A stretch of 62,372 nt of DNA, filler included. It is 4 parts of 4 records of this genome, joined end to end, with 100 filler letters (N's around TTAATTAATTAA, not from the genome) between each part and the next. Parts side by side here need not be neighbours in the genome. Positions count along the whole stretch, not along the records: positions 1 to 22,282 come from DRR378314_1391; 3 more parts are not named here. The stretch is one strand, 5' to 3'. Positions 1 through 62,372 of this stretch are shown piece after piece. The notes beneath the pieces are model-generated. The model had not been told where the DNA came from, ran no database searches, and saw only the letters and a program-made list of their open reading frames with translations. Both the position numbers and the translations under genes were made by a program. Each line of letters starts with the position of its first letter. Position 1 is the first letter of the stretch.

Positions 1-55
1 GATAGAATAGAAGTTTCCTAAACTTTAGATGCAAGTTCGATTCTTGCCGGGGCCA
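1..55 (+). tRNA. tRNA-Arg(CCT), 5'-truncated by the window edge
   Basis: Anticodon arm GAAGT-TTCCTAA-ACTTT (10-26, anticodon CCT at 17-19), T arm GCAAG-TTCGATT-CTTGC (31-47), acceptor 3' strand CGGGGCC plus A. Confidence 0.9.
33..53 (+). repeat. att core, tRNA-side junction
   Basis: AAGTTCGATTCTTGCCGGGGC, the T-arm/acceptor part of the tRNA, repeated at 9499-9519. Confidence 0.9.
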
Positions 56-145
56 CTTTTTGACTTCCGAATGATTCAAAAAATCATTAAATAAATGAAA
101 ATCAAGCATTTAATATTTTTTGATTTTAATTGAATTCCTTTGATT

Positions 146-179
146 TTGACTTTTAGAGTTCACAAATCGTCAACATTTT
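146..179 (+). repeat. Candidate integrase arm-type site (left copy)
   Basis: TTGACTTTTAGAGTTCACAAATCGTCAACATTTT matches 9419-9452 at 33/34 nt. Confidence 0.7.
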
Positions 180-286
180 TCAGCTTGCTGTTTTAAGATA
201 AGTAATTAAAATTCAGTAATTTAGTTGATATGCTCGATTTGATTTGACTTTCGTCTTCGTCAACATTTAACTAGAAGAAGACAATT

Positions 287-1555
287 ATGAGGTCAAATTC
301 CACTTTTTCCGTCCTATTTTGGCTTTATTCCGGTAGGTCAAAGAATGGCACAGCTCCCATTTATGCCAGGATTTCTGTCAATGGAAAAAAGCTCAACATC
401 AGTTTAAAGCGAAGAATCCAAATCAATGAATGGGATTCAAACAAGCAGCGTGTGAAAAATTCTTCTATTCATGCTAAATCAACCAACCAATATCTTGATG
501 AGTTCTACTCCGGTCTTTTCCATTCATTTCAACAATTGCGAATAGAGGGTAAGCACATCACCTCTCATAGTGTAAAGGCCAGATTTATGGATGAGGAGAC
601 GGATAATCAACATTTTACCATGAAGGACTTAGTGTCCTATCATAATTCCAATATGTTTCCTAAGCTACATTGGAATACTTCAAGATTATATCTCACCAGT
701 CAGAAGTATATTTTTTTGTTTTTGAAGAAAAAATTAAAAAAAGAAGATATCCGACTTGATGAATTGAACTACAAGTTCATCCTTGACTTTGAAAATTTTC
801 TTCGTAGGCACAAACCCAATCATTACCAACAACAAATTGGTAACAACGCTGTAATGAAACATATCCAAAGATTACGAAAAATGGTCTCTCTGGCTTATCG
901 ACTGGAGTGGATAGATAAAGACCCTTTTAGACAGTTTAAGCAGAGATTGACTCCTACAAATAGAGAGTATTTAGGTTCCGAGGAACTTCAAGCGATTGAA
1001 GAGCTCAAACTTGATAGCAATCGGCTGAAAACAGTCCGGGATCTTTTTGTGTTCAGTTGCTATACCGGGGTATGTTATACGGATTTAATGCTATTAACCG
1101 AAGATAATGTGGTCATGGGCATAGACAAAAAATATTGGATAATTACCAAAAGACAGAAGACTCATAACCCTGTCAAAATCCCACTTTTAAAAAAAGCGCT
1201 TGACTTGATTGAACTTTATAAAGAGGATACCAGGTCTATTATAAACAACACTTTGTTTCCTAGAATCTCCAACCAAAAGATGAACGCGTATTTGAAAGAG
1301 ATTGCGAGTGAAGCAAAAATCAAAAAGAATTTGACATTTCATATGGCAAGGCACACGTTCGCTACGACGGTTACCTTGACCAATGGTGTACCCATAGAAA
1401 CCATTTCAAAAATGTTGGGACATCGAAAACTAACCACTACCCAGATTTATGCAAAGGTTCTGGAAAGAAAAGTGGGTGAGGATATGGAGATTTTGAGAAA
1501 TAAATTGGAAGTAGCAACGGAATCAGAATTAAAGAACAAAGCGAACGAAGGGTAA
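287..1555 (+). CDS. Site-specific tyrosine integrase (Bacteroidota IntDOT-like; arm-binding, SAM-like and catalytic domains)
   Basis: N-terminal PIYARISVNG arm domain; RDLFVFSCYTG, RQKT, FHMARHTFAT, LGH and TQIYAK motifs; next to the tRNA att site. Confidence 0.95.
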   Translation: MRSNSTFSVLFWLYSGRSKNGTAPIYARISVNGKKLNISLKRRIQINEWDSNKQRVKNSSIHAKSTNQYLDEFYSGLFHSFQQLRIEGKHITSHSVKARFMDEETDNQHFTMKDLVSYHNSNMFPKLHWNTSRLYLTSQKYIFLFLKKKLKKEDIRLDELNYKFILDFENFLRRHKPNHYQQQIGNNAVMKHIQRLRKMVSLAYRLEWIDKDPFRQFKQRLTPTNREYLGSEELQAIEELKLDSNRLKTVRDLFVFSCYTGVCYTDLMLLTEDNVVMGIDKKYWIITKRQKTHNPVKIPLLKKALDLIELYKEDTRSIINNTLFPRISNQKMNAYLKEIASEAKIKKNLTFHMARHTFATTVTLTNGVPIETISKMLGHRKLTTTQIYAKVLERKVGEDMEILRNKLEVATESELKNKANEG

Positions 1556-1857
1556 CGGAGTACTGCAAGTCCCAATCTTACCCTAACTTTTGCACCTGGT
1601 TCCTGTTTCAATTTTATAGTGTTCGGGAAGAAAAGCGTGAAGTAAAATTGGAATAGGGTGCAATGACCTATTTGCAATACCTAGAGACTTCATTAATCCA
1701 TCTCATTAACCATGGCTATTCAGGTTTTCTTTGCTGGCAAAGAAAAAATGAAGAGCAAGAGGATAGCGCGCAAGTGCGGCGCTATTGATTCATTTTCCTT
1801 CGGAAAGGCCCATTTTTAGTGTGTTTATAAAAAATATTGAACAATGCGATTGAGGGC

Positions 1858-2048
1858 ATTTTTGACTAAAAAAGGCATTAAGCCCTGTAAAATCAATAGA
1901 TTTTTGACTAAAAAATGGTTTTTCTAAGTCAAGGTTAAGAGCACAATGAAGACATTTCTTAGCAGTATTAAGTTAGAGGGCTAATGTTCTATTTTTGTTG
2001 AAAAAATGCGCTCACCCCAGTGAAATCAACAAATTTTTGTGGAAAAAA
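1858..2048. repeat. Four ATTTTTG-NNN-AAAAAA boxes in two pairs, each pair 42 bp apart
   Basis: ATTTTTGACTAAAAAA at 1858-1873 and 1900-1915; ATTTTTGTTGAAAAAA at 1991-2006; ATTTTTGTGGAAAAAA at 2033-2048; similar spacers (CCC...AAATCAA). Confidence 0.65.
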
Positions 2049-2436
2049 CAATGAAGTAACTGCTTTGGTCGTTACATTTTTTGCCTCGCTCAGTAAATTA
2101 GTTTCGGTAAGATTTGGGGCTTGCAGCGCGAAACTTGGTTTCGCTCGCCCTTTTCAGGACTTCCATTAAATGCAAGGTGGTTTTAAGGAATGAAAATTGA
2201 GGTTACTAAAGATTTTGGTACGATTTGACATCTCTAGCGCGACTTATTACCAAAATTTGAAATATCCGGCGCTTTCTGGGGATTTGAGGTTTTTTAGCAA
2301 GAATGTTAGGAATTGTTTTTCTTCAAGCCTGCTATTTCCAATTTATTAGAAGCGACCAACTTAATCTTTATTTTCATTAGAATCAAAGACGACTTTATCA
2401 TTTTAAAAACCTATGCAGTCGTTGGAGATTAAACAA

Positions 2437-2487
2437 AAATCATAAAAAAAGAGGTCAGTTTTAAAGATGACCTCTTTTTTATGATTT
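2437..2487. terminator. Bidirectional intrinsic terminator-like hairpin downstream of the precursor peptide gene
   Basis: Long inverted repeat AAATCATAAAAAAAGAGGTCA / TGACCTCTTTTTTATGATTT with A and T tracts on both arms. Confidence 0.7.
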
Positions 2488-2716
2488 GAAAAGCTTTTTC
2501 CTGTTGATATCTAAAAATAACACGTTCTGATAGTTGTTATCATACCATGTTTAATTAAAGATTCTTACACGACGATATTTTCATCTCACGTGGACTTTAC
2601 TTTTGTAGTTTTAATTCATCGATACTAGTTAATCCCTTAATGTTGTCTCTTACGAAAATGATAGTTCAATCGTATTTTAAGATTCCATGTAGGTAATACC
2701 AAAGAATCGACAACAT

Positions 2717-2860
2717 TTACTCGTTACAGGGAAAACAGGCATTATGTTCTGTATGCCAGCACATATTTCCTGGGCACGAACCATAACCGCCATTAATAGC
2801 TTTCATTTCATTTTTGTTTAAAGTTTTTCCGGAGTTGAAACTCAAAATTGAATTTTTCAT
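2717..2860 (-). CDS. Double-glycine-leader precursor peptide (bacteriocin/RiPP-like), 47 aa
   Basis: Manual translation MKNSILSFNSGKTLNKNEMKAINGG|YGSCPGNMCWHTEHNACFPCNE*; leader ends in L-x-x-x-E-M-K-x-I-x-GG; divergent from the C39 ABC exporter; below the ORF track's 60-aa cutoff. Confidence 0.88.
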   Translation of the reverse strand: MKNSILSFNSGKTLNKNEMKAINGGYGSCPGNMCWHTEHNACFPCNE

Positions 2861-3108
2861 ATTGACTATAAATTAAATTTGACTTCTTGAAAGTAATAAG
2901 AAAAGGTGAATTATGAAAATTATTTAGATATTTGTAAGTGATTAATATTATTTTAGACAATATTTCCTACAATAAAACAAAAATTTAGCTTTATTTTTAA
3001 GAAAAAGATAGAAGACACGATTGGGATATTTGGCTTTAATCTCAAAGGGTTTTCTTAAATTTCAGTATTAAAAAACCCTTAAGAGGTTTTTATGTAACCC
3101 AAAAAACA

Positions 3109-5301
3109 ATGCCCAAACGCTTTCCAAATTACCTGCAGCCCGGAGCAAAGGACTGCGGGCCCACATGCCTTCGTATCATTGCCAAACACTATGGTAAGAC
3201 AATTTCCGTGGAAAAGCTTCGCAATTCAGCGGAAACCGTTAGGGAGGGCAGCAGTCTTTTAGGTCTTAGCAATGCAGCGGAGATAATCGGTTTCCGATCA
3301 TTGGGTGCTAGAGTATCCTTGGAAAAACTTTTGGAGGCGCCGCTCCCATGCATCATTCATTGGAGCAAGAACCATTTTGTAGTGCTTTATCGGATAAAAG
3401 GGAACTTATTTTATGTCTCCGATCCGGCCCATGGTTTGCTAAGGTATGACCAGAATGAATTTTTAACGTATTGGATAGGCAACAATTCGGACGAGAACAC
3501 GGAGGAGGGTATCGCATTGTTTTTGGAACCGAGCCCTAAATTCTACGAGAACGAATGGGAGGACACGGAGGACAGGTTGGATTTTGCCTATCTAACCAAG
3601 TACCTGTTTCGGTACAAACACCTCATTTGGCAGCTGGTAATCGGTTTGATTGCGGGGAGCACGCTCCAGTTGATATTTCCCTTCCTGACCCAGAGCATCG
3701 TTGATGTGGGCATACGGAATAGGGATATCAACTTTGTCTATCTTATTCTTTTCGCACAATTGGCACTTTTCCTCGGGCGTACTTCCGTGGAGGTAATCCG
3801 CAGCTGGATATTGCTGCACCTGAGTACACGGATCAATATTTCCTTGGTCTCCGACTTTTTTATCAAGTTGATGAAACTGCCAATCTCCTATTTCGATACA
3901 AGGATGACAGGGGATATCCTACAACGCATCAACGATCATAAAAGGATAGAACAAATTCTGACCACATCATCCTTGAACGTACTTTTTTCTATGGTAAGCC
4001 TATTGGTTTTCGGTATAGTACTGGCCTACTATAACATTTATATATTTTTGACTTTTATGGCAGGTAGCATCCTTTATTTCGGATGGATCATATTGTTTAT
4101 GAAAAAGAGGGCCGATTTGGACTATAAACGATTTTCGCAGATTAGTCAGGAACAAAGCAAGGTAATCGAGCTTATCAATGGTATGCAGACCATCAAGCTG
4201 AACAATGCAGAGCGGAAAAAACGTTGGGGGTGGGAATTTTTGCAGGTGCGGCTATTCAAGGTATCTATGAAGGGGCTTGCACTGGAACAATGGCAAAACG
4301 TTGGCTCCGGATTCATCAACGAGTTCAAGAATATTATAATAACCGTACTTTCCGCGAAACTGGTCATCGATGGCGACATTACCCTTGGAATGATGCTCGC
4401 CATATCCTATATCGTTGGACAGATGAACGCTCCAATCAGCCAGGTTATCAATTTTGTCAGGGAGGTACAGGATGCAAAACTATCCCTGGAAAGGTTGGCG
4501 GAAATCCATAACAAGGAGGACGAGGAACGGGATGCCGGGAGCAAGATCGGCACCGTTGATGCAGACCTTTCTTTGGATATAAGGAATATTTCCTTTAAGT
4601 ACACCGGTTCGGACAGCTTTGTTTTCGAAGGACTGAATCTTTTTATTCCAGCAAAAAAGGTAACGGCGATAGTTGGTCCTAGCGGCAGCGGAAAAACAAC
4701 ATTGTTAAAAATGCTCATGAAGTTCTACGACCCCGATAAAGGGCAAATAAAGCTGGGCCCCCATAATCTTAAGAACGTCTCCCAAGCATTATGGAGGGAA
4801 CGTTGCGGTGTTGTCATGCAGGAGGACTATATCTTCAGCGATACGATTGCCCATAACATTGCTGTAGGGGTTGATAACACGGACAAAGATCGTCTTTCCC
4901 ATGCAGTCAAAACCGCTAACATCAAGAAGTTCATAGAAACTTTGCCGTTGTCCTATAATACAAAAATAGGGATGGAAGGCATCGGGTTGAGTACGGGCCA
5001 AAAACAAAGGTTATTAATTGCGAGGGCGGTCTATAAGAACCCAGACTACCTGTTCTTTGACGAGGCTACATCGGCTCTGGACGCAAACAACGAAAAAGTG
5101 ATCATGGAGAACCTGAATCTATTTTTTACCAACAAAACGGTGGTTGTCATCGCCCATCGGTTGAGTACGGTAAAAAATGCGGACCAAATTGTAGTGCTCG
5201 ACAAGGGCAAGGTGGTGGAACTGGGCAATCACAAGGAACTTACGGCCAAAAAGGGCGAATATTTTAACTTAGTGAGGAACCAACTGGAATTTGGAAAATG
5301 A
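3109..5301 (+). CDS. Peptidase-containing ABC transporter (C39 peptidase + TM + ATPase; SunT/LanT type)
   Basis: QPGAKDCGPTCL catalytic Cys, HFVV and DPA; Walker A GPSGSGKTT, signature LSTGQKQ, Walker B FFDEATSALD, H-loop IAHRLST. Confidence 0.96.
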   Translation: MPKRFPNYLQPGAKDCGPTCLRIIAKHYGKTISVEKLRNSAETVREGSSLLGLSNAAEIIGFRSLGARVSLEKLLEAPLPCIIHWSKNHFVVLYRIKGNLFYVSDPAHGLLRYDQNEFLTYWIGNNSDENTEEGIALFLEPSPKFYENEWEDTEDRLDFAYLTKYLFRYKHLIWQLVIGLIAGSTLQLIFPFLTQSIVDVGIRNRDINFVYLILFAQLALFLGRTSVEVIRSWILLHLSTRINISLVSDFFIKLMKLPISYFDTRMTGDILQRINDHKRIEQILTTSSLNVLFSMVSLLVFGIVLAYYNIYIFLTFMAGSILYFGWIILFMKKRADLDYKRFSQISQEQSKVIELINGMQTIKLNNAERKKRWGWEFLQVRLFKVSMKGLALEQWQNVGSGFINEFKNIIITVLSAKLVIDGDITLGMMLAISYIVGQMNAPISQVINFVREVQDAKLSLERLAEIHNKEDEERDAGSKIGTVDADLSLDIRNISFKYTGSDSFVFEGLNLFIPAKKVTAIVGPSGSGKTTLLKMLMKFYDPDKGQIKLGPHNLKNVSQALWRERCGVVMQEDYIFSDTIAHNIAVGVDNTDKDRLSHAVKTANIKKFIETLPLSYNTKIGMEGIGLSTGQKQRLLIARAVYKNPDYLFFDEATSALDANNEKVIMENLNLFFTNKTVVVIAHRLSTVKNADQIVVLDKGKVVELGNHKELTAKKGEYFNLVRNQLEFGK

Positions 5302-6595
5302 TATGCCGGACGAACTAAATGATATAGAAATCAGGAGCGAGGAAGTGCAAGACATACTTTCCAAGGTACCCCATTGGATGGTGCGCTGGGGCAGCTCCCT
5401 TTATCTAGGCCTGACCATCCTCATATTAGCCATTAGCTGGTGGGTCAAGTACCCGGATGTAATAGAAGCTTCGGTCGTCATAACCTCCCAAGAACCACCC
5501 CAAAAGGAGTTCGCCCGTACAAACGGGAAGTTCGATTCGATTTATGTAAAGGATTCCCAGTTGGTGAAAAAGAACACCTTGTTGGCCGTTATCGAAAATA
5601 CGGCGCATACCGAGGATGTACTATTTCTTAAATCCGTTCTGTATTCCCTAGATATCGAACAAAAGGATATAATATTTCCTATAAATGAACTGCCCATTTT
5701 GATATTGGGGGACATAGAGCCCGCCTTTGCGAGTTTCGAGGACAGTTATACGGAATATGAGATGAACAAATCCCTACTGCCCTTCTCCAATGAGTCTCTA
5801 GCCAACGAAGCCTCTTTGAACGAGCTTAAGGTCCGTTTGCAGAATATGCGGTCACAATATACGCTCAACGAGTCCGAGCTAAAACTCAAAAAGAACGATT
5901 TACAGCGGAATAGGGAGCTGTTGGAAAAAGGGGTCGTCTCCCAGCTGGATTATGAGAACAAGCAACTGGAAGTTATGAATACCGAAAAACAACTAAAAAC
6001 CTTGGGGGCCTCGATTTCTCAGATTAGGGAGTCGATGGCAACGGCCCTGAAGAACTTAAAAGGGAACGAGATTAGCAGGACCCGGGAAGAATCTAAACTA
6101 CTCAGGAAATCCTTTCAGAAACTTAACCAGCTCAAAAAAGCCATAAAAGATTGGGAATATACCTATGTCCTAAAATCGGATATTGAAGGAAAGGTCTCTT
6201 TCCTCAATTACTGGAGCAAGAACCAGACAGTGCAAATGGGTGATCTGGTTTTCACCATTGTTCCCAGGAATAATAAGGATTATTTGGCCAAAATGAAGGT
6301 CGCCGTACAAAATTCCGGAAAGATTAAAACCGGTCAAAGGGTAAACATTAAATTACGGAACTACCCCGAGGCAGAGTTCGGGATGTTGGAGGGACGTGTC
6401 TCCTCCATTTCGCAGGTTCCGAACAATGATGGTTTTTATCTGGTCGATGTGGAGCTGCCCGAACACCTTGTTACCAGTTATAGCAAGGAAATCGAGTTCC
6501 GCCAAGAAATGAGTGGGACAGGGGAGATTATTACCGAGGACCTACGCTTGTTGGAACGCTTTTTCTATCAATTCAAGAATGTGTTGGACAGATAA
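5291..6595 (+). CDS. HlyD-family membrane fusion (secretion adaptor) protein
   Basis: RSEEVQDIL...PHWMVRWG N-terminus, single TM, long coiled coil; overlaps the ABC exporter stop. Confidence 0.92.
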   Translation: MENDMPDELNDIEIRSEEVQDILSKVPHWMVRWGSSLYLGLTILILAISWWVKYPDVIEASVVITSQEPPQKEFARTNGKFDSIYVKDSQLVKKNTLLAVIENTAHTEDVLFLKSVLYSLDIEQKDIIFPINELPILILGDIEPAFASFEDSYTEYEMNKSLLPFSNESLANEASLNELKVRLQNMRSQYTLNESELKLKKNDLQRNRELLEKGVVSQLDYENKQLEVMNTEKQLKTLGASISQIRESMATALKNLKGNEISRTREESKLLRKSFQKLNQLKKAIKDWEYTYVLKSDIEGKVSFLNYWSKNQTVQMGDLVFTIVPRNNKDYLAKMKVAVQNSGKIKTGQRVNIKLRNYPEAEFGMLEGRVSSISQVPNNDGFYLVDVELPEHLVTSYSKEIEFRQEMSGTGEIITEDLRLLERFFYQFKNVLDR

Positions 6596-7189
6596 TATTT
6601 TTATGGTCGGCTCTTGAGAAAGACTCAGAAAATAATACACAGATATTATTGAATATCAAACTTATAAGTAGATATAAGGTCACAAGGCCTTGGTTTATAA
6701 ATAAACATTCAACCAAGTCAAATTTGGAAATTCTTTGTTTAAAAGTCCAGTAAATTTTACAAATGACCTACGCTTTTAAGCCAGACTTCCAAGAATTACT
6801 ATTTTCCATTTCAATGGCAACACCATCGATTATAGAACATAATATTAAAAAATACCTTTTTATAGAAAAATGCTTTTGGCACTGTGGACAAAAGTAATAA
6901 TGTATTATACACCGATTTTACATACGTTTTAATTCAGAAAAATAACTGATTGACGAATTTTTTTACAGTTTTTTCTTGTTAAACATCAAATCGCTATATT
7001 TAGTATCAAAACCCGCAATTGTTTGGTGTTTTAATGGAAATAAAAAACGATTTATGGAGGCATTATTCAGGTCGATTAGAAATTATCTTAACTTTTTGAA
7101 GTGTTTTAGCCAATAATATTCCTTAAACAATAAAGTTTCAATCCTATTTATTAGTTTCAAATTTTTGTCAAAAATTATAAAGGTAATTT

Positions 7190-8728
7190 ATGGATGCTAA
7201 ATTGATTGCAAGCTTGTCTAACTATCTAGGTTCCCAAAACATATGGATCTCCAAGCCGGAACTTGAGCTTCAGTTGTATAGTCGCCCCGATGCCCCATCA
7301 GCATATGCAATTTCGGAAACTCTTAATTTTTTTGGCATCAACAATATTGTAGTTCAATTAGAATTAGATCAAATAGATGAATTACCTGATAATTTTTTTG
7401 CCTTTATAACGGAGGGCCATAAGTCTTCTTTTGAACACGTAGTAAAGAAAGGGTCTCGGCTAAAGATAGGTGCCAAAATTTTCTCGAAAGAACAGTTTTT
7501 AGATATTTGGTCTGGGATAACTCTTTTGGCAGAAAAAAACGAAACTCCCGTAACCAAAGTAAAAAAGGGCTATTTAATTGTGGTTTATACATCGGTGATT
7601 GTTGTTACTCTTTTTTTTTCGTTTTCAAAAGGGATACAAAATTATATTTTTTTATTGTTGGGCCTTGTTGGTGTTTGGGTTTCCGATGAAATTTTTAAAA
7701 ATAGTATACAAGAAAACTCGTATTTAGGAAAAAAAATATGTGGCGAAAGCAAGGATAATATTTGTTACAAAATATCCAACGATAAAAATTACAGGATTGG
7801 ATCGTTCGGATTAAATGATTTCTTGTTTGCCTTTTTTGTAGCAACAATTGGTTTACAAATATTTCATCAAGAACTAGTGCCTCTGTTAAACCTGATTTAT
7901 GTTGCAGGCGTTCTGGCATTGATTTATACAATAATAGCGCAGGCTTTTTTCATTAAGGCGTGGTGTAGACTCTGTTTAACTGGCAGCGCAGTAATTCTTG
8001 CCCAATCTATCCTATTGGTTTCTGAATTTGGAAAAATTTTTCCTTTTCCAGGAATTGACGCCAAACGGTTGGTTTATGATTTATTTATTTTTGCCTTACT
8101 ATATTTGGGAGTTTTATTTTTTGTTCATCGATATAGAGAATTGGTGATTGCCAATAATCGATTGAGAGAAGAGCAAATAAGGCTTAAAAGGTTTAAAAGA
8201 TCTCCATCGGTTATCTCAAATTTAATAGGTGGCTCCCAACGTGTAAAATGGGATAACAACATAAACCCAATTACTTTTGGTAATCTTGTTTCCAAAACGA
8301 AAATAGTTTTGGTGCTTTCACTCTACTGCGGTTATTGTAAAACCGCATTTGAGGAATTACTTAAATTCTCCTACACAAATCCCAGTTATAAGTATGAGCT
8401 AATATTCAACCACCCAGACCTAGGTTCAAAGGAGAAGGTTGATATATTCAAAAAACTATTTTATGTCCTGAACACCAAAGGCAATGAAGCATTTTTGAAG
8501 GAATTGGAAATTTGGTTCAAAACCAAAAAATCAAATTTGTCAATGAAGGACGAAATAATTTTAGAAAAATCGGAAACTTCGATTTTATTGAGCCATAGGA
8601 ACTGGTGTAACAACAACGGAATATTTTATACCCCGGCGCTAATTATTAATAATATCGTTGTTCCTAATGAATACAATGTTTCGGACTTAAATGATATTAT
8701 AGAAACCATAATTGAGGATGGAGACTAA
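7190..8728 (+). CDS. Fusion of C39-like (probably inactive), VKOR and thioredoxin/DsbA-like domains
   Basis: N-terminal PDAPSAYAISETL...FLDIWSGITLLAE without an obvious catalytic Cys; VKOR-like loop Cys (KICGESKDNIC) and WCRLC; C-terminal YCGYC and YTP cis-Pro motif. Confidence 0.82.
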   Translation: MDAKLIASLSNYLGSQNIWISKPELELQLYSRPDAPSAYAISETLNFFGINNIVVQLELDQIDELPDNFFAFITEGHKSSFEHVVKKGSRLKIGAKIFSKEQFLDIWSGITLLAEKNETPVTKVKKGYLIVVYTSVIVVTLFFSFSKGIQNYIFLLLGLVGVWVSDEIFKNSIQENSYLGKKICGESKDNICYKISNDKNYRIGSFGLNDFLFAFFVATIGLQIFHQELVPLLNLIYVAGVLALIYTIIAQAFFIKAWCRLCLTGSAVILAQSILLVSEFGKIFPFPGIDAKRLVYDLFIFALLYLGVLFFVHRYRELVIANNRLREEQIRLKRFKRSPSVISNLIGGSQRVKWDNNINPITFGNLVSKTKIVLVLSLYCGYCKTAFEELLKFSYTNPSYKYELIFNHPDLGSKEKVDIFKKLFYVLNTKGNEAFLKELEIWFKTKKSNLSMKDEIILEKSETSILLSHRNWCNNNGIFYTPALIINNIVVPNEYNVSDLNDIIETIIEDGD

Positions 8729-9418
8729 ACTATTAAGTATGAGTTGATAGACACCGATGAGAATTAATTATTTATGATTAGTTTTGAAGTCTACGAAGCC
8801 AGCGTATTTTAAATAGTTTGTAATTCGGTTAGTGATCAAAGCATAAGCAAGGATAAACTCAGTAAATATAGGGTCTGACAGGGAAGGTTCGAATTCCTCA
8901 GCAAATTGGGAAGAGATTGACTCTAATTCTCCTTTTTCCCAAGAGATTTGTTTACAACTGTATTACATTATGACACTGTTTACATTATAGGAGGCAGGAA
9001 TAATGAGTCTAGACTAAATGATGTTTGGGTTATGAATGTGGATTAGAATAGTTTTACTTCAACTCTAGTGGCACCAATTTGGGAATAAATAATTATATTT
9101 TCAACGCACCTATCGCCGAAAGTTCCATTCCAAATTAAGTAAGGGTAGACTAGAACACTCTATTTATTTTCCTGTTCTGGTAAGAAATAGTTATTTGGAA
9201 GGATTTTGAAAAGGGTATTTGACTTTAAAGTTTTTCCAATTTATTCAGAGATAAGTTCAGGCTGTACCTTGGTTGTTAACCATCACTTAAATTTAGTCCA
9301 AGTCCAGTCCATATTGGTTGAATATTTTTCCGTTATAAAGGTTTATAAAAGATAGACTTTCATTTATAAATCAATCATTTATAGCTGTTTGTTTATCTTT
9401 GGAATGACGAAAGTCAAA

Positions 9419-9452
9419 TTGACTTTAAGAGTTCACAAATCGTCAACATTTT
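9419..9452 (+). repeat. Candidate integrase arm-type site (right copy)
   Basis: 33/34 match to 146-179; adjacent GACGAAAGTCAAAT (9406-9419) is the exact reverse complement of 242-255. Confidence 0.7.
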
Positions 9453-9498
9453 GAAATCAAAAAGTGAAGACCCCAATAAAATTGGGGGTCCGAGAGAA

Positions 9499-9519
9499 AA
9501 GTTCGATTCTTGCCGGGGC
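9499..9519 (+). repeat. att core, distal junction (duplicated tRNA 3' end)
   Basis: Identical to 33-53; preceded by hairpin GACCCCAAT-AAA-ATTGGGGGTC (9469-9490). Confidence 0.9.
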
Positions 9520-9551
9520 TACTTCTAAAGTTTTCATATTTAATAGGAGGA

Positions 9552-10484
9552 TTAAATATGCTCAAAGTCATATATCCAACTAAACTTCTTCTGTATAATA
9601 TGTCCTTTCCTTTCTTTTAAATAGTCCAAAAAAGCAACTGCTACGGGAGATAGGTTTTTAGACTTCAGCCATATAAGGTTCCACGTAGTGGTGATGGGCA
9701 GTCCTTTGACCGGAATTATTTTTAGCTCATTGTTTTTGAGCGCATTTTTGTTCCCTATAAGCGGCATTATTGAGCAACCTAGTCCTGAAATGACGGCTTG
9801 TTTTACAGCCTCATTTGAGGTGAGCTCCATTTTTTTGTTCACTGAATATCTATTTTTTTCAATAAAACTTTCCATGGCATTACGAGTGGCCGATCCGGGC
9901 TCCCGATAGATCAAAGGAATCTTTTCAAACAAATGTTTTTTGGAGATGGTCTTAGGTAGTTCCCTGTCATAATTGCTGACATAGAAAAGTTTGTTGGGCA
10001 TTAGTTCCACAGTATCGACATTCAGCTTTTCCGGAAGCACAGAGACCAGGGCAAAATCAACTTCATTAAGCTCCAAGCTCCTAACCACTTTAGATTTGTT
10101 GGTGACATCCATTATAAGGTCCACCCCTTTATTTTCCGTCATAAAATCGGACAAAAAGTAAGGCATCACATATTTTCCTGTGGATACCACTGATACCTTC
10201 AGCCGTCCCGAAAGGTTTCCTTGATAGGCCAAGGTTTTATAATTGATTTCTTCGACCTGATTGATAATTCGTTCGGCAGCCTGAGCTATTTCTTTACCAA
10301 AATCCGTAATAAAAAGTTGTCTTCCCACCACCTCGGTAAGTGGAATCGGGAACTGATCTTGAAATTTTTTTAGCTGTATTGAGACAGCTGGCTGGGTTAA
10401 ATGCAACTCCTCAGAAGCCTTTGTAATACTCTGTAGTTCAGATGTTTTAAGGAATATTTGTAGTTGGTGCAACGTATAATACAT
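9552..10484 (-). CDS. LysR-family regulator, CbbR/CmpR-like
   Basis: HTH TLHQLQIF...SITKASEELHLTQPAVSIQLK; REPGSATR and SNEAVKQAV motifs; divergent from the dab operon. Confidence 0.9.
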   Translation of the reverse strand: MYYTLHQLQIFLKTSELQSITKASEELHLTQPAVSIQLKKFQDQFPIPLTEVVGRQLFITDFGKEIAQAAERIINQVEEINYKTLAYQGNLSGRLKVSVVSTGKYVMPYFLSDFMTENKGVDLIMDVTNKSKVVRSLELNEVDFALVSVLPEKLNVDTVELMPNKLFYVSNYDRELPKTISKKHLFEKIPLIYREPGSATRNAMESFIEKNRYSVNKKMELTSNEAVKQAVISGLGCSIMPLIGNKNALKNNELKIIPVKGLPITTTWNLIWLKSKNLSPVAVAFLDYLKERKGHIIQKKFSWIYDFEHI

Positions 10485-10580
10485 AAAATATGTTAATGTA
10501 TGTTATTATAAATATAAATAAAAATTAATGAATTGTTTCCCTAACCTTTGCATTGGAAAAATTTTAAAAACAAAATTCTT

Positions 10581-10889
10581 ATGGAAGCAAAAGTATTACC
10601 TGAAGTTCTTACAGATCAAAGAAAAATTCAATTGGTGGACGGAACATTTACACCAACCGAGGCATCAGATGTGATGACCACCTTAATCGATGAAAAAATT
10701 AATTTCCATAAAATTCAAAGGTTGAAGATTTGGGAAGGCAATCATTCAAGTAAAACCAACATGCTTGATAATCGCATTGATGAATTGGAAAAAGAAAAAA
10801 TGACAGCACGGACCATTATAGAGCAAGCTCGAAAAAACGGGAAGAATATTACCATCAACGGCATCTTGGAAATAAAGTATGTGGACTAG
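10581..10889 (+). CDS. Hypothetical protein, first gene of the dab cluster
   Basis: ORF MEAKVLPEV...GILEIKYVD; ATG at 10581 preferred over the upstream TTG. Confidence 0.7.
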   Translation: MEAKVLPEVLTDQRKIQLVDGTFTPTEASDVMTTLIDEKINFHKIQRLKIWEGNHSSKTNMLDNRIDELEKEKMTARTIIEQARKNGKNITINGILEIKYVD

Positions 10890-10960
10890 ATAACTTCTCT
10901 CTTTCCAAAAACACAAACATCATAGTTGTAAATAAACCAACAAATTAAATTTTAAAAGGT

Positions 10961-11155
10961 ATGCAAAAGTCATTTAACAATACTGGAGTTTTTCTAATCA
11001 TATTATCGATAATCTCATTAATTGTAATGTCGTATGTAAACGAGTCCATTTTTATGGACCGCATTTTATTGTGCTGTTTCATTTTCGGCGCGGCGATTTT
11101 GGCAAGCAAGCGAAACGGACTGCAGAGGATTGATTCCAAGCAGAAAAAAGGATAA
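10961..11155 (+). CDS. Small two-TM hypothetical membrane protein
   Basis: 64-aa ORF with two hydrophobic stretches, co-oriented within the operon. Confidence 0.5.
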   Translation: MQKSFNNTGVFLIILSIISLIVMSYVNESIFMDRILLCCFIFGAAILASKRNGLQRIDSKQKKG

Positions 11156-11177
11156 TAGTTCCAAGTCTGGCAATACT

Positions 11178-12635
11178 ATGAAACCACTACAGAACATACT
11201 AACAAAACCTTCCGAAAAGAATGATGCCGCCGGGTTGATCCCGGTTTTATTTTGGCTGTTCTTTATTGGACACCTGATTTTTACCATTGTTTATTATCCC
11301 GATATACCGGAATGGAAATGGGGAGATATTTTTAGAACAAATGGGTTTACCGTTCTTTTATCGACCACGGTAACTTTTTTTAGTGCAATAATTAGCACCT
11401 ATGCCAATTCTTACTTCAAACATTCCGGGCAAAGACTCAGCTTTATGCTGTTTTGTCTTGGATTTACCGCTGCGGTAATTCTTTTTTTGGTGTCTGACCA
11501 CATTATTTTACTGTTGCTGAGTTGGTTTTTGATGGGAGCCATTATGTCCCGATTGATTGGTCTGGATAACAATTGGGGGGAAGCTTTTGAGGCCAAGCGT
11601 CTTGCGGGACACTACTTTTTGGCAAGTGGTGTTTGTTTAAGTTTTGGTCTATTTCTTTTGGCTGCATACCACAATGTGATCACCTTGAGTGGATTAATGC
11701 AAAAAGTTGGAACAACACCCAATTACCTCATGGTCATTTCTGCCCTATGTATCATAACGGCGGCTTTGATCCAATCTGCGATTTTCCCTTTCCATAAATG
11801 GTTGCTCTCTTCCATGACAGCACCCACCCCGGCCTCGGCTCTTATGCATGCTGGGTTTGTAAATGGTTCTGGAATTGTGCTCACTTTGCTTGCCTACGTA
11901 ATTATGGAATCAAAGACCACGGATATACTTTTTGTTATTGGGGGTCTTACGGCGGTCTTGGCTCAATTTACCAAATTGATACAGGTGAACGTAAAGCAAC
12001 GTTTGGCATGTTCTACCATTGCCCAAATGGGATTTATGATCATGCAATGCGGTCTCGGCTTTTTCAATGCCGCTATAGCCCACTTGATATTGCACGGTTT
12101 CTACAAAGCCTATTTGTTCTTGTCCTCCGGAGAGGGGGTTAAACAATCCGTGCCAGCGCAGCCTCCGACAATCCGCATTAAGTGGTTTCAAGCATTCATT
12201 GTGCTGCTCTACAGTGTTCTTGGAGCTTTCATTTTTGCACGATTGACAGGAAAGGGAATGGAATGGGATAGTGGAATTTTCCTGACTTTGATCGCATCTA
12301 TTGCTGTAGGACAAGCTACGTACAACATCGTAAAACAAAATTTGTTCACCGGAACCCAAAAAATAATTTTGCCTCCATTGCTCTTTTTGGCGGGGATAGG
12401 AGCTTATGCTTTAATGTACAATGGGGTATCATCCTTTATGACCGGAATGCAGGTGATTGCTGTTCCAACCTCAGTATCACTACTGCAAATAGTCTTTGGG
12501 CTGGTGTTTTTGATCGGGTTTTTCCTGATGAAGTTGGGCATTTATCGGGAGATCCCTGGTTTGTATGTGAAATTGATGAATTTGTCCCAACCCCATAGAA
12601 AGACCATTCTAATGTATAAAGCTAAAAACCAATGA
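11178..12635 (+). CDS. dabB: DabB/MpsA-type proton-conducting membrane subunit (NuoL/ND5-like) of an inorganic carbon transporter
   Basis: QSAIFPFHKWL...MTAPTPASALMHAG, STIAQMGFM and HLILHGFYKAYLFL motifs; ATGA overlap with the DUF2309 gene; ATG at 11178 preferred. Confidence 0.88.
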   Translation: MKPLQNILTKPSEKNDAAGLIPVLFWLFFIGHLIFTIVYYPDIPEWKWGDIFRTNGFTVLLSTTVTFFSAIISTYANSYFKHSGQRLSFMLFCLGFTAAVILFLVSDHIILLLLSWFLMGAIMSRLIGLDNNWGEAFEAKRLAGHYFLASGVCLSFGLFLLAAYHNVITLSGLMQKVGTTPNYLMVISALCIITAALIQSAIFPFHKWLLSSMTAPTPASALMHAGFVNGSGIVLTLLAYVIMESKTTDILFVIGGLTAVLAQFTKLIQVNVKQRLACSTIAQMGFMIMQCGLGFFNAAIAHLILHGFYKAYLFLSSGEGVKQSVPAQPPTIRIKWFQAFIVLLYSVLGAFIFARLTGKGMEWDSGIFLTLIASIAVGQATYNIVKQNLFTGTQKIILPPLLFLAGIGAYALMYNGVSSFMTGMQVIAVPTSVSLLQIVFGLVFLIGFFLMKLGIYREIPGLYVKLMNLSQPHRKTILMYKAKNQ

Positions 12636-15010
12636 AACATAGTGTACTTGATAAGTTTATAGAAGAGGCTTCTGATCACATAGGAAATACGTGGCCTCTG
12701 TATTCCTTTGTAACCTCCAATCCGTTGAGCGGTTATGAAAATTCACCTTTCCCATTGGCGGTAAAGCGGGCTAAAAAAGTTTTGGGCGCATCCGTATACC
12801 CAAAGGCATCCATATACAGAAAGGCTCTTGAAAATGGGGAAATCGAACTCTCGGAGCTTAAGGAGTTGTTCCAACAGAATGGTTATGAGAATTCACCGGA
12901 ATACTATCTGCAATTGATGGAGTCGCAAGAGGAATTGGTGAGAAAAAATCCACAACATATCTTGGATAGGGTTATGGTAAAATGGATCTCGGCCTTTTTG
13001 GATGAAGGACTGGCCGAGTGGGAAATGCCCTTTAAGTCCTTAGGATTTTATAAAGCCTGGAGAAAGCTTGCGCCTTACGATGATGACTTTAAGGGAATCA
13101 AGCTTTCCGATATTCCGAAAAACAGCAAGGATGCAATCGCTAGCTTGTTATCCGGTTTGTCCGATGAACAGATTCAAGATATTTTCACATACCACTTGGC
13201 TGCTCTACCCGGTTGGACGGGCTACATTAAACACAGAAAAACAAACCAACCACTGTGGCAGAAAAAATACCCAATAGATTTGGAAGAATACCTTGCCGTT
13301 CGTCTCTGGACCGCAAAACATCTCGGGATAACGTTTTTAGTGGAGCCATCTGCTGTAGAAACTAGCTGCAAAATTATGGAGCTCCAGTATATGTGGTTAA
13401 AAGCATGGGAGAAAAGCTGGCAATTGGAACTGGTTCGAATGCTGAAGGATGCGCCCGACAAAAGCGGGTCCAACAAATCAGAATATAAGATTCCCGATGC
13501 ACAAATGGTCTTTTGCATCGATACAAGATCCGAATTGATCCGAAGGCACGTGGAATCCAAGGGTTCCTACGAAACATTTGGCTATGCAGGCTTTTTTGGA
13601 ATTGCAATGGATTACGAAAACGAAAGGGATGGTGTTGTACAAAAGTCTTGCCCGCCTATCGTAGATTCATGTTACCAGGTTTCTGAAGAAGCTCTTGAGG
13701 GTAATCAACAATCCAAGAAAAATAAGGATAGAAAAAACGAACTCGTTAAATTCTGGGACTACTTCTTAAAGCGTATGAAGAATATGCTACCGTCCACCTT
13801 TGGCTTTGTGGAAGGTTCGGGCTTCTTTTATGGTTTGAACCTTGTTGCAAGAACCATAGCTCCCGTGGCGGCTTGGCGATTTGCAAACAAGGAAAAAGTC
13901 GCCTATGAAACCATTTGCGAGCCAGAGTTAAGAACAGTTGGCTCAAATATAGCTGTTCCCATAGCCCAACAGGCAGCCATTGTAAAATCCGGCTTTGATC
14001 TTATGGGATGGAAAAATTTTGCTCCGGTCGTGATTTTTGTGGGCCATGGAAGCCATTCTGCAAATAATCCTTTTGCATCAAGTTTAGATTGTGGAGCATG
14101 TGCCGCAAGCCCCGGTAGGCACAATGCGCGCATGCTGGCCAAAATGGCGAACAATGATCAGGTACGGGCCTTTCTCTCATCAGAATTTGGAATAGATATT
14201 CCAAGTTCAACCCTATTTATTGGCGCCGAACATAACACTACCACGGATGAGATCCAATTATTTGACTCCAACTTGTCTGACCATCACCAGAAATTAGTGT
14301 CAAACATCAAATCGAACCTTAAAAAAGCTCAGCAGTCAGCTACTCGGGAAAGGTTGGGTATTACAGGGAACAGCATGGCCCAAGTAAAAATCAATGCGTG
14401 TAACTGGGGAGAGACCAGGCCAGAATGGGGACTGGCCAAAAATGCAAGTTTTGTAATAGCTCCCAGAAAAGCAACAATGCACCGTAACCTCGATGGTCGT
14501 TGCTTCCTTCATTCATACGATTGGGAAATTGACAAGGAAGGAAAAGCATTGGAAGCTATAATGCAGGGCCCAATGGTAGTAACACAATGGATCAACAACC
14601 ACTATTATTTTGCTACAGTCGACAATGAAAGCTTTGGAGCTGGAACCAAAACAATACATAATATTACAGGGCAGTTTGGTGCAGTGCAGGGCAATGGCGG
14701 TGACCTTAAGATGGGATTGCCATGGGAGTCCTTGTATAGTTCAGAAAACAAACCCTACCATACACCTATAAGGCTTTCCGTAATCGTACAGGCCCCAAAA
14801 GAAAGGGTCAACACCATTCTTTCCAGAAACGAGAAACTAAGGTCGTTAGTGGAAAATGAGTGGATACACCTAATAATCATGGACCCTGTAGAGCAAATGG
14901 ATATATGTTGGCAAGACAATCAGGTTTTAAGGCCTAAAAAGGATAAAGGATATAATCCAAAAAAGGCCAAAAGTAAAAATGAAATACAAGAAGAATTGAC
15001 TATTGTGTGA
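12632..15010 (+). CDS. dabA: DabA/MpsB (DUF2309) soluble subunit of an inorganic carbon transporter
   Basis: WPLYSFVTSNPL N-terminus; Zn-ligand motifs FCIDTRSE, GHGS and LDCGAC; RPEWGLA, FLHSYD and GNGGDL motifs. Confidence 0.93.
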   Translation: MKHSVLDKFIEEASDHIGNTWPLYSFVTSNPLSGYENSPFPLAVKRAKKVLGASVYPKASIYRKALENGEIELSELKELFQQNGYENSPEYYLQLMESQEELVRKNPQHILDRVMVKWISAFLDEGLAEWEMPFKSLGFYKAWRKLAPYDDDFKGIKLSDIPKNSKDAIASLLSGLSDEQIQDIFTYHLAALPGWTGYIKHRKTNQPLWQKKYPIDLEEYLAVRLWTAKHLGITFLVEPSAVETSCKIMELQYMWLKAWEKSWQLELVRMLKDAPDKSGSNKSEYKIPDAQMVFCIDTRSELIRRHVESKGSYETFGYAGFFGIAMDYENERDGVVQKSCPPIVDSCYQVSEEALEGNQQSKKNKDRKNELVKFWDYFLKRMKNMLPSTFGFVEGSGFFYGLNLVARTIAPVAAWRFANKEKVAYETICEPELRTVGSNIAVPIAQQAAIVKSGFDLMGWKNFAPVVIFVGHGSHSANNPFASSLDCGACAASPGRHNARMLAKMANNDQVRAFLSSEFGIDIPSSTLFIGAEHNTTTDEIQLFDSNLSDHHQKLVSNIKSNLKKAQQSATRERLGITGNSMAQVKINACNWGETRPEWGLAKNASFVIAPRKATMHRNLDGRCFLHSYDWEIDKEGKALEAIMQGPMVVTQWINNHYYFATVDNESFGAGTKTIHNITGQFGAVQGNGGDLKMGLPWESLYSSENKPYHTPIRLSVIVQAPKERVNTILSRNEKLRSLVENEWIHLIIMDPVEQMDICWQDNQVLRPKKDKGYNPKKAKSKNEIQEELTIV

Positions 15011-15051
15011 TAGTTTGAATCACATCTTTGTTGAAACTATACAATCAAATT

Positions 15052-15090
15052 AAAGAATCGGTTATCAGTATGGAAAACCGATTCTTTTCT
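15052..15090 (+). terminator. Intrinsic terminator after dabA
   Basis: AAAGAATCGGTT / AACCGATTCTTT inverted repeat followed by a T-rich tract. Confidence 0.7.
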
Positions 15091-15455
15091 TATTGTATAA
15101 AAGGAAATTGCCAATACTAGGTAAAAAGGGAACAGGTAGCTATCACGCAACAAGTGTTTCATTTCTTAAGAAGTGTTGCGTTTGTATCTTAAAAAACGTT
15201 CCTTAATAAAGATTGCGAGATATTTGGAATGGAAAAGTGGGAACACCGGTAAAATTATCGTCCCGATAGGGTAGTTCAACCTTTCTAGGGGCCTGCTTTC
15301 ACCAATTCCACTTTACACTTTGGTAATGCCATCTTCAAGTTTACATCATTTTTGGTCGATAAAATCGCCTCAATTTTGATAACCAAAGATTTTTTTTATA
15401 ATTTTTCCATACAATCACATTGTACCGATAAGGACAAGGATTTAACCATAACATC

Positions 15456-15779
15456 ATGAATAACCTCAAACGCGTAATTGTAGACTATAAAAAATTGACC
15501 TCTGAGGTACTTAAACTTTTGGTGGAGAAGTATCCGGACGGCTATGGGGATGATGATGTAATCAACTTCAAAAACCTAAAGGGCGAATACATAGAAGCTG
15601 TTGAAGTGTCTACAGAGGACACCAAATACCTTGTAAAGATCAGTTCCAAGTTAGAACGTACCATGGCTGATTTCGACGAAGAGGACGATGAGAATTTTGA
15701 ATCTGAGGATTTTGAAAAAATCGCTGAGGATGCCGAAGACTTTTCAGACTCCGACCCTGAGGAAGATAGCGACGAATAA
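15456..15779 (+). CDS. Conserved Flavobacteriaceae hypothetical protein with acidic tail
   Basis: KRVIVDYKKLT...LVEKYPDGYGDDD...TEDTKYLVK, then a D/E-rich C-terminus. Confidence 0.75.
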   Translation: MNNLKRVIVDYKKLTSEVLKLLVEKYPDGYGDDDVINFKNLKGEYIEAVEVSTEDTKYLVKISSKLERTMADFDEEDDENFESEDFEKIAEDAEDFSDSDPEEDSDE

Positions 15780-15783
15780 TCCG

Positions 15784-16725
15784 CTATCCTTTTAAATTTT
15801 TCAGCATTGCTTCGGTGGTTTGGGCCAAATCAAATCTCGGTTCCCAGCCCCATTCCCTTCTTGCTGCTATATCATCGATGCTACTCGGCCATGAATCGGC
15901 AATTTCTTGTCTAAAATCGGGCGCATAACGTATTTCAAATCCAGCAATGTGTTTGGCTATACTCTCCGCCATCTGTTTCGGGGTAAAATTCATGCCCGCC
16001 AAATTATAGGAAGATCTTACCTTGATTTTTTCCGAAGGACTGTCCATTAAATTGATGGTAGCTCTAATGGCATCGTCCATATACATCATTGGAAGTTCCG
16101 TGTCACTGTCCAAAAAGCATTCATAGGAACCTTTTTTTAAGGCTTCATGGTATATCTCCACGGCATAGTCCGTAGTGCCTCCGCCCGGCATGGTTTTCCA
16201 GCTGATCAATCCTGGGTAACGAACGCTTCTTACGTCCACCCCATATTTTTTATGGTAATATTCACACCATCTTTCACCGGATTGTTTACTGATGCCATAT
16301 ACGGTACTGGGCTCCATAATGGTGTTCTGCGGTGTGTTATTTTTTGGTGTGTTCGGGCCAAATACCGCAATGCTTGACGGCCAGAATACCTTGGATATTT
16401 TTTTATCCTTCGCCAAATTGAGCACATTAAAAAGCGAATTCATGTTCAGGTTCCATGCCCGCATCGGAAATTTTTCTGCTGTGGCACTCAACATGGCGGC
16501 CATTAAATACACCTCGTCAATTTCGTAATGCATTACCACATCTTCAATAGCGGCATAGTTCGTCGCATCCAAAAGTTCAAAAGGGCCAGATTGCATCAAA
16601 GCCTCGCTACCCTCTCGAATATCGCTGGCAATTACATTTTCCGTACCATATTTGTTTCTAAGTTCAAAGGTGAGTTCAGTTCCTATTTGGCCACAGGCGC
16701 CTATTATTAAAATGGGTTTGTGCAT
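15784..16725 (-). CDS. tdh: L-threonine 3-dehydrogenase, SDR/epimerase type
   Basis: GACGQIG, LSATAE, PSSIAVFG, YGISK, PGGGTTDYAV and RQEIADSWP motifs; start at 16725 supported by a TATCTTTG -7 box. Confidence 0.88.
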   Translation of the reverse strand: MHKPILIIGACGQIGTELTFELRNKYGTENVIASDIREGSEALMQSGPFELLDATNYAAIEDVVMHYEIDEVYLMAAMLSATAEKFPMRAWNLNMNSLFNVLNLAKDKKISKVFWPSSIAVFGPNTPKNNTPQNTIMEPSTVYGISKQSGERWCEYYHKKYGVDVRSVRYPGLISWKTMPGGGTTDYAVEIYHEALKKGSYECFLDSDTELPMMYMDDAIRATINLMDSPSEKIKVRSSYNLAGMNFTPKQMAESIAKHIAGFEIRYAPDFRQEIADSWPSSIDDIAARREWGWEPRFDLAQTTEAMLKNLKG

Positions 16726-16753
16726 TAAAATTGAAGTTAATTTAGTTTGAGGG

Positions 16754-16761
16754 CAAAGATA
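16754..16761 (-). promoter_or_regulatory. Bacteroidota -7 promoter element (TAnnTTTG)
   Basis: TATCTTTG on the minus strand ~30 nt upstream of the tdh ATG. Confidence 0.55.
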
Positions 16762-16789
16762 CCCTTTATTAAAATTTGTACATTCGCTT

Positions 16790-17287
16790 ATGCAAAAATT
16801 GTTAGGCATCCTTATTTTGATAACGGTTTTGGGCGGGTGTAAAAAGACCGATAAAACTACAGCTCAGGTGAATACCGAAGCGTTGGAGTTCAACTACCAA
16901 AAAATGCCCGAAAAAAACCAGATTAACGCTGAAGCTACGGCCATTGTCTCGGAATGGGCACAGTTCAAGGATTTAAACAACAGCATCGATGTGCTGTACA
17001 AAGCAACCAACAACGAAGATCTGGCACTTGCCATTGATGATCTAATAGAAAAAGAGAAAGATCTTGCGGCTGGGAAATACCCTGAACCATTCGATACTTT
17101 CCAAGTAAAGAGCAGGCAAACCGTGATGCGAACCTTTTTGTACAAAACAAAAGCGAGCATTCTGGAAAACCAGCCGACCACGGAACCGACCATAAAAGTT
17201 TTGGAAGCCTACAATTCCATACGCAGTCAGTTGAATGTGATCATGAACAGCCAGTTGGATGAAAAATTGATTCTAGATGAAACATAA
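16790..17287 (+). CDS. Hypothetical lipoprotein
   Basis: Signal peptide with lipobox LGGC. Confidence 0.75.
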   Translation: MQKLLGILILITVLGGCKKTDKTTAQVNTEALEFNYQKMPEKNQINAEATAIVSEWAQFKDLNNSIDVLYKATNNEDLALAIDDLIEKEKDLAAGKYPEPFDTFQVKSRQTVMRTFLYKTKASILENQPTTEPTIKVLEAYNSIRSQLNVIMNSQLDEKLILDET

Positions 17288-17777
17288 AATTTTCACTTTG
17301 GGACTGTTGATGGTATCCATGACCATCTTCTCCCAAAATACAGAGAAAGATAAAATCAACAATGTTTTGGATAGCTGGCACATGGCAGCTGCCAATGCGG
17401 ATTTTGAGGCGTACTTCGAAAAAATGACCAAGGACGGCGTGTTTTTGGGGACGGATGCCACGGAAAACTGGCAAAACGAGGAATTTAGATCTTTTTCCAA
17501 ACCTTATTTTGATAAAGGGAAAGCGTGGAGCTTTACCGCCGTGGAACGCAACATTTATGTGGATGAGTCCGAAAACTTTGCTTGGTTTGATGAACTGTTG
17601 GACACCCAAATGAAGATTTGTCGCGGTTCAGGGGTCTTACAAAAAGTAAATGGGCAATGGAAAATTGCCCATTATGTATTGTCGATTGCCGTGCCCAACG
17701 AAAATGTGGACGAACTAGTCCAAATTAAACAAGCCAAAGATGACGAATTGCTTCAAGAACTAAAAAAGAAGCAATAG
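17277..17777 (+). CDS. SnoaL/NTF2-like secreted protein
   Basis: Signal peptide; WHMAAANADFEAYF...FLGTDATENW...AWFDELLDT...CRGSGVL...WKIAHYVLS. Confidence 0.85.
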   Translation: MKHKIFTLGLLMVSMTIFSQNTEKDKINNVLDSWHMAAANADFEAYFEKMTKDGVFLGTDATENWQNEEFRSFSKPYFDKGKAWSFTAVERNIYVDESENFAWFDELLDTQMKICRGSGVLQKVNGQWKIAHYVLSIAVPNENVDELVQIKQAKDDELLQELKKKQ

Positions 17778-17780
17778 CAC

Positions 17781-18482
17781 TTAGTTTTCTGTTCCTTCTG
17801 CAGCTTGTTTCTTTCTAGATTCCAAAGCTTGTTTGCTCAAACTTGCCAAATTGAAGTTAGGAGCGATTTTCAGAGCTTCGTCAATGGAAGCAATGGCAGC
17901 ATCAATATTTTCCTTGTCCTTATTGAAATCGGCCAAGCCTTTTAAATGGTAAAACGCTGCTTTTAGGGAAACTTCATAGGGCTGTTGGCGCTCATAAAAA
18001 GCGTATTTCATATCGTTCGTTGCGTTGGCTATACCGTATTCAATATTTGTGGTAGCTCCCGTCAAATCCCCTGTTTGAATTTTAAGATCGGCCATTTCAT
18101 ACGCTAAGTAGGGGGAAGGGTTTCTGGAGTTCAATTCCTCAAAATGTTCCAACGCTCTTTTCGGCTGGTTCAAAGACTTCAAGGAAAAAGCCTTGACCTG
18201 CACGGCAAGGTCGGAATCATCCGCATTTTTTTCCACACCTATGGTGTTCAAGGCTTGCATATGTTGACCGTTGTTCATGTAAACAAAAGCGAGGGTATCC
18301 CTGCGTTGTTTTGACGGTGCCAAAACATTCAAATGTGTCAAAGCGCCGATAACACCATTTACATCACCTTGTAAACGCATTTCTTTGTAATAAGCTTTGT
18401 AGTGATCCACAAGAGCATCATTGGTTTGGGAAATGCCACTAAAGCCCACTAGTAAGAGAAGTAAGAGTACATTCTTTTTCAT
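17781..18482 (-). CDS. Secreted TPR-like protein
   Basis: Signal peptide and helical repeats (ALEHFEEL...PSPYLAYEMA; IDEALKIAPNFNLA). Confidence 0.75.
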   Translation of the reverse strand: MKKNVLLLLLLVGFSGISQTNDALVDHYKAYYKEMRLQGDVNGVIGALTHLNVLAPSKQRRDTLAFVYMNNGQHMQALNTIGVEKNADDSDLAVQVKAFSLKSLNQPKRALEHFEELNSRNPSPYLAYEMADLKIQTGDLTGATTNIEYGIANATNDMKYAFYERQQPYEVSLKAAFYHLKGLADFNKDKENIDAAIASIDEALKIAPNFNLASLSKQALESRKKQAAEGTEN

Positions 18483-18563
18483 TGATCTTCAATTTAGTGC
18501 GCCAAATCTAACAAAATAATCTTAACCTAGCTGTTAAGGATTCGATAAGTAGTTAAAGGCGTT

Positions 18564-19373
18564 TTAGGAAATTACGGGAACAGTAAAAGTGTGGCCTTTT
18601 TCTAAAAAGGTCTTGCTCAGAACCAATTTACCTTTCTTTTTTTGTGATTCCGTTTTGTACGATGGCGCGGGCAATCCTCTTTTTTGTGCTTCTTCAAAAT
18701 AGTACACTTGTTTTTTAGGGTGATGTGGATACACTCCATTAAAAACCTCCCCCCAATAACCCTGCTCCAAAACATTCAGTATTAAATGGATACAATCATC
18801 AAGATGAATTAAGTTGATGGGGTGATTGCCATTGGAGAGCTGTTCTCTGCCCGAAAGCATCGTCACGGGGTGTCGGTCTGGACCAATCAAACCGCCAAAC
18901 CTTATGATGGTTGTTTGGAAGCCTTTTTCATTTGTAAATAGCGTTTCACACGCTACCAATTGTTTGCCCGATTCGGTTGTAGGTTGGGTAGGTGATTCTT
19001 CCGAGACTTCGCCTTCGGCGTTTCCATAAACAGCGGTGCTGCTCACAAATATAATTTTGGAGACTTGACTTTTTCTGATTGCTGCAATCAGGAATTTTAT
19101 TTTCTCCACATAACTTTCGGTTTGCTTGCCCCGTAGTTTGGGCGGTATATTGATTATCAAGGTTTCGATACCTGAAAAAAATCCTTCGATGTCACCTTCT
19201 ATTCCAGTTTCGGATAAACGTACTGTAAAAGGATTTATCCCCGCATTTTGTAAAACCTTCAACTTATTGGAGGATGTAGTTGTTCCGTTAACGCTGTAAC
19301 CTTTTTCAATGAGTTTTTTGGCCAAGGGCAATCCCAGCCATCCACAGCCCAGTATTCCAATATTTTTAGTCAA
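18564..19373 (-). CDS. NAD(P)-binding SDR/epimerase (YeeZ-like)
   Basis: GCGWLG Rossmann motif, FVSSTAVYG, RFGGLIGPDRHP, NLIHLDDCI. Confidence 0.85.
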   Translation of the reverse strand: MTKNIGILGCGWLGLPLAKKLIEKGYSVNGTTTSSNKLKVLQNAGINPFTVRLSETGIEGDIEGFFSGIETLIINIPPKLRGKQTESYVEKIKFLIAAIRKSQVSKIIFVSSTAVYGNAEGEVSEESPTQPTTESGKQLVACETLFTNEKGFQTTIIRFGGLIGPDRHPVTMLSGREQLSNGNHPINLIHLDDCIHLILNVLEQGYWGEVFNGVYPHHPKKQVYYFEEAQKRGLPAPSYKTESQKKKGKLVLSKTFLEKGHTFTVPVIS

Positions 19374-21636
19374 ATCGTAAGGTTTTTATGGTCAATATAG
19401 CATCATTTAGCACAAAAGGCATGGGGATGCTGTTTTTTGGTCGCTCTGGAATACTAAAATCGGGATGTGTCAGGAGATTATTGGAAGCTTCGTACAAAGT
19501 AAGTTCCAAAATGGAATCTTTGGGAAATTCCAACTGCAGTTCCGTGAAATCATTATTGGTGATATAGTGGGTGACCAATCTACTCTTTCTATGTTCCAAA
19601 AAATAGGAGGATAACGCAATCCGGTTGACCTTGGCGGACGAAATGTCAATGGGGTTGGTAAATACCTCAAGGCGGTTTACATCCCTTTTCGGGGTAATGC
19701 AAAGTTCAATTATCCTGTTATCTCCAATAATAGTGTCGATTACGGTATCAATGTAGGGAGTTTTGATGTCTTTCTTTGGTGCACTGGACACATATTTAAG
19801 ATTTGTACCGTATTTACTGGAAATGGTCTCTGCATTGGGTCTTCTTTTATCATTTCCCAAAAACTGTCCGTTCCAATCTATCAATTTATGGTCATAGGTG
19901 GCCCAAAGCGTAGAATCTGTATCTGCATTATAAACATAGAGCAGGCTACTGGGTTTTGGTCTTTTTTCGTTGAAATTGGATTGGATATGACTAGTGATTC
20001 CAAACGCGAAGAAGAGGAACAAGAACAGATACGCCAACCTTCCTTTACTCTTCAATTGACCAAAAAACGGGAGCACTAGAAAAAATAACAGGGTTGTTAG
20101 GAGTGTTGCTGCAACCATCATTTTTAATCCAAGACCCACGGGAAACATTTTAATGAACGGTGAATAAATTAGCACAGCGGGCAACGCCAAAAACACCATA
20201 AGAAATGGATTCGGCTTTTCTTGATTTAGGGTTACCAAAAGCCCTGCCAATAAACCGTAGAGCGGTACAATAAAAAAGCTTGCCCCTTTTAAATATTGGG
20301 CTACCAATCCACAGATGATCAACCATATAATTAAGGGTGCCACCAATAAATTGGGCGTAGTTGTTTTGCGGAATTTATGGTAACTATAAAAACATACGAA
20401 CAGTGAAAACATCACATAAACGGCGATATACGTATGACCGTTGTAGGTGAAGCCGTGCAGCATATCTTTGAAACCAGGGTACCACCACGTGATGATGGAC
20501 CAACAAAAATAACCTACCAATCCATTGATGATTAGTGTAATCAGTACCGGTAGAAATCCCTTTAAAACATCCTTGATATGGAGCTTTTTCGTTTTGAAAC
20601 CCCAAAACAGCAATAGTACAAATGCAATTACTGCAACAGCGAACATCGGCCAAATCCATTCAAAAGGGTAAGATACCATATTGTAGAACGGAAGATTATA
20701 ATACACTTCGTCGTTCAGACTTTTAAGGTTGTTCAGGTCGGCATCGCTAAAATAGGTGAGCAGCGGCACTAAATAGCTGCCTTGGTGCGCCAAAGTGTTC
20801 CTGTCCAATCGTTCATAAGTGTCCAATGCGGTATGATAATCAAAATGGTCATCTATAAACGCAAAATTGAAGCCTTCAATGTCGCCATCTTCCCTAAAAA
20901 CGGTCAGATCGGTATCGTTGGGGAGCATTTTGTAAATGCTGTAGGCCAGCGAATTGGCTACGGGATATTTCGGATGGGCTTCTTTAAACTCTTTTATTAA
21001 ATTGCCATTTCCCCTGTTCGTCTCAATAAGCATGTAGCTTGGTCCACCACTACCACGAGCTTCAAAATTTAGGGCCAGGCCTACATCTTTGGCCCAGGGA
21101 TGCTTGTTTACAAAAAGGTCGGCGCCGTTTAGTCCTAGTTCTTCAGCATCCGTGATCAATATGATGATATCGTTATTTGGGACCTTGTTTTTGCTCAAAA
21201 ATGCTCGAACCCCTTCTAAAATGGTTGCCACGCCGCTGGCAGCATCACTAGCGCCATAAGATGAATGCGGATTGCTATCATAGTGGGACAGTAAAAGGAG
21301 GGCCTTCCCATTACCGCTTCCCTCAATTCTGGCCAAAATATTGGTTGCCTTGCTCAAGTTGCCCCAATCACCGGCCGTATACCCATCCTGTATAGTGGTT
21401 GTCAACCCCATTTTCTTGAGTTCGGAAATAACGTAGTCCTTGGCGCGTTCATGTCCGGGAAATCCAACCGCATGAGGTTCTTTGGACAATTCTTTTACGT
21501 GTTCCAATGCCCTATCCGTGGAAAAAGAATCCGTTGGGACATCTTTTTTGGCTTCATAAACAGGCATCAGGGATTTAAAACTCCAATACACAGCGAGCGC
21601 AAGTAAAATTAAGGCGAGGGTTCGGGAAAACTTCAT
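19366..21636 (-). CDS. M28-family membrane metallopeptidase (ERMP1-like)
   Basis: SHYDS, GASDAASG, DAEELGLNGA, NFEARG and YHT motifs followed by multiple TM helices. Confidence 0.9.
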   Translation of the reverse strand: MKFSRTLALILLALAVYWSFKSLMPVYEAKKDVPTDSFSTDRALEHVKELSKEPHAVGFPGHERAKDYVISELKKMGLTTTIQDGYTAGDWGNLSKATNILARIEGSGNGKALLLLSHYDSNPHSSYGASDAASGVATILEGVRAFLSKNKVPNNDIIILITDAEELGLNGADLFVNKHPWAKDVGLALNFEARGSGGPSYMLIETNRGNGNLIKEFKEAHPKYPVANSLAYSIYKMLPNDTDLTVFREDGDIEGFNFAFIDDHFDYHTALDTYERLDRNTLAHQGSYLVPLLTYFSDADLNNLKSLNDEVYYNLPFYNMVSYPFEWIWPMFAVAVIAFVLLLFWGFKTKKLHIKDVLKGFLPVLITLIINGLVGYFCWSIITWWYPGFKDMLHGFTYNGHTYIAVYVMFSLFVCFYSYHKFRKTTTPNLLVAPLIIWLIICGLVAQYLKGASFFIVPLYGLLAGLLVTLNQEKPNPFLMVFLALPAVLIYSPFIKMFPVGLGLKMMVAATLLTTLLFFLVLPFFGQLKSKGRLAYLFLFLFFAFGITSHIQSNFNEKRPKPSSLLYVYNADTDSTLWATYDHKLIDWNGQFLGNDKRRPNAETISSKYGTNLKYVSSAPKKDIKTPYIDTVIDTIIGDNRIIELCITPKRDVNRLEVFTNPIDISSAKVNRIALSSYFLEHRKSRLVTHYITNNDFTELQLEFPKDSILELTLYEASNNLLTHPDFSIPERPKNSIPMPFVLNDAILTIKTLRFD

Positions 21637-21758
21637 GGTTTAGCATTGTTGAATCTTAAAAGTATGAAATTCTAAAAGGTTCTCATATTTTGATGCTTAA
21701 AATTAGGTTATTCGCTAAAAAAAGGTATATTTAATATTCAACTTTAAAATCTAACCTT

Positions 21759-22229
21759 ATGGCAATCAAGAGTTTTCAAGGCGTACGAAGCAAGGAGGAG
21801 AACAAGAAGAAATACAACGCCCCTATATTGGTAGAGGATTATATGACCAAAAAATTGATTACGTTTTCTCCGGACCAATCCATTTTGGAAGTAATGGAGA
21901 CTTTTGCCAAACACCATATCTCTGGTGGACCGGTTTTGGACAAAAATGGTTTTTTGGTCGGAATCGTTTCCGAGGCAGATTGTATGAAGCAAATTTCGGA
22001 GAGCAGGTATTTTAACCAACCTATTTTGGATAAGAGCGTAGAGCGGTTTATGACCAAAAATGTGGAAACAGTCCCTCACGATATGTCTATTTTTGATGTT
22101 GCAGGTGTTTTTGATAGGCACAACAGGCGTAGGTTACCGGTAATGAAAAATGATATTTTGGTCGGGCAGATCAGTAGAAAAGATGTGGTGGTTGCGGCCT
22201 TAAAACTAACTTCCCATAGTTGGAAATAA
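21759..22229 (+). CDS. CBS-domain protein
   Basis: Two CBS repeats (VEDYMT...ISGGPVLD...LVGIVS; RRLPVM...LVGQISRKD). Confidence 0.9.
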   Translation: MAIKSFQGVRSKEENKKKYNAPILVEDYMTKKLITFSPDQSILEVMETFAKHHISGGPVLDKNGFLVGIVSEADCMKQISESRYFNQPILDKSVERFMTKNVETVPHDMSIFDVAGVFDRHNRRRLPVMKNDILVGQISRKDVVVAALKLTSHSWK

Positions 22230-22282
22230 CAGGGGTTTAACTCGCAATATATTTTTTTAGAGGTCAGTATTTAAATACGTAT

Positions 22283-22382
22283 NNNNNNNNNNNNNNNNNN
22301 NNNNNNNNNNNNNNNNNNNNNNNNNNTTAATTAATTAANNNNNNNNNNNNNNNNNNNNNNNNNNNNNNNNNNNNNNNNNNNN
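22283..22382. other. Artificial contig linker
   Basis: 44 N + TTAATTAATTAA (stops in all six frames) + 44 N. Confidence 0.98.
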
Positions 22383-22392
22383 GCGTCTTACT

Positions 22393-22422
22393 GACTTCTC
22401 AAAATTGAGTTTTACTAATAAA
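22393..22422 (+). repeat. Contig-end repeat, possible IS terminus
   Basis: GACTTCTCAAAATTGAGTTTTACTAATAAA matches 34771-34800 at 29/30 nt; both copies lie at contig starts. Confidence 0.65.
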
Positions 22423-22495
22423 GTTTCCCGTTTCTTTGGGATTAACCAATTTTTAGGTATTTTATCATCAGTTTTCCCACCAATAAATTACTACT

Positions 22496-24277
22496 ATGGT
22501 AGAACTGAATATAGTAAACCTGTTGATGGTAATGGCCGCTGCTTGGCTTGGGGGGATTCTGGCCAAACGAATGGGTTTCCCAGCTATTTTAGGCGAACTT
22601 TTGATTGGAATAATATTGGGTCCCGCTTTGTTGGCCGTACTGGAAACTTCAGCTGACCTAGACATTTTGGCCGAAGTGGGAATACTTTTCCTTATGGCCT
22701 ATATTGGCATGGAAATCAACTTTAAGGATTTGGGCAAAGCCTCATGGGCAGGCCTACTTGCTGCCGTTGGTGGATTCGTAGTTCCTTTTGCCCTTGGCTA
22801 TTACACCATTTTACATTTTGGGGGCACCCATATAGCCGGACTCTTTGTAGGTATTGCCGTTGGGGTAACTTCCTTGGCCACCAAGAGTAGAATTCTCGTA
22901 GACCTTAAACTTCTGGATACCCGAATAGCCTATGTGCTTATGGCGGGCGCATTAATATCGGACACCTTGGCCCTTATCATTTTTGCCGGTATTATTGGTT
23001 ATGTAGAAGCCGGGAGTATTGATACTGCAGGTCTAGTCTGGGTGGCCGGGAAGGCAATTCTATTTTTCTTCATTGCCCTTTTAATCGGTATCTATTTGTT
23101 TCCTCTTTTGGGCAAATTATTAACAAAGGCCAAGCTAACAAGTCGCACATTGCTCTTTACCATTTTGATCATCATGGTGCTGGGTTTTTCAGAATTGGCC
23201 GAACTTGCCGGGCTACATGGTATTTTGGGAAGCTTTGTGGCCGGACTTTTTATAAGGGATAGTGTATTTTCCAGGCAAATTCTCAAAGACGTTTCAGCTG
23301 TCTTTCATGATATCTCCATCGGTTTTCTAGCGCCCATTTTTTTTGTAACCGCCGGCTTTCATGTTACTTTGGATGTCTTTCAGACCGACCTGGCACTTTT
23401 GATATTGGTAATTACGGGTGCCGTGGTAGGGAAAATACTGGGAACAACACTTTTTTATCTACCCAGTGGATACGGTTGGCGCGAAGGGTTCACTATTGGT
23501 ACCGGTATGAACGGAAGGGGGGCCGTAGAAATAATTATTGCAGGAATAGGTCTTCAGATGAACATTATTTCGCAGGAAATATTTTCAATATTGGTGTTTA
23601 TGGCCATTTCAACTACCCTTACGGTGCCGGTGTTCCTAACTTGGACCACCAATTGGCTCAAAAAGCGCGGGGAACTGGTAAAACAGGACGCGAGAAATGG
23701 TTACCTGATACTTGGTGCAAATCCCTTGGGACTATACATAGCCAAGCAACTGGCCGAACAGAACGAAGTAATCCTCATAGATTATAACAAGGATTTAGTA
23801 AACGAAGCCAATGCCCAAGGGGTAAAAGCAATCTATGGAAACGGCCTTAGGGAGGACGCGTTCGAAGAGGCGAACGCCTTAAATAAAAATACCTTTATAG
23901 CACTAACGGGCAACAGTGAAATTAATCTTCTTTCAGCACAATTGGCCTACAACTCCTTTTATATCCCGAACAGAATAGTACTGGTCTCCCCAGTTGAAAA
24001 TGGGGTAGGCCTAAATCTATTGGAGCACATGGATGCCTCTTCCTTGTTTGCCAACAAAACCGATATGGTACCGTGGTCCTACAAAATAAGCACTAACAAT
24101 TTTGAAGAAAAGTTAGAAAAAATAGAAAAGGAAATCTCTACCAGAAATTGGTTTAAAAACAATGCTAAAAACAAGGACATCCTACCCATTTTAATTCTGG
24201 ATGAAAATGGCATAAAGCGACCATTTCATTACAAGGACATTATAAAACCTAAAGAAAGTGTTGTTTACCTCCAATAA
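22496..24277 (+). CDS. Cation:proton antiporter (CPA2/KefB-like) with C-terminal TrkA-N domain
   Basis: ILGELLIGIILGP, many TM helices, GMNGRGAV; C-terminal ILGANPLG NAD-binding-like fold. Confidence 0.88.
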   Translation: MVELNIVNLLMVMAAAWLGGILAKRMGFPAILGELLIGIILGPALLAVLETSADLDILAEVGILFLMAYIGMEINFKDLGKASWAGLLAAVGGFVVPFALGYYTILHFGGTHIAGLFVGIAVGVTSLATKSRILVDLKLLDTRIAYVLMAGALISDTLALIIFAGIIGYVEAGSIDTAGLVWVAGKAILFFFIALLIGIYLFPLLGKLLTKAKLTSRTLLFTILIIMVLGFSELAELAGLHGILGSFVAGLFIRDSVFSRQILKDVSAVFHDISIGFLAPIFFVTAGFHVTLDVFQTDLALLILVITGAVVGKILGTTLFYLPSGYGWREGFTIGTGMNGRGAVEIIIAGIGLQMNIISQEIFSILVFMAISTTLTVPVFLTWTTNWLKKRGELVKQDARNGYLILGANPLGLYIAKQLAEQNEVILIDYNKDLVNEANAQGVKAIYGNGLREDAFEEANALNKNTFIALTGNSEINLLSAQLAYNSFYIPNRIVLVSPVENGVGLNLLEHMDASSLFANKTDMVPWSYKISTNNFEEKLEKIEKEISTRNWFKNNAKNKDILPILILDENGIKRPFHYKDIIKPKESVVYLQ

Positions 24278-24393
24278 TTAAACAACAAAGATAAATTGCT
24301 GATAAAGTGTTAAAAAACCACTAATAAAACCAAGTTTCAAGAAATATCCCTAGTGCTTTTGTTAATTTGCACCTTCTTTACACTAGGTTATCT

Positions 24394-25254
24394 ATGAAAT
24401 TATACCCTATTGAATCTGGAAATTTTAAGTTGGATGGAGGGGCCATGTTCGGTGTGGTACCAAAATCAATATGGAACAGGACCAATCCGGCAGATTCAAA
24501 CAATATGATCGATATGGCCGCAAGATGTCTGTTGATAGAGAATGGCGATCGACTTACCCTAATCGATACAGGGATGGGCAATAAACAATCCGACAAATTC
24601 TTTGGGTATTATTATAGATGGGGGGAGCATTCCTTGGATAAATCCCTAAAAAAGTTCGGCTTTCACAGGGATGATATTACAGACGTTTTCCTGACCCATT
24701 TACATTTCGACCATTGCGGGGGAAGCATACAATGGAACAAGGATAGAACCGGCTATGAACCCGCTTTTAAAAATGCCGTTTTTTGGACCAACGAGGCTCA
24801 TTGGCAATGGGCAACAGAGCCCAATCCAAGGGAAAAGGCCTCCTTTCTTAAGGAAAACTTATTGCCCATGCAGGAAAGTGGACAGTTGCGATTTGTTGAA
24901 AGAACGGAAAACCCTTTCACGGAAAAATCGGAATTGGATTTTGGAATTTTGTTTGTGGACGGACATACGGAAAAACAAATGATACCGCATATCCAATATA
25001 TGGACAAGACTTTGGTATTTGCAGCGGACCTACTCCCCACGGCAGGCCACATTCCCCTTCCATATGTCATGGGTTATGATACCCGTCCGTTATTAACACT
25101 TTCAGAAAAGGCCCTGTTTTTGGAAAAGGCCGTGAAAGACAATTATTATCTGTTTTTGGAACACGATGCCCACAACCAAATCTGTACCCTACAAACAACG
25201 GACAAGGGAATACGTTTAAAAGAAATACATACCTTTGCCCAGCTTTTTGAATAA
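24394..25254 (+). CDS. MBL-fold metallo-hydrolase (YtnP-like)
   Basis: FKLDGGAMFGVVPK, THLHFDHCGG, GHT and HD motifs; ATG at 24394 preferred. Confidence 0.9.
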   Translation: MKLYPIESGNFKLDGGAMFGVVPKSIWNRTNPADSNNMIDMAARCLLIENGDRLTLIDTGMGNKQSDKFFGYYYRWGEHSLDKSLKKFGFHRDDITDVFLTHLHFDHCGGSIQWNKDRTGYEPAFKNAVFWTNEAHWQWATEPNPREKASFLKENLLPMQESGQLRFVERTENPFTEKSELDFGILFVDGHTEKQMIPHIQYMDKTLVFAADLLPTAGHIPLPYVMGYDTRPLLTLSEKALFLEKAVKDNYYLFLEHDAHNQICTLQTTDKGIRLKEIHTFAQLFE

Positions 25255-25368
25255 TATGATCAATCGTAAACTCCTATATCTGGCAGACCAAGGCTGCCTA
25301 GTACGCTTCCAAACGAAATTACCTGGAAATCTATTTAATAAGACATTCTAATCTAACACTATAAATAA

Positions 25369-27000
25369 ATGACACTAACATTGAACAGAACTATTTTGGC
25401 CGTGTCGGCCTCTATTTTACTTTATGGCTGTGGCAGTACTGCCCTAGTTTCCACCCCAATTGAAAATATTGATACCCTACCCCTAAAAATATCGGAATTA
25501 ACCGAGGCTCAAAAAAAGAATTGGGGACACACGGATTTGCTTACCGATACTATTCCTGGGATGAGCGTGGACAAGGCCTACGCCGAAATAATCGGGAATA
25601 AAAAGGGGGAAAAAGTAATTGTGGCCGTGCTGGATTCCGGAATGGACCTTACCCATGAAGACTTGGTGGATGTCCTATGGGTAAATAAGGGAGAAATTGC
25701 AGGAAACAACAAGGATGATGACAATAATGGTTATATAGACGATATACACGGTTACAACTTTTTAGGGGAATCCTACAACGAGCAATTGGAAATGGCAAGA
25801 ATTGTGGGCAAAAAATTAGGGGATGCCTCCTTACAGGCCAAGGCCAAAAGCGACCTTGACAAGGATTATCAAAAAGCACTTCAAAACAAAGGACAGTACG
25901 AACAAATACTCCAGGCAGTCCAAAATGCAGATGAAGAGGTAAAGGAGCTTCTTGGAAAAGATAGCTATACCAAAAAAGACCTGACCGAAATTAAAACGGA
26001 AGAGGAGACCATGCAAAGAAATGTTAGTATCTTAATGCAAATGTTGAGCATAAAGGACACCATACCAGAAGTACTTTCAGAACTTAAAGATGGCATTAAA
26101 CATTTTACCGATCAGCTAAATTATAATCTAAACGTAGATTTTGATGGCAGAAAAATGGTAGGGGATGATCCTTATAATTTTGACGATAGGGGCTACGGCA
26201 ACGGAAATCCCAAAAACAGGGTCGATGATGAAAGTCATGGTACCCATGTTGCCGGTATTATTGCTGCAAAAAGAAATAACGGTCTTGGAGCCAACGGGGT
26301 TGCTGAAAATGTAGAAATTATGAGCATCAGGGCAGTACCCAATGGAGATGAATACGATAAGGATATTGCTTTGGGAATACGCTATGCCGTGGATAACGGA
26401 GCCAAAATTATTAACGGAAGTTTTGGAAAAGCTTACTCTCCCAATGCAGAATGGGTTTATGACGCCATTAAATACGCGGCGGACAATGATGTGCTTTTTG
26501 TTCATGCGGCAGGAAACTCCGGAGAAGATCTTGATGACCCAAATAACCCAAATTTCCCCAATGATCAAATCAACAATGGACCAGAAATGGCAGATAACGT
26601 AATAACCGTGGGCGCATTGACAAGCAAATATGGTTCCGAAATGGTTGCCTCATTTTCCAATTATGGCCTTATAAACGTAGACGTTTTTGCCCCTGGTGAT
26701 GATATCTATTCCACAATGCCCAACAATGAATACGATTTTCAGGGAGGTACTTCCATGGCCGCACCTGCAGTTGCAGGAGTTGCTGCCCTTGTAAGATCTT
26801 TTTATCCAAAATTATCAGCTTCCCAAGTAAAGGCAATATTGTTGAATTCCGGACTTACCACCAAATCGAAAGTAGTGGTAGATGGTGATGCCTCAAAGGC
26901 AATGGATTTTCAAAAAATCTCAAAATCAGGTAAAATGGTCAATGCATACAATGCCTTGATTATGGCCGATGCTGTATCCAGAGGGAAAATAAAATTATAA
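25369..27000 (+). CDS. S8 subtilisin-family serine peptidase, lipoprotein
   Basis: Lipobox LYGC; catalytic VAVLDSG, HGTHVAG and GTSMAAP. Confidence 0.95.
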   Translation: MTLTLNRTILAVSASILLYGCGSTALVSTPIENIDTLPLKISELTEAQKKNWGHTDLLTDTIPGMSVDKAYAEIIGNKKGEKVIVAVLDSGMDLTHEDLVDVLWVNKGEIAGNNKDDDNNGYIDDIHGYNFLGESYNEQLEMARIVGKKLGDASLQAKAKSDLDKDYQKALQNKGQYEQILQAVQNADEEVKELLGKDSYTKKDLTEIKTEEETMQRNVSILMQMLSIKDTIPEVLSELKDGIKHFTDQLNYNLNVDFDGRKMVGDDPYNFDDRGYGNGNPKNRVDDESHGTHVAGIIAAKRNNGLGANGVAENVEIMSIRAVPNGDEYDKDIALGIRYAVDNGAKIINGSFGKAYSPNAEWVYDAIKYAADNDVLFVHAAGNSGEDLDDPNNPNFPNDQINNGPEMADNVITVGALTSKYGSEMVASFSNYGLINVDVFAPGDDIYSTMPNNEYDFQGGTSMAAPAVAGVAALVRSFYPKLSASQVKAILLNSGLTTKSKVVVDGDASKAMDFQKISKSGKMVNAYNALIMADAVSRGKIKL

Positions 27001-27013
27001 CGGATAATAATAC

Positions 27014-27048
27014 TCAAGGGATAGCCTAAAATCATAGGCTGCCCTTGA
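27014..27048. terminator. Intergenic hairpin (terminator or mRNA stabiliser)
   Basis: TCAAGGG..AGCCTA / TAGGCT.CCCTTGA imperfect inverted repeat. Confidence 0.45.
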
Positions 27049-27080
27049 CCTATAAAAAATAGATTATACAAATTGACGGT

Positions 27081-28949
27081 ATGAGACATAACAAAGGACT
27101 TTTTTTTGGTTTAGTGGTTGCCATTCTTTGCTTAACAGCACAAATGGAAGCACAAAACAATACTTCCTATTGGCAACAGCATGTGGATTATTCCATGGAT
27201 GTGAACGTGGATGTTGAAAAATATCAATACAGCGGAACACAAAAATTGGTCTATACCAATAATTCCCCGGATGTACTCAGCCGAGTGTATTACCATCTTT
27301 TTTTCAATGCCTTTCAACCTGGCAGTGAGATGGACATGCGTTTGCAAAGTGTTGCTGACCCGGACGGTAGAATGATGGCAGACGGGAAAAGCAGGATTGC
27401 AAGTCTTAGCCCCGAAGAAATGGGATATCTTAGGGTTAATTCCCTAACTCAGGACAATCAAGCTGTTTCCTTTGTAGAAGAGGGAACAATTTTGGTTGTT
27501 GAATTAAATAAACCAATTCCCCCTGGTGGAAAAACCACCTTTGAAATGACCTTCAATGGGCAAATCCCTTTGCAAATAAGGCGAAGTGGTAGAAACAGCA
27601 GTGAAGGGGTAGCGCTCTCTATGAGTCAGTGGTACCCGAAATTGGCGGAATACGATTTTGAAGGCTGGCATGCCGATCCCTATATTGCCCGTGAATTTCA
27701 TGGAGTATGGGGCGATTTTGATGTTAAGCTTACCTTGGACAAGAAATATGTAGTAGGGGGTACAGGGTATTTACAAAACCCCGAAGAAGTAGGTCATGGA
27801 TATGAAACGCCTGGATCAAAAATAAAAAAGACAAAGGGCAAAACCCTTACTTGGCATTTTAAGGCCCCAATGGTTCACGATTTTATGTGGGCTGCAGATC
27901 CAGATTACCTTCACGATACCCTAAAGGTAGAAAATGGGCCAATGCTACATTTTTTCTATAAAAACGATAAGGAAATTGTGGAAAACTGGAAAAAACTTCA
28001 GCCAAAAACGGCCGAGGCCATGCAGTTCTTCAATAAAAATATTGGCGATTATCCCTATGAGCAATACTCGGTGATACAAGGAGGCGATGGTGGTATGGAA
28101 TACGCTATGAGTACCCTTATCACCGGTGGTAGAAATTTTGGAAGCCTGGTAGGGGTTATGGTGCATGAAATGGCACATTCCTGGTTCCAGCATGTGTTGG
28201 CGAGCAACGAATCCAAACACGAATGGATGGATGAAGGCTTTACCACCTTTATCTCCAGTTTATGTATGGACCAGATCATGGACCAAAAAAAGGAAAATCC
28301 CTTTGCTGGTTCCTATCAAGGATATTACAATTTGGTGGCTTCTGGTAAAGAACAGCCCCAAACCACCCATGCCGATAGATATGAGCTAAATTTTGCCTAT
28401 GGGGTTGCTGCCTACAGCAAAGGGGCTATTTTCCTATCGCAATTGGGCTATATCATAGGCCAGGATAAGCTAATGGAGACCCTGAGAAAATATTATCAGG
28501 ACTTTAAATTTAAACACCCCACCCCTAACGATATAAAAAGAACCGCCGAAAAGGTCTCCGGAATGGAGTTGGACTGGTACCTTACAGATTGGACCCAAAC
28601 AACAAACACTATAGATTACGGTATTAAGGCAGTGGAGGCAGATGGACAAAAAACCAATGTAAGCTTGGAGCGAATTGGTCTTATGCCCATGCCCATAGAT
28701 ATTTTGGTACTGTACAATGATGGTACCCAAGAAACATTTTATGCTCCATTGCGTATGATGTATGGCGAAAAAGAGAATCCATATCCCAATTTAAAAAGAA
28801 CCGTATTGCAAGATTGGCCCTGGGCAAATACCAATTACGACCTTATCTTGGATAAGGAGCTCAATAATGTTAAGGCCATTGTATTGGACCCATCCCAGCT
28901 GATGGCAGATGTAAATGAAGAAAACAATGTCTGGCAGGCCCAAGAGTAA
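27081..28949 (+). CDS. M1-family metalloaminopeptidase
   Basis: GGMEY exopeptidase motif, HEMAH...WMDEG zinc motif, YSKG. Confidence 0.93.
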   Translation: MRHNKGLFFGLVVAILCLTAQMEAQNNTSYWQQHVDYSMDVNVDVEKYQYSGTQKLVYTNNSPDVLSRVYYHLFFNAFQPGSEMDMRLQSVADPDGRMMADGKSRIASLSPEEMGYLRVNSLTQDNQAVSFVEEGTILVVELNKPIPPGGKTTFEMTFNGQIPLQIRRSGRNSSEGVALSMSQWYPKLAEYDFEGWHADPYIAREFHGVWGDFDVKLTLDKKYVVGGTGYLQNPEEVGHGYETPGSKIKKTKGKTLTWHFKAPMVHDFMWAADPDYLHDTLKVENGPMLHFFYKNDKEIVENWKKLQPKTAEAMQFFNKNIGDYPYEQYSVIQGGDGGMEYAMSTLITGGRNFGSLVGVMVHEMAHSWFQHVLASNESKHEWMDEGFTTFISSLCMDQIMDQKKENPFAGSYQGYYNLVASGKEQPQTTHADRYELNFAYGVAAYSKGAIFLSQLGYIIGQDKLMETLRKYYQDFKFKHPTPNDIKRTAEKVSGMELDWYLTDWTQTTNTIDYGIKAVEADGQKTNVSLERIGLMPMPIDILVLYNDGTQETFYAPLRMMYGEKENPYPNLKRTVLQDWPWANTNYDLILDKELNNVKAIVLDPSQLMADVNEENNVWQAQE

Positions 28950-28966
28950 AAAATAATTAAAATTTT

Positions 28967-29009
28967 AAATCCGTTTAAGATGGCCTCAATAGCTATTTTA
29001 AACGGATTT
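28967..29009. terminator. Bidirectional terminator between convergent genes
   Basis: AAATCCGTTTAA / TTAAACGGATTT perfect 12-bp inverted repeat. Confidence 0.7.
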
Positions 29010-30203
29010 TTTATTTCTATACCACCATGTTCTACTATACATCTTGTTCTTGGCGGTAGCTTCCCTACTGGTCATTAAAATTTCGCCTTTATTAATTACC
29101 CTATTCCTATACCCCAGCAGGTGAAAAAGAGGTTTTGCCATAAATCTGGCAGTTCTTTCATTAACCAATAAGGTGCCCTTATTCTTATCGGCCCACGAAA
29201 CCCCAGGTAAAATGGGTAACAAAGCGGGCATTCTTATTTTTCTAAATAGAACTGATAACCACAAGGCGAACTTAGGCGTCTTGCGAATCAGAAAAAACCC
29301 ATCCTCACCCTGGCTTTGGTACAAAGGCATGAAAATGCTAGATTTTTGCAGTGCCAATACCGCTTTATCGTTATGTTCTGCCAATATTTTTCCTTTGTTC
29401 ACAACATCGAAACTCCTGAATCCTGGCAACATAAGAAATTTGTCCCCGGGTGCAATGGGATGTCTGTGAATTATCTCAAAAAAGCTGGCGTTCTCCTTGG
29501 CCGAATTTTGAAGCTGACGATAATACCCTTCAAATCCATCAACATCGGCTTTTTTAAGCGCACCGCCATAGACCAGGGACAACCACATAAAAGCTATACT
29601 ATTGTCCACCGCTTCCTTCGCCGTATGCTGGCCAGATTCAAAACCAATGGCCAAGTAGCCCTGTTCGTTGATATAACTCAGTAGAGGACCGTCTAAGTAC
29701 TCCTCAATCCCCAAAATTATTGGGACTGGAAAAAGCTTTGAAAATTTCCTGTTGATCAAGGCATCATTAATAGTAATAAACGGCAGGGTCTTGCTGGAAG
29801 TGGTATGGAAATCTATAAAGTAAAAAGGCCCGGATTCTGTTTTCAGGATATCCAATAAGACTTGGTGAATGGATAACAATTCCCTGTCTTCGTTAAGAAG
29901 TTCATTTTCAGCTTTCGCCTTAATTTTTTCAATTTTTTCATCGGTCCATAATCGGTTTAGGTCACGATCCACAAATCTTTTCCCTTCCAAAAGTGCCGCA
30001 ATGTTGCCACGAATCCCATAAATGCTGCCCGTTACAGAAATTTCATTTTCCTCGATCCCAAGGAAAACTTCTTGCATTGCCTCCTCACCGGAAGGCTCAT
30101 TGCCATGAATACCCCCAAAGAATATCATGGTAGGGCCACCATTGCCGCCTTTTAAATTACCAATGGTTCGGCTCTTGCCAATTTGGTTCTCTATGGTAAT
30201 CAT
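28998..30203 (-). CDS. Succinylglutamate desuccinylase/aspartoacylase-family (M14) hydrolase
   Basis: GGIHGNE, RFVDRDLNR, DFHTTS and FESGQH motifs; ATG at 30203 overlaps the upstream stop (ATGA). Confidence 0.88.
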   Translation of the reverse strand: MITIENQIGKSRTIGNLKGGNGGPTMIFFGGIHGNEPSGEEAMQEVFLGIEENEISVTGSIYGIRGNIAALLEGKRFVDRDLNRLWTDEKIEKIKAKAENELLNEDRELLSIHQVLLDILKTESGPFYFIDFHTTSSKTLPFITINDALINRKFSKLFPVPIILGIEEYLDGPLLSYINEQGYLAIGFESGQHTAKEAVDNSIAFMWLSLVYGGALKKADVDGFEGYYRQLQNSAKENASFFEIIHRHPIAPGDKFLMLPGFRSFDVVNKGKILAEHNDKAVLALQKSSIFMPLYQSQGEDGFFLIRKTPKFALWLSVLFRKIRMPALLPILPGVSWADKNKGTLLVNERTARFMAKPLFHLLGYRNRVINKGEILMTSREATAKNKMYSRTWWYRNKKSV

Positions 30204-32050
30204 AAGTCCTTGGTTGTAACTATCCCTACCAATTTCTTTCCGTGTACCACTGGCAGACAATTTATACCATTGGATTCCATTAATGCCTTCGCCCTATTCA
30301 TGCCTTCCTCCTCGGTTATAGTAATAAGTTCTGTTTTCATAAAATCCTTTATAGGCCCTTCAAATTTTTCCGGATGCTTCAAATATTCTTTTAGGTCGGT
30401 CCAAGTCAGCAATCCAACCAAATCCAGATCATCATTTAGAATGGGTACATGATGAATATTTTTCCACTGCATCATTTTCAACACCAACTCCGAACTATCA
30501 CTATCCAGGGCGGTAATGGTTCGCACGTTCATAATCTGGTACACCTTCTTCTCATTTTTTCCAATTACAAATTCATACCCCCTTGGCAATTGCCATGCAT
30601 CTACCGAATATCCTTTTTGTTGACCTTGGTACATTTTGGCCGTTAATATGGTCAGGGCATCCGGAAGCTTAAACTCCTTTCTAAGTTTTCTATAACTTTT
30701 AATAGTCCATCGTGAACCGTTTTGAGTGGCAATCCTCTTTTCTATAATTTTTAAGTAATGCTCTGCATCCTTTGGTGCTACCCCCATACTGTACAATCCC
30801 TTAAAGGCCATTGGCAAGAAATGATCCAACAATAATTGTTGACTGGAGATTAGTTGTCCATCCCAATAAAATTGAGCTGCCATACCGTATCTGGCGGCAT
30901 TGAAAAAATTACTTTTCGCATTCTTAAAATCCATCTTGGTATGAATGGCATTGAATTTTTTAGGCCTTCCCATCATTACTCCCACCCACAGCATCATATT
31001 GGCAATTTCGTCCTCGGTAGTGGGTCCGGAAGGAATATATCTATTCTCAATTCTTATATGGGGTCTTCCATTGGTAATGCCATAGCAGATACGGTTCCAG
31101 GTATAGACTGTTCCGTTATGGAGTGAAAGCGCCTTTAACTTTGGTATTTTTCCCTGTTTCAATTCGTTTAAACTGTCCACATCGGTAGCGGAAGTAAGTA
31201 GGCTCCTAAATCCTGTAATGGAGTCCTTATAATAATCCACAACTGTTCCTTTGGCCCAACTATTTCCAAAGTTCACCCTAGGTTCACTTTCATTCAATAG
31301 AAAGTTACTGGCCCTGGTATCAACACTCTGCGTAAATAGGGCAATTCTGGTCTCTTCCCATAATTCCCGACCAAAGAGCATGGGGGAGTTGGTACAAATG
31401 GACAGGATGGGCCCTGCAATGGCCTGGGACCAATTGTAGGTATCCATAAAATCATATGGGTCTATCTGCAGATGCGCTTGAAAACTGGTATTGCATCCTT
31501 CGAACAACACGGAATCATGGCGAATATTCAACTCATCTACCCCTTTTATATGAATTTCTATATCATTATTTCTTATTTCCTTAATAACCTCGTTCAAAAT
31601 CTTATATCGGGGAATAGGGGTCAAATATTCTAAATTCAGATGTCTTTTTGAAATGGTCGGCAAAATTCCGCACAGTATAATTTTTGTAGCAGATTCTTCG
31701 GTAACCTTATTGGCCATGGTCAATAATTGATCTAACTGTAAGTGCATTTCGGAAAAACAGTTCCCGGATAATGGAACGGGATCCAAATTAATTTCGAGGT
31801 TATAAAGGGCCAATTCGGTGGTGAAATGGGGATCATCTATATTTTTAAGCACTTCCAAAGCCTTATTGGATGGCTGCCATGATTCATCAACCAAACAGAA
31901 CTCCTGTTCGGCACCGATCCTAATCGGACTTTGTTCGAACATCCTTTTATCCAGTATTTGTTCCAAAGCCGCAATGTCTGCCAACAATTGTTTAATATAC
32001 CTGGCCTTAAGAGGGTTGTTCCTCAATTTTTCAACTTGCAATTCTCCCAT
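30200..32050 (-). CDS. Glutamate-cysteine ligase family 2-like protein with C-terminal CBS pair
   Basis: IGAEQEFCLVD, FTTELALYNLEINL, TSFQAHLQ, NSPMLFG and HIRIENR motifs; two CBS repeats at the C-terminus. Confidence 0.8.
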   Translation of the reverse strand: MGELQVEKLRNNPLKARYIKQLLADIAALEQILDKRMFEQSPIRIGAEQEFCLVDESWQPSNKALEVLKNIDDPHFTTELALYNLEINLDPVPLSGNCFSEMHLQLDQLLTMANKVTEESATKIILCGILPTISKRHLNLEYLTPIPRYKILNEVIKEIRNNDIEIHIKGVDELNIRHDSVLFEGCNTSFQAHLQIDPYDFMDTYNWSQAIAGPILSICTNSPMLFGRELWEETRIALFTQSVDTRASNFLLNESEPRVNFGNSWAKGTVVDYYKDSITGFRSLLTSATDVDSLNELKQGKIPKLKALSLHNGTVYTWNRICYGITNGRPHIRIENRYIPSGPTTEDEIANMMLWVGVMMGRPKKFNAIHTKMDFKNAKSNFFNAARYGMAAQFYWDGQLISSQQLLLDHFLPMAFKGLYSMGVAPKDAEHYLKIIEKRIATQNGSRWTIKSYRKLRKEFKLPDALTILTAKMYQGQQKGYSVDAWQLPRGYEFVIGKNEKKVYQIMNVRTITALDSDSSELVLKMMQWKNIHHVPILNDDLDLVGLLTWTDLKEYLKHPEKFEGPIKDFMKTELITITEEEGMNRAKALMESNGINCLPVVHGKKLVGIVTTKDL

Positions 32051-32168
32051 AAATCCCTTATTTATAGTTAAGTAAAAAATATAACCCAAGATAATGGCTA
32101 ATGGGATTTTGAACTATGATGATTGTCATATCCCATAACTGTGGTTTTTATTTTACATTTACGGCCAA

Positions 32169-32552
32169 ATGTCATTTATCTTCCCAAAAAAAGAAAAACT
32201 AAAGAGCAAAAAACTAATTGAACAGTTGTTTGCGGAAGGGATTGGTGTTACCAATTATCCTATAAAACTTGTTTATCTCAAAACGAGATTTGAAGATGAT
32301 TCTAAATGCAAGGTCGGGGTAACCGCGTCCAAAAGAAATTTTAAAAGTGCCGTAAAAAGAAATCGAATTAAAAGATTGATGCGGGAAAGCTATAGGTTGA
32401 ACAAACACCTAATATTTAACAACATAGAGGGTAACTTTGCGTTTATGTTTTTATATCTTGGTAAGGAGATGCCCTCGCAATCCAAAATAACAGATACCAT
32501 GATTCCTTTGATGCGGAAATTTGTCGATGAAATTGCCAAGGCTAGCAAATAA
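32169..32552 (+). CDS. rnpA: Ribonuclease P protein component
   Basis: FPKKEKLKS...F...AVKRNRIKRLMRESYR (RNR motif). Confidence 0.95.
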   Translation: MSFIFPKKEKLKSKKLIEQLFAEGIGVTNYPIKLVYLKTRFEDDSKCKVGVTASKRNFKSAVKRNRIKRLMRESYRLNKHLIFNNIEGNFAFMFLYLGKEMPSQSKITDTMIPLMRKFVDEIAKASK

Positions 32553-32563
32553 TTAATGAACAG

Positions 32564-34192
32564 ATGAAAGAGATATTAAAAAAGCGGGTACTAATTCCCA
32601 TTATCGCTATTACATTGCTTATTGCAGGAAGTAGTTTTAAGGGCGATTTTTTTGAAATTGCCAAACAGATCGAAATTTTTACAACTCTTTTCAAAGAGTT
32701 GAATATGAACTACGTGGATGAAACCAATCCTGCGGAATTAATGGATACGGCCATTAAAAATATGTTGGAAGATCTGGATCCCTATACCAAATTCCTGAAT
32801 GAGCAAGACGTTGAATCATTTAAAATAAATAATGCGGGCGAATATTCGGGTATTGGTGCCGTGGTACGGAGTTACAAGGATAAAGTAGTTATTGTTGAAC
32901 CTTACAAAGGCTATCCCGCAGATAAGGCGGGCCTTAAGGCCGGGGATGAAATTATTAAGATAGGTGATGTTGCCATAGCGGATATTCAGGATGATGCCGA
33001 CGAACTTTTAAAAGGAGCCAATAACACCAGTGTGGGCATTACTTATATTAGGCAGGGAGAAACCAAGTCTACAACGGTGAACAGGGAATCTATAGAAGTA
33101 GATGCCGTTCCCTATTACAAGATGATCAAGGAAAACACCGGTTATATTGTTTTGTCAAAATTCAATAAAAAAGCTTCTGAACAAACCAAGGAAGCTCTCC
33201 TTAACTTAAAAAACGATGGCGCCAAAAAAATAATTTTAGACCTAAGGGATAATCCCGGTGGTCTATTGACCGAAGCTATCAATGTAACCAATCTGTTTAT
33301 TCCAAAAGGGGAGCTTGTTGTAACCACCAAGTCCAAGGTAAAGAAATTCAACAGGGAATATAAAACTACCAACCAACCCATAGATACAGAAATACCCTTG
33401 GTTGTATTGGTAAATGGAAGAAGTGCCTCGGCCAGTGAAATTGTCTCCGGCAGCCTACAGGATTTGGACCGCGCTGTAGTAGTGGGCGCAAGGAGTTTTG
33501 GCAAAGGTTTGGTACAACGCCCTTTAAAATTAACCTATGGCACACAACTAAAAGTAACCATCTCCAGATATTATACAGCATCGGGCAGGTGCATACAATC
33601 CTTGGATTATTGGAATAGGGATGAGAATGGAAACGCAGTCAAAAATACTCAGTTCAGGGATTTTAAAACCAGAAATGGACGAAAAGTCCAAGATGGCGGC
33701 GGTGTTTTGCCGGATATAGAAATTGCTGCAGCCAAAACAAATACCCTTACCCAGGCGCTATTATCCGGTAACGTTATTTTTGACTACGCCACCGATTTCT
33801 ATTATAATAACAAGGTGGAAAATGTATTGGACTTTAGTTATAAGGATAGTGATTTTGCATCTTTCAAAAATTATGTCTCCAAAAGTAATTTTGATTTTGA
33901 GACTAAGGCCGAAAAAGCCTTAAAAGAGGCTATGTCCGGTGAGGACAGCACCATATTCGGCAACGAGGTGAATGAACATTATAAGGCGCTGTTGTTGGAA
34001 ATGGATAAAAACAAACTTATGGCTTTGGATAAATACAAAGCTGAAATCCAGAAGAATTTAGAAGATGAAATTCTTAAACGCTATTTCTACAGGGAAGGTC
34101 TTTATGATTACCATTTACAAAATGACGAAGCCATTATGGCCGCTTCCGAACTGTTGAACGACAATGGCAAATACATGAATATTCTAAAATAA
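32564..34192 (+). CDS. S41 C-terminal processing peptidase with PDZ domain
   Basis: LDPYT, GIGA, DLRDNPGGLL, SASASEIV and SFGKGLVQ motifs. Confidence 0.93.
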   Translation: MKEILKKRVLIPIIAITLLIAGSSFKGDFFEIAKQIEIFTTLFKELNMNYVDETNPAELMDTAIKNMLEDLDPYTKFLNEQDVESFKINNAGEYSGIGAVVRSYKDKVVIVEPYKGYPADKAGLKAGDEIIKIGDVAIADIQDDADELLKGANNTSVGITYIRQGETKSTTVNRESIEVDAVPYYKMIKENTGYIVLSKFNKKASEQTKEALLNLKNDGAKKIILDLRDNPGGLLTEAINVTNLFIPKGELVVTTKSKVKKFNREYKTTNQPIDTEIPLVVLVNGRSASASEIVSGSLQDLDRAVVVGARSFGKGLVQRPLKLTYGTQLKVTISRYYTASGRCIQSLDYWNRDENGNAVKNTQFRDFKTRNGRKVQDGGGVLPDIEIAAAKTNTLTQALLSGNVIFDYATDFYYNNKVENVLDFSYKDSDFASFKNYVSKSNFDFETKAEKALKEAMSGEDSTIFGNEVNEHYKALLLEMDKNKLMALDKYKAEIQKNLEDEILKRYFYREGLYDYHLQNDEAIMAASELLNDNGKYMNILK

Positions 34193-34670
34193 GGGAATCC
34201 CGGTCAAATAATACCTAGGTATTGAATCAAGTAATTAAAACCAGAATAATTTTTAATATTCTCATCGATTTCTTCAAAATGCTAGATTACGGTTGAATAA
34301 AGTCAACCTGTAGGCTTCATATCGATTTTGCGCTTTAATGCATAAATTAAACCCAACATTTGTAGGCAGGCACTAAGATATCCATATACAATAAATTTAG
34401 GAATAAAATTAACGGTAATTATACCCTTATTATACCCATGGTCATGGTTATTTAAATTTAAGGAGGCGATTTAGATTGAAAGTGTAATGGTCCCACTATA
34501 CGGGCCGTTTTACCGGGCCGTTCAAACAAAATATAAAGATCTCAGTTCCCAGTTCCATTTGTCGTTCTTTTTAGTAGTTCCGGTAATTAACCTTTTGCGG
34601 AACTAAAAAAAGTAAATTTAATCGACTTGTTATATTAACTCAATAAAAGGTATTAAACCTCAGGGCAAGC

Positions 34671-34770
34671 NNNNNNNNNNNNNNNNNNNNNNNNNNNNNN
34701 NNNNNNNNNNNNNNTTAATTAATTAANNNNNNNNNNNNNNNNNNNNNNNNNNNNNNNNNNNNNNNNNNNN
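34671..34770. other. Artificial contig linker
   Basis: N run containing TTAATTAATTAA. Confidence 0.98.
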
Positions 34771-34800
34771 GACTTCTCAAAATTGAGTTTCACTAATAAA
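34771..34800 (+). repeat. Contig-end repeat, possible IS terminus
   Basis: 29/30 match to 22393-22422. Confidence 0.65.
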
Positions 34801-35160
34801 CCATATTGAGGTGATGAAAAAAAACCAAAACTCTATCCAGGCGTAAAAAGTGGTAATAATATCCTCTACATGATTAGTAAAAAGTTCAAAAATCCTCAGC
34901 AAAAATCAATGCATAAAACCATATGGAACCTCCCACTGTACCTATCTGTTTTGATATGGTTTTATATGATCCTACATTAAATTATTTATTATAAAAACCT
35001 GATTATTAATTAATTATATACATATATTTAAATATAAATATAGGTGCATATTCAAATATATTTATATGTAAATATATCCCTATAAATATATATTCATATT
35101 CCAATATGTGATTATAACGGCTCAATAATATATGTACATATCAAAATATATATCTAGATT

Positions 35161-35844
35161 ATGGAAACAAAAATTATAAGTATCGTAGGTGAAAAAGGTG
35201 GTATAGGAAAAACGACCCTAAACCTTATCCTTGCTTCCAATCTTCATTATGCAAAAGGAAAAAAGGTAGTGCTCCTTGATGGTGACAATCCACAGTATTC
35301 GATCTATAAAAAAAGACAGCGTGAACTTAGTTTCTTGGATGCTTCGGAAATTAAGGAATTGGAGCCTTACACTATAGAACGGGTAACAGTGGGATCTATC
35401 CAAGACACAATTATGAAATATTACGGTCTAATGGATTATATTATACTGGATCTACCCGGGAGTCTGAACATAGAAATGGTCAAGGGCCTGTTATATGTGG
35501 AACATATTTTCATCCCATTTACCCACGACGAATTGGAAATAGACAGCACCTCCAATTTCTATTTTACCTTAAAGAACAACTTTCTGGACAATGAGGAGCG
35601 GGTACTCAAAAGTGTCAACTTATTTTTCAACAAGTATAAATTGGTAAGGAAAAACAAGTTTTCATTGCTCCGTCAACAGTTCGAAGAAGCCGGCATCCCT
35701 ATAATGCGAAGTGTGGTCAAGGACAGGACTATATACAAGGAACAATACAGGAATACCCTCTACCCTATTCCCGAAAATAAGGAAGAAGGGGATATGGATA
35801 TTAAAAAATTCCTCGAAGAATTAGAACAGTTATCGAATTTATAA
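35161..35844 (+). CDS. parA: ParA-family ATPase (TraA-like)
   Basis: Deviant Walker A EKGGIGKTT, LDGDNPQ, LDLPG. Confidence 0.88.
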   Translation: METKIISIVGEKGGIGKTTLNLILASNLHYAKGKKVVLLDGDNPQYSIYKKRQRELSFLDASEIKELEPYTIERVTVGSIQDTIMKYYGLMDYIILDLPGSLNIEMVKGLLYVEHIFIPFTHDELEIDSTSNFYFTLKNNFLDNEERVLKSVNLFFNKYKLVRKNKFSLLRQQFEEAGIPIMRSVVKDRTIYKEQYRNTLYPIPENKEEGDMDIKKFLEELEQLSNL

Positions 35845-35855
35845 ACTAGATTTCA

Positions 35856-36302
35856 ATGGGAAAACAGAAAAAAATCACCACACTTGATCTGCTGGAGCAA
35901 ATGGCAAATAAAAACCAGGAGACATCAAGTACGCTAGAACAGCTCAAACTAGATCGTATGGGCCTAAAACAACAAACCACTTCCCTCAACGTTAGAAAGG
36001 AGGATGCTATTAACAAGTTGGAGAAAAATAGGAAACCGAAGGAAGATAGTCCTTCTGAAAATAACCATAATATGGGAAAACAGTTGGATGTGCTATTGCA
36101 AACCGATAAATTGAAAAATAAAAAAGAAACCTTTTTTATGACCATCAACAGCGATTGTGCAATGAAGTACGAAAAACTGGCAATGGGTATTTCCTACAAA
36201 ATGGGTGTCAAAACCTCAAGGAACGATTTGATCCGAAAGGTTTTGATGGATTTTACGAATAGAAATTATGAAAAATTAATTACGCTCATTGAGCAAAAAT
36301 AA
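35856..36302 (+). CDS. Hypothetical protein, possible ParA partner with RHH-like C-terminus
   Basis: Follows parA; C-terminal TFFMTIN...TSRNDLIRKVL resembles a ribbon-helix-helix fold. Confidence 0.55.
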   Translation: MGKQKKITTLDLLEQMANKNQETSSTLEQLKLDRMGLKQQTTSLNVRKEDAINKLEKNRKPKEDSPSENNHNMGKQLDVLLQTDKLKNKKETFFMTINSDCAMKYEKLAMGISYKMGVKTSRNDLIRKVLMDFTNRNYEKLITLIEQK

Positions 36303-36311
36303 AACTGAAAT

Positions 36312-36662
36312 TTGAGCAGTTACTGGTACATATTGTTCGGTCTTGCCATTGTTTGGTACGGGTATATCATGTGGGTGCTATTATCCAAAAAAAGCACAAA
36401 AACAAAAAAACATTCAAAAAAATTAGATTATTTGCGTTTAAATGATAAATTTGTATATAAATCAGATAATGATAAGACCGATTTAAACGCTGTACTCGAC
36501 CAGATAAACGAAGTGGAAGACACTTCTAAACTTTTGGAAGCTTTTAGAGAGGGTTCATTTGAAGATGATTCAAATTCCATAACTCGCAAAAAGCATGAAA
36601 AACTCAAAGTCATCCGCAACAAGGATACGGCCAATGAAATACCGCCGGAATCCGAAAATTGA
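36312..36662 (+). CDS. Hypothetical single-TM protein in the tra operon
   Basis: N-terminal hydrophobic segment; TTG start; operon position. Confidence 0.55.
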   Translation: MSSYWYILFGLAIVWYGYIMWVLLSKKSTKTKKHSKKLDYLRLNDKFVYKSDNDKTDLNAVLDQINEVEDTSKLLEAFREGSFEDDSNSITRKKHEKLKVIRNKDTANEIPPESEN

Positions 36663-36954
36663 AACATTTCTTCTATTTTTAATTCTGTTATCCATAACCG
36701 TGTGCTCCTATGGTCAATTCGATCAACTGCTTCAGGAAGCACAGGATTTCAAGAACGATTCGAAAAACCTCTCCAGGGAAATTGTCGATATTATTAAGGT
36801 TATTGCTGGTGTGGCCATTGCCATAACCGGTTTGACCTATCTATATATTCGAGATCAGCAGACGGACCTGGCCAATAAATTGGGCAAGATTATTATTGGT
36901 ATCGCCATTTTTTTTGCTCTGATCGCCATAGGTGAGGAAATAGCTAACATCTAA
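36634..36954 (+). CDS. Pilin-like TraE/VirB2-like protein
   Basis: Signal peptide plus two TM helices, directly upstream of traF/traG-like genes. Confidence 0.65.
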   Translation: MKYRRNPKIETFLLFLILLSITVCSYGQFDQLLQEAQDFKNDSKNLSREIVDIIKVIAGVAIAITGLTYLYIRDQQTDLANKLGKIIIGIAIFFALIAIGEEIANI

Positions 36955-36966
36955 ATTTCCCGTATT

Positions 36967-37290
36967 ATGGAAAACTGCCACATTCCTATAAAGAAAGGGC
37001 TGCAAAAAGATGTCTATTACAAAGGTCTTAATGCAAAATACATCTATTACTGTATATACCTTGGTACAGCAGCCATTATAACTGGTCTTATTCTATCCAC
37101 CTTTATTTCTATGTTGCTTGCCATGCTAATTACTGGTATAGCAATTGTCGTAGTATTCATGATCTTGCTGTTTTACTCTAGGACCTATGGTGCCAATGGC
37201 TTTGTCAAAAAACTTGCCGATACTTCCAAACCTGATTCCATCAAAATAGGCAATGACTATAAAAATCTATTGTTATGGGAAAACAGGTAG
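36967..37290 (+). CDS. traF: TraF/VirB3-like (DUF4133) protein
   Basis: IKKGLQKDVYYKGLNAKYIY, two TM helices, YGANG; overlaps the traG start. Confidence 0.75.
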   Translation: MENCHIPIKKGLQKDVYYKGLNAKYIYYCIYLGTAAIITGLILSTFISMLLAMLITGIAIVVVFMILLFYSRTYGANGFVKKLADTSKPDSIKIGNDYKNLLLWENR

Positions 37291-39809
37291 CTCTTTGGGA
37301 TGCATTCCCTATATACGGATATGAACGGCAGGCATTAATATCAAAAGAAAGGGGATGTTTAACAATTCCATTACAGCTTACTCTACCCGAAGTGTTCACA
37401 TTGGACAGCAAAGACTATGGAACCCTTCAAGAACTTTTCTTGAACATCATAAATATTTTAGGCCCAAATAGACTCTTGCATAGGCAAGATTTCTTCCTCC
37501 AGGAAAACTATACGCCCATATCAGAAAGACTGCAGGGCGATATGATGGAAAGGGCAAACGAAAAACATTTTCAAGATCGTCCCTATTTAGTTGGAACGCA
37601 TTATTTATATATCAGTGTTGTTCCAGAAAACTATATCAAATACAATTCCAAACGGGCGAACTCCTTTTTAGAGAAAAACCGGGATTTCTATCTGACCCAA
37701 ACCGTTCCCGATGAATTCATCAATAGTAGTTTGCTAGCAGATTTTGAAGCTCAGGTACAGAACGTGAACAATCTGATCAATTCCTCCGGACTCATAGCAT
37801 CGCATATTCTTGAATACAACGACTTATTTTCCCAAAATGGACTTTACGCAAAATATTTTGGCCTTAAGGAAAATAACACAAATCTGGTGGATGTAGATTT
37901 TGACAACAACACCATACATGTGGGTAATAAACAAGGACAGTTTTTTACCCTTGAAAACTTGGACCAGTTTAATAAGGACCATATCGGTACCTACGAATTT
38001 TATGGAAAGTTCACTACCCGACAAAACCGGTTTCCTATAGGCAATCTTTTTTCTTTAGGTTTCAAAGTTCCCCATGAGCACGTTATTAACCAATATATCT
38101 ATATTCCAAATCAAGAAAAAGTCCTCACAAGCTTAAGAAAAAAAGCCAAAAGCTTTCTACGGTTCGGTAATGGCAAAAAAGATGACAGCAATGCCATCTA
38201 TGCGGACCAGATTTATGATTATACCAAAGAAATTTTGGAAAATCATAAGGAATCTGTTTTTTACCATCTCAATGTTTTTGGTTTTGATGAAGTAGGGAAT
38301 CAGCCCAAGCAAATGGAAAACTCCATTACAAGCGCTTTCAAAAAACTAAGGATAAATGCCAAACACAACACCATAGACCGTAAGAACCTTTTCTTTGCAG
38401 GTGTAGCCGGAAACGCAATCGGGATATCTTCCGATATGTACATGCCCATGCCCAGTGATATGGCCACTGCCCTACTCTATTTTGAAGGTGGTTATAAAGA
38501 TGCAACCAGGGCTGTTGATGGATTGCGGTTGGTTGACCGAATATCTGGTCAACCGCTTTCAGTATCTGTGTACAGGGAACCGGAAAAAAAAGATTGGATC
38601 TTCAATCGGGGCATGTTGGTCGCCTCGGGATCAGGTGGTGGCAAGTCTTATTTAGCCAATCATTATTTTGCTTCCGAACTAAGACAGGGCGCGGAGGCCA
38701 TAATTATGGAAGATGGCAACTCATACGATAGACTTACTGAAGTATTTGGCGGTGTAACGTTGCAGCACGATGATGAAAAGCCGTTTACATTCAACCCCTT
38801 TTTATTGGACAAATATGATTCTCTTGAAAGTGACGTCAAGGGCAAAACGTTGGCTCAAGGAAAGCTAGTTTACCTTGTAACCCTTCTAAAATTGATTATT
38901 GGTCAGGATGGGAATATAGGCGGATCAGAAATAACGAATACCGTTTTGGAATTTTTGATTACCGACTATTACGAATGGATGTGGAAAAATGAAGACAAAA
39001 ATTATAAGTTCGATACCTTTTTTGAATACTGCAAAATCCACATTGCAACCTATATTAAAACTAAAAAAGTCCCAAAGGAAAAGTTCGATCCTGATGTGTT
39101 CATGTTCCTTTTGGAAAAATACTATGCCAATGGCACAAGGGGAAGCTTACTGAACAAATTGGACGATCGGATTTCCAGCCTAAGTGATGAAAAGATTATT
39201 TATTTCAAATTGGGCAAATTGATTGATAACGAACTGCTATTTCCTATTACCGCCTTGATGATTATGGAAATATTCAACAAGAAGATGCACGACCCTTCTA
39301 AATTATCCATTAATAAAATACTGGCCGTCGACGAAGCCTGGAAGGCTCTAGTAAGACCGGAACTTGTACACTACTTTAACAACCAGTCCAGAATGGCCAG
39401 AAAGTTGGGCGGCCAGCCAATCTTCATTTCCCAAAAAGTTGATGATTTTATATCCTCTGAAATCATCAAAAATGCTATTGTGGTCAATTCGCATATAAAA
39501 GTGTTTTTGGATATGCGCGACTTTGCCAGATCCTTTGATAAAATACAGTCCTTAATGGGATTGGGTGAAAAACAGAAACAACTCATTCTTTCTCTCAACA
39601 AAGACCTACCAAAAGACAGGAAATTCCGTGAGGTTGCATTTTGTTGGATGGACAAGGTAAAGGTGTATGGTGTGGAAACATCTTTGGAAGAAAAGTGTAT
39701 TTATGAAACCAACCCCACCGAAAGTGTCAAGATCAAACAACTATACAATAAAAATCATAAAAATTGGGAATTGACGGCTAAGGCATATGCCTTTGACAAT
39801 AACCTATAA
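37275..39809 (+). CDS. traG: TraG/VirB4 conjugation ATPase
   Basis: LHRQDFF, Walker A SGSGGGKS, TFNPF, Walker B VDEAWKA, ARKLGG. Confidence 0.92.
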   Translation: MGKQVALWDAFPIYGYERQALISKERGCLTIPLQLTLPEVFTLDSKDYGTLQELFLNIINILGPNRLLHRQDFFLQENYTPISERLQGDMMERANEKHFQDRPYLVGTHYLYISVVPENYIKYNSKRANSFLEKNRDFYLTQTVPDEFINSSLLADFEAQVQNVNNLINSSGLIASHILEYNDLFSQNGLYAKYFGLKENNTNLVDVDFDNNTIHVGNKQGQFFTLENLDQFNKDHIGTYEFYGKFTTRQNRFPIGNLFSLGFKVPHEHVINQYIYIPNQEKVLTSLRKKAKSFLRFGNGKKDDSNAIYADQIYDYTKEILENHKESVFYHLNVFGFDEVGNQPKQMENSITSAFKKLRINAKHNTIDRKNLFFAGVAGNAIGISSDMYMPMPSDMATALLYFEGGYKDATRAVDGLRLVDRISGQPLSVSVYREPEKKDWIFNRGMLVASGSGGGKSYLANHYFASELRQGAEAIIMEDGNSYDRLTEVFGGVTLQHDDEKPFTFNPFLLDKYDSLESDVKGKTLAQGKLVYLVTLLKLIIGQDGNIGGSEITNTVLEFLITDYYEWMWKNEDKNYKFDTFFEYCKIHIATYIKTKKVPKEKFDPDVFMFLLEKYYANGTRGSLLNKLDDRISSLSDEKIIYFKLGKLIDNELLFPITALMIMEIFNKKMHDPSKLSINKILAVDEAWKALVRPELVHYFNNQSRMARKLGGQPIFISQKVDDFISSEIIKNAIVVNSHIKVFLDMRDFARSFDKIQSLMGLGEKQKQLILSLNKDLPKDRKFREVAFCWMDKVKVYGVETSLEEKCIYETNPTESVKIKQLYNKNHKNWELTAKAYAFDNNL

Positions 39810-39819
39810 AACCAAAAAA

Positions 39820-40437
39820 ATGAAACTAACCCCAGTAATTCTGAGTCTAATGCTCCACCTAGCAATTTTTTCCCAGATTCCAGTTACAGATGTTGCCACC
39901 AACACTAGCGTTGGGATGGTCAACAGCCAGCTCATGAATATCAACCTAGAGCTAAAAGCTGTAAATAAAAACTTGTCCCAGTTGATTAATCTAATGGAGA
40001 AAAACAATAATGAAACCTCTAAATCAAGAGAAATTCTGAAAGAAGAGCTAGAAGCTAAGAAACAGGCACCCAAATATGTGACCGGATCGACCGATGTGAG
40101 TTTGGCCATAGAACTAAAAATGAAGATTCTCGAAGCATATAGAACTTCCAAACAGACCGTCCAAGAATTGGAATATTTGGAGCGAAAGGAAATCGATGAA
40201 TTTATTGGTTATGCCACCAACGCTCTTTTGGAGACTAAAAATCTATTTCAACAATGCAATGAAATTATAAATACCAAAGCCATCATTTTGCCCGAGGAAC
40301 GGCTAAAGAAGGTCGATGCCATTAACCTTAAACTGAAAACCATTTTGGACAACCTAATTGTTTATAATCATAAACTATCACAAATCAATTCCCTCCGAGA
40401 ATCTCGCCGCACACTGATCAATATGAATAAAAACTAA
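39820..40437 (+). CDS. TraI/VirB5-like secreted conjugation protein
   Basis: Signal peptide then QIPVTD, helical/coiled-coil body; position between traG and traJ. Confidence 0.65.
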   Translation: MKLTPVILSLMLHLAIFSQIPVTDVATNTSVGMVNSQLMNINLELKAVNKNLSQLINLMEKNNNETSKSREILKEELEAKKQAPKYVTGSTDVSLAIELKMKILEAYRTSKQTVQELEYLERKEIDEFIGYATNALLETKNLFQQCNEIINTKAIILPEERLKKVDAINLKLKTILDNLIVYNHKLSQINSLRESRRTLINMNKN

Positions 40438-40444
40438 TCATGGT

Positions 40445-41356
40445 ATGAACATCACTGACAAAGGAATACGGGAATCGGTCAATGAACTTTTTGATCAATA
40501 TATTTTAGATGCCTACGAAATTGTAGACCCGATGATAGAAATCGGTCAGGTTTTCGCATGTATTGGTATCTCGGTTTTTGCCATTCTAGTGTTTCTCAAT
40601 AAGGATAAGCGAGCTGATATTTTCGAACATCTCAAATGGATGCCATTGGCCTTTGTCCTTTTTAATTATCGGGCCCTGACAAGGACCATTCTTGAATTCT
40701 ACCAAGGAATTGGAATGTCCCTAAAGGCTAATGATATTTCATGGGACGTCCTCCATATTAAAATTTTGGTGGCCCAGACAACAGCTATGGTAGATTTTGG
40801 TGTTTCCTGGGTACTTCTACAAGGAGATCCGGAGGCTATACAAGTACTTGTTCTCGGGGCTTTCACTTCCGGTGTTACTGCCATTGCATCCGTTATTTCC
40901 GCCGTTGTGTTCGTGGGAATAAAAGCAATGTCCGTAGTCTATTTGTTCGTGTTGATAATATTTGGGCCATTAAATATAGGGTTATCCTTCATCCCTGTAT
41001 TTTCAGGTATGTGGAAGGCATGGCTACAAAAATTCATGAGTGTCTGCCTCTGGATACCCATGCTTCACCTTATCGATAACTTTATGTTGCACGTGTTGGA
41101 TAAGCTCATAGACTCACTACTATCAGAAGGAGATGCGAACTTAGGTTTAGTGCTCACCTGTGGTTTATTGATGTTGATGAACGTTTTTGTTTATCTAAAG
41201 GCCCCAATATTATCCAACTTCATCGTCCAGGGAATGAGCGTTAGTGCAGGCCATTTGAAGGATCTGGCAAAACACTATGTGAAAAAAGTTGCACAAACGA
41301 CAGTTGATGCCAACACGGGAGGAGCTACAAAGGGAGTAAGAACCTTAATACAATAA
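40445..41356 (+). CDS. traJ: TraJ/VirB6-like polytopic membrane protein
   Basis: YLFVLIIFGPLNIGLSFIPVF...WLQKFMSVCLW motif; multiple TMs. Confidence 0.82.
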   Translation: MNITDKGIRESVNELFDQYILDAYEIVDPMIEIGQVFACIGISVFAILVFLNKDKRADIFEHLKWMPLAFVLFNYRALTRTILEFYQGIGMSLKANDISWDVLHIKILVAQTTAMVDFGVSWVLLQGDPEAIQVLVLGAFTSGVTAIASVISAVVFVGIKAMSVVYLFVLIIFGPLNIGLSFIPVFSGMWKAWLQKFMSVCLWIPMLHLIDNFMLHVLDKLIDSLLSEGDANLGLVLTCGLLMLMNVFVYLKAPILSNFIVQGMSVSAGHLKDLAKHYVKKVAQTTVDANTGGATKGVRTLIQ

Positions 41357-41402
41357 GCGGTTTAACGATAAAAATTGACTTTAAACGATATCAAAAAAAC
41401 AG

Positions 41403-42020
41403 ATGGACGGTAATTATAAGATTTTCAACGATTTAAGCAAGATTGGTAGTAGGAGTAACAAAGTGCTATATGTATCTTTAATTCTCACGTTCGTAACCAC
41501 TATCCTCAATATCTTTTATACCTACAAGACGAACGAGAGCGCCAAAAACAATTTCTATCTGCTCGATAACGGCCAGAAGCTGGCTGCCGTCAGGATAAAG
41601 GACTACAAGCGGGCAATAGATATTTTATGTGAAGGCCATATTGCCAATTTCCATGAATTGTTTTTTGCGTTGGAACCCGATTTACGCCATATCAAGAGAA
41701 ATATCGAAGATAAGGCGCTGTATATGGCCGATCATTCGGTACAAAGGCTGTACAATCGTTTGATCGATCAAAACTATTACGAGGATATCGCCAAAAGTGG
41801 CTATTCGATAGAGATAGAAAAGGATTCAATTTTCGTGGATTACTCCGAATATCCATTTCCATTTCGATTCGTTGGAAAACAAAGGATTTTAAAGAGTGGC
41901 AATGTGGAATATCGGAATATGATAACCAAAGGGTACTTGGTAGAGACCAACTCAACTCCAAATAATTTGAACGGACTTAAGATTATAAAGTTCGACGTTT
42001 TAAAAAACCAAGATTTGTAA
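41403..42020 (+). CDS. traK: TraK/VirB8-like protein
   Basis: N-terminal TM; HIANFHELFFALEPD, ALYMADHS, YPFPFRF and NNLNGL motifs. Confidence 0.88.
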   Translation: MDGNYKIFNDLSKIGSRSNKVLYVSLILTFVTTILNIFYTYKTNESAKNNFYLLDNGQKLAAVRIKDYKRAIDILCEGHIANFHELFFALEPDLRHIKRNIEDKALYMADHSVQRLYNRLIDQNYYEDIAKSGYSIEIEKDSIFVDYSEYPFPFRFVGKQRILKSGNVEYRNMITKGYLVETNSTPNNLNGLKIIKFDVLKNQDL

Positions 42021-42030
42021 TTACGAACCT

Positions 42031-43041
42031 ATGAATCGCAAAATTGACCAATTCAATCTTTGGATAAAACGGCATAGACTGTTCGCTTTCTTTGCCCCTA
42101 TTATAGTTCTTCTGGCAGTATTTTTTGTAATGACCAGTATCAGTTCTATGGGCAAGGACAAGCAAAAAAGTAACAGTGACGATGCGTACAACAGCAATTT
42201 GCCAGACCATAACAAACAACTCGATGCTACGAAACCTAACGATATTTACAAAAAGTTACAGCAAGATTCTCTAGATCAATTGAGGTCAAAAGGACTCTTC
42301 AAGAGCATTTTAGAAACCAAGAAAGAGAATGATTCGTTAGAACGTATTTTAGAGGAACTCAATAACTTTTCTTTGGATGAAAAGGAAAACAGTAGCAATA
42401 GGAGTGTCAAGGACACTTCATATCCCGAAACAATTATTCCCGAGTACACTTCAAAAACCACGAATGCACAAAAAAAACTGGAATACAGAAATCTATTGAT
42501 GCAAGCAAGGGATCAAAGACTTGCCCGTAGTCAGGATTATTCAGCTCCATATACCAAACCATCCACCGACTCAAAGACAAATGCAATAGCATTCGATGCA
42601 GCAATTTACCGTGACCAGTTTATTTTACCGGGTAACCGTGTTACCCTAATCTTAAAGGATGATATCTATTACAAGGGTAGGCGATTCCCTAAGAATACAT
42701 TTGTTTATGCAACTGCCAACGTTAAGGGATCAAGGGTCTTATTGGAGATAAGCAATATTGACAATTTAGCAATGGAATTGACCGCAATTGATCAGGAAGA
42801 TGGCATGGTCGGACTGCACAATGAGCGAGCGGGTCAATTGTTGCAGGAATTCACAGCCGATATTCAACAACAAAGTGTAAACGAATTATCGGAGGCTGTC
42901 GGCGAAACAGTAGAAATTCCATTGGCACAAAACCTGGTACGCTCCTTTGGCAATTTTTTCCAAAAGAAAAAATACAAACAGAAAGACAAGATACTTTTGG
43001 TAAATGGAGACCGTGTAATTCTAAAACTAAAAAAAATATAG
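42031..43041 (+). CDS. traM: TraM/VirB10-like protein
   Basis: N-terminal TM; C-terminal AAIYRDQ...RVTLIL...PKNTFVY...DQEDGMVGL domain. Confidence 0.82.
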   Translation: MNRKIDQFNLWIKRHRLFAFFAPIIVLLAVFFVMTSISSMGKDKQKSNSDDAYNSNLPDHNKQLDATKPNDIYKKLQQDSLDQLRSKGLFKSILETKKENDSLERILEELNNFSLDEKENSSNRSVKDTSYPETIIPEYTSKTTNAQKKLEYRNLLMQARDQRLARSQDYSAPYTKPSTDSKTNAIAFDAAIYRDQFILPGNRVTLILKDDIYYKGRRFPKNTFVYATANVKGSRVLLEISNIDNLAMELTAIDQEDGMVGLHNERAGQLLQEFTADIQQQSVNELSEAVGETVEIPLAQNLVRSFGNFFQKKKYKQKDKILLVNGDRVILKLKKI

Positions 43042-44018
43042 TGATGATGAAGGCACTATTGCTCATATCAGCCCTATTTTCAGGGTGTGCGTTGGTTGGC
43101 CAAGCCTCTAGCGATACCTTGCAGATATCCAAGGACTTCAAGACCATTCTTATTTTTCCTGAAAACATTTCCGAAAGTAGTATCGGCAACGATTTCGGTT
43201 TTATTGTGGACTTACCAAAACCGGAAGGCGGCAAATTTAGTGGCCGAATAATAAAACTCTATTACGATGAACTCGCCATCGAAAAAGAAAATGTAACCAA
43301 CTATTTGGTCATTACTGATACTGGAAACGTTTACGATTTTGTATTGGAATTGGTTACGGTTCCGGAAAAAACGACATGGTACATCACTCAAGAAATGGCC
43401 GTTGCCAACATTGAGGGAAAACCAATTGAAAAAAGGAACGAAAAACAGCGGCAGATAGCAACACCTGAGAAGCTTAACAATGAAATGGAGAAAATGGACA
43501 CAATTTCCCATATTAAAAACTCCGACAAAATAGTTGCTGGTAATTCTAAAGATAGTGCTACCAAGGAGTTGTACCTATCCGACCCTTTGGAATATTATCG
43601 CCTTCGATGTTATTATATGCAATTCGACAAGCCTAAAATCAGTCGGTATTTTTCTAGATTGGACAATGTTTTCCTATGGCTAAAAGGTGTCTATTATAAC
43701 GAGGACGAGCTTTATTTTCAATATAGGATAGAAAACAAGGAAGGCCTAGATATGGATATCAATTTTATAAAGCATCAAATTGCAACCAATTATAAAAATA
43801 GCAGTAGTAACCAAAAAATGGAGCTCAAACCGGTTTTTGTATATAAACAACCTAAAACCATAGCAGGAAAAAGCGAGAACCATTTTGTTGTGGTATTTAA
43901 AAAGTTTGCCTTGGATGAGAAAAAAGAGGTTCTGGTGGAATTGGACGAAGAGTCCGGCAACCGCAATCTTTCATTGCGCATTGGCCATGAAATTATCAAT
44001 AATCCCATAAACTTTTAA
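43041..44018 (+). CDS. traN: TraN/VirB9-like (DUF4138) protein
   Basis: Signal peptide; KTILIFPENI, TNYLVITDTG, LKGVYY, VVFKKFAL, ELDEESGNRNL motifs. Confidence 0.82.
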   Translation: MMMKALLLISALFSGCALVGQASSDTLQISKDFKTILIFPENISESSIGNDFGFIVDLPKPEGGKFSGRIIKLYYDELAIEKENVTNYLVITDTGNVYDFVLELVTVPEKTTWYITQEMAVANIEGKPIEKRNEKQRQIATPEKLNNEMEKMDTISHIKNSDKIVAGNSKDSATKELYLSDPLEYYRLRCYYMQFDKPKISRYFSRLDNVFLWLKGVYYNEDELYFQYRIENKEGLDMDINFIKHQIATNYKNSSSNQKMELKPVFVYKQPKTIAGKSENHFVVVFKKFALDEKKEVLVELDEESGNRNLSLRIGHEIINNPINF

Positions 44019-44020
44019 AA

Positions 44021-44560
44021 ATGAGGAACTCTATAGCCGTTTTGGCACTTTTCATTACGACAACGGCATACACGCAAAGTGGCAATTATGCCTCATCGGT
44101 CGGAATAAGCGGGGGTTACGCGGAGGATGGCTATGGTATAATGGCCACGTTCAATTACCACATAAACAGAGAGCGTTATGTGCAATTAAACATATTTGCC
44201 GCCATTGCAGAGGATAAGGGTACGTTTGATATTCCTTATAACATTTTCACTGTACAGCCCGGATACTTCATCAAGATTTGGGAACAGAAAAATTTTAAAC
44301 GGTATGCCCTCAATTTTGGCGGAGGGGCAATTATCGGATACGAGGTCATTAACAATGGCAGCTACTTGCTTGAGAACGGAGCGATCATAGATGCTAAAAG
44401 TCAATTTATATATGGAGCCTATTTGGGACTGGAAGGGGAAATAACCCTCAGCAATGATTTCTCCTTTTTACTAAAGGCCAACGAATACTATCACGTCAAT
44501 AGCGATATAGGAAATTTTTATCCTTATGTCGGAATCGGTCTTCGCTATTTTCTGTTCTAA
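44021..44560 (+). CDS. traO: TraO-like outer-membrane beta-barrel
   Basis: Signal peptide, GGGAIIGYEVIN motif, terminal GIGLRYFLF; position after traN. Confidence 0.8.
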   Translation: MRNSIAVLALFITTTAYTQSGNYASSVGISGGYAEDGYGIMATFNYHINRERYVQLNIFAAIAEDKGTFDIPYNIFTVQPGYFIKIWEQKNFKRYALNFGGGAIIGYEVINNGSYLLENGAIIDAKSQFIYGAYLGLEGEITLSNDFSFLLKANEYYHVNSDIGNFYPYVGIGLRYFLF

Positions 44561-44571
44561 ACATATTGAAG

Positions 44572-47500
44572 ATGAAAAACTACAAAAGAGTAACTAAAGT
44601 AGTGCTGGGGCTTGTCGCCTTAATATCAGTGCTTATCATTGCTTGTAGCAAGGATTTTGAGGATATAATTTTGGATGATTTTGATTTTGATTTCTCCATT
44701 GAACAGCCGGAAACCAGTTTCGTTTTTGAAAGTGCCAAAACTTTATTTTCAATTGTTCCTGAAAAGGAAATAAGTACTGTTCATTATTATGCGCGATTTA
44801 CGACTTTGAATGGCAAAGGATACTTCATGAACATGTTAGGCGATACTATCCTTGAGAATGATACGCTGAACATTATAGACAAGCAGTGGTCATATAATTA
44901 TGTAGCCATCGATACAGGCATGCATAAAATTAACTTCATTGCTTGGGATTCAAATGCCAGGGAGAAAAAAATGGAACTATTGCACTATGCCAAATACGCC
45001 AGTTTTAGCTTTTTGCTAAACAAAGGGGTCAACGATTTTATCATCAATTCCAAGAATCCTGTGAACGTAACACTACTTAGGGATAAGGAAACCGAAAACC
45101 CCGATAATAAAGGGGAATTTGAAATAACGTATCAGATAGAAAATGGAACCGGGAAACTCTATTTGAAAGAAGAAGCTTTTGACGCTGGAAAGCCATTTAA
45201 CTTACCAAAAGGAATTTCAGAGATGGGATACCTTCCGGATACCTTGGGCGAACATAAATTAATCGTTACGGCCAAAGCTCCTGATGGTGCTACCTTGACA
45301 GAGGTTCTTCTTATTACTGTACTTAACCTCGGCTTTACAATTAATGCCACTGCTGCATCAACCCAAGTGGAATTGAATACTAATTTGGCCGTCGCCATAG
45401 ATCTGAGGACCCAAGACGAAGAATCTGACGTAGCATATGAAATTACCCATTCCTTTTCATCTACTAGCGAAGGTGCAGGTACCGTGCGCGACCAGAACGG
45501 TGGCGTGATGGATCCAGGTAAATTTAGACCTATAATTCCCAATTCCTACAATTTCACTTTTACGAGTACTGAACTGGGAAAACGGACAATATTCTTTGAT
45601 GTGAGGGATTCTAACGGACAGATTAAACAGGACAGCGTTGAAATCGAGGTGGCGAACATCCCATTTACTTTTTCCGGTAATTCGGAAAGCAATTCAGTTT
45701 TTTTAAATGAGCGTACTCAACTCAATTTTAATATTAAATCCAATGGCAACACAGAGAATATAGATTACAATATTTCCTATGAAATTGTGGAGGGCAACGG
45801 AAGGCTGACCGGGATCGATGGCAACACCCTACAGAACTCAACAGGCTATCCAGTGGAACTTGGTAACTTTTCACTTTTTTATTATCCAGAAAGTTTAGGT
45901 TCGCACCAAATTTCATTTATTGTAACCGACAATTACGGTCAGGAAGTGGGGCCGGTCAATATTGACCTTGAAACCAAACAGAACGATTTTACATTGAGTA
46001 TGACCCCGTCAAAGACTTCCGAGTTTGCAAATTTACCAGTAGATATAATTATTGACATCAATGAAATACCTGAAGGGACCAATGATACTTATGAAGCCTT
46101 TTATTCATCCGGCAGGAATAGTTCACTACGAGTAAACGGAATAGAATACGGACCAGGCGAAAAATTTCAACTTGTACCAAATAACAATAATGTAGTCTAT
46201 ACTGGTGCCCAAGCTGGTCAGCATGATATTGTTCTGAGTGTAGAGTCAAGTGCAAATGTGACGCATACTGCGAATACTATGGTGAACTACAACCAAGTGG
46301 ATTTTCTGTTCACAGGTGGAAGTCAAAAAACAGACATTTCAGTCGGGGAGATCACCTCGCTTAACTTCAACATTTCGGAAAGTATTGGTTCTTCAGAATA
46401 TAATATAAGATATAGCTCAAACGGCAATGCCCTTATTAGGAATGAAAATGGCACAGAAGTGAGTGCAGGAAATATTTATGATATTCCCAAAGGAAATTTC
46501 AACTGGAGTCTGGAAGGTACCGACGAGAGCAATATCAATTTAACCTTTTATGTTCAAAACGATACCGGTCTGGAAAAAACGGTTACCATATCCATCGACG
46601 TAACGCCAAAGAATTATAATTTTACAGCAAACGCTACACAATCACAGGTTTATATTGGAGAAACTGTAGATATTAATTTCAATATTAGCGAATTGGGCAT
46701 TGGAGGAGATAGCTATGTGATGTATTTTTCATCCGGAGGAAGCAACGGTAGCTTTGAATATCAAGGCAATACTTATGCGGCAGGTGAAAGTTTTAACGTT
46801 CCAGTTGGCTCTTTCCAGGGAAGTTATACTGGTATATCTGAATCCAACCATAATATTGAGTTTACGGTCAGATCATCTTCAGAGGTTGAAAAAACAGCAG
46901 ATGTAAATATCAATTTTGAAAAATATGAAGAATTTTTTGATCTTACCATCGGACAATCAACACTAGACAAATATCAAAATCAACCCTTTCTATTAAATGT
47001 GGTCACAAATTCTACCGCCGGACACGATACATCTGTCATGTACCAAATGACATTTGAATTTGCCGATATGAATGGGGGTTATATAAATCATCAGGGAAAG
47101 ATATATAGGGAAGGTGAGATTATTCCCTTGAAGTATGGTTCAGTTGCCATGCAATTTTATCCACAAATTGACGAAAGTTTTACTATTAATTTTCGTGTAG
47201 AAAATTCAACCGGGATATCACAGACTACCAGTGAATCGATTTTAATGCTTAAAAAGCCCACAGCAGCCGTCAAAGGAGAGAAGCATAATATACGATGTGG
47301 TGGTCTTAATGGCTGTGACTACGTGGTTCGGATATATACCTGTTTTGCTGCAAATTGTTCAGAAGCTTATAATGGTGCCACCTTACAACAGGTGGAGGTG
47401 CGAATCTTCAATAGAAATACTAGTAGATGGGATACAATGCTATTCAATTACAATGACGCACGAGGATCAGGTGTTGAACGCTATTTTGAATTAGAGGAAG

Positions 47501-47610
47501 AACCAAGGGAGAATAGACTTCGATATCAAGACCAGCCTTATGAAGTTAGGGTTTATGATTCTAATGGGCAATGGAGTGAAAAAGCTACTGGAAATATCAT
47601 TCGTGTATAA
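44572..47610 (+). CDS. Large lipoprotein with ~8 tandem TraQ-like Ig-fold repeats and a Cys-rich tip
   Basis: Lipobox IIAC; ~105-aa units of the form F-x-F...G-x-G...G-x-H-x-I-x-F-x-V-x-D/N; traQ position in the operon. Confidence 0.7.
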   Translation: MKNYKRVTKVVLGLVALISVLIIACSKDFEDIILDDFDFDFSIEQPETSFVFESAKTLFSIVPEKEISTVHYYARFTTLNGKGYFMNMLGDTILENDTLNIIDKQWSYNYVAIDTGMHKINFIAWDSNAREKKMELLHYAKYASFSFLLNKGVNDFIINSKNPVNVTLLRDKETENPDNKGEFEITYQIENGTGKLYLKEEAFDAGKPFNLPKGISEMGYLPDTLGEHKLIVTAKAPDGATLTEVLLITVLNLGFTINATAASTQVELNTNLAVAIDLRTQDEESDVAYEITHSFSSTSEGAGTVRDQNGGVMDPGKFRPIIPNSYNFTFTSTELGKRTIFFDVRDSNGQIKQDSVEIEVANIPFTFSGNSESNSVFLNERTQLNFNIKSNGNTENIDYNISYEIVEGNGRLTGIDGNTLQNSTGYPVELGNFSLFYYPESLGSHQISFIVTDNYGQEVGPVNIDLETKQNDFTLSMTPSKTSEFANLPVDIIIDINEIPEGTNDTYEAFYSSGRNSSLRVNGIEYGPGEKFQLVPNNNNVVYTGAQAGQHDIVLSVESSANVTHTANTMVNYNQVDFLFTGGSQKTDISVGEITSLNFNISESIGSSEYNIRYSSNGNALIRNENGTEVSAGNIYDIPKGNFNWSLEGTDESNINLTFYVQNDTGLEKTVTISIDVTPKNYNFTANATQSQVYIGETVDINFNISELGIGGDSYVMYFSSGGSNGSFEYQGNTYAAGESFNVPVGSFQGSYTGISESNHNIEFTVRSSSEVEKTADVNINFEKYEEFFDLTIGQSTLDKYQNQPFLLNVVTNSTAGHDTSVMYQMTFEFADMNGGYINHQGKIYREGEIIPLKYGSVAMQFYPQIDESFTINFRVENSTGISQTTSESILMLKKPTAAVKGEKHNIRCGGLNGCDYVVRIYTCFAANCSEAYNGATLQQVEVRIFNRNTSRWDTMLFNYNDARGSGVERYFELEEEPRENRLRYQDQPYEVRVYDSNGQWSEKATGNIIRV

Positions 47611-47622
47611 ATTTTCTTATAA

Positions 47623-48108
47623 CTAGCTTTTCTTAAATGTGATTGTTACAATAACATTCTGACCACCTAAATTATCATTTGTTTCAATTTGCAGCTTACT
47701 TCTGTTAAGCTCGAGAATCCGCATCTCATTTCTCATATCAAATTGAATAATCGAATTATTTATTAATTGGTAGCTATCCTCTTCAATAGTTGAATAAGGG
47801 TCTTGATCATCACATGACAAGCCATTTTCGTTGATAGCGTATGCTCCTTTCTCCCCTACGCCCATTTTTGTAAAAAACGTAAGGTTATCCTTTAAACATT
47901 GCCTAATTTCTTGGGTATTGAACAAGTCAATATTAACCGTTCCATCCCCATTGATATCCACAGCCCTATCGGTCATAATAGATTGATATTCCCATTGGCC
48001 CAGAAGCGCTTGAGCCCTGTCCGATTCTGAAACATTGTCATTATCATTACTACAAGCAAAAAATAACAAAATAGAAAAAATGAGAAAAACATTAGTAATA
48101 ATTTTCAT
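47623..48108 (-). CDS. Lipocalin-like lipoprotein (DUF5004-like)
   Basis: Lipobox FFAC; LLGQWEY, AVDINGDG, CLKDN motifs. Confidence 0.7.
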   Translation of the reverse strand: MKIITNVFLIFSILLFFACSNDNDNVSESDRAQALLGQWEYQSIMTDRAVDINGDGTVNIDLFNTQEIRQCLKDNLTFFTKMGVGEKGAYAINENGLSCDDQDPYSTIEEDSYQLINNSIIQFDMRNEMRILELNRSKLQIETNDNLGGQNVIVTITFKKS

Positions 48109-48470
48109 CTGTTTATTTTTTTTGTTTTTAAAAGGTCAGACCTGCCCGACTACTTCATTCAGGCGGGTGTAATTCGCCAATAATCATTTACTCACGAGTT
48201 TTTATTTTAAATTTTGGAGTTCGTGAATCTTCGATTTCGGTTGATATCAAGAATTTTCATGGCTCATTTCATAAGAACATGTTTTAGACCTTTGCATAAA
48301 GATAAATATTATGAGCGTAGGTATGGCAATCATTAAAACTCTAATTATATCTTCATTTAATTAAACTTCCATAAATTTACAAAAACCCTTTAGTGTAACA
48401 CCTGTTGCCCTGTGTGGCCTCATGGCTCTGGCTTTAGGGTTTTGTTTCTTTAAATTCTTAAGTAGAGGAT

Positions 48471-48665
48471 TTAATCCCGATTAAACCCATACTTTACCAA
48501 CTCTTTCAATAAAGATTCATAATGCTTTTCAGGAAAGTCCCTTCGTTCATTCAGGAAATGGCGTAGGGTATCCCTTGGCATTTTACAGTTGTCCTCTAAC
48601 TTCCTAATAGAGAGAGCTTCCCGTTCCAACAACCAGTTTCTTAAGGGTACAAACTTATAATCCAT
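48471..48665 (-). CDS. Small HTH (XRE-like) DNA-binding protein
   Basis: LSIRKLEDNCKMPRDTLRHFLNERR; TACATTTG -7 box at 48692-48699 supports the ATG at 48665. Confidence 0.65.
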   Translation of the reverse strand: MDYKFVPLRNWLLEREALSIRKLEDNCKMPRDTLRHFLNERRDFPEKHYESLLKELVKYGFNRD

Positions 48666-48747
48666 AGTGGTATAGATTTTTGAACTTATTACAAATGTAC
48701 TCAAAAGCGTACAATCTAAATTATATATTTTAATCAAAATGAAGGAC

Positions 48748-49209
48748 TTAAAAAAGCCCTTCATCTGCGAAAGAGAAATATCCCTCCCTGGTGATTATTA
48801 TACTGTCAAGGGTTGATATGTCCACCAACTTAGAGGCTTCCCTCAATTTGTTGGAGATCTGTTTATCTGCTTCTGAAGGTTTCAGATTGCCAGATGGATG
48901 GTTGTGGACCAGTATCAGGGAGCTTGTTTTGATCAGGATGGCATGTCGCAGCACATCCTTTGTCGAAATTAGACAACCGTTATCGGTGCCAGATGTAAGA
49001 TGATGTATGTTCACCACCTGATTCTTTCGGTTTAAATGTATGACCTTCACTTCTTCGTGATCGTCCATTATCTCATTAAAGTAGGGATAAATGAACTCTC
49101 TCACGGAACTCGAAGAGGTTATTTGAAAAGTGGGTAGTTCTGTTCTCCTGTAAATGGCCGTTAGCTCTCCAACGAAATCTTTAAAGGTTGCGATTCGAAT
49201 GTCTTTCAT
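48748..49209 (-). CDS. radC: RadC-like JAB/MPN domain protein
   Basis: EE...HNHPSGNLKPSEAD...LDSIII JAB motif; stand-alone mobile-element form. Confidence 0.9.
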   Translation of the reverse strand: MKDIRIATFKDFVGELTAIYRRTELPTFQITSSSSVREFIYPYFNEIMDDHEEVKVIHLNRKNQVVNIHHLTSGTDNGCLISTKDVLRHAILIKTSSLILVHNHPSGNLKPSEADKQISNKLREASKLVDISTLDSIIITREGYFSFADEGLF

Positions 49210-49227
49210 AATAGTATGTTTTTAAGA

Positions 49228-49385
49228 TTATGCGGCGAAAAAAATCAACAGGAGCGTAGCGGTGGGGATAAGTCCATGTGGAGATTTTAAAAAATTGTGG
49301 TGGGCTCCCCCGACAGGAGGGATACCCCATTTTTTCAAATACTACATGGACAGGGCAAATGCGGCTTGATTAAATTGCGGCATAA
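49228..49385. promoter_or_regulatory. Long nested inverted-repeat structure upstream of the radC-like gene (candidate ssDNA promoter)
   Basis: Nested pairs TTATGC/GCATAA, AATCAA/TTGATT, GTCCATGT/ACATGGAC, AAAAAAT/ATTTTTT, CTCC/GGAG. Confidence 0.5.
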
Positions 49386-49856
49386 GTATGAAAAATGAAT
49401 TTTTAGGCTGGCACCTACCCTTATAAATAAGAAACTCCCAGATCATTTTGGAAGGGTTCGATTCCCTTTTTAAAACGAACCCAGTTAGATCGATATAGAA
49501 ATTAATTGTAACCATAAAATATTGATATTAGGACGATTCCGCCCATAGTCGATCCCTTACTCCTGAAAAATTACGCATGTACGGAATCCCAATGTTCATG
49601 TTACACGCTAACTCGAACCGATGTCCTTTTTTTGCATATATCAAATGGATATCTTGCTAGTAGAGGGTCAAAATGGTTGTCTTTTAAATGGAAAAAATGA
49701 TAAGAATAAAAAAAATAGAGATAAAGTTTCCTAAATGGAAATGATGGCAAGTAAGTTTGGGATTGGGAATAATTTACATATTTACAAATGTAAATTCAAT
49801 AGAACTATTACAAGTAGCAAAAGAACTGCTGAAAGTTTGGCTAGAAGGTTAATGTG

Positions 49857-50192
49857 CTAAGGTTTCATTTGCAGATTGGCGAACAGACAAAGTTCCTTTA
49901 TCTCGTCGACAGTTCTTCTTCCTGCATTCTTGGTGCCCAAAAGTTTCTTCATCGAGAGCTTGGCCAAGTCCTGGGTCGTTCCTTCCCATATGTCGATATG
50001 GTCCATTGCTTTCAATACGTTCAATGCCCGGGTGGACAACGGCAATTGGCAGATCTTGGTGTTCTTGTCAACGTTGACAAATTTGGATATCAAGTTGACC
50101 TCCTCTTCCATTTCCTTATAAAGGAGAGGAACTTGTTTCTTGAATTTTCTTATGGTGGATAGGGCTTCCAAAAATTCATAGTAAGTGATCAT
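49857..50192 (-). CDS. Stand-alone RNA polymerase alpha-subunit C-terminal-domain-like protein
   Basis: ICQLPLSTRALNVLK...DLAKLSMKKLLGTKNAGRRTVDEI aligns with the alpha-CTD pattern LSVRxxNxLK...DL...LLxxxNxGxKSxxEI. Confidence 0.75.
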   Translation of the reverse strand: MITYYEFLEALSTIRKFKKQVPLLYKEMEEEVNLISKFVNVDKNTKICQLPLSTRALNVLKAMDHIDIWEGTTQDLAKLSMKKLLGTKNAGRRTVDEIKELCLFANLQMKP

Positions 50193-50199
50193 GTTCTTT

Positions 50200-50450
50200 T
50201 TATTTTTCGATCTCGAACGCTTTTAGCTTGGGTATACGTACCCTATCCGGTTCCTGCTGTTGAAAATCTTTTATTTCCTGTACGACAAGATTCATGTCCT
50301 TCAAAAACTCGGTATCCGCCCCGTTTTCCTTTGCGACCTGATAATAGGCCTCCAAGTTGGCACGGTAAATAAATCGTGACCGACAGTCACGAACGCCGGG
50401 ACATCATTTTTGATGCATTTTATCAATATGCCCTTTTGGTCTTTCATCAT
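50200..50450 (-). pseudogene. Frameshifted small hypothetical gene
   Basis: MMKDQKGILIKCIKNDVPAFV...VPT continues in another frame as LEAYYQVAKENGADTEFLKDM...EIEK*; one added base near 50356 restores a single ~83-aa ORF. Confidence 0.55.
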
Positions 50451-50461
50451 TTTATTAAACT

Positions 50462-50755
50462 TTATAAATGTTCAATGAAGTTCATGCGTTTGCCCAAAAT
50501 CCTGATAATAAAAATTTCGTTTGCATTGTGAAATTGATAAAAAATTACATGGGCTTTATAACTGAAATATTTTAAGGAATCGGCAATTGTCGAGGCATCT
50601 TTGGCCAATTCTGGTCGTTCAGCTAGTTCTTCCAAAAAACCTTCCAGATCGAGTAAGTACTTGGTCGCTTGGTCAGGGCCAAAAAACTTTATTCCGTACT
50701 TATACATACCCACTAGGTCATATTGTGCCCTTGCAGATAAACTATAATTCCCCAT
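50462..50755 (-). CDS. parE: ParE/RelE-family toxin
   Basis: YSLSARAQYDL...YGIKFFGPDQA..Y...HVIFY...IIRILGKRM. Confidence 0.9.
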   Translation of the reverse strand: MGNYSLSARAQYDLVGMYKYGIKFFGPDQATKYLLDLEGFLEELAERPELAKDASTIADSLKYFSYKAHVIFYQFHNANEIFIIRILGKRMNFIEHL

Positions 50756-50984
50756 TATCCACTTTTGCGATAATGTCGCTTATTTTCAGATTGCTTCTTC
50801 CGCTTTGCAACCCTTCATCTATGGCAGTTTTAAGTTCTAGGAGCTTCATATTCTGTTCTTGATCCTTTCTTACCAAATCTCTTATGTATTCACTATCATT
50901 GGTAAAGTCCCCCGCCTGAACCCTAAGCTTTATCCAACCATCCTGTTGATCGGTAAAAGTGATTGATTTTCTTACTGTTTCCAT
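50742..50984 (-). CDS. parD: ParD-family RHH antitoxin
   Basis: RKSITFT...GDFTNDSEYIRDLVR...LKTAIDEGLQSG; overlaps the toxin start. Confidence 0.9.
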   Translation of the reverse strand: METVRKSITFTDQQDGWIKLRVQAGDFTNDSEYIRDLVRKDQEQNMKLLELKTAIDEGLQSGRSNLKISDIIAKVDNGEL

Positions 50985-50994
50985 AATTTTAAAT

Positions 50995-51026
50995 TATGGT
51001 GCAATATAGTTCTTTTTTGCACCATA
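50995..51026. promoter_or_regulatory. Probable ParDE autorepression operator
   Basis: Perfect 10-bp inverted repeat TATGGTGCAA / TTGCACCATA 10 nt upstream of the parD start. Confidence 0.6.
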
Positions 51027-51066
51027 TTCAAAAATACTTGTTTTCTAACCACCCTTTATTTGAATT

Positions 51067-51378
51067 TTAAGCTTTGTTTAATTTTCTGATTCGGTTTGCG
51101 ATTTTCTCGATGCCCTTGCGCTCTCCCGTCTCGATATATCTTGCGGCAAAGGTATTGCAAGAATTGCACAACCCTTTTAAAATAACGTCATTAAGGTTAT
51201 TTAGATAACTTTTATAGTTGACCAACTTTTTACTTTGGGCACCACAATTACAAAATATAGAGTTCACCGCAATTTCTATGTCCTCTTTATATGAAGGACC
51301 AAACATTATTTGCAATTGAAAGGAATCTATTTCAACTTCATCATCATGAATTATATGATTGGTTCTTTTTATGGTCAT
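51067..51378 (-). CDS. Hypothetical protein with possible Zn-binding Cys pairs
   Basis: FCNCG and LCNSCN motifs. Confidence 0.6.
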   Translation of the reverse strand: MTIKRTNHIIHDDEVEIDSFQLQIMFGPSYKEDIEIAVNSIFCNCGAQSKKLVNYKSYLNNLNDVILKGLCNSCNTFAARYIETGERKGIEKIANRIRKLNKA

Positions 51379-51427
51379 GTAATATCGTTTATTTAGACTT
51401 TATGTTTCGGGATTACTTCACCCCAAT

Positions 51428-51616
51428 TTAGATTTTTTGATTTGGAAGCGTGCCTAAGGGTTTGGGCTCCGGAAAATCGCATGGGACTTCAATTTCCTGT
51501 TCGTGCAATAATCCACCACCAATTTTATCAATCCTTGTACATTCTTCCTCTATTGTGCAACCAACTAATGTAAGAATAACAAAGCTTATTATGCCTTGAG
51601 CAACTTTATATCTCAT
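51428..51616 (-). CDS. Small hypothetical lipoprotein
   Basis: Lipobox LVGC, 62 aa. Confidence 0.5.
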   Translation of the reverse strand: MRYKVAQGIISFVILTLVGCTIEEECTRIDKIGGGLLHEQEIEVPCDFPEPKPLGTLPNQKI

Positions 51617-51631
51617 GTTCTTGATAATCGT

Positions 51632-51841
51632 TTAATTAGACTTTGACCGATTATAATTATCAATTAATGCTTCCGACACGATTTGAGCCTTTTCATCGCT
51701 TATGCAATCAAAAGTAATTTTTTGGGTGGTGGTAAATTCTTTTAGCAGCCTTATGACATCCTCTGTGGTCAGAAAACCATTCTCGTTTAAATTGTCCAAT
51801 ATATCACTATATCTATGAGACCTATATCCATCTTCTAACAT
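51632..51841 (-). CDS. Hypothetical protein
   Basis: 69-aa ORF co-oriented with neighbours. Confidence 0.45.
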   Translation of the reverse strand: MLEDGYRSHRYSDILDNLNENGFLTTEDVIRLLKEFTTTQKITFDCISDEKAQIVSEALIDNYNRSKSN

Positions 51842-51875
51842 TTCGTTATTTTAAACTTTGAATTCCGCCCATAGC

Positions 51876-51975
51876 NNNNNNNNNNNNNNNNNNNNNNNNN
51901 NNNNNNNNNNNNNNNNNNNTTAATTAATTAANNNNNNNNNNNNNNNNNNNNNNNNNNNNNNNNNNNNNNNNNNNN
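51876..51975. other. Artificial contig linker
   Basis: N run containing TTAATTAATTAA. Confidence 0.98.
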
Positions 51976-52547
51976 GCGGCGAGCCGGAGGAGGACAGGAA
52001 ATGCCCGCTCCTTGCGGACTGTGTGCTCAGAGAGCTGTGTTCTTGCGGAACAGGCGCCGCCACATGCGCTGTGTAGGCACGAGCACAGCAGCACAATGCC
52101 CTCCCGTGATGCCCAGCAGCCATTCCCGACACAAAATCACCCGTGCAATGCTGACGCAATGTCTCGCGTACGATGTGTGCAGAGTAATACGCAAGAGCCC
52201 TTGGCCCGGCAAAGTAGCAACGCAAGTGCGATCAAGCACACGCCCGCGCGTGCCAAAGCCTGAGGAGCAAGAACGACGTGGGCCCCTTGGGCGAAGCCTC
52301 GCTACCCGGCATATCATACAAGAAGTACACGATCCTACGATCGCACCACAGCAGACACTATCAGCGTTTCCTGCAACGACGAACACCACCAGCAACGACG
52401 CGGCCGTGGCGCACACACAATGCCAAACCCCCGGAAATTTCTCTGGCACTTGCGCAATATTTCCTCGTTATTGCACCGATATACGACCAATGTGATGCCC
52501 GCAATCGTTTCGTAACGGTGCGGGAGGGAAATGAACACTGCGCATAC

Positions 52548-52664
52548 CTTGACAGTGTCGAAAGGATGGCCAGAAACCACCTGTGCAAAGCCGGCAAGCG
52601 TTCCGGCCGCCAGGTCGACCCAACCCTCGTGTAGCCAGCCAATCACGCGCGAAAAAGACTCCAT
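52548..52664 (-). CDS. First exon of a mitochondrial carrier (SLC25) gene
   Basis: MESFSRVIGWLHEGWVDLAAGTLAGFAQVVSGHPFDTVK with the Px[DE]xx[KR] motif, followed by donor AAG|GTATGC; later exons not resolved. Confidence 0.8.
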
Positions 52665-53549
52665 GGCTTGCAATTACAATAGCAGAGGAAATACGAATAC
52701 GAATACACCAAACCCTCGAAAAAAGCAGAGCAAACAAAGCAATATACACACCCACAGGATCTACCTTCGCCTTCGACGCAGCATGGAGAACCGCGTGCAG
52801 CACACTTCGGTCAAAGAGCAAGCCGCTGGCTGCGAGCCCGGGAAATTCTCCGCTCTGAAAATCCGCGATCTGCTGGCTACTCCACGGCGTAGCAAGCGGT
52901 CTCGAGAACCACCTTGAAAATCGAAACGATACTTCTACCAAACTTCAACCAGCTAATAATAAGAAACTACGCTACTTTCCCAGAAATCTGAAGGGCCGTT
53001 GAGCGAAACGCGCGGGTGAAGTAAGCTGCAAATCCAGCACTGTCAAAGCGCAGGTGGCAGCAACGCCCACGAAACTGCTCCGCGCGCGGAGAAAACATTC
53101 TATATTAACCCTAGTGTGCCAAGGAACCGCCGCGCACCTCCTCGACGCCGTACGAACGCGTGACACGCACGGACGAGCGAAAGAGCGCTTCGCTCCAAGC
53201 GCCGTCACAATACTTGAAAATAAATGATACGACGGTTCTCCCGTTCATCGTATAAGCGAGCGGATATTATAGAGCCTATGTTCAATACGATAGAGTTGCA
53301 GGTGGCAACAAAAAAAAAGAAACAGGTACGTTTCTTTATTCACATTTTGTGAGGTGAACGCTTGACAGGACTTTCCCGAGCGCACGACAACCGTCGACGA
53401 ACAACGAGCAGACCAGAAGCGGCTTTCTCATTCTTTTTTGTGCAATCCTTTACAATGTATGCGAGATACACAAGATTTTAAGGCAGCTCGTGCAAGGCAT
53501 TACATTAGCTGTCGCCTGCAAAGCCGCAAAGTTGGTGGCGATACCCACG

Positions 53550-55954
53550 CTACAGGTCTCCTGCTTGCCTTCCTAGTCTCACCAGAGCATCGCGTTCGGC
53601 CTGCAAGAAGCAGAGGCAGTGGACGTAATAGACTCATCATATTACATTGCGCGCACTCTGTAGACCCAATAACGAGCAAATGCAGGCCACATAAAAAATA
53701 TATCCGCTCTGGAATTGTCAAGCATTTGGCACACACCCCAGAGAAGCGGCGTTCAACACGAATACCAACGGCCCTTTTTGCAGATGCAGCAGAGGAGCAG
53801 GAACCGCTTTCCCCACCACACCAGTTCGCGACTGCAACGTGACCGTGGCGCGTACCTGGCGTTCTCTTTCTTGGTTCGCACGCACAGCGGGACATCCGCC
53901 GACAGCATGCCGAGAAAGTTTCATTGGAGCTGGCAATTTCCATGACGCGGGCTCTCCCTGCAGTAGGCGCAAGAATGCACACGGCAATCGGCGGCAGGAG
54001 CCCGTCGTTGCGCGGATGTGCGATTGCTCAGCACCTCAATTGACGGACAATGCACGTTGCAGCACAATGAGAATAGACGAGTCGATTCGCACCGCTCGGA
54101 AACATCACGCTCGTATTCAAACTTGCACATACCACAAAGGCTCGCGCAATATTCGCGCGGTGTATCAAATCCATGCGTCGGGCATCAGAGACAGAGTCTG
54201 ACTGGATGAGGCTTGTCAGTCGCTCGAGCTCTTGCTGCAGTCCACCTTTCCCGCTGCTTATGCGATCCATCGTTTTCTCATACGCAGCAATGATGGTGCT
54301 GTTCATGCAATCATGGGGAGGCACACCGTGTTTGGAAAACAAGTATTTACTTTTATGTCAGTACGAAAAGTGTTCGGCTTCACAAAGGCGGATCGGTAAA
54401 AGCGAATCTGGTGCATTCCTTCCCTCTTCGCACGCTTCTGCGCGTTCGGAAACTTTTGTCAAACCATCGACTTCAGCTCACGAGCGCTGCAGAAACAGCT
54501 GTTACCTACCCACAACGATTAAGAGAGAAGAGGCTGGAGAGTACGCACACGAGCGCAGCCATTGTACTAAGCACGCGCGACGAGTGGCGAAACGAGCCTC
54601 GGGTATCATCAGATGTGGCGACACTATGTGAACACTTGCACATTGTACTGTAGACGCATACCCAATGAGCGGCCCATATCATTTGATCGCTTTGACGCGC
54701 TAGCGATGTTCGCTGCCACTGCGTTTGAGTCCCCGTGATACACGCTGCGCGGTGCGGGAAGCAGCGCGCCTGCCCGCGAACCAAAGAAAAGGAACCTTGC
54801 TGCCAAGAAACTGCTGCAGCAGTCATCCAAGTGCCCATAAGGAACGTTGGATCATTGAGTGGATAAAACGCTGAGATTTCAAGCCGTCAGACCACCATAT
54901 CAAGGCGCACACGCCGAACGCGAACCTTTTGAAAGGATTCGTTGTCGGAACGATTGTCTGGAGTGTGCCAAGGACTTGCGAGCGCAACTCGGGCGTGATT
55001 TCCTCAGCCGAGAGCCTCCCATTTACCATTTTTTCTACCTCCTTGTACCTTCCAGCACTTGGGAGCGGAAGCCTGCGGCAATTCGTGTGCAACACAAAAC
55101 AAACACCCGCAAAAGGCGCGTCTTTGAGGCTGATTTATCTGCAGAATGAATCGAATCCCTCGCAGTATGACGCGAGCAGTGCGCCGCGCTTGGAAGGGTT
55201 ACGCTTACGTCTCGCCTGGCCCTGCCAGAGAGCGCAGTGACAAGAAAACCACGGGACCAGGGATGCACTCAAGGCCGCCACACAACTTTGCATCGCGGGC
55301 CGTAGGAAGTTACAGCTTTCTTGTAAATCGAGAGAAACAGGCGACTGATGTCTCTTGCTCCTGACATATGTCGAATTCAGCAGCGATTTCGCAAGAGTGA
55401 GCCAAGATACTCACCAGTGCGACTCACAATTGGAAAGGAACAATTGCAGAATTACGTGCGTACCCTGTGAAAGAAAGTCTTGCGCCGGTCTTTGCGTTTA
55501 AGAACGCAATTACCTGTGCAAACTTGTGTTGATAGGAGTACTTGATGCTCGTGATTTCTCCTTCCTCGTTTTTCGAGGAGAAGAAGACTTGTGGCACGGT
55601 CTTGATTTCCGAGCTGTCGATCGACAGCAACTTCAGCGCCGCTTCGTGGGTTCGACAGTCCAAACGTGTCGTATGCACCACCACACTTTGCACAGGCTCG
55701 TATCGTTTCTGAACCTCTTTGATATCAGGATAAAAACCCTCTGAAAATGCACAGTTTTTCTGGTACGCAAAGAAAAGCACGTAGCGCCCGGCATTGAGAT
55801 CGCGGCGAATCGCACTTACGTCAGCACATTCCGGAATGCCCTGCACTTCCTTCAGAATATGTGTGTCTTCGTCATCGGTTCCACGCACAGCAGCGATACA
55901 GAACGTGAGAATAACAATCCATCGTGAGAAAGAACTCTTACAAGGAAACTTCAT
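53550..55954 (-). CDS. Spliced ERp29/PDI-D-like ER protein (thioredoxin-like domain plus helical D domain)
   Basis: Exon 55954-55464 (signal peptide, CAFS site, FLNAKTG) splices in phase to 55072-~54913 (LPLPSAGR); exon ending 54133 reads YEKTMDRISSGKGGLQQELERLTSLI...ANIARAF; middle and last exons tentative. Confidence 0.62.
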
Positions 55955-57117
55955 TATTGCTCGCACTGACGAGGAGGAGAAAGAAAGCAAGTACAGAGCT
56001 AGTAAAGACCAGCAGGAAACCAGCAAATACCGCGACGTCGTGACTGCAGCCCTGGAGCGCAAGCTCACTGACGCAGTGCTTGGCAATCGTAAAAAGTACA
56101 TGAAAACAACCCTACTACGCAAAACAGAATCCCAGTCGCTGCTATTTGCCCACATATCCTTGAGAAGCATTGCTCGTGACGGCCCTTTTGGGGGGATTCA
56201 TGAGTGCAGAGCCTTTCACTTGCGTAGCAACTTCGCGCAACAATGGGGCAGTTGCAACTTCAATACGCCAACCTCAGTGCTGTAGCCGGGGACGAGTGAA
56301 TGCTCCAGGCGAGAAAGCACAGCGAGTTGCAACGACAGTGATATTTGCCTATCACATTTGCGTGATCCAAGAACCCTTGCCAAGCAAAAGGAGGCACCTT
56401 TGGACCGTACATCGGCCGCTGCACGCAAGAAGTACGCGATAGGAGAACGAGAGGGAACTAATTACGTACCGGCGTAGCAGGAAAAAGCAAAACGGCTGCG
56501 CCTGAGTGCGTGCTTTGTTGCAGAATTTGCCTTGCGTGTACACAATGGCGCGCATATTCTACTTCATAGCAACAAGGTGCTTGTGAAAGCATGTGCGAGT
56601 AGATGAAAGGAGAAGACCACACCCGACTACGAGAGTCTCGCAGCGTCGTTCCCTCAGAGTAAGGTGCGCACTGCGAAGACCTCAGAGTGAGATAGAGGGT
56701 GGTCCGCGTGAGAAAGCCAGCGCCAAAGGCAAGCACATCCATGGACCCTATATCCTGAGACTTTCACCCCCCCTGTACGCCTACTAAGAGAGACGCGAAA
56801 GGCAAGAGAAAACCCGTTGATACTTGGAGCCAGAAACGCCCCTCGTGCCGCGCCAGGCACCCTGTTGCTGCGCTCGTTCGTCACACATCCGCGTTCGCAC
56901 CTTCGTGCCAGTGAGGCGCAATTTTCGAAGGCGACAAAGTTTGAAACCAGCTTCGAAAAATGTCCCTCTCATTGTTGTAAAAGTACATCAAGCAATTATA
57001 GTAGAACAGCAAACGCTCATCGTCGGCGCACAGTAATACGCCAATAGGCTACGTCTCGGAGACGACGGACTGTGTTGCCTTTCGTATACGCGCTAACGCG
57101 CATTGCTCCGCGAAGCC

Positions 57118-60100
57118 ATGTCCAGGCACGCGTGGATAAAAGGAAAGAGAAATCAGCGCAGCCCGAGCAGTGATGCAGATGGTAAAGATGCCAAGGAAAA
57201 TTCAAGTGCACGGGCGTTACAGAGTAATAATCGCCCACTCAATCTTACCAGACGGTCGATTCTCTTGCGGACGGCGACGGAGCATGGCGGGGTCGCGAGC
57301 ACTTCAGATATACAAGAGGACGCGACCTCTCCCGACGAAGCGCCGGTACGTCCGCACTTCGTTCTCTGCATTGAAAATCTAGACAGGCATCTCTGCCGAA
57401 GAGTTTATCACTGGGAAATGGAGGGAAACTCTCTCTCTTCCTGCTCACGGCAAGGCATCTGCAATAATATGTAGCATGAAATGCAACAGTCGATTCCGTA
57501 AGCGAGAAATTGTATCCGAATTTAGAATCTGTCCAAGGACGTCAGAGAGCTAGCGGAATATGATATTGCTATGCCTGCGTCTATATAGCAGTTGGCATCA
57601 GGGAAGTTTGGCACGTTTAGCACCGAAGCAGTGCAACGCGAGCTCGTACACAAGAAGCGCGCATTTACCAGCGTGTGCGAGGGGGACTGCAGCTACAAGA
57701 ACTCATCCGATGCAATCTACACAAAACTCCCCGAAAAGCCTCAGGAACATGAAGCAGTATGCTGCGTTTTTTGTATTTACGAGTCTTTTTCATGATTAAC
57801 CAGAAAATTGGCGGATTCTGTAGCATTAAAAAAACAACACCGAGAGAAACGAAACCATACACTTGCGCATAGACAGAGGTGGTGCTTTCCTATAGTTGCC
57901 GCGCTCCGAGATTGCCCCGGGTGCACCTATTTCCTTCGTGTGCTGCCGTGCCATTGATAGCACAAGTTGCGCCATACAAAAGTATTTAGTGGTTCTGTAG
58001 ATAGCTAGGTACAAGAAATTTTGCAGAAAGTAGCCATTCACCTTGGGAAGCGGTCCACAACGTCACAGCACCTAGTGGCTAGTCGCGCGTTGGCTTCGCA
58101 GTATGAAAGTCGCACTCAAACCCAAATTGCAGCTGTTCTACTCAGAAGACACAAGCGTTATACAAAATTTAATCACATCACATCATACAGAAGGCAAAGA
58201 AAAACATTTCTCGTACAGTTTTTTGTGACATTGACGAGGAAGGAGAACGTTTTTGTTACTTGCGCATCATGCTCCCGACATGAACTTGCTTTCTCCTCAT
58301 TCGATTCCACCAGAAAAACAACGGTGTGCTCAGTTAGAAACACGAGAGTAGATTGTCCATTTTTGAAGATATACAGCTCAACGACAGTAGAGACCGTCTA
58401 AGTGGAGTAGAATATTGTAGCAATGGGCACAATAGGCTGGAGGTTTCATTGGGACGGAGAGCAGGGCACAGGCACTGCAACCTCGCAAGTTTACGAAAGC
58501 GCGCCAGACGCCAGCCCACTTCTGTTTTTCGCGGGTCCATTCACGCGTTGTATTCTTCAGCAAAGATGCATAAGAAGAAATTCACAAGTGCCATGTGGCG
58601 GTGTTTTGTGAGCTACCGCAGCGCTACTACACGAGAGAGATTCCCTTGCAGCCAAGCCGCCCGCGGACCTTCCCGCCCGCTGCAGCACCCAGGCGAACTC
58701 TGCACCGACTGTGTCGCAAAGCTGCCCAGGCGCAAAATGCAGTCACCAGAGCTTGTCAAAAAGCTGTTTCATCCATTGTCGATCTCATGATTTATTGTCT
58801 TTTCTATGTTTTGGAACGCAGGAGAAGGGACATTTGGATACGTACATCCTCTCGTTCATTGGTATTCCCGTTGCAGTTGTTGTCCTTGTTTTCGTGGCGT
58901 ACGGCTTCGACGCAGGTGCGTGCGCGAGCGTGCTCCGGCGCGTGGCTCGTTCGTTCAGTAGCGCACGCTCCTTCACTACCGGGAAAGGAAGAGGATATTT
59001 TCGTTTGTACATATGATTAATGCAGCAAGTAGTGACACTGTAACCTGATGTACAGGGTAAATGAGTGAGCTACAAGCTACGCAGCCGGAAAAATTCAGTT
59101 AGTCTGTTTGTGGGCGGCCAGCTAGGATGCAAGTGGAAGAGACTCATGGCGATAACCCTTTGCGTGAAATTTCTATAATTAGTATCATAACTCTGAAATC
59201 GGAAGAAGGGGGGTTTAGCCGTTAATCGTGCGCCTTACCGTAAGGGAGAGGACGAGGACGAAGAATAGGTGCTCTACAAGCTAAGGCGATATGATGAATC
59301 TACCTGCGACGTGCGACATTTCACATTTGCGTGACTCGACATACATGCGCAGGAACCATTGACGGTGCTTCAGGAATATCATTCGATCAATTTATCGGAG
59401 ACTACTTGGTTCTCGATGACACGCAGAGCCGGGCGTTGGTGGGAATTCTTGCCCAGATAATGGCAGCCATACTGGGGATCATCCTTACCGTGTCTGCCAT
59501 TGCTGTCCAGCTCGCAGCTGGAAGGTTTACGAGCCATATCACTCGCCTTTTCTTCCGGGACAAGACCGTTGTCGTCAACCTTACTTTCTTCACATCATCA
59601 CTGGTGTACATGTTGTTCTTATTCTGGAGCATTGGAAAATCGATTCGGTGGCGATGGGGCATTCTCTTCGGTGTCCTATTTCTGGTATGATGACTCATTC
59701 ACCTGCGTGATACTAACGGCCCACAGACCATTATCAGCACCTCGTCGTCGAACTTCCACCCCCAGGACAGCGGCTCGAGCACAAAAAGAGAGCGCCCCTT
59801 TGTGAAACGTATCAGATATTCCCGGTATCTTGCTGCCGGTTCCTTGAGCAACCACATACTTATCCTGGCTATCCATCGGATCGCCGTATCGCACAAATCG
59901 TGTGCGCCCACATTGCAGATGCAGGAACACTGTGCATTTGTTCTGTTTCTCGTGCTTTCTTGCTCATTTACGAAACGTTCCTCTCGGTCGCATCTTGTCT
60001 TCTTCCAGGTGGGATCCGTTCTTGAGATGTTCCCGTACTTCGTTTATCTGTTCGACTTCCTCAACCCAGAAAAAATCATTCGAATTATCATGGAGAATGG

Positions 60101-62215
60101 TGTGCAAGCTGCAGCACCACCATCGACAACCGAGGACAATCAGTCAAACGGCGATGCGTCAACGCTCAATGCAAAGCAGCTACAGGTACGTAAGCAAATA
60201 TGCCACTTTCCAAATCCTTACACTTGATGCTCAACGCGAGAAACAAGTGCACGACGTCAAGTTCAAAACCGGATGTACGGGAGGCGACCTATCGAAATGG
60301 CAATAAAGGTGCATTGTCAAACCAAAACCAGGTGTCGTCGCCCAAGCTTACAGTGCCACTGCCCGTCCTGTTTTCATTTCCTCCGACCTCTCTCCTCACA
60401 TTTCTCGTAATTTCCTAGGCTGTTAACTCGATCGAAAATCTCTCCGTGCTGGCATTAGACGCAATTCAACAGAAGAACAAGCGTATCGCTCAACGGGTTC
60501 TCGACGCCATGTGCAGTATGGCGGTCCGCTATGGCAGCAGCAAAGGTCACTGGCACAAGGACTGGTTCCGAGTATCCGAATGGAACAGGTGAGGACATCA
60601 AACACAAAAACAAGATCGCTCTCACTCGCCATTTCGAATGTCTGAGGCATTGCGAAAGCAGTCTCGGGTAGACGAAGTCCCAACTGCTGATGCCGCTGCC
60701 GCCGATTGGCGAACAGGGGCGACCGAGCTCTCAGTTAGCGTAGATGCACCTGTGTACGCTGTTGCGAATTGAACTTTCTTCGCACACATGCCGCATCCGT
60801 AGCGATACGTAACCTTATGCGATTGTTTATTTCTACTGCATACACCTTGGGGAAAGGGTTCTAATTCAAAAATGCACGATTCCATGCCGCTTTTGATCGT
60901 GCGAGCAGAGAGTCTCCAGATTTCATTTCGCTTTCAGAAGACGCTGTGAGCGACCTACAGAAACGCGAAATCTGGCTAGAATGGAAAATTCTTCGACAGT
61001 ATCAGGTTAGTACAAGCTATCATAAGCCGTTCATATATTGACCGCAAGCTTCCCGAAAAAGCAGGCAGCCTTGCGGAGGTTGAAGCAAGATTGAAGGTTA
61101 CCCCTTCCTTCGCGGAAAAATAGTCCTAGCTCCTCATTCCCACAAGGCCCAGGCACCAGCGCAGGAATCTTGCACCTATAGAGATTTATATACTAATAAC
61201 TGGCACTCGGAAGCATCTAAAATCGCATTTCTACGCAAGAGGAACGTCATTGTTGACACTCAGACTGCTGACATTGAGCCAACTCAAAGCTCCATCGTTC
61301 CTATGAGGATGCTTCGCAGGCTGCAATGTGCAACGGGGGCGGCAGCATTGGTCCTCCGGACGTCCCGCTGCGTTCGCGCTCTGATTCGTGTATGAACGCT
61401 CTGTCGCAAAAGGCAGCACCATTACTACACATGTATCAGAAAACGCAGGTACACAAGAACCTTACATAGAGTGAATTGTTCCTGTCTTGGGACCCGTTTG
61501 CCCAACACGCAGATGCTGTACAACCAAGCTCTTGCAAGCCTAAAGGACTCGTGCTTGCTCATTGCTATCGTCACGCGTCGCTTTGCTGAAGCCGCGGCTG
61601 TGCACAATGATGTTCATGCTCTCGACTTGGCAATCAAATTTTTCAACACATATCTTCGCGCAACAATCAACGTATGTGTGTCGCGTGCAGCGGGAGTATG
61701 ATAACGAAACATGGAAAGCAGCTCTTTGCATCCTTTTTTACACCGCCAGGTGGTCTTCTTTTCAGTATCAGTGGGCCGTTTCGCACCCATTCATCAAGCT
61801 ACCGTGATCATAGGTCATCTGCTTCATTCCCAGGTTGTGTATCACGCTCGTATAGTTGCTCTTTTTTAAAATATTTTCCTTTCTTTTTTTCCCAGACCCT
61901 TGTACAAGAACGGTACCCGCGCTTAAGAGAACCTCTGGCCTGCTTTCAGCTGGAAAGTACAACCCCTAGCTTCTGCTGAGTGAAGTCCTTCGCTTGACAA
62001 GCGCCCCGATCTCGACTCCCACGATTCACTCACTGCATCAAAAATTATTTTTCTATCTTTGCGCGTCCACGCGATGTCCAGGTGTCTGATATTCGCACTG
62101 TGTACAATGTGATGCACCAGTACCGTCAACTGTGCGAGTTCCTTCTCCTCCAAAATCGAGTGCGTCCCGCTGCGGAAGCCGACGCGCTTGAAGAGAGAGC
62201 ACTTGACATCGTGCG
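57118..62215 (+). CDS. Spliced gene (at least 10 exons, 3'-incomplete) encoding a DUF2254-like membrane protein
   Basis: Exons 57118-57345, 57592-57756, 58377-58607, 58822-58915, 59353-59684, 60009-60185, 60419-60588, 60909-61005, 61513-61671, 62082-62215; all GT-AG with matching phase, ~595 codons with no stop; AIAVQLAAGRFTSHITRLFFRD and PYFVYLFDFLNPEKII motifs; first three exons least certain. Confidence 0.72.
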
Positions 62216-62372
62216 GTACGTATACGCCAGGAAGAGCGGCAGACTCTCTCCATTTATGGAATATGTACGCTTGATTGCATAACATTTGTGGTCACTGGCA
62301 TATCAATGGAGTTACTCTGCAGCAGGGCATCCGTGCATGTTCTTCTCTTTCTTTCTTTTTTTTTTTTTTTTT

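What the first reader, a model, noticed from the sequence alone, without database searches (positions are those of the whole stretch)
2717..8728. Unannotated Cys-rich double-glycine peptide with its own exporter and a dedicated VKOR-thioredoxin enzyme
Seen: a 47-aa minus-strand ORF missing from the ORF track, MKNSILSFNSGKTLNKNEMKAINGG|YGSCPGNMCWHTEHNACFPCNE. It is divergent from a C39-peptidase ABC exporter and HlyD, has a strong terminator-like hairpin downstream, and shares the island with a C39-like/VKOR/thioredoxin fusion. Established: C39 exporters cleave GG leaders during export, and VKOR plus thioredoxin-fold domains form disulfides. Inference: the 22-aa core (C-x4-C-x7-C-x2-C) matures into a two-disulfide secreted peptide such as a bacteriocin, signal or metal-binding peptide (CWHTEH). 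I see no LanB/C/M, radical SAM, YcaO or ATP-grasp gene, so disulfides would be the only locally encoded modification. I do not recognise the core sequence.
Basis: partly seen in the sequence, partly recalled or inferred. Interest (0 to 1): 0.85.

Follow-up and report, generated by a model that had tools for sequence, protein, structure and literature searches.

The report
Exported four-cysteine peptide with dedicated oxidase
A small mobile island in a marine flavobacterium encodes a 22-residue four-cysteine peptide, its cutting-and-export pump, and a membrane enzyme that joins a dead copy of the leader-cutting domain to a disulfide-forming machine, which probably works from inside the cell.

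Summary
Window 2717-2860(-) encodes a 47-aa double-glycine precursor. It lies divergent from a C39-peptidase ABC exporter and a HlyD adaptor. A 512-aa protein on the same island joins a C39-like, a VKOR and a DsbA-like domain.

The fusion belongs to a large, unnamed family: 2938 representatives at E<=1e-3. Its six redox cysteines are invariant and the protease cysteine is absent. Of 41 related loci with enough flank, 38 carry GG-leader cysteine-rich peptide genes within 5 kb. The enzyme-peptide link is therefore family-wide.

The window's peptide is a divergent member of the peptide group found beside the closest enzyme clade. It has the same 25-aa leader and the same C-x4-C start.

New here is an extra membrane helix, which puts the C39-like domain on the same side as all the redox sites. 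Charge bias over 148 homologues points to the cytoplasm. My reading is leader-docked disulfide formation before cleavage and export. That direction is inferred, not shown.

The closest described system is the bacteroidetocin cluster. The peptide's activity is unknown, and it is anionic.

The cluster is cargo of a 9.5-kb island integrated at a tRNA gene. This scan reached the same reading on other DNA (e1-2132869, e1-5023619).

The parts
1..55 (+). 3' part of a tRNA gene, cut by the window start; integration site of the island
   Evidence: Rfam RF00005, 37.9 bits (gathering score 29), model positions 17-71. ARAGORN found nothing because the gene is cut.
33..58 (+). Left copy of a 26-nt direct repeat (end of the tRNA); att-like
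   Evidence: Repeat D4: 33-58 and 9499-9524, 96% identical.
287..1555 (+). Tyrosine integrase
   Evidence: Phage_integrase 6.6e-19, Arm-DNA-bind_5 1e-15, Phage_int_SAM_5 2.3e-14. G001 has it at the same site, 89% identical in DNA, with different cargo.
2437..2487 (-). Terminator-like hairpin followed by a U run, about 230 nt beyond the peptide's stop codon
   Evidence: -21.9 kcal/mol, z -5.39, 0 of 200 shuffles as stable.
2717..2860 (-). Precursor peptide gene: leader codons 2786-2860 (25 aa, ending GG), core 2720-2785 (22 aa, 4 Cys), stop 2717-2719
   Evidence: TIGR01847 above cut-off. Aligns with 15 peptides from related loci, with the same leader length and C29, C34, A41, C42 invariant.
3109..5301 (+). 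Peptidase-containing ABC exporter (PCAT): C39 domain aa 8-124, membrane domain aa 177-442, ATPase aa 507-655
   Evidence: Pfam, all three above cut-off. Q10, C16, H89 and D105 are present.
5291..6595 (+). HlyD-type periplasmic adaptor
   Evidence: HlyD_3 5.3e-12. TIGR01843 3.3e-32, below its cut-off. Overlaps the end of the ABC gene.
7190..7561 (+). Fusion protein aa 1-124: C39-like domain with no cysteine (inactive; proposed leader-docking module)
   Evidence: Foldseek hits ComA peptidase domain 3k8u (TM-target 0.62) and PCAT1 peptidase domain 7n87. No Cys in aa 1-124. Q28 invariant in 38 sequences.
7562..8200 (+). Fusion protein aa 125-337: six membrane helices, namely one extra helix (125-145) plus a VKOR core with C184, C192, C259, C262
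   Evidence: AF2 model, pLDDT 87.9. Profile hits to VKOR-like 6wv9 (3.7e-6) and Synechococcus VKOR 4nv6 (0.016), whose first helix aligns with helix 149-172. Cysteines invariant.
8201..8728 (+). Fusion protein aa 338-512: DsbA-like thioredoxin-fold domain, C380-G-Y-C383 and cis-Pro P482
   Evidence: Profile hits 1z6m (3.1e-11) and ScsC 4xvw (1.7e-7). Foldseek hits ScsC, BcfH, BdbD and DsbA.
9499..9524 (+). Right copy of the 26-nt direct repeat (right end of the island)
   Evidence: From 9347 onward the window is 99% identical to G001.

Best explanation
A 9.5-kb island integrated at a tRNA gene carries a complete kit for making a small exported peptide held by disulfides.

Proposed sequence of events:

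1. The 47-aa precursor is made in the cytoplasm. It has a 25-aa double-glycine leader and no Sec signal.
2. The 512-aa membrane enzyme binds the leader with its N-terminal, cysteine-free C39-like domain.
3. Its DsbA-like domain (CGYC) oxidises the four core cysteines to two disulfides.
4. The DsbA-like domain is re-oxidised by the fused VKOR core (loop pair C184/C192, then C259/C262), which passes the electrons to membrane quinone.
5. An extra membrane helix puts the docking domain on the same side as every redox site, and the positive charges all lie on that side. I therefore place the chemistry on the cytoplasmic face, before export.
6. The PCAT cuts after GG with its active C39 domain and pumps the 22-aa product out. 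With HlyD and an outer-membrane channel encoded elsewhere, the route crosses both membranes.
7. The product is most likely used against, or sensed by, other bacteria.

Shown here: the genes, domains, conserved residues, helix count, charge bias, and family-wide co-location with GG Cys-rich peptides.

Inferred: leader binding, the side of the membrane, the order of oxidation and export, and the peptide's activity.
For: Precursor and exporter.

Enzyme family: phmmer over 1.84 billion representatives gives 2938 hits at E<=1e-3, 1877 at <=1e-10 and 189 at <=1e-30. Nearly all of the best 150 are about 500-560 aa and aligned end to end. In 38 aligned members the invariant residues are Q28, F69, C184, C192, Q251, C259, C262, C380, C383 and P482. 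No cysteine is conserved in the first domain.

Folds: DsbA/ScsC/BdbD-like at the C-terminus and ComA/PCAT1 peptidase-like at the N-terminus.

Dedicated role:
- 38 of 41 loci with a full-length homologue and at least 1.5 kb downstream hold at least one GG-leader Cys-rich ORF within 5 kb. The misses are L012, L015 and L018.
- There are 87 candidates in 416 kb near the gene against 5 in 343 kb beyond 5 kb, and 2 in 162 kb of control loci.
- The gene is patchy: 30 of 401 sampled genomes of the phylum and 10 of 29 of the same family.
- It is not found in the nearest held genome, G001.

Same-side argument: the AF2 model (pLDDT 87.9) has six membrane helices. Synechococcus VKOR aligns from helix 149-172 onward, so helix 125-145 is extra.

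Cytoplasmic side, from mean K+R over 148 homologues:
- Loops on the docking/redox side: 1.5 before the extra helix (plus 2.1 at its start), 4.46, 1.53 and 6.96.
- Loops on the other side: 0.09, 0.10 and 0.18.
- In Synechococcus VKOR, whose active site faces outward, the equivalent 'other side' loops do carry positive charges (KRWR and HRW..K).
- The precursor has no hydrophobic signal (leader GRAVY -0.64), so a leader-bearing form exists only in the cytoplasm.

Feasibility: an engineered inverted DsbB or VKOR makes disulfides in the E. coli cytoplasm (passage in PMC4727284 citing Hatahet and Ruddock 2013).

Docking: the complex prediction of aa 1-122 with the precursor gave only weak support.
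- Score 0.41 against a best control of 0.00 (of 3 controls).
- The runs agree in at least 76% of contacts, and the partner's pLDDT is at least 56.
- The mark was reached by 51 of 78 solved complexes and 2 of 108 mismatched pairs.
- At 0.60 or under it was reached by only 5 of those 78, and by all 4 mismatches that passed (of 180).
- My alignments were not used. Solved PCAT1-substrate and ComA structures exist, so the score may reflect likeness only.
Against: No experiment or transcript bears on any step; no RNA run was listed.

The charge argument is statistical, and my first controls were ambiguous. Stand-alone VKOR homologues from candidate-phyla bacteria and an archaeon (L061-L064) also have K/R-rich cysteine loops and empty TM2-3 loops. 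Only L060 looked canonical. Their topologies are unknown.

The cytoplasm is reducing, and every characterised bacterial VKOR faces outward.

Only 12 of 49 related loci have a full PCAT within 10 kb, plus one cut at a contig end. Enzyme and exporter are therefore not an obligate unit.

The detection rule for peptides was written after I had seen examples, and the loci come from related genomes, so they are not independent.

The core is anionic (-2.1 at pH 7), unlike most bacteriocins, and no immunity gene is visible.

No Bacteroidetes-type -7 motif (TAnnTTTG, recalled) lies on the peptide's strand upstream of it.

The leader resembles TIGR04149, which NCBI names as radical-SAM-modified. A maturase elsewhere in the unheld genome cannot be excluded.
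Confidence: 0.62

Rival explanations
1. Same components, canonical direction. The VKOR and DsbA-like sites, and with them the C39-like domain, face the periplasm. The peptide is oxidised after it crosses the inner membrane, and the C39-like domain holds the mature peptide or something else.
For: All characterised bacterial VKOR-thioredoxin enzymes act outside the cytoplasm; Synechococcus VKOR is the nearest solved relative. The bacteroidetocin paper assumes extracytoplasmic oxidation by the cluster's thiol oxidoreductase (passages). Some VKOR homologues of unknown topology show the same charge pattern.
Against: A 124-aa N-terminal domain with no signal peptide, preceded by KVKK, would have to be translocated. 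The three would-be cytoplasmic loops are 2-6 residues long with about 0.1 K+R each, over 148 homologues. A leader-binding fold would meet no leader there, because the exporter cuts during export. A PCAT-HlyD route bypasses the periplasm.
Confidence: 0.25
2. The fusion protein is a general housekeeping disulfide system of the cell envelope that merely lies near the peptide gene.
For: VKOR plus a DsbA-like domain is a complete oxidation pathway in other bacteria. The nearest genome's only VKOR-family ORF lacks the loop cysteines.
Against: The gene is found in only 30 of 401 sampled genomes of the phylum and was not found in the nearest held genome. It sits on an integrase island. It lies within 5 kb of GG Cys-rich peptide genes in 38 of 41 loci. 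It also carries a bacteriocin-leader protease fold.
Confidence: 0.04
3. The peptide is further modified in trans by an enzyme encoded elsewhere, such as a radical SAM maturase as the TIGR04149 name implies. Disulfides would then be only part of its maturation, or not its main feature.
For: The leader hits TIGR04149 at E 0.0019, below cut-off. The related peptides pass that model (28.5 and 37.5 bits against 25). The closest enzyme clade has two further conserved genes beside it, DUF6734 and a 208-aa protein, in 16 loci. The own genome is not held.
Against: The window has no DUF6734 or 208-aa homologue. It has no homologue of G001's SPASM or ATP-grasp proteins. The core lacks the YYC..YYC..VNP motif of the relatives. 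The island is otherwise self-contained.
Confidence: 0.12
4. The small ORF is a chance frame or a decayed, silent gene.
For: No expression data. No recognised promoter motif on its strand. No sequence relative among 5.8 billion clusters by word search, apart from its own record.
Against: The leader model scores above its cut-off. The ORF is the only hit of the rule in 62 kb. Its position is beside a PCAT. It aligns with the peptides of the closest enzyme clade, including four invariant core positions. A strong hairpin lies downstream.
Confidence: 0.03

Closest known systems
Bacteroidetocin (class IIf) clusters of Bacteroidales (Coyne et al. 2019, PMC6671954; passages read)
   Same: Same phylum. 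A GG-leader peptide with four cysteines, a C39-peptidase ABC exporter, a cluster-encoded thiol oxidoreductase and a multi-pass membrane protein. Both of the last two are needed for secreted toxin activity. No immunity gene was found.
   Different: There the leader is 15 aa, the mature peptide is 42 aa and cationic, and the five-helix membrane protein and the oxidoreductase are separate genes. No HlyD or C39-like docking domain is described. Here the leader is 25 aa, the core is 22 aa and anionic, the three parts are fused, and the predicted topology is inward-facing. I had no bacteroidetocin sequences, so homology of the parts was not tested.
Synechococcus VKOR-thioredoxin fusion (PDB 3KP9, 4NV2, 4NV5, 4NV6)
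   Same: A VKOR core with a loop cysteine pair and a CxxC, fused through a fifth helix to a thioredoxin-fold domain. The family profile matches it (E 0.0032 to 0.42; 0.016).
   Different: It has no N-terminal domain and no extra first helix. Positive charges sit on the opposite loops. It is a general outward-facing oxidase and is not linked to peptide genes.
C39-like domain (CLD) of HlyB-type exporters, and the C39 peptidase domains of ComA and PCAT1
   Same: The same fold (Foldseek 3k8u, 5xe8, 7n87, 6v9z). Like the HlyB CLD (recalled, not tested), it lacks the catalytic cysteine while presumably keeping substrate binding.
   Different: It is attached to a redox enzyme instead of an ABC transporter. 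Sequence similarity to the island's own C39 domain is insignificant (BLASTP E 0.17).
Bacteriocin clusters with their own disulfide enzymes: TMcin TmcD (PMC13712780, section 8 read); sublancin BdbA/BdbB and pediocin PedC (recalled)
   Same: A dedicated DsbA-like or DsbB-like oxidoreductase encoded beside a disulfide-containing bacteriocin and needed for its maturation.
   Different: Those are Gram-positive systems that act at or outside the membrane's outer face. None has a leader-protease fold fused to the oxidase.
Leader-recognition elements of RiPP enzymes (recalled concept)
   Same: A modifying enzyme recruits its substrate through a separate leader-binding domain.
   Different: Here the proposed recognition module is a dead C39 protease fold, and the only modification is disulfide formation, which is not usually counted as a RiPP modification.

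Membership tests
Double-glycine leader peptide (class II bacteriocin-type precursor, TIGR01847) | Leader matching the GG-leader profile and ending in GG | tested here: met
   TIGR01847 17.6 bits against cut-off 15.7, on residues 12-25.
Double-glycine leader peptide (class II bacteriocin-type precursor, TIGR01847) | Encoded beside a C39-peptidase ABC exporter | tested here: met
   248 bp from the PCAT gene, divergent orientation.
Double-glycine leader peptide (class II bacteriocin-type precursor, TIGR01847) | Cleaved after GG during export | not testable with these tools
   Needs in vitro cleavage or mass spectrometry of the secreted peptide.
TIGR04149 GG-Bacteroidales natural-product precursors (named rSAM-modified) | Score above the model's cut-off | tested here: not met
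   18.1 bits against 25. Peptides of the closest related loci do pass (28.5 and 37.5 bits).
TIGR04149 GG-Bacteroidales natural-product precursors (named rSAM-modified) | A radical SAM maturase in the neighbourhood | tested here: not met
   No such ORF in the island. No window homologue of G001's SPASM protein. The rest of the genome is not held.
Peptidase-containing ABC transporter (PCAT) | C39 domain with catalytic Cys and His, a membrane domain and an ATPase in one chain | tested here: met
   Three Pfam domains above cut-off. Q10, C16, H89 and D105 present (the motif positions are recalled).
Active C39 peptidase (for the first domain of the fusion) | Catalytic cysteine | tested here: not met
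   No Cys in aa 1-124 and none conserved there in 38 relatives. The fold is C39-like.
VKOR family | Four-helix core with a loop cysteine pair and a CxxC before the fourth helix | tested here: met
   C184, C192, C259 and C262 invariant. Profile hits to 6wv9 (3.9e-7) and 4nv6 (0.0032). The single-sequence Pfam score, 16.6, is below the cut-off of 27.5.
VKOR family | Active site on the extracytoplasmic side (topology of the characterised members) | tested here: inconclusive
   The charge bias over 148 homologues points the other way. Controls of unknown topology are ambiguous. No experiment.
DsbA-like thioredoxin fold | CxxC plus cis-proline in a thioredoxin fold with a helical insert | tested here: met
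   C380-G-Y-C383 and P482 invariant. Hits to 1z6m (3.1e-11) and ScsC. Foldseek hits ScsC, BdbD and DsbA.
Bacteroidetocin (class IIf bacteriocin) | About 15-aa leader, about 42-aa mature peptide related in sequence to bacteroidetocins A-D | tested here: not met
   Leader 25 aa and core 22 aa, against the sizes given in PMC6671954. The word-based search found no relative of the peptide. A direct alignment was not possible because no bacteroidetocin sequence was on hand.
Bacteroidetocin (class IIf bacteriocin) | Antibacterial activity against Bacteroidota | not testable with these tools
   Needs assays with synthetic or native peptide.

The most novel reading that the evidence does not exclude
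This family is a natural, inward-facing, quinone-linked disulfide synthase. It has thousands of members, mostly in Bacteroidota. It uses a dead C39 protease domain as a leader-recognition module, so that cysteine-rich peptides are knotted in the cytoplasm, while still carrying their leader, and only then handed to the cutting exporter. That would be a leader-guided peptide-modifying enzyme whose chemistry is disulfide formation, and the first bacterial VKOR working towards the cytoplasm.
Probability: 0.5. Interest if true: 0.8.

Novelty: new variant of a known kind. Interest (0 to 1): 0.62.

Why it matters
Disulfide-rich exported peptides with their own oxidase are known in Bacteroidota as bacteroidetocins. 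How the oxidase finds its substrate is not described, nor where oxidation happens relative to export.

This fusion suggests an answer that can be tested directly. A leader-docking domain is hard-wired to a VKOR-DsbA pair, on the same side of the membrane and probably the inner one.

If that holds, it would be a natural counterpart of the engineered inverted VKOR used to make disulfide proteins in the E. coli cytoplasm. It would also be a portable tool for producing knotted peptides.

The family also marks hundreds of unannotated peptide genes. Neither Pfam nor NCBIfam names the enzyme, and public records call it hypothetical or an uncharacterised membrane protein.

None of my searches of the held papers linked VKOR with C39 or bacteriocin leaders. 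One phylogeny paper notes only that Bacteroidetes VKORs have 'additional N-terminal domains' (PMC4555120).

For this window alone the gain is modest: one more member, with an unusually short and anionic core.

Tried and rejected
- The own genome could not be searched; it is not held. The nearest genome, G001, was used instead.
- The search for related loci with the 38-sequence alignment failed for lack of a conserved stretch. It worked with the 8 closest sequences.
- My first peptide regex was too strict and missed most peptides of the distant clade. A looser scan found them, and the final counting rule followed.
- Expression: no RNA holder was listed.
- Promoter: the sigma-70 scan was at background, 26 found against 23.1 expected. 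No TAnnTTTG lies on the peptide's strand upstream of it; there is one on the + strand at 2874, 235 nt before the ABC start.
- A single-sequence search of the VKOR part against PDB gave only chance hits. The profile was needed.
- Topology controls from L060-L064 were ambiguous. G001's own VKOR-family ORF lacks loop cysteines, so it was no use as a control.
- BLASTP between the exporter's C39 domain and the fusion's first domain was not significant (E 0.17).
- G001's PCAT paralogue (68% DNA identity) belongs to a different cluster, with a SPASM-domain protein, an ATP-grasp protein and an unrelated GG peptide. It says nothing about this system.
- The gaps 6596-7189 and 8729-9346 hold no GG peptide and no convincing immunity ORF.
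- I considered whether the peptide is a bacteroidetocin and rejected it on size. Supplementary files of PMC6671954, which may list peptide sequences and gene annotations, were not seen.
Full report
**1. What is there**

Window 2717..2860 on the minus strand is a 47-aa ORF, MKNS...INGG followed by YGSCPGNMCWHTEHNACFPCNE. The core has cysteines at positions 4, 9, 17 and 20. Residues 12-25 pass NCBIfam TIGR01847, the double-glycine bacteriocin leader model (17.6 bits, cut-off 15.7). They score below cut-off for NF047798 and TIGR04149.

The ORF is not absent from public gene calls: the identical 47-aa protein is on record for the 3.9-Mb source contig (P0005). By word search it has no other relative among 5.8 billion clusters.

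Across a 248-bp gap, on the other strand, lies a 730-aa ABC exporter with Peptidase_C39, ABC_membrane and ABC_tran, all above cut-off. Q10, C16, H89 and D105 are in place. A HlyD-type adaptor overlaps its end.

About 230 nt beyond the peptide's stop codon is a hairpin of -21.9 kcal/mol (z -5.39, 0 of 200 shuffles as stable) followed by a U run.

After a 594-bp gap comes a 512-aa ORF. Its single-sequence Pfam hits (Thioredoxin_4, Peptidase_C39, VKOR) are all below cut-off, and NCBIfam gives nothing useful.

**2. The island**

The window begins inside a tRNA gene, and an integrase follows. The last 26 nt of the tRNA are repeated at 9499-9524 (25 of 26), and a 34-nt stretch at 146-179 recurs at 9419-9452.

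The nearest held genome, G001, shares 29% of the window's sampled words. It has the same integrase (89% DNA identity) and the same right flank (99% from 9347 on). Between them it carries other genes: a Kelch protein, a TPR hybrid kinase and four ORFs without a family. G001 gave no match to the fusion protein.

The peptide kit is therefore cargo of a 9.5-kb integrative island. The island is a mosaic in base composition: the exporter genes have 44% G+C, while the peptide and fusion genes have 31-33%.

**3. The fusion protein is one of a large family**

- Size: phmmer against 1.84 billion representatives gave 2938 hits at E<=1e-3 and 189 at <=1e-30. Nearly all of the best 150 are about 500-560 aa and aligned from end to end.
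- Conserved residues: in 38 aligned members the invariant residues are Q28, F69, C184, C192, Q251, C259, C262, C380, C383 and P482. These are the VKOR loop pair, the VKOR CxxC, the thioredoxin-fold CxxC and its cis-proline.
- First domain: it has no cysteine in the window's protein and none conserved in the family. It cannot be a cysteine protease, although the oxyanion-type glutamine is invariant.
- Sequence matches to solved structures: the family profile matches DsbA-like 1z6m (3.1e-11), ScsC, VKOR-like 6wv9 (3.9e-7) and Synechococcus VKOR 4nv6 (0.0032).
- Fold matches: the AF2 model (pLDDT 87.9, pTM 0.70) matches ScsC, BcfH, BdbD and DsbA with its C-terminal domain. Its N-terminal domain matches the ComA and PCAT1 peptidase domains.
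- Annotation: public names for members are 'hypothetical protein' or 'uncharacterized membrane protein'.
- Distribution: in a sample of the phylum, 30 of 401 genomes, 10 of 29 genomes of the same family and 14 of 180 genera have it.

**4. The enzyme goes with GG-leader cysteine-rich peptides everywhere**

One scan of genome contigs returned 54 loci. Of these, 49 (L011-L059) are Bacteroidota relatives and 5 are distant VKORs.

I used a rule written after seeing examples: a GG/GA/GS leader with at least 3 K/R and no Cys, and a core of 12-70 aa with at least 3 Cys. The counts were:

| Region searched | Candidates | Sequence searched |
|---|---|---|
| Within 5 kb of the enzyme gene | 87 | 416 kb |
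| Beyond 5 kb in the same loci | 5 | 343 kb |
| Control loci | 2 | 162 kb |
| Whole window | 1 (the finding's ORF) | 62 kb |

Of 44 loci with a full-length homologue, 38 have at least one such ORF. Of the 41 with at least 1.5 kb downstream, 38 do. The misses are L012, L015 and L018. The loci come from related genomes and are not independent.

Many loci have arrays of 3-6 peptide genes directly downstream, with 6-8 cysteines each. A full PCAT lies within 10 kb in only 12 of the 49, with one more cut at a contig end. HlyD is present in 11.

**5. The window's peptide has relatives after all**

The closest enzyme clade (32-38% identity; Ulvibacterium, Flagellimonas/Allomuricauda, Croceivirga, Saonia and others) has a distinct peptide group beside it. 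Its consensus is MKKLSLKNLKxQxLxxSxMKxIxGG followed by ..YYCGxYYCxxVNPxAxCC.

The window's peptide aligns with 15 of them. The leader is the same 25 aa, and C29, C34, A41 and C42 are invariant. Those relatives pass TIGR04149.

Sixteen loci of that clade also carry DUF6734 (PF20508) and an unnamed 208-aa protein next to the enzyme. The window has neither, and its core lacks the YYC/VNP motif. No held paper mentions DUF6734.

Conversely, the window's PCAT is 63-71% identical to the PCATs found beside the distant enzyme clade, but only 55-58% identical to those of the closest clade. This fits the G+C mosaic.

**6. Which side of the membrane**

The model has six membrane helices: 125-145, 149-172, 208-226, 231-255, 260-280 and 291-about 313.

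Synechococcus VKOR aligns from helix 149-172 onward. Helix 125-145 is therefore an addition between the C39-like domain and the canonical first helix. Counting helices, the C39-like domain, the cysteine loop, the CxxC and the DsbA-like domain all lie on one side.

Mean K+R per segment over 148 homologues:

| Side | Segment | Mean K+R |
|---|---|---|
| Docking/redox side | Before the extra helix | 1.5 (plus 2.1 at its start) |
| Docking/redox side | Cysteine loop | 4.46 |
| Docking/redox side | Before the CxxC | 1.53 |
| Docking/redox side | After the last helix | 6.96 |
| Opposite side | Three loops of 2-6 residues | 0.09, 0.10, 0.18 |

In Synechococcus VKOR, which faces outward, the loops equivalent to those empty ones carry KRWR and HRW..K. 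Its cysteine loop has two K/R.

The positive-inside rule, the lack of any signal peptide before a 124-aa domain, and the fact that a leader exists only before export all point to the cytoplasm.

Against this:
- Four stand-alone VKOR homologues of unknown topology show a similar bias.
- The cytoplasm is reducing.
- Nothing here is experimental.

An engineered inverted DsbB or VKOR does work in the E. coli cytoplasm (PMC4727284, passage). I put the cytoplasmic reading at roughly 0.6-0.65 and the periplasmic one at 0.25.

**7. Docking**

A complex prediction of aa 1-122 with the precursor gave weak support. The score was 0.41 against a best control of 0.00 (of 3 controls). The runs agreed in at least 76% of contacts, and the partner's pLDDT was at least 56.

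The mark was reached by 51 of 78 solved complexes and 2 of 108 mismatches. At 0.60 or under, it was reached by only 5 of those 78 solved complexes, and by all 4 mismatches that passed (of 180). My alignments were not used. Solved PCAT1-substrate structures may explain the score.

**8. Comparison with what is known**

The nearest described system is the bacteroidetocin cluster. It has a GG-leader four-cysteine peptide, a five-helix membrane protein, a thiol oxidoreductase and a C39 ABC exporter. The membrane protein and the oxidoreductase are both needed for activity, and no immunity gene was found (PMC6671954, passages).

The window differs in five ways:
- peptide size: 25-aa leader and 22-aa core here, against 15 and 42;
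- peptide charge: -2.1 here, against +2 to +6;
- the fused architecture with a docking domain;
- the presence of HlyD;
- the predicted direction of the enzyme.

I could not test whether the bacteroidetocin membrane protein is a VKOR.

TMcin TmcD is another cluster-encoded DsbA-like enzyme (PMC13712780, section 8).

A VKOR phylogeny paper notes 'additional N-terminal domains' in Bacteroidetes VKORs. It does not contain the words C39, peptidase or bacteriocin (PMC4555120).

Other literature searches found nothing on this subject:
- vitamin K epoxide reductase + C39 + bacteriocin: 0 papers;
- VKOR + C39: 11 papers, none on this subject by title;
- two broader searches: nothing relevant.

Subscription journals and supplements were not searched.

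**9. Earlier notes of this scan**

Other agents reached the same reading on other DNA. These are a Bacteroidales enzyme called a leader-docking VKOR-thioredoxin oxidase predicted to face the cytoplasm (e1-2132869), and an Acidobacteriota graspetide cluster with the same kind of oxidase (e1-5023619). They are AI notes, not independent evidence. I derived the helix count and charge bias here before reading them (then 64).

**10. Verdict**

The peptide-exporter-oxidase kit is a new member of a known kind. The enzyme architecture and its probable inward direction make the system a new variant worth an experiment.

What the peptide does is open. An antibacterial role is the default by analogy, but its small size and negative charge leave signalling or metal binding as live options.

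Noticed in passing
window 1-58 and 9419-9524: The island is bounded by a tRNA 3' end and a 26-nt direct repeat of it, plus a 34-nt repeat (146-179 / 9419-9452). The nearest genome, G001, has the same integrase site filled with different cargo, so this is a swap-prone integration hotspot.
   Followed up: partly
L013:11551-13064, L020:12070-13589 and 14 further loci: In the closest enzyme clade, DUF6734 (PF20508, E 1.8e-102) and an unnamed 208-aa protein sit beside the fusion gene and the YYCGxYYC..VNPxAxCC peptides in 16 loci. They are possibly further maturation enzymes. No held paper mentions DUF6734.
   Followed up: partly
window 3001-6500 against 2001-3000 and 6501-9500: G+C mosaic: the exporter genes have 44% G+C and the peptide and oxidase genes 31-33%. 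The exporter is closest (63-71% aa identity) to exporters that accompany a different clade of the oxidase. This suggests modules recombined from two sources.
   Followed up: partly
window 8759-9046: Probable remnant of a Kelch-repeat gene. 8759-8902 is 79% identical to a G001 stretch, and a 32-aa ORF at 8948-9046 reads like a Kelch blade. G001's island at this site carries an intact Kelch protein.
   Followed up: no
window 2081-2169 and 1250-1507: Short stretches repeated at several places in G001 (70-93% identity): the integrase 3' part at eight or more places and an 88-nt element at five, some of them next to each other. This points to a family of related integrase islets.
   Followed up: no
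window 9552-15010: A LysR regulator (minus strand) lies divergent from a 113-aa ORF, a Proton_antipo_M membrane protein (11130-12635) and DabA (12632-15010, E 3.4e-235). This is a DAB-type inorganic-carbon uptake pair outside the island.
   Followed up: partly
L046:3436-4965 and 6874-8442; G124, G188, G096, G272: Several genomes carry two or three copies of the fusion gene, sometimes in tandem with peptide genes between them.
   Followed up: no
L010 (G001:C17:236000-254000): G001's PCAT paralogue sits in a different peptide cluster, with a SPASM-domain protein, an MvdD-type ATP-grasp protein and a GG-leader peptide without cysteine pairs. It is probably a graspetide-type system.
   Followed up: partly
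L065:1432-1995 (G001): The only VKOR-family ORF of the nearest genome (187 aa, PF07884 75.5 bits) has the WCxLC motif but no loop cysteine pair.
   Followed up: no
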